IMG/VR virus record: IMGVR_UViG_3300017949_000039
Location: 1-29,598 of that record
Direction: 5' to 3' (one strand)
DNA length: 29,598 bases
Origin: a virus
Taxonomy: Duplodnaviria > Caudoviricetes
The position numbers were made by a program, and so were the translations under genes. Below, piece after piece: positions 1 to 29,598 of this stretch. The stretch's first letter is position 1. Every line of letters begins with the position of its first letter. The notes under the pieces are model-generated. The model was not told the origin of the DNA. It saw only the letters and a program-made list of their open reading frames with translations, and searched no databases.

Positions 1-2397
1 GATAATACCTATAGATTTGAACCTAGAGTTACATTTAGTGAACCGCCGTTTGACACATCAATCCCTAACATGGGCCAAACGCTGAATTGGAAAGATATTG
101 CATACGGGGAAACAAAAGAAACTTATACAAGCCTACAGGGAACTGTTACCGGAGGAACATCAACACCGATCTCTGCAACATTTAGTGCAGTAAAAAATGG
201 AAGAACGTATGAAGTTACAATGACATTTGAAGGAGCATTGTACGAAGTAGGTCAGGTAATAACAATCTCTGGAGCGGATGTTGGCGGTGTTGACGGAGAG
301 CATGATATCGTTATAACAGTAACAGAGGTTAGTGAAGATAGTACAAATACAATCGCAGGATTTAGATATGAAGGCACAGCAACCAGCGGAAGATTTGTTG
401 CGGTGGCTTCTGGAACAGATAATTATTCCTACACAGAAGATGGAACGAACTGGACAACGGCAACACTTCCATCTGCCGGAAACTGGAACATGATTGCCGC
501 AGGTGGACATAAATTTGTTGCAATCAAGCAGTTAAGCACACAGGCAATACACTCAGAAGATGGAATTAACTGGAGTAATTCTACCCTTCCATATTCTAGA
601 AACTGGTCAGGAATAGTTTACGGAAAATCAAATTCAGGAAATGGTGATGGCGTATTCCTTACAATTGCAGCCAATCTTGATTCCGCAGCATACAGCACAG
701 ATGGCGGCGCAACATGGACTGCTACAACATTACCGGACATAGGAGATTCTACATTCAATCAGTGGATTGATGTTGCATACGGAAAAGGAAAATTTGTTGC
801 AGTTGCGAACAGTGGTAACTTTGCAGCAGTTGGAGAATATAACAGCAATACCGATACATGGACCTGGGAAGCACACATCATGGATGTTAGTGACGACTCA
901 TCTACCAGAGACTGGATCAGCGTTGCCTACGGTAATAATAGATGGGTAGCGGTATCCACAACAGGCGATGTTAGTTACAGTTTCAATGGAACAGATTGGT
1001 TAGCAGCAACAATGCCAACACAGGATGGATCAACTGCACACTATTGGAAAAAAATTAGATACGGACAGGGTGTTTTCTTTGCTATTGGTGACACGGGTTC
1101 GAGAGATGTTGGATCAGATCCAACACCTGGACAGTCAGCATTCTGTGCAACATCATACGATGGGGTATTATGGCAGGATAGATTATTGTCACAGGCATCT
1201 TATTGGGTAAGTTTAGGATTTGGTAATCCTGATATATCATTGGGCGACTCGACACAACAATCAAACAGCACACCGATGTTCATTACTGTTGCAGATAACT
1301 TTGATCATGCATGTAAGGTTGAAACTGGATGCCGAGCTCTTGGCAGAGCAATAGTCGAAAGTGGAAGCGTTCAGCATATTAGATTATGGGAAACAGGTAG
1401 CGGATATAAATCCAATCCAACTGTCACATTAACTGATCCTAATGTAACTGATCCTGCCTACGTTGAAATTAGACTAGGTGATGCAGCATTAGCACAACCA
1501 GGATGGATCAACAGAGGCTCTGGTTATAGAACCAGTACTACGCAGGTGACTATATTGGGTGACGGTTTTGCTGATGTGATTCCTGAAGGCAAGGATGTTG
1601 TTGTTAGCGGATTTAATGTACTTCCAGGACCTGGTACACAATTTAGATTTAGAGGCGACACTGTTAATTATTATACTGTCGCTACCTCAGCAATTGTAAG
1701 TAGAAATGTTGATGGAACCTATGTAGGCACATTTAGAATTAGTCCAGAATTGAAACTTGATGATTATCTAGAGCATACCTCGCAGGTAGAAATTAGAGAA
1801 AGATATTCTCAGGTTAGAATTAGTGGACACGACTTCCTAGATGTTGGAACGGGTAACTTTACAGAAACGAATTATCCTACAATATATTCAACCGGCGAAT
1901 TTAATTCTGCTCCAGAAAATGAAGTAGTTGAAGCCAACGGTGGTAGGGTATTCTACACAAGTACGGACCAAAGTGGTAACTTCCGTTGCGGTGAATTATT
2001 TGCTGTAGAACAGGCTACGGGTATTGTTACAATTAGTGCTGACTTCTTTGACCTAGGAGGTCTAACAGAACTTGCACTTGGCGGTGTAAGATTGGGTGGA
2101 TCAGGTACAGTTATTAGAGAGTTCTCAACTGACCCTGCATTTACTCAGGATAGTAATAATGTTATTCCTACGCAGAGGGCAATCAAAGCGTATTTACAAA
2201 ATAGATTAAACGTTGGTGGTTCTGATCTACTAACAGCAAGTTTCATTGCAGGAACGGTGAAAGTTGGTCCTAATTTAATGGACAATGTTGCTAGTTTAGA
2301 GATCAAAATACCGGTAAGAGCTGAATTTATTAAGGGTGGGCAAATCAGCGGAAGCATGTTAGCCCAAACAATGTTCTATGATTCGTTTAATGATTAG
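1..2397 (+). CDS. Large virion structural/fibre protein, C-terminal part (5' truncated); paralog of 2449..10149
   Basis: The frame is open from base 1 (DNTYRFEPRVTFSEPPF...), matching TTYTIEPRLTFTAPPF in the next gene, so Met at 70 is internal. It has BNR/Asp-box-like S/T-x-D-G-x-x-W repeats and shares the C-terminal domain RYSQVRxxGHDFLDxGTGNF...PTQRAIKAY with the next gene. Confidence 0.85.
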   Translation, partial: DNTYRFEPRVTFSEPPFDTSIPNMGQTLNWKDIAYGETKETYTSLQGTVTGGTSTPISATFSAVKNGRTYEVTMTFEGALYEVGQVITISGADVGGVDGEHDIVITVTEVSEDSTNTIAGFRYEGTATSGRFVAVASGTDNYSYTEDGTNWTTATLPSAGNWNMIAAGGHKFVAIKQLSTQAIHSEDGINWSNSTLPYSRNWSGIVYGKSNSGNGDGVFLTIAANLDSAAYSTDGGATWTATTLPDIGDSTFNQWIDVAYGKGKFVAVANSGNFAAVGEYNSNTDTWTWEAHIMDVSDDSSTRDWISVAYGNNRWVAVSTTGDVSYSFNGTDWLAATMPTQDGSTAHYWKKIRYGQGVFFAIGDTGSRDVGSDPTPGQSAFCATSYDGVLWQDRLLSQASYWVSLGFGNPDISLGDSTQQSNSTPMFITVADNFDHACKVETGCRALGRAIVESGSVQHIRLWETGSGYKSNPTVTLTDPNVTDPAYVEIRLGDAALAQPGWINRGSGYRTSTTQVTILGDGFADVIPEGKDVVVSGFNVLPGPGTQFRFRGDTVNYYTVATSAIVSRNVDGTYVGTFRISPELKLDDYLEHTSQVEIRERYSQVRISGHDFLDVGTGNFTETNYPTIYSTGEFNSAPENEVVEANGGRVFYTSTDQSGNFRCGELFAVEQATGIVTISADFFDLGGLTELALGGVRLGGSGTVIREFSTDPAFTQDSNNVIPTQRAIKAYLQNRLNVGGSDLLTASFIAGTVKVGPNLMDNVASLEIKIPVRAEFIKGGQISGSMLAQTMFYDSFND
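1801..1878 (+). repeat. Diverged repeat, copy 1 (paralogous C-terminal domain; copy 2 at 9580..9657)
   Basis: Manual alignment gives 67/78 identical nt, including an exact 19-nt match TTGGAACGGGTAACTTTAC (1844-1862 and 9623-9641). Confidence 0.85.
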
Positions 2398-2419
2398 GAG
2401 TGATGATGATCAACATGGA

Positions 2420-2425
2420 TAAATA
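2420..2425 (+). promoter_or_regulatory. T4-like late promoter core (TAAATA)
   Basis: GATAAATA in the short intergenic gap, 23 nt before ATG 2449. Confidence 0.6.
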
Positions 2426-2448
2426 CTACACAACAAACGGAAACGACA

Positions 2449-5400
2449 ATGGCAGAATTTAAATTAGGAAGAATCAGATTTGTATGGAAGGGTGATTGGA
2501 CTCCAACCACTCAATACTACGTTGACGACGTTATAAGATTTGGTGGCCGCACTTACATATGTGCAATTGGACACGTTTCAGACTCTGAGTTTTACACAGA
2601 TCTAAACTATAATCCAACTAAATGGAACCAAATGAGTGATGGCCAATCGTGGAAAGACGAGTGGGCAACAAGTACCGTTTACAAAATAAATGACATTGTC
2701 AAGTACGGCGGACTTTTATACATTGCCAACACTCCGCATACATCAAACTCTAGCGTTGGATCTGGAACACCAGGAACAGAAACTACTACTGGATTAGAAG
2801 CGGATCAAGCAAAATGGGATCTATTTGGCGAAGGGGTTGAATGGAAAAACAATTGGACCATTTCTACACGCTATAAGAAAAATGATATTGTTAGATATGG
2901 CGGTACTACCTACGTTGCAAATGTAGGACACACATCAGAAACTCTAGCATCAACTGGACTAGAAGGACAGAGCAGTTATTGGGATGTATGGAACCAAGGG
3001 TTTGAATACAAGGGTGACTGGACAGCTCTAACTAGATACAAAGTAAATGATGTTGTTAAGGAAGGTGCAAACTTATATGTTTGTACGGTACACCACACAG
3101 CAACATCAGTTTTTGGAAATGATCTTTCTTCATACTGGAGTGTGTTCGTAAAAGGATTTGAATACGAAAACACATGGAGTAATGTAACTGTTTACCAACC
3201 AGGCGACATTGTACGCTACGGCGGTAACCAATACATTGCTAGAACAATCCACGACGACACAACACCTACTGCCGTAGGTCAAACAGACTGGAGTTTATAT
3301 TCAGAGAACATGACATTCCAGTCAGACTGGGATGTTGCAACTTCATACAAGATTGGTGATGTTGTTAATTTAAACGGCTATACATACAGAGCAAAAATTG
3401 ATGCTCCTAATTTTTCTGATACTGTAACAGCAACCGACGCTGGAACAGATTATTTTACAGTTACAGATACATCATCTCTAGTTGTAGGATGGGCTGTTAA
3501 ATTTACAGGTTCAACTTTTGGAAATGTGGCATCAGGAAATCACTACTACATTAAACAGATAGTCAGTGCAACAGAATTTACAATCACAGAAACACCAGGT
3601 GGAGCAGTATTCACTCCTACGACTGCTTCAGGAACAATGACTGTTGATGCAGGATCATTACCTGGAAACGTGGTATATTGGGATAGATTAAACAGCGGTA
3701 TACTTTGGAGAGGTGAGTGGACTGACGACACAGAATACTTCTTAGGTGATTCTGTTAGATACGGATCTAATGCTTACATCTGTATTCAAAATCACAGAGC
3801 AGAAGGCGATGACGGATCATCTATCGGAGCAGAAGGTGGCGGTGCTGCCAATTCAAGACCAGATCAGGATACTTCAGGCACATACTGGAATGTATTATCC
3901 ATTGGTAGTGACGTTGATGTTCTTACAACCACAGGTGATTTAGTTTATTATTCGGGTGCTGGTCCAACAAGATTACCGGTTGGTATTGAAGGACAAGTTT
4001 TAACATCAAGCGGAACTATTCCACAGTGGACAACGCTAGGAAAAGTTGATCATGTATACTATGTTGCTCCAAACGGAACAGACTTACCTGCTCCAATTCA
4101 TGGTGCTACTTTGGATATGCCTTGGGCAACTATTAGATATGCCTGCGAGCAAATTGAAAAGGGTGCCTTAAATCCTAATGCTCAACACTTGCTTGAGATG
4201 AACAGAGTTTTCTTACAAAGAGAAGTTACTAGTTTCATTGAATACAACGTAATTAATAACATTTCTCCGTTTACAAGTGCATTTGATTATGACGAACACA
4301 AGTGTGAACGAGACGTTGGTTGGATCATTGATAGACTTATTTGGGATATTGGCCACGGCGGTAACCTAAAGATGAGAGCCGCAGCACAGACGTTTGTTGA
4401 TGCACTAGGTGACGGACCATACTCTGCAGAGTCAGAGGATGTTCCATACGCTAATCTTTCTGCAGAAAAAGACGAGAGTTTAGCAGCATATGGTCATCTA
4501 TTAACAATTATCGGAAATGTTTTAAATCAAACAGATCCAACAACTGCATACCAAACACCAGGCGGAGCAGACTCAACTGCTGTTGCATTACAGTATAAAG
4601 ATGCTGACCTTGTTGCCGAGACAGGAGTCTATGCAAGTGTTACTTCATTGTTAGCAATTGTAACTGATACAATTTCAGCAGGTGATAACAGCGCCATTCC
4701 AGAAAGAGTTGTTCCTAACAACATCGTTAACGTCAAAGCAGGTGAGTACAAAGAAGTATTACCGATCATCGTTCCTGCGGAAACTTGTATCCTAGGTGAC
4801 GAATTAAGAACTACCAAGGTAAGAGCAGCGTCTGCAACAGACAGACCACTTGACATATCGGACTCTTATTATTCAATTCAAACACTTGCTCACTTTAGCA
4901 GTGTTGCAAGAGACATCGTAAGCGGAACTTCTGTAACTCCAACAACTGGAAATACAGCAACTCAAGATGTATCGTGGCCATTGGCTGACGATGCGGTGAC
5001 AGGCGTCCAAGTAAGCAAGTTGGTTGATGTAATGAAACATCAGGTAGATTACAGACTTGGTACTAAGCACACTGCTACATACACAGATCCAACTGGTTAT
5101 AACTCATCATATCTAGTAACTTTTGGAAATGCAAGACACTTAATTCAAGAAAATAAAAAATTCTTGCAGGAAGAAATAATTGCCTGGTTTGCTGAAAACT
5201 ATCCTAATCTAAAATTTGGTAAAACAGATACCAGAGAGGACGTGGGACACATTGTTGACGCATTGGTTTATGACTTAACCTACGGTGGTTACTATCAAAC
5301 CCTAAATGCTGCTAAGGCATATTGGGACGGTGAAGGAAATTCATCACTGATTCCAGACAGCATCAAGGGAGAAACATTAGAATCTCATGCATTCTTGAGA

Positions 5401-8400
5401 ACTCTATTAATTGATATTGTAAACAATACTGCAATTACGAAAAAGAATACAACAATCAATCAATATAGAAATAGTAATGTAGCAAATTCAACAGCAAGAG
5501 ATTTTGTAACAGGACATTTGGACATAATCACAAACGCAGTCGGAGGAGACTCAACTGGAGCCGATTTACCAAATTCTACAATTACAACAATTTCTTCAAA
5601 TACAATTACAACTCTAACTGATCACGGTTTACAAGTCGGAGATATTTTCATTCCTTTAGAAACTTCAAACGGAATGACAAAAGACTTAACATATTGGGTT
5701 GAATCAATACCTGCTTCGAACCAATTAACAATTAGCACAACTTATGGCGGAAGTGCTGCTACTTTATCAAACGGTTCAGGACTAACTATTCCTGCACACA
5801 AAGTTGACATGCCAGCAGCAACGGACTCCGTAAGTAGTACAACGGCATTGATCACCGCTGCAGAGACCTTAGATGCGCAGCAAGAGGCCCTTGTAACGCT
5901 AGTTACTAACTATATTTCTACAACATATCCTACTTTAACATACAACGTTGCCAAGTGTGAAAGAGATACTAGATTAATTTTGGAAGCAGTAATGTTTGAC
6001 TTCCAGTTAAATTCTAACTTTGCAACACTTATTGCTGGAAACTCATATCTAAGATCAAGCGCGAGTGATGTGTTTGACCTAAACCAAAAAGCAGCAACTA
6101 GAGCATCATTCCAGTATTTGGCAAGTGTTATTGCAGGCGACACAGCAACATACTTGAACAGCGATGCTACGGCAGCATCAAGAGTTGCAACACTCATGGA
6201 TATGCTAGACACAGTATTTTATGGTGCATCAAACGAGGGTGCTGTTTGTGCAACTGATTCTAGAATGGCATACTATGCTAAACTTAAATTAGAACAAAAC
6301 AGAGCATTCTTGAAAGCAGAAGTTAGTGCTTACATTGATGATCAATTTACAGACACAGTAACTAATACATCAATTTCTGGAAACACAATTACAATTAGTG
6401 ATACAAGTTGGTTAAAAAGAAATACAGCAGTTAGATTTTCAGGAACGGTGTTCGGTGGTATAAGTGCAGATACAACTTATTATGTTCAAGATGTTGTTAA
6501 TACAACAACATTTACAATTGCCACAACAAGATATGCAACAACATCATTAACGCTTTCAACTGCTTCAGGTAGCATGACAGTTGCTATGTACTACAACGAA
6601 GCATTATGCCTAAGAGATGTTGACACATACATTGATGCAATTAAATGGGACCTTGAATGGGTATCTAACTACAAATCAAGATACGTTGCAAGATACTACG
6701 TTAACGCAGCACTAGGAAGCCATGAAGAAGACTTCTATTATGTAAGAAATGGTTGTGGTATTAGAAATCAAACACTTAATGGATTGAATGGTGACTTGTT
6801 ACCAGAAAACTCATACGGAACTTCGAGAGTTTCTGCAGGTGCTTATGTGTCACTAGATCCAGGTTGGGGTCCAGACGATTTCCGTACTTGGATTATTGCA
6901 CGTTCGCCATACACTCAAAACTGTACAACATTTGGTTACGGTGCAATTGGTCAAAAGATTGACGGTAACCTACATAACGGCGGTAATGACTCAATGGTGT
7001 CAAACGACTTTACACAGGTTATTAGTGACGGTATCGGTGCATGGGTAGAAAATAATGGTAGAGCAGAACTTGTGTCTGTGTTTACATATTACTCACACGT
7101 TGGTTACCTAGCAACCAATGGTGGTAGAATTAGAGGAACTAACGGTAACAACTCATACGGTGACTTTGGTTCAGTTGCAGAAGGATTCGATACAACTGAA
7201 ATTGAAGGAACTGCAATTGTTGATAACAAATTCCAATACGAAGCAACTGTTGGTTCGGTGATTACTGATGGCGCAAACCAAGTTTTACTTTTTGAATATG
7301 GAAATGCTGGCGAACAGTACACTGAAACAACGTTTGGTATATTTGGAGCAGGAGCCAATGCTTCCGTGGAAGTTGATAAAGAACTTAGAGACGGAGCAGT
7401 TCATAACGTAAGACTATTAGACAATGTTGACGATTCGACAACAGCACCTGAAGCAGAAGGAAACTTTGGTGGATTTGGTTACATAAGTAATTCTAATACC
7501 GCGCAGGGTGGTACAACAACACAAATTACCATTGCTGCTACTGATTCTGAAACTTCGACAGCATACGTTGGTATGAGAATTTATCTAACAGGTGGTACTG
7601 GTGTTGGACAATTTGGTAATATTGCTACTTACAACTCAGGAACAAAAGTTGCAACAGTAACAAAAGAATCAGATGGCTCAGCAGGATTTGATCACATACT
7701 TCCTGGAACAACTATCGCTGCACCAGATGCTTCTACAACTTATACTATTGAACCAAGACTGACGTTTACAGCACCTCCGTTTACAACGACTGCTAAAACG
7801 TTGGCTACTTCGACAACTTGGGCAGATATTGCTTACAGCAATGTTTACGAAAGTTTTGAAAACACTAGTGCTGATTCAACTTCTGGGTCTGGAACAGGCG
7901 CAGTATTTGATATTACCAAGAAAGGATCGAAGTATCTAGTAAGATTAGATAGTGGCGGAACAGGTTATGCAATTAACGATACTTTAACATTTAATGGTAC
8001 TTCGTTAAACGGTACATCAACAAATAATTTAGTATTAACTGTTACTAGTGTAAACTCAGTTACGGGTGCTATTACAGCATTTGATAAAGAAGGATTTGGA
8101 TCAGGCGGAAACTTTGTTGCACTTCCAAGTGCCAGCGGAAATACTGTAAACTACAGTAAAGATGGCACAACATGGTCAGCGGTAACAACTTTACCTGTTT
8201 CAACTACTTGGACATCGATTGCAGGTGGTAGAATTGCAACGGAAGAACTTGCAGGAACATTTATAACTGGTAGATCCTACACAATTACAGAATCAGGTGA
8301 CACACCTTGGTTAACTATTGGATCAAGTTCGATTGTTGCAGGAACAACATTTGTTGCAACAGGTCCTGGAACATTTACATCCACAGTAGGTAAGGCAACT

Positions 8401-10149
8401 CCAAACGCAGCAAGAATTATTGCAATTGCGGGCGGAGTAGGAATTGACGATACTGCATACTCAGAAGACGGTGGCGCAACATGGACTGCTGGTGGTAATT
8501 TACCTAGCACAGGCGACTGGGTTGATGTTGCATACGGCGACAGTAAATGGGTAGCAATCAAGACAGGAAGCAATGCAACTGCTGTTACCACAAATGGTGG
8601 TGCAACATGGACTGCTGGCGGAAACTTGCCTGCTTCTACAACTTGGGAAAGCGTTGCTTACGGTGGCGGCTATTGGGTAGCAATTGCAAGCGGCGGATCA
8701 AACGTTGCATATTCACTAGATAATGGCACAACATGGTCAGCGGGAACAGGCCTTTCAAGTTCAAATTGGAAATCTGTAACATACGGTAACAATAGATTCG
8801 TTGCAGTTTCAAACACTTCAGGAACCAAGGCAGCAATTTCATTAGACAAGGGTGTTAACTGGACTGAAACAACACTTCCAGCAACTAAGACTTGGAGCCA
8901 CGTTGAATATGGACAGGGTGTATTCCTTGCAGTAAATGACACTGACAACACTGGTGCTACATCACCGGATGGTCTTACATGGACTTCTAGAACACTAAGC
9001 ACAAGTGCTAACGGATTTATAGCAACTGCGTTTGGTAATCCTGATCAAACTGGTAAGTTTATTTCAATTGATGATACATCAGGAACTGTAGCAAGTGAAA
9101 CAAGCGCAGGAGCAACAACAGTTGCGAGAGCATTTGTTGCAGAAAACAAAATCTTTGCTATCAGAATACATGAACCAGGTTCAGGTTATACAACTGCACC
9201 GTCATTAACTATTACGGATCCTAATAACACATACGAAGCACCAACAAGTGTTAGATTAGCAAACGGAGTATTAGGTAATCCTTCCTTTAGAAATAGAGGA
9301 ACAGGTTATATATCAGCAAGTGCAGATATTGACACAGGCGATGGATACGCAGACTTCTATCAAAGTGGTTCATTCATTGCTGTTAGAAGATTATCTAAGG
9401 TTCCAGCAGTCGGTTCAAACGTGGTGTTTGCTCACTTACCAAACAGAGTGTTTAAACTCGTGCAGGTATTAACACTGCTCGGAGCGTATGATGGTTCGTA
9501 CACTGCATTCTTACAAATATCACCTGACATGAGTGTGTTTGATTCGCCAGAACACGGCACAGCAATAACAACAAGAATTAGATACTCTCAGGTTAGATTG
9601 ACAGGACACGATTTCCTAGATATTGGAACGGGTAACTTTACGGAAACTAACTATCCAGGAATACCAACACAAAGTCCTGTACAGGCTAATGAGACTGTTG
9701 ATAGTGGCGGCGGTAGAGTGTTCTTTACATCAACTGACCAAGACGGTAACTTTAGGGTTGGCGATTTGTTTAGTATTGAACAGTCAACTGGTGTTGCAAC
9801 GTTGAACGCTGATGCATTCAATATTTCAGGACTACAGGAACTTACATTGGGTGAAGTTACATTAGGTGGCGGATCTGCAAGTATTACTGAATTTAGTACT
9901 GATCCATTCTTTACTGAAAATAGTGATAGTATTGTTCCAACACAAAGAGCAATTAAAGCATATATTAGCTCACAAATTGGTGGTGGTGGTGCATCGTTGA
10001 ACGTTAACAGCGTGACAGCGGGCTTTATCTACATCGCAAATAACGAAATTACTACCACAACTGGTGGTATAATTGAAATGAAGGGTAAATTCAACTTCCA
10101 GGGTGGCGTTGTTGGTATGCCTTTAGCGTTTAATTACTTTTTGACATAA
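2449..10149 (+). CDS. Giant (2566 aa) multidomain virion structural/tail fibre-like protein
   Basis: N-terminal WxxxxxYxxxDxVxYGG repeats (CBM5/12-like), a pectin-lyase-like beta-helix scaffold (YYVAPNGTD...VKAGEYKE...SPYTQNCTTFG), four helical CxRD-type repeats, three small beta insert domains, Asp-box propeller repeats and the shared C-terminal domain. Confidence 0.85.
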   Translation: MAEFKLGRIRFVWKGDWTPTTQYYVDDVIRFGGRTYICAIGHVSDSEFYTDLNYNPTKWNQMSDGQSWKDEWATSTVYKINDIVKYGGLLYIANTPHTSNSSVGSGTPGTETTTGLEADQAKWDLFGEGVEWKNNWTISTRYKKNDIVRYGGTTYVANVGHTSETLASTGLEGQSSYWDVWNQGFEYKGDWTALTRYKVNDVVKEGANLYVCTVHHTATSVFGNDLSSYWSVFVKGFEYENTWSNVTVYQPGDIVRYGGNQYIARTIHDDTTPTAVGQTDWSLYSENMTFQSDWDVATSYKIGDVVNLNGYTYRAKIDAPNFSDTVTATDAGTDYFTVTDTSSLVVGWAVKFTGSTFGNVASGNHYYIKQIVSATEFTITETPGGAVFTPTTASGTMTVDAGSLPGNVVYWDRLNSGILWRGEWTDDTEYFLGDSVRYGSNAYICIQNHRAEGDDGSSIGAEGGGAANSRPDQDTSGTYWNVLSIGSDVDVLTTTGDLVYYSGAGPTRLPVGIEGQVLTSSGTIPQWTTLGKVDHVYYVAPNGTDLPAPIHGATLDMPWATIRYACEQIEKGALNPNAQHLLEMNRVFLQREVTSFIEYNVINNISPFTSAFDYDEHKCERDVGWIIDRLIWDIGHGGNLKMRAAAQTFVDALGDGPYSAESEDVPYANLSAEKDESLAAYGHLLTIIGNVLNQTDPTTAYQTPGGADSTAVALQYKDADLVAETGVYASVTSLLAIVTDTISAGDNSAIPERVVPNNIVNVKAGEYKEVLPIIVPAETCILGDELRTTKVRAASATDRPLDISDSYYSIQTLAHFSSVARDIVSGTSVTPTTGNTATQDVSWPLADDAVTGVQVSKLVDVMKHQVDYRLGTKHTATYTDPTGYNSSYLVTFGNARHLIQENKKFLQEEIIAWFAENYPNLKFGKTDTREDVGHIVDALVYDLTYGGYYQTLNAAKAYWDGEGNSSLIPDSIKGETLESHAFLRTLLIDIVNNTAITKKNTTINQYRNSNVANSTARDFVTGHLDIITNAVGGDSTGADLPNSTITTISSNTITTLTDHGLQVGDIFIPLETSNGMTKDLTYWVESIPASNQLTISTTYGGSAATLSNGSGLTIPAHKVDMPAATDSVSSTTALITAAETLDAQQEALVTLVTNYISTTYPTLTYNVAKCERDTRLILEAVMFDFQLNSNFATLIAGNSYLRSSASDVFDLNQKAATRASFQYLASVIAGDTATYLNSDATAASRVATLMDMLDTVFYGASNEGAVCATDSRMAYYAKLKLEQNRAFLKAEVSAYIDDQFTDTVTNTSISGNTITISDTSWLKRNTAVRFSGTVFGGISADTTYYVQDVVNTTTFTIATTRYATTSLTLSTASGSMTVAMYYNEALCLRDVDTYIDAIKWDLEWVSNYKSRYVARYYVNAALGSHEEDFYYVRNGCGIRNQTLNGLNGDLLPENSYGTSRVSAGAYVSLDPGWGPDDFRTWIIARSPYTQNCTTFGYGAIGQKIDGNLHNGGNDSMVSNDFTQVISDGIGAWVENNGRAELVSVFTYYSHVGYLATNGGRIRGTNGNNSYGDFGSVAEGFDTTEIEGTAIVDNKFQYEATVGSVITDGANQVLLFEYGNAGEQYTETTFGIFGAGANASVEVDKELRDGAVHNVRLLDNVDDSTTAPEAEGNFGGFGYISNSNTAQGGTTTQITIAATDSETSTAYVGMRIYLTGGTGVGQFGNIATYNSGTKVATVTKESDGSAGFDHILPGTTIAAPDASTTYTIEPRLTFTAPPFTTTAKTLATSTTWADIAYSNVYESFENTSADSTSGSGTGAVFDITKKGSKYLVRLDSGGTGYAINDTLTFNGTSLNGTSTNNLVLTVTSVNSVTGAITAFDKEGFGSGGNFVALPSASGNTVNYSKDGTTWSAVTTLPVSTTWTSIAGGRIATEELAGTFITGRSYTITESGDTPWLTIGSSSIVAGTTFVATGPGTFTSTVGKATPNAARIIAIAGGVGIDDTAYSEDGGATWTAGGNLPSTGDWVDVAYGDSKWVAIKTGSNATAVTTNGGATWTAGGNLPASTTWESVAYGGGYWVAIASGGSNVAYSLDNGTTWSAGTGLSSSNWKSVTYGNNRFVAVSNTSGTKAAISLDKGVNWTETTLPATKTWSHVEYGQGVFLAVNDTDNTGATSPDGLTWTSRTLSTSANGFIATAFGNPDQTGKFISIDDTSGTVASETSAGATTVARAFVAENKIFAIRIHEPGSGYTTAPSLTITDPNNTYEAPTSVRLANGVLGNPSFRNRGTGYISASADIDTGDGYADFYQSGSFIAVRRLSKVPAVGSNVVFAHLPNRVFKLVQVLTLLGAYDGSYTAFLQISPDMSVFDSPEHGTAITTRIRYSQVRLTGHDFLDIGTGNFTETNYPGIPTQSPVQANETVDSGGGRVFFTSTDQDGNFRVGDLFSIEQSTGVATLNADAFNISGLQELTLGEVTLGGGSASITEFSTDPFFTENSDSIVPTQRAIKAYISSQIGGGGASLNVNSVTAGFIYIANNEITTTTGGIIEMKGKFNFQGGVVGMPLAFNYFLT
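9580..9657 (+). repeat. Diverged repeat, copy 2 (copy 1 at 1801..1878)
   Basis: Same alignment as copy 1; most mismatches are at third codon positions. Confidence 0.85.
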
Positions 10150-10152
10150 ATA
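10147..10152 (+). promoter_or_regulatory. Late promoter core TAAATA overlapping the upstream stop codon
   Basis: CATAAATA followed by a GGAG Shine-Dalgarno and ATG 10171. Confidence 0.55.
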
Positions 10153-10170
10153 ACTATGGAGAACAAATAA

Positions 10171-10500
10171 ATGGCAACAGGAAGATTAGGAACACAGGAT
10201 CTGGCAGCAACGACTTATACTGCGTTGTATACTGCTCCAGCAGACACTTTTTCAGTAGTGAGTGTCAACCTGCTCAATAGAGGATCAACAGCAGTAACTT
10301 GCAGAATTGCAATTACCACTACAACTCCTCCTTCAGCACCGAGTAACGCCGAATTCATTGAATACGATGTGTCACTTTCAGGAAAAGGTGTTTTAGAAAG
10401 AACGGGTATTGTTTTGGATGCAGGTAAAATTATTAGTGTTTATGCTAGTAACACTGGAATTTCAGCAGTGTGTATGGGCATTGAAACATCTACAGCATAA
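10171..10500 (+). CDS. Small beta-rich putative virion protein (109 aa)
   Basis: GGAG SD, Thr/Ser-rich beta-strand pattern (VVSVNLLNRG...VLERTGIVL), located within the structural cluster. Confidence 0.75.
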   Translation: MATGRLGTQDLAATTYTALYTAPADTFSVVSVNLLNRGSTAVTCRIAITTTTPPSAPSNAEFIEYDVSLSGKGVLERTGIVLDAGKIISVYASNTGISAVCMGIETSTA

Positions 10501-10520
10501 TGATATTAGGAAAGTAAAAA

Positions 10521-11402
10521 ATGGCTAGAAAAGTACATGGTGGTGTAGCAGGAGGATCAGGATTAGGTGGATTAAGCGCATCCAATACTACTCTTACTGC
10601 ACAAGAAAATGCGAATATTACAATTGATCCTACAGGGACAGGTATAGTCGAATTAGATGGTCATACTTTAATGAAAAATCAAAGCGCATTGCGTTTTGGT
10701 GATGCTGACAGCACCAACTATGTAGGATTTCAAGCACCGGCAACAATCACAGGCGATTTAACTTGGGTACTACCGGATCAGGACGCAACCGCAGCAAATC
10801 AATCATTGGTATCAGATGCATCAGGTACATTAAGTTGGGTAACAACTGGCGCACAGATTACAGATGATACTTCAGGAAGTTCAGCAGAATACCTAATCTT
10901 TGGAACTGCCACAAGCGGAACATTACTTCAAGTATCAACATCAAGTTCTAAACTAACATATACTCCAAGCACGGGTGAAATTAACTGTGATGCAATGCTA
11001 GTAGATGGAACTGTAAGATCATTAAGAACAGAAGTAACACAAACCACAGCATATACTATTGCGTTGTCTGACAGAGACAAGGTGGTTAACATGAACAACG
11101 GAACGGACGTTCAGGTAATTATTCCAAATGATTCAACAACAAACTTTCCTGTGGGATCAGTGGTACACATTAACAGAACAGGTTCAGGAAACGTTACGTT
11201 AACAAAAGAAGCAGGTGTTACAGTAAACAAAGAAGGCTTAATGTTCGCAAACGAAGAATTATTAGTGAGAAAAAGAGCAGCGAATAATTGGATAGTAGTT
11301 GATCACATTCCACTCACAGCAGCAAGCGGTGGATCTCAATCACAAGCGGGCGGTTATCAAATTAGCCAGTTTAATAGTAACGGGACATACAGCGTAGAAT
11401 AA
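10521..11402 (+). CDS. Putative tail fibre/structural protein (293 aa)
   Basis: AGGA SD; fibre-type motifs LRFGDADSTNYVGFQAP, LVSDASGTLSW and the C-terminal TTAYTIALSD...IPNDSTTNFPVGSVVHI module typical of phage fibre proteins. Confidence 0.75.
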   Translation: MARKVHGGVAGGSGLGGLSASNTTLTAQENANITIDPTGTGIVELDGHTLMKNQSALRFGDADSTNYVGFQAPATITGDLTWVLPDQDATAANQSLVSDASGTLSWVTTGAQITDDTSGSSAEYLIFGTATSGTLLQVSTSSSKLTYTPSTGEINCDAMLVDGTVRSLRTEVTQTTAYTIALSDRDKVVNMNNGTDVQVIIPNDSTTNFPVGSVVHINRTGSGNVTLTKEAGVTVNKEGLMFANEELLVRKRAANNWIVVDHIPLTAASGGSQSQAGGYQISQFNSNGTYSVE

Positions 11403-11405
11403 ATA
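11400..11405 (+). promoter_or_regulatory. Late promoter core TAAATA overlapping the upstream stop codon
   Basis: AATAAATA, then AGGAG SD and ATG 11424. Confidence 0.55.
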
Positions 11406-11423
11406 TGTATACAGGAGAACATA

Positions 11424-12449
11424 ATGCCATTTATTAGTAGTATTAGAGGAAACTATGACACGCCAAAAAAAGATGGCGAGAGTATCCTTGACAAATTTGA
11501 GATTACTGGCGGTAATCAAGTATACACAGCAGGTGGATACAGAATCCACATGTTTACAGATGACGGAACATTTAGCGTAAAGGCAAAAGATCCTGCACTA
11601 CAAGGAATGCTAGGGTTAGTCAAAGGCGCACTAACCATTGAAGGAATATTCATCGGTGGTGGCGGAGCAGGTGGCGGACGCCACGGCGGCGGAGGCGGCG
11701 GAGGCGGCATGGTCGTTACCGGCGGAGCAGCACTACCAGCAGGAGACTTTACAATTGGCCGAGGTGGCGGTGGCGCACAGTCAGGAACTGATGACGTTTC
11801 CGGTAACACAACGGGCGGAAATACTACTTTCTCAGGGCCAACAATTTCAACAATCACTGCAAACGGTGGCGGACGTGGTGGTAACCACAGAAACTATCGT
11901 CCAGGACACCCAGGTGGATCGGGCGGTGGTGCATCACACCTAGGTGGTGGTGGTGGTAACAACCAAGGCGGCCAACCTTTATCCGGTACAGGTTATGGCG
12001 GACATGGCGGATCATCGGGTCCACATGGTGCAGGTGGAGGCGGCGCTGGAGGCGGCGGCCAAAACTCAGGACCATCAGGTGGTGGCTACGGCGGTAACGG
12101 AAGACAGAGTTCAATCACAGGAACAAACTATTATTGGGCAGGCGGTGCAGGCGGCGGCTGGCATCCAGGCAATGCTCCACAACCACACGGAGGCTTTGGC
12201 GGCCTAGGTGGCGGTGGCGGTGGCGGTGGCGGCCCAGCAGGACAGAACAACGGCGGTGGATCCGCACTCAACGCAGGCGCAGGTGGAGATCACAGAACCA
12301 ACGGAAACGGTGGTCAGGGTGGAACCAATACCGGCGGTGGTGGCGGTGGTGGTGCTGAAAACCCAAGCCACGGTAACTCACATCCAGGTGGTAACTCGTA
12401 CGGTGCTGCTGGTGGTCCAGGAATCGTTGTTGTAAGATACTTGTTGTAA
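11424..12449 (+). CDS. Glycine-rich (polyglycine II-type) putative adhesin/receptor-binding protein (341 aa)
   Basis: GGYRIHMFTDDGTF start motif, IGGGGAGG...GGGGGGG runs and the C-terminal GGPGIVVVRY signature of phage glycine-rich domains; AGGAG SD. Confidence 0.8.
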   Translation: MPFISSIRGNYDTPKKDGESILDKFEITGGNQVYTAGGYRIHMFTDDGTFSVKAKDPALQGMLGLVKGALTIEGIFIGGGGAGGGRHGGGGGGGGMVVTGGAALPAGDFTIGRGGGGAQSGTDDVSGNTTGGNTTFSGPTISTITANGGGRGGNHRNYRPGHPGGSGGGASHLGGGGGNNQGGQPLSGTGYGGHGGSSGPHGAGGGGAGGGGQNSGPSGGGYGGNGRQSSITGTNYYWAGGAGGGWHPGNAPQPHGGFGGLGGGGGGGGGPAGQNNGGGSALNAGAGGDHRTNGNGGQGGTNTGGGGGGGAENPSHGNSHPGGNSYGAAGGPGIVVVRYLL

Positions 12450-12481
12450 TCACAATAACTAAATCCAAAAACGGCTGACAA

Positions 12482-12487
12482 TAAATA
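12482..12487 (+). promoter_or_regulatory. Late promoter core TAAATA, 5 nt before ATG (leaderless)
   Basis: AATAAATA-TCTGT-ATG; no SD upstream. Confidence 0.6.
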
Positions 12488-12492
12488 TCTGT

Positions 12493-13143
12493 ATGGAACA
12501 GAAACAGTTTGTCACAGATTCAGCATACGCAGCCAATGCCAAAAACGATAAGGTAATATATCCTTTTGGACCACCTATATTTCAAACAACATTAACACAA
12601 GAAATAGTCCAATCTTTGCTTGACGAATCAAAAAAATTATCAGAAAAGGATGATTTTAATCATAACCTTGCCGGTAATTTGAAGTATGGAAGAAGTTATA
12701 CCTTCAGCGACGAGTATAAAACAGAAATGGAACCTGTTCTCAAGGATAAGGTTAATACATTCTTTGATATGATAAGAATGCAGTATAAGGGTGCTGTGGA
12801 TGTAGAACAGTACAAAAATATTAAGTTAGAAAGTCTTTGGGTAAACTTTAATAAGAAACACGATTTTAATCCTCCGCACGACCACAAAGGAGTTTTATCA
12901 TTTGTGATATACTGTAGCGTTCCGCAAGAAATTTTAGAAAATCAAGCAGACACAAATACACCAGTTGCGGGTAGTATTGTTTTTGAATATGGTGAAAAGA
13001 TATGCACGTTCATGCATCATTATTTTAAAGTCAATCCTTTTGATAATCTAATGCTTATATTTCCTGCAGGATTAAAACACTATGTTCCACCTTTCTGGAC
13101 AGATCATACTAGAATAAGTGTAAGTGGAAATTTTATTCTATGA
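12493..13143 (+). CDS. Putative 2OG-Fe(II) oxygenase (HxH type)
   Basis: WVNF...NPPHDH.G.LSFVIY...LIFPAGLKHYV...RISVSGNF: a double-stranded beta-helix with HxH...H metal ligands and the RxS 2OG-binding motif. Confidence 0.85.
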   Translation: MEQKQFVTDSAYAANAKNDKVIYPFGPPIFQTTLTQEIVQSLLDESKKLSEKDDFNHNLAGNLKYGRSYTFSDEYKTEMEPVLKDKVNTFFDMIRMQYKGAVDVEQYKNIKLESLWVNFNKKHDFNPPHDHKGVLSFVIYCSVPQEILENQADTNTPVAGSIVFEYGEKICTFMHHYFKVNPFDNLMLIFPAGLKHYVPPFWTDHTRISVSGNFIL

Positions 13144-13700
13144 TAAAAAACAAATTAGAATGTGTTTATCTTAAATCTAAATTTTCTGAACACGAAAAAA
13201 TAAAAAATACGCTACTTGATTTATTAGGCAATGCACCGTTTAAATCTCCTATGGTAGAAATTGCTGAAGTCAACATTACTAAGACTGATTGGTTTGATTC
13301 ACAGAACTTTGATAGACCGTGGTTCAAATATATTAAGAATTCATTAACTTCACATGCACTTGATATGTATAGAGAATTAGGCTTCGGTAGTTATAAACTA
13401 AATGAAATTTGGTTTCAGCAGTATTTAGAAAATAGTGAACACGGCTGGCACACGCATAGTGCTAATTTTACTAATGTTTATTATCTTGAATTACCAGACG
13501 ATTCACCAAGAACACAACTAATCGAACCGTATACAGGAAATAAAATAACACTAGATGTAAAAGAGGGTGACGTTGTAGTATTTCCAAGTTTTATACTTCA
13601 TAAAACACTACCTAATACAAGTGTAAATAGAAAGACAATAATATCATTTAATGTAGATGCAATCTATACCGATGATATCTACGGAAAAGGAGTTAAATAA
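13140..13700 (+). CDS. Putative 2OG-Fe(II) oxygenase (HxH type)
   Basis: WFQQY...HGWHTH...VYYL...EGDVVVFPSFILH...RKTIISFN; ATGA overlap with the previous gene. Confidence 0.85.
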   Translation: MIKNKLECVYLKSKFSEHEKIKNTLLDLLGNAPFKSPMVEIAEVNITKTDWFDSQNFDRPWFKYIKNSLTSHALDMYRELGFGSYKLNEIWFQQYLENSEHGWHTHSANFTNVYYLELPDDSPRTQLIEPYTGNKITLDVKEGDVVVFPSFILHKTLPNTSVNRKTIISFNVDAIYTDDIYGKGVK

Positions 13701-13704
13701 CAGT

Positions 13705-14091
13705 ATGCCATTTTTTAAAACAACCTACAATATTGTAGTAGACAGCGGAGAACATTTTGAATCTAAGTGGATGGATTCAAACGAATTACAATTACCACCA
13801 AAACAGGATTGGGATTATTCCAGAGAATTAAACATCGACGATGTTGATCTTTGGGAAGTTATCTACGAAGATAGTGCAACATTTGGATTATACGCTGCAT
13901 GGCTTCCGTATGCTGAGTTTTATTTGATGAGATTCGGATGGAACGAACGTCAGGGAGAATCACCTAAACTAGAAACATTTTACGGCAAAGGAGCATTACA
14001 AAGAGTTGTTAATAGAGCCAAATCATTTGGTGTTGATTTAGCAATGCACAAGCATTGGGTAGATAACGATAAAATGTGGTTATATTCTTAA
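13705..14091 (+). CDS. Hypothetical protein (128 aa), paralog of 18961..19320
   Basis: Start reassigned to ATG 13705 (TAAATA 13694-13699 lies 5 nt upstream, and AAGGAG is also present). Shares IDDxxLWExI...GxYAA.xPxxExY...ExFYG with 18961..19320. Confidence 0.75.
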   Translation: MPFFKTTYNIVVDSGEHFESKWMDSNELQLPPKQDWDYSRELNIDDVDLWEVIYEDSATFGLYAAWLPYAEFYLMRFGWNERQGESPKLETFYGKGALQRVVNRAKSFGVDLAMHKHWVDNDKMWLYS

Positions 14092-15563
14092 CTGTCTCTT
14101 AATTCAAGATGGTCTCTGATTATTGAGATCATCTTTTTATGGCCCATGGTTTCCATGGTTTCGTCTTTCTGAGCAATTTCCTTAATAACACGATCAGCAT
14201 CATCCTTGATATCTTGATTCTGCATCATGTATTCATTTAAAATTGCTTTTCTATCGAATAAATTAAGACCTTCCATCACTACGGTAAAGTTATCGTGCCA
14301 AAACAAGCAATAATCTGTTTGATCATTAAAGTTTTCTGGATTAGGAAGTTTGTTCCTCCAAATTTCTAATTTCTTTCCAAGACTATCGGGTAGTGGAGCA
14401 TTTTGTAAGTCTTTCCAAAAGGGAGTATCTTGCCTTGGTGTTATGTAATGTAACACAAGAAAGTCTCTTATGTTCTCCATAATTTTTACAAACGAATGAT
14501 TATAGGTATCAATAACCTTTTCATCATAATTGATAATCTTATAAAGCAATATAAATGCTTGTTGTATGCTAGTTCCAATCGATGATGCTTCTAACGGCTC
14601 AACAAAACTTCCGCTAAGTCCGATAGCAACACAATTCTTAATCCATGCACGATCAATATGACCTGGGTCAAACTTAAATTCTTTTCCTATATTAATTTCT
14701 TTGCCGTAAAGTTTTTCAACTTCTGCTTTTGCTTGGTCCTTGTCAATGTAATCGCTATCATAAATGTACCCATTGCCGTGCCTACCCCAGACAGGAATTC
14801 TAAATAGCCAACCTGCATCCATTGCATGCGCCAATGTCCATAGATTATATTCTGATGTGTCTTCTGTTTGGAATGTGATTGCCGCCTTCATTTTTAAAAC
14901 GTCACCAAAGGATTGCCACTTTCCTCCTAGTTTATCCATTAACAATCTTTTAAAACCTGTGGCGTCAATATAGAAATCATAATCGTATTCCATATTGTTA
15001 CCTTTTAGTTTGTCAATTTCTCCATCTTGATTTAACATAACATCTTGGATATCATCCTCATAGATTCCAATACCAGTTTTCTTAGCATGCTTGATCATGA
15101 AATCATTAAGTTTATGTGTGTTAAAGTGAAATTGATTGAATGGAGGGTTTTCTTTATTGTTTAGCCAAAATTGTTCTAGTTTGTTATTCCACAAAAGACC
15201 ACTATTTACGTAATCGATATTGTTTCCAATCTGCCTAGCGTATACGTGTGGATACAAACCCATCTTATTATTGAAAGGTTCGCCAACACTATGCAAATAA
15301 TTTTTAGGACCCCAATTAGTAAACATAATACCAGACTTGTATGTAGCATCACACTCTTTGATAATCTGATGTTGATTAATTCCTGCAAAATTCATAAAGT
15401 TGCGAAAGTGTTCAGTAGATCCTTCGCCGACTCCTACAATGCCAATGTTCTTTGAATGGACAACATCTACTTTTAAATTGCTAAGTCCCTTCTTGAGGAT
15501 TATTGCAGCAATTAATCCTGCTGTTCCTCCTCCTACAACTAATACGCTTTTTGGACTCTTCAT
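14088..15563 (-). CDS. Flavin-dependent halogenase, tryptophan halogenase (PrnA/RebH/VirX1) family
   Basis: VVGGGTAG FAD-binding motif, GVGEGS, ATYKSGI carrying the catalytic Lys equivalent, WLFRIP (variant of WxWxIP), FVEPLEASSIG and the C-terminal LHY...DTPFW. Confidence 0.9.
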   Translation of the reverse strand: MKSPKSVLVVGGGTAGLIAAIILKKGLSNLKVDVVHSKNIGIVGVGEGSTEHFRNFMNFAGINQHQIIKECDATYKSGIMFTNWGPKNYLHSVGEPFNNKMGLYPHVYARQIGNNIDYVNSGLLWNNKLEQFWLNNKENPPFNQFHFNTHKLNDFMIKHAKKTGIGIYEDDIQDVMLNQDGEIDKLKGNNMEYDYDFYIDATGFKRLLMDKLGGKWQSFGDVLKMKAAITFQTEDTSEYNLWTLAHAMDAGWLFRIPVWGRHGNGYIYDSDYIDKDQAKAEVEKLYGKEINIGKEFKFDPGHIDRAWIKNCVAIGLSGSFVEPLEASSIGTSIQQAFILLYKIINYDEKVIDTYNHSFVKIMENIRDFLVLHYITPRQDTPFWKDLQNAPLPDSLGKKLEIWRNKLPNPENFNDQTDYCLFWHDNFTVVMEGLNLFDRKAILNEYMMQNQDIKDDADRVIKEIAQKDETMETMGHKKMISIIRDHLELRDS

Positions 15564-16258
15564 AGTAAATTTTCCTTTATTTCTCTTAGTGCTAGTTTTT
15601 TGTTTTTAAAAATCCTATAGTAGTTCTCTAATTTTCTTAATGGTTGCCATATTTGATTACAGGCAAATCCATCAGCAATTAATTCTGATATTCGTTGAGT
15701 TGGTCTAAATTGTTTAAAATTAATTTTCTCGTCTGTATGAAATCTAAGATACGTAAACACTTCATCCTGTTGGATTTTAAATTCATTATAATCTTTTTTC
15801 AAGTAAAACGCAAACTCAGTATTCCTAAACCATTTTCCGATATCAAATTGACCTGCAACTATCATGCATCGTTCTGTAATATTATTATCTTCTAAATACG
15901 GATACTCATAGAAAGTAACTGGTAGGCTATCCTCTTCTGTGAAGAATAGAAAACACTGTTTGAAAGAAAACAATCTTCTCTTGATATCTCTTATATTTAC
16001 ATGCATATCAAAAAACTCTTGATCTCGATCAGGAGACCAAACTTTATCCCCATCGATCTTAAATGAATAATCGTATATAGATCTTAATGCATAAACATTT
16101 TTAAGATTCTTATTAAATGATGGACAATAGTTTAATTGTGCATTTAGATTATCTGTATCGTGCATATCTTTTTCATAGAATAATTTAGCAACAGATTCTG
16201 GTTCTTTTGCTAACATCCATTCTCTTTCTAAACTTGCCCAATATACTGTAATTGCCAT
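15560..16258 (-). CDS. Hypothetical protein (232 aa) with YCPSF motif
   Basis: Start reassigned to ATG 16258 (MAITVYW; purine-rich GAGAGAG upstream). Stop overlaps the halogenase start (ATGA). Appears distantly related to 16911..17663. Confidence 0.7.
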   Translation of the reverse strand: MAITVYWASLEREWMLAKEPESVAKLFYEKDMHDTDNLNAQLNYCPSFNKNLKNVYALRSIYDYSFKIDGDKVWSPDRDQEFFDMHVNIRDIKRRLFSFKQCFLFFTEEDSLPVTFYEYPYLEDNNITERCMIVAGQFDIGKWFRNTEFAFYLKKDYNEFKIQQDEVFTYLRFHTDEKINFKQFRPTQRISELIADGFACNQIWQPLRKLENYYRIFKNKKLALREIKENLL

Positions 16259-16272
16259 AAAATTCTCTCTCG

Positions 16273-16908
16273 TTAATACCAATCTGTTTCTGTTCTAATA
16301 ATGTATGATTTTCTATCCAACATCTTTTTGTTAATTCCTAAATTGTCTCTCTTATCAAATTTCCAATCAGCATGTGGTCCGTTCTTATCAACATAATGGA
16401 AAAATCCTTGCACATGATAATGTTTTTCCTTGGGCATGAACTTTTCTCTCCAGTGTTTAAGATCACATCCTCTATAAGCAACCATATCTCCAGGTTTTAA
16501 ATCAACTGATTCTCCTTCCATGTAAATGGGCCAATTATAGGAATTATCGTAACTATAACCAAAACAAATAGTTGTTGAAATTTCACAGGCTGGTCTATCC
16601 TTGTGTGGAATTAGTTCATCTCCGTTTCTATATACCCTAAAATACGAATAAGTTGGTGATAGTTCTAGTCCTGTATTTTTTTCCACCGCAGTTCTAACGT
16701 GTAAAAGAATAGTTTCCATTAGAGGATCTGCATATTTAGAATGTGCATCAGGAACCTGTGCATTATTACCTGCTGCATTTTTTTCAGGAGATAAATTTTG
16801 TAATTCGTCAAACAGTGCATATTGAGTAACAATATCAACAATATCTTTTGTCAATACTCCGTTAACTCTAGTATATCCTTTGTTTTTAAACTCTTTTACA
16901 TTCTCCAT
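16273..16908 (-). CDS. Putative 2OG-Fe(II) oxygenase (HxD type)
   Basis: PTYSYFRVY...LIPHKDRPACEISTT...WPIYM...PGDMVAYRGCDLKHWRE...QGFFHYV: HxD...H triad of a phage-type oxygenase family. Confidence 0.85.
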   Translation of the reverse strand: MENVKEFKNKGYTRVNGVLTKDIVDIVTQYALFDELQNLSPEKNAAGNNAQVPDAHSKYADPLMETILLHVRTAVEKNTGLELSPTYSYFRVYRNGDELIPHKDRPACEISTTICFGYSYDNSYNWPIYMEGESVDLKPGDMVAYRGCDLKHWREKFMPKEKHYHVQGFFHYVDKNGPHADWKFDKRDNLGINKKMLDRKSYIIRTETDWY

Positions 16909-16910
16909 TC

Positions 16911-17663
16911 TTACCCCCTATGGAAAGGACACTTTGAAACTTTTTTATAAATTTCTTTTTTCTTCTTGTATCCTTCATCATCTCTTATTATTAGGTTATA
17001 CACACCCGTTAACCTATTCCACTCTCTGTCGTCAACAAGATGCGTTTTTATTTCGACTTTCTTGTCAGTCAAAGGATGCAACATTATCATAGGCATTAGC
17101 GGTGGAATATTTAATACCCTTTCTTCATCCTTATTGATTACAAACATATTAATATTTGTAAAGTGTTGATATTTATAATTTACAACGGCTGGTAATACAG
17201 AAAAATGCGTAAGCATATCTCTGTGATTCCATGTCGGTTGTGTTACTAAAAAATCTACTTTCTGTTTGGTCTTAAGAACCCAAGGAGTTTCGATCTTAAT
17301 ATTCTTTCCATCAAATCCTGCAAAGTTTTCAAACTGATAAGGTGCATGCGATTTAGAAACATCAAAATCGTTGTTTGAACTCTGAAAACTATACCATCTT
17401 TCTTCCGGATCATTTTTCGAATGTATTGTAATATTAGTTTCAAACCACGAAGGCATAACAATACCCGTGGCATAGTAATCAATAAATCCAGGACAATTTT
17501 TAATTGTTCCGTGTTCCTTTCCTTCGATTGTTCTAGGAGTATTTTTCCACCAGTCGGGAATAAATTTAACTGCCTTGTCTATTTTTGCGAAGTCATAGAC
17601 ATATGGTAGATTGGTAAAGCAATCTAGTGTAACCGTTGATCTTTTAAAAAAGAAACTAAACAT
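16911..17663 (-). CDS. Hypothetical protein (250 aa) with TIKNCPGF motif
   Basis: Long ORF in the operon; PDWWK...TIKNCPGFIDY...KIETPW...LPAVVN pattern; ends in KCPFHRG. Confidence 0.75.
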   Translation of the reverse strand: MFSFFFKRSTVTLDCFTNLPYVYDFAKIDKAVKFIPDWWKNTPRTIEGKEHGTIKNCPGFIDYYATGIVMPSWFETNITIHSKNDPEERWYSFQSSNNDFDVSKSHAPYQFENFAGFDGKNIKIETPWVLKTKQKVDFLVTQPTWNHRDMLTHFSVLPAVVNYKYQHFTNINMFVINKDEERVLNIPPLMPMIMLHPLTDKKVEIKTHLVDDREWNRLTGVYNLIIRDDEGYKKKKEIYKKVSKCPFHRG

Positions 17664-17665
17664 TA

Positions 17666-18301
17666 TTAAAAATTATTTCTATCTCTAATCCAAGTTACAA
17701 GACCGTACTTGGTGCCTTGTCTTACAGGATGTGCAATGTGTGCATATGCAAAGTTTGATGGAAATAGTATCATCATTCCTGCCTGTGGTTTGATTGTAAT
17801 TCCGTAATTTGGAAACTCTAGTTCTCCGCCTTCGTAATCATCGTTTAGATATATTAATGCTGAAATAACCCTTCCGATATCAGTTGATCCGTCGTAGTGT
17901 TTTTTGTATTCCTGTCCACCAGTGTATCTTAATAGTTGATAATCTTCATGATACATTTCTTCCTCAATTCCATATCTTCTAGCATAAGGAACACTAGAAG
18001 CAAGAAGATTCATTCTCATTTGATTATGTATATTCTGACAAACCTTGCTTTCAGCCATAGTAGCCAGTTGGCTAACAGGTAAAACCATGTTTGTTCTTTG
18101 TGTACTAAAGGGTCCATTTCCAAAAGTTTCGGCCTTTGTCCAATGAACACCTGAATCTGGGTTTGCGACTTCAGCCTCTATATTTTTAATTGTTTCTAAT
18201 GGGTTGGGCCAAGCCTTTTCGTAGATGCTGATACAACCACCAACTACGCTATCGGGGGTTATTTCTCCAGGATAAAACCCTCCTATCTGGAATTGAGCCA
18301 T
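17666..18301 (-). CDS. Prolyl 4-hydroxylase-like 2OG-Fe(II) oxygenase
   Basis: LLRY..GQEYKKHYD...RVISALIYLNDDYEGGELEF...KPQAG..ILFPS...H...PV..GTKY is the P4H/2OG-FeII_Oxy_3 signature; AGGAG SD. Confidence 0.9.
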   Translation of the reverse strand: MAQFQIGGFYPGEITPDSVVGGCISIYEKAWPNPLETIKNIEAEVANPDSGVHWTKAETFGNGPFSTQRTNMVLPVSQLATMAESKVCQNIHNQMRMNLLASSVPYARRYGIEEEMYHEDYQLLRYTGGQEYKKHYDGSTDIGRVISALIYLNDDYEGGELEFPNYGITIKPQAGMMILFPSNFAYAHIAHPVRQGTKYGLVTWIRDRNNF

Positions 18302-18339
18302 TTATTCTTAATCTCCTAACTTCGCATTAACTATGCATA

Positions 18340-18347
18340 TATTTATA
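18340..18347 (-). promoter_or_regulatory. Perfect T4 late promoter TATAAATA driving the minus-strand enzyme operon
   Basis: The + strand TATTTATA at 18340-18347 reads TATAAATA on the minus strand, 38 nt upstream of ATG 18301. Confidence 0.75.
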
Positions 18348-18381
18348 GCCTGGTTCGCTCATAACTTTTAATCTTGATCAT

Positions 18382-18397
18382 TAAATAGTGATAAATA
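18382..18397 (+). promoter_or_regulatory. Tandem late promoter cores (TAAATA at 18382-18387 and 18392-18397)
   Basis: Two TAAATA 10 nt apart, upstream of a GGAG SD and ATG 18426; divergent from the 18340 promoter. Confidence 0.55.
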
Positions 18398-18425
18398 AAA
18401 GAGTATATTACGGAGCCAAAAAAAC

Positions 18426-18959
18426 ATGATAATCAAAGCAATATTTGATACAGTAAAACTTAAATGGGTTTTTGAAACAGTCAACGATAATGGTCTTGCA
18501 GAAAGATTAGATGCAATAATTGTGTCGGATGCTGAAGTAACCTTTGTAACACACGTAAAATTTGGTATTTCTGTATCTAATAAAGAGGGTGTCGTTGCCG
18601 AAACATCCTGGCCTCCAAACGGTGCAAAATGGGAAACAACTGACAAAACTCCTGTTACAAACATGCATCTTGACCTAGTTGCTGACACCGATTATGTAAT
18701 AACAACTTGGGCAAGCATTAACGATACATCCGATAGGATCACAGGAACATTTGATTATAAAAAATCAAGACCTGCACAACCTTATCCAAGTTGGACTTGG
18801 GACGGAAATACATGGGTTGCACCAACACCATCTCCTGCAACCGAAGATACATTTTATAAATGGGACGAAGCATCTACATCATGGGTTAAAATTGATAATG
18901 TTGCTTGGGCAACCGATTATAAAGATCCAGACGCAAAAAATCCAAAATTAGATACCTAG
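18426..18959 (+). CDS. Hypothetical protein with Trp/Pro-rich C-terminus (possible fibre-associated or assembly protein)
   Basis: PAQPYPSWTWDGNTWVAPTPSP...YKWDEASTSW resembles small proteins that commonly accompany phage Gly-rich fibre genes; GGAG SD. Confidence 0.7.
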   Translation: MIIKAIFDTVKLKWVFETVNDNGLAERLDAIIVSDAEVTFVTHVKFGISVSNKEGVVAETSWPPNGAKWETTDKTPVTNMHLDLVADTDYVITTWASINDTSDRITGTFDYKKSRPAQPYPSWTWDGNTWVAPTPSPATEDTFYKWDEASTSWVKIDNVAWATDYKDPDAKNPKLDT

Positions 18960-18960
18960 T

Positions 18961-19320
18961 ATGTCTCTGTTTAAAGACACTGAGGAAATATTCAACAATC
19001 CTTGGGACCTTGCAGTAAAGGTAGCAGCAGTAAATAACAGACCAATGTTTACGGATTGGAACGATCGGCAAGTTCCTTCCATCGACGATATTAGTTTATG
19101 GGAACAAATTTCATACACTCCTGGTAGTATCGGAATCTACGCTGCACACAATCCTATGTATGAAATGTACATAATCACACACGACCTATATCTTGATAAA
19201 AATTACTGCGAAATTTTTTACGGTGAAAATGCTGCTGACGAAGTATATGACAGAGCTAGAAAATTAGGTGTGGAAATCGAACTTAAGAAGCTCTGGAAAG
19301 TTAGCCCCACTTTAGCATAA
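18961..19320 (+). CDS. Hypothetical protein (119 aa), paralog of 13705..14091
   Basis: IDDISLWEQI...GIYAAHNPMYEMY...EIFYGENA aligns with IDDVDLWEVI...GLYAAWLPYAEFY...ETFYGKGA. Confidence 0.75.
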   Translation: MSLFKDTEEIFNNPWDLAVKVAAVNNRPMFTDWNDRQVPSIDDISLWEQISYTPGSIGIYAAHNPMYEMYIITHDLYLDKNYCEIFYGENAADEVYDRARKLGVEIELKKLWKVSPTLA

Positions 19321-19552
19321 ACACGGTAAGATCTTCCTGGCTATCAAACAATAGTTTATAGGGCTTTCCGTCCTGCTTTATAATCCTAGCATTAAAATGA
19401 GACTGCCAAAGATCGGCCAAGGCTTTTTCAGGATCTTCGTTAGAATATATGTCTTTTTTGTTAGCAGTAATTAACCAATGATTAGCTCTAACAAATGTGC
19501 TGTTGTATTTGTTCTCAAATTTAATGTTTATTTCTTTTGTCGCGTCAAACAT
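19301..19552 (-). CDS. Small hypothetical phage protein (83 aa)
   Basis: Ends in LLFDSQEDLTVFMLKWG, an FxxExDxxxFxLKW-type ending seen in small proteins of large phages; TAAGTA element 8 nt upstream. Confidence 0.65.
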   Translation of the reverse strand: MFDATKEINIKFENKYNSTFVRANHWLITANKKDIYSNEDPEKALADLWQSHFNARIIKQDGKPYKLLFDSQEDLTVFMLKWG

Positions 19553-19560
19553 AACTCTAT

Positions 19561-19577
19561 TACTTATCGCATAAATA
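19561..19577. promoter_or_regulatory. Back-to-back late promoter cores (TAAGTA minus 19561-19566; TAAATA plus 19572-19577)
   Basis: A 29-nt divergent gap holds both elements, 8 nt and 4 nt from their respective ATGs; no SD. Confidence 0.55.
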
Positions 19578-19581
19578 CAGT

Positions 19582-20694
19582 ATGTCGAAAATTCCAGTTT
19601 TAACCGCAGTTAGATTAATACCCAGAGAAACGGACTATCTTGGAAGAAAGTCTGGAACCAGTGGTGAAATATTCTTTGATAGAGATACTAATTCCTTAAG
19701 GCTATATGATGGGAATACTACCGGCGGGCACACACTTGCTAGAAGCGATCTTGATAATGTTTCAAATGCTGATTTTTTAGCAAAAGCATCATCTGCGGGT
19801 GTTGGTGGAGGGGCAGGAGGAAGTAGTGAGATTACTATCGCTGCGGACGACTCGACACAGAGAATACTTCAATCAGGAGAAGTACTTTCTATCTTGGGAG
19901 GTGATGGAATATCAACTACTACTAACGATGAAGGTGCTTTAACTGTCACAAACACAAACAACAGTTTTTCTACCTTTAGTGTTAGCGGTCAGTCTGATGT
20001 AACTGCATCACAACTGTCAGATAGTGTAACCTTTGCACAAGGATCAAACGTTATCATAACAACGGATAATGCAACAAACACAATTACTATTGCTGCATCC
20101 GCTGGAGGATCTACAAATTCTTTCAACACAATAGCAGTTGGTGGACAGGATAATATTGTAGCGGATTCTACTACTGATACCCTAACAATTGTTGCTGGCA
20201 CTGGAATGAATATTACAACCAATGCCGGAACAGACACAATAACCATTGCCAGCACAGTGGTTTCTGGTGTTCCTGAGTTTTCTTTGTTAACAGATGCTGT
20301 TGCTGCAGGATTAACAATTGACGAAATATACATGCCTGCGATGTTTACCTTGGAAGTGACCAACTCTGGCACTAGTGCTTATCTGTTTAATAGTCATTAT
20401 GCTGGTGGTAATCCTACAATATATGCAATTAATAGAACTACTATGGCTTTTAAATTAAATGCCACAGGACATCCTTTTGAAATACAAACAGGAGCGGGAG
20501 TTGCATACAACACAGGACTAGTTCACGTTGCAACAGACGGAACTGTTTCTACTGGTGCTGCTGCACAAGGAAAAGATTCCGGAACTTTGTATTGGAGAAT
20601 ACCTTCTGCTATATCAGGAGGCTATAGATATCAATGTCAAAACCATGCTGCCATGGTGGGTAGTATAACAATCAAAGATTTCAATTCTATTTAA
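19582..20694 (+). CDS. Putative virion fibre protein with C-terminal cupredoxin-like domain (370 aa)
   Basis: N-terminal GEIFFDRDTNSLRLYDG..GG fibre-attachment-like motif, two NSFxTxxVxGQ...ITI repeats, and a C-terminal GHPF...YQCQNHAAMVG. Confidence 0.75.
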   Translation: MSKIPVLTAVRLIPRETDYLGRKSGTSGEIFFDRDTNSLRLYDGNTTGGHTLARSDLDNVSNADFLAKASSAGVGGGAGGSSEITIAADDSTQRILQSGEVLSILGGDGISTTTNDEGALTVTNTNNSFSTFSVSGQSDVTASQLSDSVTFAQGSNVIITTDNATNTITIAASAGGSTNSFNTIAVGGQDNIVADSTTDTLTIVAGTGMNITTNAGTDTITIASTVVSGVPEFSLLTDAVAAGLTIDEIYMPAMFTLEVTNSGTSAYLFNSHYAGGNPTIYAINRTTMAFKLNATGHPFEIQTGAGVAYNTGLVHVATDGTVSTGAAAQGKDSGTLYWRIPSAISGGYRYQCQNHAAMVGSITIKDFNSI

Positions 20695-20971
20695 TAGAAA
20701 GTTTTTTTCCGTTTTCAAAGTCTAATAATTTAGAATCTAAAAATTTTCGTATGTCGGATATCTTGCTTCTAGAATCGTTACTATTAGATCCTATCTGTTT
20801 ACTATAAATCATTTCTTCGAACTGTGAGTCAAGAGATTTAACTATAGATTCTAATTTACTAAGTTGATTTTCTAAATTAGTTTTTAATCTTAGATCGTCA
20901 ACTTTGGAAATTCTGTCTCTAAAGGAACGAACTTCATTCTGAAATTTTTCTGATTTATATAGCGATAGCAT
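20687..20971 (-). CDS. Hypothetical helical/coiled-coil protein (94 aa)
   Basis: GGAG SD, heptad-like Leu/Ile pattern, coupled to the upstream gene. Confidence 0.65.
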   Translation of the reverse strand: MLSLYKSEKFQNEVRSFRDRISKVDDLRLKTNLENQLSKLESIVKSLDSQFEEMIYSKQIGSNSNDSRSKISDIRKFLDSKLLDFENGKKLSIK

Positions 20972-21341
20972 CCTCTAACTCCAATACTGTTTCAATTTTA
21001 GTTCTTATTAAATTATTATTTAATGTGCTCTTTAACCCCACATGAACATTCTTGGGGAGATAATCCAAATCAGCCCAACAATATGTTGCTACAGTTCTTG
21101 TTAAAAATTCTTCATTTACTAGGCAAATGTATGTTCCATATTCGAACCCCTTGTCCTTGGAAAGATAAAGTTCTATAGGTAAAATCTTGCCCTCAGCAAA
21201 TTTTTTTTGCACATCCTTACTGTCTTCGATCACTGATTTTTCTTTTGAGAATGTAGGAACAGTCCACTTATCGTTTTCTAATATAAGTAGAATTCTTCTT
21301 GTTGATAAAGAAAGATATAATAGTCCTACACGTTTTTGCAT
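20955..21341 (-). CDS. Nudix-fold-like protein lacking an intact Nudix box
   Basis: GLLYLS..TRRILL...W.VP, IELYLSKDKGFEYGTYICLVNEEF, YCW...LPKNVHVGL resemble the Nudix scaffold, but GX5EX7REUXEE is absent. Confidence 0.55.
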   Translation of the reverse strand: MQKRVGLLYLSLSTRRILLILENDKWTVPTFSKEKSVIEDSKDVQKKFAEGKILPIELYLSKDKGFEYGTYICLVNEEFLTRTVATYCWADLDYLPKNVHVGLKSTLNNNLIRTKIETVLELEDAIAI

Positions 21342-21349
21342 ACGAATAC

Positions 21350-22777
21350 TTATGCGCCTTCTGGATCAAATCTCCAATATCCTGGTGCATATTCGCCTTC
21401 GAAAGATTTAAGCCATTGTATACCGTCCCATTTGTACTGTATACCTGTGGTTAAATTAGAAACATATGTTGTGCTTATAACAGTTGCAGGATCAAATATA
21501 ATAGTCCAAGAACTGCCATCCCATTCTACTATTGAGTTTGCTTTGATAGATGTGTTTGTAGCATCAGAGTTTTTCCAACCCGAGGCATCATCTGCTACAT
21601 CTTCCAAAACAAGAAATCTGTGTCCTGTAGGAACAGTGCCCAATTTTCCAATAGGATTATATCTTGTTGGATCAACAATAGCATTAATAGTTCCTCTACC
21701 ATCTGGATATTGTGTGCTGACAATTAAAGTATTTTCTTTTAGTGTATCTCTATCAATGCTCACCAAGAGAATGAAAGGATCAACTGGATTAATTGCTATG
21801 GTTCCTGATACTTCCGTTCCGTCGGCTTGTCTAAAATGAATCATACTAGTTCCTGCTGTAAAGTTTCCTAGGGTTGCTAAAACAGCATTCCAATCTAATT
21901 TCCTTCCATTAACATAATCCTTTTCGTCTAGGCCTAAGGATTGTATTGCTGAATATTGATCGAGTATTGTTAATTCATAATCATAATCTTGACCATTGTT
22001 TGCTTTGAAAAGCAATACAGGATATCTTGCATTTGTATATACAGTATTTGAATTTGATTGATTGTAAATCAATGATGAAATGTTAACGACATCACCTTCT
22101 TCACTGAAGATGTTAGCAATAATGCTTCTAACAATTCCAAGTTTCTTAACTTTGGCCGGAGGACTAATCCAACAAGGAATTTCAAAATCTATCGAACAAA
22201 TATCAATGTCTGAATCAACTCCTGCAGGAATTGATCTGGAAGTAAAATTCATACCTGTCATGTAAACAACACTTAAACTAGTCCAATCGATGTAGTTGTC
22301 TGTGGTTTGTATTTCTAGTGCTGGATTAAACAATACTAAAATTTGTTCAAGTAATTGTAATTTTTGATCAGTATTGGAAGTCCATATGTCACACTTCATT
22401 GTTAACTTATAAGGTGTTGGCATTAGTCTTTCGACTGTAACACTCTTGCCGGGAGCACCAGTATACACTCGTTCTCCGCTAGTTTCGTCAATGTAATAAT
22501 CTCTTTCTCTAATGTTTACTTTACTAATAAACGTGGGATCAGATAGTCTGCTAGTATCCATTTCAAGACCTGTAACATAACAAGCCATTCTAGGAACTGT
22601 AGGAAGTTTATTTTCTGAATTTTCTCTAATGATGTTTGCAACCTGTCTTGTTAGATCACCGTACATTACAGGCACAGATTGTTGATCCCCATTACCTGCT
22701 TCGTATTTGAAGCCAATGAAGATTCTCATAAACTGTGTTACATATCTTCTAATCTGTCCGTCGTAGAAAAAATCCAT
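21350..22777 (-). CDS. gp15: Tail sheath stabiliser/tail completion protein (T4 gp15-like) with C-terminal extension
   Basis: FFYDGQIRRY..QF.RIF, VPVMYGD, PRMA, MPTPY.L...DIW...QKLQLLEQILVLFNP are gp15 hallmarks; 475 aa. Confidence 0.85.
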   Translation of the reverse strand: MDFFYDGQIRRYVTQFMRIFIGFKYEAGNGDQQSVPVMYGDLTRQVANIIRENSENKLPTVPRMACYVTGLEMDTSRLSDPTFISKVNIRERDYYIDETSGERVYTGAPGKSVTVERLMPTPYKLTMKCDIWTSNTDQKLQLLEQILVLFNPALEIQTTDNYIDWTSLSVVYMTGMNFTSRSIPAGVDSDIDICSIDFEIPCWISPPAKVKKLGIVRSIIANIFSEEGDVVNISSLIYNQSNSNTVYTNARYPVLLFKANNGQDYDYELTILDQYSAIQSLGLDEKDYVNGRKLDWNAVLATLGNFTAGTSMIHFRQADGTEVSGTIAINPVDPFILLVSIDRDTLKENTLIVSTQYPDGRGTINAIVDPTRYNPIGKLGTVPTGHRFLVLEDVADDASGWKNSDATNTSIKANSIVEWDGSSWTIIFDPATVISTTYVSNLTTGIQYKWDGIQWLKSFEGEYAPGYWRFDPEGA

Positions 22778-22956
22778 TATTTATTTGCCTTTTTAAAATC
22801 GTGTGTGAACGCTGTTTTATCACCTTTTGCGGCAGCGGCTCTACGTTGTTGTAACTTAATCGCAAGAGGCTCGTCATCGTCTTTCCGTACTTTTTTCTTA
22901 ACTGTGGTTTTCTTCGGTGCTGTTGTTGCAAAGCCGAATATTTCTTCAATACGCAT
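22777..22956 (-). CDS. Small basic protein (59 aa) not in the ORF track
   Basis: Manual translation gives MRIEEIFGFATTAPKKTTVKKKVRKDDDEPLAIKLQQRRAAAAKGDKTAFTHDFKKANK*. It has TAATG stop/start overlaps at both ends and exactly fills the gp14-gp15 gap. Confidence 0.8.
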   Translation of the reverse strand: MRIEEIFGFATTAPKKTTVKKKVRKDDDEPLAIKLQQRRAAAAKGDKTAFTHDFKKANK

Positions 22957-24284
22957 TAATTATCTGCCTCTGGTTTAAGAGCCTTGGATAAGCTCTGTCG
23001 TTCTTTAACTGTTTCTCCCTCGATAACAGTTTCATTTGTGTTATTAATAAACGAACTCTTAAGATTTTCTTTTTCAACTTTTCCTGCGAAGTCAGCACCT
23101 GCTGCAATATCACTAGGTCCAAGATTAGTAATGTTTGTTCTCACATCATCCTCTACCTTGCTCCATCTTCCTTTTGCGTAACGGAACAATCTTGTTGGTT
23201 TGTAATCTGTTCGTAAATGGAATTGTCCTTCTGCCGGTCCTATTGGGAATGCTATGCCTTGTGTGAACGGAGCACCATTAGGCGGAATTCCATCTTCAAG
23301 TAAGTATCCTTTGTATCCATTGGCTTCGGCAGATTGGAACACCGTGTCAGCAGTAACAGATTCAAGTGTTGCATCATCCAGTGTGGTATCTGCAGATACC
23401 AGTTCTGTCTTGCCTGTTTCATCTCTCTGCAATGTATAAAGTTTAGTTGTATCGTATCCACTCTGAGGAGCGTCTGCTTCTGCTTGATTAAGCACAGCCT
23501 GTGTAATTTGCATTTCCTTCTCATATGTGGACATAATGTCCTTGAGAGTATCTGCAAGTTTATAGTAGGTTGTATCTGGCGGAGCAATTCCTGTCACTTC
23601 TCTAATTACTGTGTACTTCTCGCCATTGGGTGCTGTAACCGTATCGCCTGGATAATATGTAGAATCTGGATTCCATGTACCTTTGAAGTTTTCTGCATCT
23701 GCAATTCCATCCAGGATGTCCTTGAACTCCTGTGAATCTACTAGTGGTTTACATTTTGCGCGATATAGATGTGGATACCATGTTACGGAAAATCCTTCAG
23801 CAGCACGATTTACATCTTCAACAACATAAAATCTCTTCAAGGCATAGTTTAAATCATTAAGTGCATATTCATCCTTTAGATGTGGTAGTTCAATAACATC
23901 GCCTGGTATAATCTTTCTGCCTAGTTTTTCCACAGTATCATTAATGTGGAAAGTAATAAAAATAGTATCATTCTGTAAGAATAATCCAAATTGGCTTAAA
24001 TTAAAATCTATGTCCTGTACGTTATAAACCCCACGCATAACATACACATCAGGATCGTACTTTCTATCTCTGTTCTCGAGAAACAGCATGTCCTGTATAT
24101 TTGTAGGGCTTAGGGTATCATAACTAGGCTCGCTGGGCGTGGCAGTTTTTGCAGTCGCTACGGCTCCTAGGTACTTGTGCATAAGCACATCAGTACCGCC
24201 CACTTGGAACATCTCCCATGCAGTTCTGTCGATGAATTTGTAATCGTTGCCCTTTTCTGGGCGATATAAACTTAGTCTTGGCAT
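22956..24284 (-). CDS. gp14: Neck/head-closure protein (T4 gp14-like), 442 aa
   Basis: Start reassigned to MPRLSLYRPEK (ATG 24284). LFLENRDRKYD, LSQFGLFLQND.IFITFH...LGRKIIPGDVIELPHL match the gp14-type core, and it lies next to gp15 and gp13. Confidence 0.75.
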   Translation of the reverse strand: MPRLSLYRPEKGNDYKFIDRTAWEMFQVGGTDVLMHKYLGAVATAKTATPSEPSYDTLSPTNIQDMLFLENRDRKYDPDVYVMRGVYNVQDIDFNLSQFGLFLQNDTIFITFHINDTVEKLGRKIIPGDVIELPHLKDEYALNDLNYALKRFYVVEDVNRAAEGFSVTWYPHLYRAKCKPLVDSQEFKDILDGIADAENFKGTWNPDSTYYPGDTVTAPNGEKYTVIREVTGIAPPDTTYYKLADTLKDIMSTYEKEMQITQAVLNQAEADAPQSGYDTTKLYTLQRDETGKTELVSADTTLDDATLESVTADTVFQSAEANGYKGYLLEDGIPPNGAPFTQGIAFPIGPAEGQFHLRTDYKPTRLFRYAKGRWSKVEDDVRTNITNLGPSDIAAGADFAGKVEKENLKSSFINNTNETVIEGETVKERQSLSKALKPEADN

Positions 24285-24292
24285 AACATATG

Positions 24293-24323
24293 TATTTACC
24301 GTTTCTAGCACAAGGCATAAATA
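24293..24323. promoter_or_regulatory. Divergent late promoter pair (TAAATA minus 24293-24298; TAAATA plus 24318-24323)
   Basis: Both lie in the 44-nt gap between the gp14 and gp13 starts, 8 and 5 nt from the ATGs; no SD. Confidence 0.65.
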
Positions 24324-24328
24324 GTTAT

Positions 24329-25087
24329 ATGAGCCAAATTGACAAAGCAAAACAACAAGTATTCGACTACGTTAGATTAATGCTAGGTGATGGCATGATC
24401 GACGTTGAACTTGACCCCGAACACTACGAAACAGCACTTCAGCGTGCCCTTGGCGTTTTTAGACAACGATCAGACAATTCTGTAGAAGAAAGTTACATCA
24501 CGCTTTCTCTAGAGCAGGATCAGAATGAATATATTCTTCCTAAAGAAATAGTTCAAATAAGACAGATTTATAGAAGAAGCGTTGGTTCCAGAACAGGTAG
24601 CGGAACAGGTGGAACAGTATTCGAACCATTTAACCTTGCTTACACAAATACCTATTTGTTAAGTTCAACCAACATGGGAGGACTGGCAACATACGAATTG
24701 TTTGCACAGTACCAAGAACTTGTTGGAAAGATGTTTGGATCATTCATTAATTTTACTTGGAACCCACAGAGTAAAAAATTAATTATTATGCAACGTCCAA
24801 GAGGAACTGAAGAAGTATTGCTCTGGGCATACAACGAAAAGCCGGACTATGTAATCATAGAAGATGTATATGCTGGACAGTGGATTAAAGATTATACACT
24901 TGCTAACTGTAAAGTTATGCTAGGACAGGCACGTGAGAAGTTTGCTTCAATTGCAGGTCCACAGGGTGGAACAGCACTCAACGGAGCCAGCATCAAGCAG
25001 GAAGGTTTCAACGACATTGAAAGATTAACTATGGAACTTGGAACACAAGTTGCAGGTGGACAGGGATATAGTTGGATTATAGGCTAA
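24329..25087 (+). CDS. gp13: Neck/head-tail adaptor protein (T4 gp13-like), 252 aa
   Basis: Start reassigned to MSQIDK (ATG 24329). LG...IDVELD..HY..A...AL, WIKDYTLA.CK..LG.AR.KF...GPQGG..LNG are gp13 family motifs. Confidence 0.85.
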   Translation: MSQIDKAKQQVFDYVRLMLGDGMIDVELDPEHYETALQRALGVFRQRSDNSVEESYITLSLEQDQNEYILPKEIVQIRQIYRRSVGSRTGSGTGGTVFEPFNLAYTNTYLLSSTNMGGLATYELFAQYQELVGKMFGSFINFTWNPQSKKLIIMQRPRGTEEVLLWAYNEKPDYVIIEDVYAGQWIKDYTLANCKVMLGQAREKFASIAGPQGGTALNGASIKQEGFNDIERLTMELGTQVAGGQGYSWIIG

Positions 25088-25425
25088 TGAAAGCATCAGA
25101 ATTTATCACAGAAGAACACGAAGAAATCTATAATGAAGTCGCCAAGATGGTATGGGGAAGAACCAGTGGCACGGCCAAGGGTGGAAAAACTAAATTAAGA
25201 TTCCGCTGTTCAACGGGTCCAAGAGCAGGTAGGCAAGTGAGCCATCCTTCAAAGTGCGTTCAACAATACAATGTTGCTAGAGCTCAAAAAATGAAAACCA
25301 CTCGTGCTAGAACTTCACCAACACAGGCACGCAGACAGCAAAGAACCAAATCAATCAACACAGCAAGCGTTTTGGCAAGAAAACTTAATACAGGCAAGCC
25401 AGGACAGCCAAAACCCTTCTATTAA
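25087..25425 (+). CDS. Basic protein (112 aa) with capsid-targeting-like N-terminus; putative internal head protein
   Basis: Start reassigned to ATG 25087 (TAATG overlap with gp13). MKASEFITEE is followed by a very Arg/Lys-rich body. Confidence 0.7.
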   Translation: MKASEFITEEHEEIYNEVAKMVWGRTSGTAKGGKTKLRFRCSTGPRAGRQVSHPSKCVQQYNVARAQKMKTTRARTSPTQARRQQRTKSINTASVLARKLNTGKPGQPKPFY

Positions 25426-25429
25426 ACAC

Positions 25430-25457
25430 TTGACATATAATCTAAAGACGTTATAAT
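25430..25457 (+). promoter_or_regulatory. Sigma70-type (early) promoter
   Basis: TTGACA (25430-25435), 16-nt spacer, TATAAT (25452-25457), followed by AAGGAG SD and ATG 25479. Confidence 0.8.
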
Positions 25458-25478
25458 ATAACTTTAAAGGAGAGTTAT

Positions 25479-26096
25479 ATGATTATAGGCGTTTGCGGAT
25501 TTATCGGCTGCGGTAAAGATACAGTTGCTGATTACCTTGTAAACTTCCATGAGTACCGTAGAGAAAGTTTCGCAGATTCTCTAAAGGATTCTGTTGCTGC
25601 TGTTTTCGGCTGGGATAGAACCATGCTGGAAGGAAGAACAAAAGAATCAAGAGAATGGAGAGAACAGGTAGACGAATGGTGGGCAAAACGCTTAACAATG
25701 CCAACTCTTACACCTCGTTGGGTTTTACAGTATTGGGGAACTGAAGTATGCCGTAGAACGTTTCATGATGACATTTGGATTGCTTCTTTAGAAAATAAAC
25801 TGCGTCAAAGTAGAGATAATGTAGTGGTTAGTGATGTGCGTTTTCCTAACGAAATTAAAGCAATTAAGGAACTTGGTGGCAAGATTATTTGGGTCAAAAG
25901 AGGAGAATTACCCGAATGGTATGATGCTGCTGTTCAAGCAAATGCCGGTTCAAATTTATTCATAAATGAAATGAAAGATAAAAAGATTCATGCTTCGGAA
26001 TGGGCATGGGTAGGTACTGAGTTTGACCACGAAATAACAAATGATTCAACTATTGACGATCTGTATAAAAAAATAGCATCAATAGTCGGGCACTAA
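25479..26096 (+). CDS. Deoxynucleoside monophosphate kinase (T4 gp1-like)
   Basis: IIGVCGFIGCGKDTVA P-loop, SFADSLKD, TPRWVLQYWGTE, VVSDVRFPNE, HASE. Confidence 0.92.
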   Translation: MIIGVCGFIGCGKDTVADYLVNFHEYRRESFADSLKDSVAAVFGWDRTMLEGRTKESREWREQVDEWWAKRLTMPTLTPRWVLQYWGTEVCRRTFHDDIWIASLENKLRQSRDNVVVSDVRFPNEIKAIKELGGKIIWVKRGELPEWYDAAVQANAGSNLFINEMKDKKIHASEWAWVGTEFDHEITNDSTIDDLYKKIASIVGH

Positions 26097-26414
26097 ATCT
26101 CCTTGTTTCCAGCGTATACCTTCTTTGGCTAATACTGTTCTACAATTTGCGCAAACTGTTTTTAGATTAGCATGCCTACAATTATCTAGGTTTTGATCCA
26201 CGTGAAATACCCTAAAAACTTCACTGTGTTTTGATTTAAAACCGCATTTATCACAAGTATCCTTGGTCCTATAACCGGCTCTATACCATCTAGGTATCCC
26301 GTGATACACACCTTTGGTTGAGCAGGCTTCGCATAGGCTCCTATAATAGGTCTTGCCATTCTTCTTATAATTCACTGCTCGCGGCCTTAAACCGCATTTA
26401 CATAACGGTCTCAT
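26079..26414 (-). CDS. Zn-finger/HNH-like protein (111 aa)
   Basis: CKC, CEAC, CDKC and CANC Cys pairs with VFHVDQNLDN...NLKTVC, an HNH-like core. Confidence 0.75.
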   Translation of the reverse strand: MRPLCKCGLRPRAVNYKKNGKTYYRSLCEACSTKGVYHGIPRWYRAGYRTKDTCDKCGFKSKHSEVFRVFHVDQNLDNCRHANLKTVCANCRTVLAKEGIRWKQGDLVPDY

Positions 26415-26419
26415 GCATA

Positions 26420-26425
26420 TATTTA
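26420..26425 (-). promoter_or_regulatory. Late promoter core TAAATA, 5 nt before ATG 26414 (leaderless)
   Basis: The minus strand reads GTAAATA-TATGC-ATG. Confidence 0.55.
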
Positions 26426-26483
26426 CACCTTTTTGTCCCCTTTATATTATTGGTCTTAAAGCGCCTTTTTTGAGTGAAACAAC

Positions 26484-26489
26484 TAAATA
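26484..26489 (+). promoter_or_regulatory. Late promoter core TAAATA upstream of the tail sheath gene
   Basis: CTAAATA 64 nt before ATG 26554; AGGAG SD at 26541-26545. Confidence 0.6.
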
Positions 26490-26500
26490 CAGTATAACAT

Positions 26501-26514
26501 ACATTACGTAATGT
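26501..26514. repeat. Perfect 14-bp palindrome ACATTACGTAATGT in the sheath leader
   Basis: Self reverse-complementary; ATACATTAC also recurs directly at 26499-26507 and 26531-26539. Confidence 0.8.
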
Positions 26515-26553
26515 TTTGAAAAAAGAGTTTATACATTACCAGGAGATAAAGGA

Positions 26554-29500
26554 ATGGCACTTACATCACCCGGCGTAGAAGTTACGGTAATTGATGAGAG
26601 TTTTTATACACCCGCTGAACCGGGTACTACTCCATTAATTGTTGTAGCAACAGCCCAAGACAAAACAAATGCCGCAGGCACAGGGGTTGCTTCTGCAACT
26701 ACGGCGGCGAATGCAGGATCTGCATTCAAAGTGACGAGTCAGAAAGAATTAGTAGATCTTTTTGGAGTACCGAACTTCGAAAAGACAGCGAGCAATACAC
26801 CTATTCATGGTAGCGAACTAAATGAATATGGTCTATTAGCAGCATACAGTTTATTAGGAGTATCCAACGCGGCTTTTGTAGTTAGAGCAAACGTTGATAT
26901 GTCCCAATTATCAGGAACTTCAGAGGCTCCGGGAGCGAATCCAGAAGACGGAACATGGTGGGTTGACACCGGCTCCACTACATGGGGTATTCAAGAATGG
27001 AACAGTGCTGCAATTAGCACAACAGGTGGACAGAAGTTTGCAAACAAACTGCCTATCGTTTTAACAGACGACGACGCAGCCAAAGTTTCAAGCAATGCTC
27101 CATTAGGTTCAGTTGGTTCAATTGGCGACTACGCAGTTGTATTTGAAACAGTTGGAACAGCAGCAACAGGAACATTTACATTCTCCAAAGAAGCAGCAAG
27201 AATGTACTACAAATCCTCAGGTAACACAGCGGCAGGAGTTGCAGCAGGTGATTGGGTACTAGTTGGTTCAGCAAATTGGAGAGCAAGCCATCCTACAATT
27301 ATCTCAGCTCAATTAACAAGTTCTAAAATCACAGCAGCAGCAGGTAACTTTACTATCAATGGTACTACAGTTACTATTACTAGCGGTGATACAGTTGATG
27401 AAATTGTAAGTCAAATTAATGGTTATGGTATTACAGGTGTTACTGCTAAGAATGTTAATTCGACAGTTAGAATTTACACAGATGGTACATCAAACTCTAA
27501 TGCAAACACAATTACAATCGGTGCAGGTACAGCAGATTTAACAGAATTAGAAATCAGTGCTGCTACTTACAAAGGCCCAGACTTATATCAAAACCCACAC
27601 ACACTTGTTCCACAATGGAAAGGTACACCGGGTACAGATGTAAATGCAAGACCAACAGGCTCTGTATGGATCAAAACAACAGAACCAAATAACGGCGCAC
27701 GCTGGAGAGCAAAGAGATGGGATTCTGCAACAGAAACTTGGGTTGCTAAAGACGCACCATTATATGCAACAGGACACTCTGCAATTTATTCATTAGATAG
27801 AAGCGGAGCAGGTGCCAATCTTCCTGTTGATAGTTTATTTGTTCAAACAAATGCTTTTGAGCACAGCCTATACGATGATTCACCAGCAACAGCAGTGTTC
27901 CGTGTATGGCGCAGAGCTGCTACAGGCAATACAACAATTAAGTCAGCAGTTGTTGCAACTCAACTTACAGCAGATGATTACTCCTTTGAAATTGAAGAGT
28001 CCATTCTAAATCAGGAAGCACTTAACAGTCCAGTAAGAGTAACATTTACGAGTTCTGGTTTAAGCTCAGATGCTAATACAATGGCAGCGGCTATTAACGC
28101 AGCAGGACTTACTAATATTGTTGCAGCGGTAACAGCAAATAATGAAATCACAATTTCACACAAGACAGGTGGTGAGTTTAGAATGCGTGATGTTGGTAGA
28201 GATGCAGTTAGTGCATTGTTTACACCATACAACATTGATACAGCAACGGGAACTGCTAACTTCTATAACTTATCAGATGCTTCATTAAGTGCTGGTCAAA
28301 GTCAATTAGCACCAGGTGTTGATGACTCAACTGCTGAGAATAGATACCTTGCTTCTAACTGGCAACCACTTTCAGCAAGTGATTTTTATGCTAGTTCAAA
28401 TAATCCAGAAGCAGAACCAGCAGATGGACAACTTTGGTACAATCCAGAATTTTCAGATGTGGACATTATGATCCATGATGGAACAACTTGGGTTGGTTAC
28501 AGAAGTACATCAAGTCCATATGTTGAAGCGGCTAGCGATAGAGTTGGTTACACACCAATTGTTGCTGCATCAAATCCATATGTTCAAGGAACTACAGTAA
28601 CTGGAGACCTTTGGATTTCAACAGCAGATATTGAAAACTATCCAACAATTTACAAGTATGACAGCAGCCAATCAGGACCACAGTCAGAGAGATGGGTATT
28701 AGTTGATAAGACCGATCAAACTACTGAAGATGGTATCCTGTTTGCAGATGCACGTTATGGTTCAACAGGTGCTACTGGTAACACAGCAGCAACTATCAAG
28801 GATTTAATGAAGGTAGATTACTTAGATCCAGATGCGCCAGACCCTGCATTGTATCCACAAAACATGCTGCTATGGAACTTGCGTAGAAGTGGCGGTAACG
28901 TTAAGCGTTATGCTAACAACTACATTGACACAACAGCAGACAACCAACGCTTTAACAACGACGAAGCAATGGGTGATTATGCAACTGATCGTTGGGTTAC
29001 TGAATCAGGTAACAACGAAGACGGTTCAGGATCATTCGGAAGAAAAGCACAGCGCAAAGTTGTTGTACAAAGAATGAAGAGCGTTGTTGATACAAGCACA
29101 CAGATACGTGATGAAGAAAGACGTAACTTTAACATCATTGCTGCACCGGGTTATCCAGAATTGATGAGTAACCTAGTTAATCTTAACATTGACAGAGGCT
29201 TAACAGCATTTGTTATTGGTGACACACCATTGAGATTAGCAGCAGACGCAACCACATTAACTAATTGGGGTTCGAATGCAGCACTAGTTACTGACAACAG
29301 TGATAACGGGTTAGTAACATACGATGAATACTTAGGTACTTTCTATCCAAACGGATTTACAACTGACCTAAGCGGATCAAATGCGGTTGTTCCAAGTTCA
29401 CACATGATGATGAGAACGATTGCACTAAGTGATCAAGTTTCGTTTCCATGGTTTGCACCAGCAGGTACAAGACGTGGTGGAATTTCAAACGCTACAGCAG

Positions 29501-29598
29501 TAGGATACATTGATGCTGCAACTGGCGAATTCCAAACTGTAGCGTTGAACGAAGGTCAAAGGGATACGTTGTATGATCTAAAGATTAACCCAATTACA
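26554..29598 (+). CDS. gp18: Contractile tail sheath protein (T4 gp18-like), 3' truncated, >1015 aa
   Basis: Absent from the ORF track because it has no stop in the window. It starts MALTSPGVEVTVIDES and later reads FNIIAAPGYPEL, PWFAPAGTRRG and RDTLYDLKINPIT, all in the same frame. Confidence 0.93.
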   Translation, partial: MALTSPGVEVTVIDESFYTPAEPGTTPLIVVATAQDKTNAAGTGVASATTAANAGSAFKVTSQKELVDLFGVPNFEKTASNTPIHGSELNEYGLLAAYSLLGVSNAAFVVRANVDMSQLSGTSEAPGANPEDGTWWVDTGSTTWGIQEWNSAAISTTGGQKFANKLPIVLTDDDAAKVSSNAPLGSVGSIGDYAVVFETVGTAATGTFTFSKEAARMYYKSSGNTAAGVAAGDWVLVGSANWRASHPTIISAQLTSSKITAAAGNFTINGTTVTITSGDTVDEIVSQINGYGITGVTAKNVNSTVRIYTDGTSNSNANTITIGAGTADLTELEISAATYKGPDLYQNPHTLVPQWKGTPGTDVNARPTGSVWIKTTEPNNGARWRAKRWDSATETWVAKDAPLYATGHSAIYSLDRSGAGANLPVDSLFVQTNAFEHSLYDDSPATAVFRVWRRAATGNTTIKSAVVATQLTADDYSFEIEESILNQEALNSPVRVTFTSSGLSSDANTMAAAINAAGLTNIVAAVTANNEITISHKTGGEFRMRDVGRDAVSALFTPYNIDTATGTANFYNLSDASLSAGQSQLAPGVDDSTAENRYLASNWQPLSASDFYASSNNPEAEPADGQLWYNPEFSDVDIMIHDGTTWVGYRSTSSPYVEAASDRVGYTPIVAASNPYVQGTTVTGDLWISTADIENYPTIYKYDSSQSGPQSERWVLVDKTDQTTEDGILFADARYGSTGATGNTAATIKDLMKVDYLDPDAPDPALYPQNMLLWNLRRSGGNVKRYANNYIDTTADNQRFNNDEAMGDYATDRWVTESGNNEDGSGSFGRKAQRKVVVQRMKSVVDTSTQIRDEERRNFNIIAAPGYPELMSNLVNLNIDRGLTAFVIGDTPLRLAADATTLTNWGSNAALVTDNSDNGLVTYDEYLGTFYPNGFTTDLSGSNAVVPSSHMMMRTIALSDQVSFPWFAPAGTRRGGISNATAVGYIDAATGEFQTVALNEGQRDTLYDLKINPIT

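Follow-up and report, generated by a model that had tools for sequence, protein, structure and literature searches.

Gene content of the locus

This analysis concerned an enzyme cassette carried by a large, uncultured phage, in which one halogenase gene and four iron oxygenase genes lie beside a gene of glycine-rich fibre-tip type (Table 1). The window, meaning the whole stretch of DNA that was analysed, spans 29.6 kb; for related contigs, each about 33 kb long, completeness is put at approximately 9%, and about 90% of the genome lies outside view. Every gene that a first-pass annotation had named between 11424 and 19320 was found. It had described two arms beginning at late-type promoter elements; TAAATA and TATAAATA do stand at arm starts, but the arms number three, the third (18426-19320) having its own TAAATA motifs at 18382 and 18392.

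Table 1. Genes and sequence features of the enzyme cassette and its flanks
Feature	Position	Strand	Basis or remarks
TAAATA upstream of Gly-rich tip gene	11400..11405	+	motif scan; overlaps 10521 stop codon
Gly-rich fibre-tip-type protein, candidate substrate	11424..12449	+	phrog_2295; 341 aa, 126 Gly, 12 His
His247 codon, right behind polyglycine stretch	12162..12164	+	position covarying with halogenase presence
TAAATA	12482..12487	+	motif scan; 11 nt before 12493 start
2OG-Fe(II) oxygenase, HxH type	12493..13143	+	PF13759, phrog_81; TIGR02466-like, below cut-off; H129-x-H131..H196
2OG-Fe(II) oxygenase, HxH type	13140..13700	+	PF13759, phrog_81; H104-x-H106..H154
Unknown family, paralogue 1	13705..14091	+	160 relatives; model pLDDT 92; TAAATA at 13694
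Flavin-dependent halogenase, Trp-halogenase family	14088..15563	-	PF04820, E 4e-95
CP-motif protein	15560..16258	-	phrog_17480; HMM places it in one superfamily with 16911
2OG-Fe(II) oxygenase, Syn9-gp54/HKDRP type	16273..16908	-	phrog_2954 ('ferrochelatase' label); H102-K-D104..H152
dUTPase/dCTP-deaminase-fold protein, Syn9 gp43 family	16911..17663	-	invariant Cys57, His106, Lys123, His208
2OG-Fe(II) oxygenase, prolyl-4-hydroxylase-like	17666..18301	-	PF13640; H135-x-D137..H188
Perfect TATAAATA, head of five-gene arm	18340..18347	-	2 occurrences in window
'MAHFA'-family partner gene, usually downstream of Gly-rich tip genes	18426..18959	+	HMM 79 bits
Unknown family, paralogue 2	18961..19320	+	similarity to 13705

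The four 2OG-Fe(II) oxygenases, of three types, were borne out by family matches and metal-binding motifs. The best PDB matches of 17666 are bacterial prolyl 4-hydroxylases (E 5e-8). The PHROG label of ferrochelatase for 16273 was rejected, this protein having no Pfam or NCBIfam match and an HxD..H triad like that of 2OG oxygenases; its nearest named Atlas clusters are PF13640 and its sole PDB match is a P4H-domain protein (E 0.085). Assignment of 14088 to the Trp-halogenase family was upheld, the PF04820 match being accompanied by the GxGxxG motif (GGGTAG, residues 11-16), the catalytic Lys (K76), a WxWxIP-type motif (WLFRIP at 252, in which Phe replaces the second Trp) and the active-site Glu (FVEPLE at 320). 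Its PDB matches include PrnA, RebH and VirX1 (6qgm, E 1.5e-47).

Both of the proteins annotated with a CP motif (15560 and 16911) are present; BLASTP finds no likeness between them, and they cross-match by HMM at 29-37 bits. Protein 16911 groups with Syn9 gp43 in a shared HMM and has a beta-clip fold (structural match Z 9.0, rmsd 2.9, 125 residues aligned), with no Pfam dUTPase match and 7-14% identity to its top structural matches. A search of GTDB genomes for CP family relatives returned none, which, coming from a single pattern, is weak evidence. The proposed paralogy of 13705 and 18961 was also confirmed (33% identity over 88 aa, E 1e-14). Members of the 13705 family often lie directly behind a Gly-rich tip gene in this clade (tip upstream in 18/48); the fold gave no PDB match at a Z of at least 5 (best 4.4) and no usable Atlas match, and BFVD matches were two uncultured-phage proteins and no others.

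The GC3 of the cassette resembles that of its flanks, and there is therefore no sign of a very recent foreign origin. An Rfam search of the window gave zero matches, and the counts of sigma-70 promoters and terminators in the window equalled the shuffled expectation. Salt-marsh RNA contigs showed patchy coverage of cassette and structural genes and are uninformative on timing, strand and level.

Late-type promoter motifs

The late-type elements reported earlier on the plus strand at 12482 and on the minus strand at 18347-18340 were both verified. TAAATA also stands upstream of most structural genes in the window, against a background of 3.2% per 80 nt. Across relatives, it was found within 80 nt upstream of 42/72 heads of divergent enzyme arms and 15 of 221 internal enzyme genes, and the comparison genes gave 23/23 for the sheath and 1/27 for dNMP kinase, with a background of 4.1%. 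Late-type promoters at the enzyme arms are supported statistically, and we infer late expression of the cassette in this phage. In pelagiphage HTVC027P, the Late cluster contains a tail-region 2OG oxygenase (PMC12753301, Table S3).

The motifs at the arm heads, and the placement of the genes among tail genes, argue against the view that the cassette works in nucleotide or DNA chemistry, or supports metabolism generally as auxiliary metabolic genes (AMGs) do, with the oxygenases repairing or modifying bases and the dUTPase-fold proteins handling modified nucleotides. The dUTPase/dCTP-deaminase fold of 16911 favours such a role, but its invariant residues are Cys, His and Lys, and motif 3 looks replaced (LPAVVNYKY), with the motif-3 Asp of dUTPases presumably missing. 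Although DNA repair or host metabolic roles have been proposed (PMC9146016, PMC9599517, PMC11561400), they leave the tip covariation described below unexplained, and this view is considered improbable.

The tip gene and its linkage to the enzymes

Profile A4 of the 11424 family matches the tail fibre of Pam3 (7yfw/7ypx, E 4e-5; 3.8e-5 against 7yfw), in a compositionally biased alignment (bias 55), and the family has repeated polyglycine motifs ending in a GxIxVxY strand. Four of five relatives tested passed the PF21722 cut-off, while the 11424 protein itself had no PF21722 match. From the Pam3 profile match, 11424 would be a receptor-binding tip of the virion, and 18426 is likely an assembly chaperone. 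The MAHFA family was found within 3 kb of 15/44 tips and 0/63 controls and immediately adjoins the tip gene at two loci (L182 and L104); here, the enzyme genes lie between 11424 and this partner.

Co-occurrence with Gly-rich genes, a check proposed in the first-pass annotation, was recovered in samples of Gly-rich tips and S74-type fibres anchored on DNA motifs: an oxygenase lay within 3 kb behind 15/44 tips versus 4/63 fibres (p 5e-4), and 29/44 sampled tips had none within 3 kb. A tip gene within 4 kb upstream was found for HKDR oxygenases in 7/42 cases versus 0/55. When clade loci were anchored on gene 10171, 20 carried a tip with enzymes, one a tip alone, eight enzymes alone and 11 neither, and the halogenase was present in 12/21 loci with a tip versus 0/19 without. 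A rule that the enzymes require a Gly-rich tip was rejected: Kelch-like tips precede most HKDR arrays, and all 37 found are near oxygenases, most of these having been drawn from an oxygenase-anchored sample. Halogenases also occur with other tip types (L528, L562 and L579). In P-SSM2, S-SCSM2R and S-PM2 a halogenase is present and no Gly-rich tip was detected by profile A4 or A6 (the A6 search ran without a positive control); the P-SSM2 and S-SCSM2R halogenases fall in the parent clade of the 14088 halogenase.

The fibre-tip slot is hypervariable, with whole modules exchanged between relatives. In other phages its occupant is a carbamoyltransferase, a GT9-like protein or else a sulfotransferase, which favours tailoring of the tip. 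The exchange of modules, and the stand-alone halogenases, would suit a shared island with separate jobs, in which the enzymes produce or change a small molecule or host-surface component (a secondary metabolite, or superinfection exclusion) and travel with His-rich tips by joint inheritance or through a common host. Metabolite synthesis was proposed for the Syn9 array by Iyer et al. (PMC2938197), and the large unseen part of the genome also favours this explanation, while the window itself holds no peptide synthetase or precursor gene. The absence of NRPS, PKS and precursor genes, asserted earlier, holds for the window, and since this is merely 29.6 kb, it is valid there alone.

Covariation of tip composition with enzyme content

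At least four His in the last 200 residues were found in 27/30 halogenase-linked Gly-rich tips versus 1/39 halogenase-free tips, where 29/30 of the positives belong to one phage clade and halogenase-negative status was mostly judged on genome fragments. Neighbouring control proteins had the same His content with or without a halogenase. The His247 column is His in 21/30 halogenase-linked tips versus 1/38 others (6/9 versus 0/22 by hand-drawn lineages), and within this clade, counted per locus, the His covariation was 12/15 versus 1/9 (p 0.002). A rod-His motif occurred in 16/16 visible tips from eight loci of the starred subclade of the 14088 halogenase. Among cultured phages not in this sample, halogenase-adjacent tips carry 6-12 His (S-H38, Syn9 gp38, S-RIM44, P-TIM40), compared with 0-3 in the halogenase-free HTVC023P and Mosig, the positives being hand-picked, not blind, and mostly of one tip lineage that the sample already included. 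In Syn10, the 530-aa halogenase, which we take to be VirX1 (PDB 6qgm), follows tips that carry 4, 11 and 11 His.

Proline behaved similarly with respect to oxygenases, its content in halogenase-free tips being 14.0 near oxygenases versus 5.7 without (n=24 versus 15; lineage level p 0.024). The Trp shift between tip groups was weak. Halogenase-linked tips are also enriched in Arg (7.8 versus 4.1), Asp and Glu, and His-rich tips may therefore simply be another receptor class. The tip tree is poorly resolved (7/66 branches starred), and a formal independent-pairs test of the His association had one usable pair (p 1). The closest kin, with MPF-type tips, gave a weak signal (His 10, 2 and 1 with a halogenase versus 0-4 in eight without).

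Covariation of tip His and Pro composition with enzyme content is expected if the substrate is protein. It narrows the residues listed as candidates in the first-pass annotation to His for the halogenase and Pro for the oxygenases; Trp, with its weak shift and 2/341 residues in the 11424 tip, was ranked below His as the main halogenation target, and W246, beside His247, is not conserved (Phe in L012).

The abundance of His would also fit a tip that binds a metal or small ligand (Ferrojan-horse-like, or a siderophore mimic), with the enzymes building the ligand rather than modifying protein. Iron-binding phage fibres have been published, and bacterial relatives of the cassette enzymes are described as adjoining TonB receptors (PMC2938197), but the window is without ligand-assembly genes, and the Pro-oxygenase covariation, together with the P4H-like enzyme, indicates a polypeptide, making a ligand quite improbable.

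Proposed function

The best reading, in which our belief and doubt are evenly balanced, is late tailoring of the 11424 fibre tip by the cassette enzymes. The virion-tailoring proposal made earlier is favoured by the promoter-motif statistics, the placement in the fibre-tip slot and the tip covariation, and is weakened by some halogenases in the broad clade of 14088 that occur without a detectable Gly-rich tip. As tips beside halogenases are His-rich, the enzymes likely decorate the tip. An island of unconnected functions gains from the single usable pair of the independent-pairs test, but the His enrichment is limited to the tip, is concentrated at particular columns, and is repeated across several tip lineages as well as in cyanophages, so that separate jobs are thought unlikely, if a serious competitor.

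Under the tailoring model, late-type promoters would drive enzyme genes seated in the variable slot, and the 11424 protein would be modified post-translationally, with histidine (His247 by prediction) the probable target of the halogenase and proline that of the prolyl-hydroxylase-like oxygenase. This would take place before chaperone-assisted folding or in the course of it, and would adjust receptor binding or stability. For the HxH and HKDRP oxygenases, the Cys proteins of dUTPase fold and the two paralogues, a possible role is to attach or process additional groups on the loops concerned, and reduced flavin would need to be supplied by the host or by genes outside the window. We know of no flavin halogenase with protein histidine as a demonstrated substrate, and a literature listing likewise gave none; searches of the open-licence literature found nothing relevant on hydroxyproline or prolyl hydroxylation in phage virion proteins.

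More tentatively, the receptor-binding tips of aquatic phages may bear a widespread post-translational code, in which flavin halogenases halogenate histidines where polyglycine rods end (His247 here and, for VirX1, the His-rich tips of Syn10) and 2OG oxygenases hydroxylate prolines of the tip. Phage oxygenase, 'ferrochelatase' and halogenase genes now labelled 'AMG', which number in the thousands, would in that case encode enzymes of virion maturation with an influence on host range. Phage 2OG oxygenases, 'ferrochelatases' and halogenases rank among the commonest genes classed as AMGs, and no established substrate for them was found in the literature searched. What is new here is that covariation of tip composition points to a substrate protein (11424) and a residue (His247). 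If this is true, a large AMG class becomes one of virion-tailoring enzymes, and a protein-histidine halogenase is gained; if false, the locus is one more Syn9-type island.

Comparison with known systems

VirX1 of cyanophage Syn10 belongs to one family with the 14088 halogenase, which shares 29% identity with Syn10 CPUG_00131, but to a different subclade. Its active site is described as large and accessible (PMC8407142), in keeping with the tailoring reading, and no natural substrate in the phage was found for it in the open-licence literature.

In the tail fibre gp24 of Pam3, the Gly-rich domain is hypervariable at its distal tip, and the fibre is paired with a chaperone, gp25 (PMC9608196). 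Gp24 shares the Gly-rich domain and C-terminal GxIxVxY end with the 11424 family and differs in its N-terminal part; 11424/18426 resembles gp24/gp25 in the pairing of tip and partner, a likeness of gene pairing alone. Unlike the cassette here, the available part of the Pam3 account mentions no modifying enzymes.

Pelagiphage clusters described as '2OG oxygenase + ferrochelatase' likewise include phrog_2954 members next to other oxygenases, and the papers treat these genes as metabolic (PMC9599517, PMC11561400). In HTVC023P, four Gly-rich tips come first, followed by the MAHFA partner and a gene of 167 aa, and three oxygenases close the run; unlike the present cassette, HTVC023P lacks a halogenase. 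Iyer et al. (2010) also describe bacterial operons in which beta-hydroxylase and sulfotransferase genes accompany Gly-rich proteins of tail-collar or collagen-like type. They set a precedent for predicting that Gly-rich or fibre proteins encoded alongside a hydroxylase are its substrates, although they are bacterial, involve other oxygenase families and have no halogenase, and the precedent is itself a prediction.

The cassette belongs, as a small example, to the Syn9-type dioxygenase/halogenase/dUTPase-fold arrays, a type known since 2010. No JmjC (MINA/No66) member like Syn9 gp49 was found in the window cassette with a gp49-seeded model, and many relatives also lack one. At four oxygenases, one halogenase and two CP proteins, it is smaller than the Syn9 array and, unlike it, has three divergent arms, belongs to a jumbo-phage clade and includes the 13705/18961 family. 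In common with Syn9 gp41-gp54, it holds 2OG-Fe(II) dioxygenases of several unrelated kinds, the gp54 (HKDR) type among them, together with a Trp-halogenase-family gene and a dUTPase-fold protein in which a Cys is conserved (PMC2938197). Iyer et al. proposed a biosynthetic role for that array, and tips go unmentioned in the available part of their paper, but it lies, as does the cassette here, directly behind Gly-rich tip genes.

Genome Setting and Cassette Layout

At 29.6 kb, the window is one viral record from a T4-like myophage; the best-matching public runs were salt-marsh metagenomes, four of them possibly the source of its DNA. Relatives reach 260-364 kb, so the record leaves most of the genome unseen. 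All genes and motifs described in the first-pass annotation were found, and the enzyme arms it reported are there, but they number three rather than two. The cassette is followed on its 3' side by a wedge/connector-like gene, gp15, gp13, a dNMP kinase gene and a sheath-like gene. Gene 20955-21341, which gave no match in Pfam and PHROG searches, is a strongly conserved clade-core gene with 2265 relatives, and would serve well as a marker of this group of jumbo phages.

Coordinates of the fibre genes and cassette arms in the window
Feature	Coordinates	Strand	Position
Fibre genes	70-11402		before cassette
Cassette arm 1	12493-14091	+	
Cassette arm 2	18301-14088	-	
Cassette arm 3	18426-19320	+	

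Enzymes and Tip Proteins

The halogenase (14088-15563) has kept its catalytic motifs, and the nearest relatives of oxygenase 17666 are bacterial prolyl 4-hydroxylases. Protein 16273-16908 has an HxD..H triad and resembles PF13640 proteins. Its family, labelled ferrochelatase by PHROGs (phrog_2954) and tallied under that name as a heme-related AMG in ecological papers, looks like a 2OG-Fe(II) oxygenase. Its HKDRPSCEI motif occurs in an estimated 2600 or so IMG/VR stretches. In the SAR11 myophage Mosig (L706:11984-13220), annotated heme oxygenase and PcyA genes directly end the oxygenase array. CP protein 16911, to which 15560 is distantly related, is predicted to adopt a dUTPase/dCTP-deaminase-like fold (pLDDT 95; Foldseek E 3e-4; Z 9.0), with Cys57, His106, Lys123 and His208 invariant. 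Nucleotide or metabolic roles for the enzymes, a reading we regard as improbable, would find a place for such a fold; the association with tip genes described below bears on the other side.

The family profile of the Gly-rich tip protein 11424 matched the tail fibre of phage Pam3. The Gly-rich domain of that fibre is described as a conserved stem that carries a hypervariable tip for receptor binding and folds together with a chaperone (PMC9608196). Genes of the 18426 (MAHFA) family follow Gly-rich tips, and at two loci (L182, L104) the homologue directly adjoins the tip gene without intervening enzyme genes. The family of the paralogues 13705 and 18961 has a confident structure model without a match to a known fold; where two Gly-rich tip genes are present (L025, L030, L537), a member of this family lies behind each, so that these proteins may form a second family of tip partners. 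In its record, Syn9 gp39 (L007:6606-7784) repeats part of itself internally and ends in an odd C-terminus, which may reflect an assembly artefact or else a duplication; its Syn10 counterpart is a clean 272-aa tip.

Covariation of Tip Composition with the Enzymes

Our preferred reading, to which we give an even chance, is that the cassette is a late, post-translational tailoring system for the fibre tip, in which the halogenase is predicted to target histidine, and 17666 proline. After filtering, 112 tips were clustered at 75% identity to 69, and those within 9 kb of a halogenase were counted as linked. At least four His in the last 200 residues were present in 27/30 tips with a halogenase versus 1/39 without, a difference not seen in neighbouring control proteins. 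The column of His247 (window numbering) was His in 21/30 linked and 1/38 other tips, or 6/9 versus 0/22 when collapsed to hand-drawn lineages; per locus inside the clade, the counts were 12/15 versus 1/9. When 35 halogenase-negative handles were searched over their whole records, most of which are fragments, one proved to have a halogenase. Cultured phages outside the 69-tip set agreed where a halogenase adjoins tips, and the halogenase-free HTVC023P and Mosig have tips with 0-3 His. Among halogenase-free tips, mean Pro was 14.0 with oxygenases and 5.7 without.

A FastTree reconstruction from 62 halogenases, with two long rows excluded, placed that of the window in a starred 10-row clade; tips were seen at eight of the clade's loci, and in 16/16 tips a His lies just behind the polyglycine rod. 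The halogenases of three His-poor cases, L097, HTVC008M (L006:9905-11299) and one of the three at L021 (680 aa), grouped apart in a starred clade of their own, suggesting that they act on another target, maybe another residue.

Several observations weigh against a tip substrate. The poorly resolved tip tree left one supported independent pair, His did not discriminate within the closest-kin subset (3 versus 8 tips), and halogenase-linked tips are richer in Arg, Asp and Glu too. We know of no demonstration of histidine halogenation by this enzyme family. Enzymes making a ligand for a metal-binding tip would also accommodate His-rich tips, a reading we again regard as improbable. P-SSM2, S-SCSM2R and S-PM2 carry a halogenase with no tip detected, two of them in the parent clade of the window halogenase, and at L528, L562 and L579 the halogenase is paired with other tip types. 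The His pattern could also arise from co-inheritance of an island or from a host in common, and a metabolite or host-surface pathway co-inherited with tips, set against the residue-level covariation, seems to us rather unlikely.

Linkage to the Tip Slot

From the neutral gene 20955, 160 loci were fetched, and in those reaching 5 kb or more downstream the same slot was filled by a varying mix of oxygenase, halogenase and CP genes. Of 134 loci with the tip C-terminal motif, 44 were kept (3 kb downstream, non-redundant, Gly-rich): an oxygenase lay within 3 kb in 15/44, versus 4/63 control loci (S74 fibre motif; 63 from 120), a halogenase in 1/44 and a CP gene in 0/44. Among about 120 HKDR-oxygenase loci, 42 passed filters; 41/42 had a further oxygenase and 7/42 a Gly-rich tip within 4 kb upstream, versus 0/55 controls, a comparison not significant at 6 kb (3/25 versus 1/48). 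The remainder lay mostly behind Kelch-like tip genes (repeats by eye and a weak Pfam match). The 40 clade loci anchored on 10171 comprised 20 with tips and enzymes, one with tips alone, eight with enzymes alone and 11 with neither. The array thus keeps to the tip slot and is not tied strictly to the 11424 tip family.

Downstream of the 10171 orthologue, four loci (L507, L516, L530, L533) hold Cys-rich tips (8-10% Cys) in the same slot, accompanied by carbamoyltransferase and GT9-like genes, several without an oxygenase within 10 kb. Podovirus-like contigs (L607, L639, L644, L649, L652) carry 3-5 oxygenases, sometimes a sulfotransferase, behind Kelch-like tips, and a conserved, unannotated protein of ~225 aa also precedes the oxygenases. 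In the cultured SAR11 phage HTVC023P (L701, gp59-gp67), four Pro-rich Gly tips are followed by a MAHFA partner, an unknown protein of 167 aa and three oxygenases. It has no halogenase and so offers a ready model of the oxygenase half.

Late-Type Promoter Motifs

In 190 clade loci, de-duplicated by the first 40 residues and still related, TAAATA was counted over 80 nt upstream. It preceded 42/72 divergent enzyme-arm heads, 7/32 enzyme genes behind a same-strand non-enzyme gene and 15/221 internal enzyme genes (controls: sheath 23/23, gp14-like 33/35, dNMP kinase 1/27, background 4.1%), and only 7/29 Gly-rich tip genes. Syn9, Syn10, S-RIM44 and P-TIM40 have it before a tip gene and the partner gene and not before the halogenase, which fits halogenase read-through from a tip operon; it was absent before the stand-alone halogenases of P-SSM2, S-SCSM2R and S-PM2 and before that of S-H38. 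Measured timing was found only for another phage, HTVC027P: its gp73 is a 2OG oxygenase encoded three genes behind that for a tail collar, and it is assigned to the Late class (PMC12753301).

The window motifs at 12482, 13694, 19572 and 24318 (+) and at 26425 and 24298 (-) start only 10-14 nt ahead of a start codon, and no obvious ribosome-binding site lies in the gap. This spacing suggests leaderless late transcripts in the clade.

Relation to Known Systems

In a limited literature search, hydroxylation or halogenation of virions turned up neither as a proposal nor as something tested; the contribution here is a quantified, residue-level prediction, testable on cultured phages, among them Syn10 with its tips CPUG_00134, CPUG_00135 and CPUG_00137, and on VirX1, the Syn10 halogenase. 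The cassette itself is of a kind known since 2010, as its gene set matches that of the Syn9 array, for which Iyer et al. (2010; PMC2938197) proposed secondary-metabolite synthesis.
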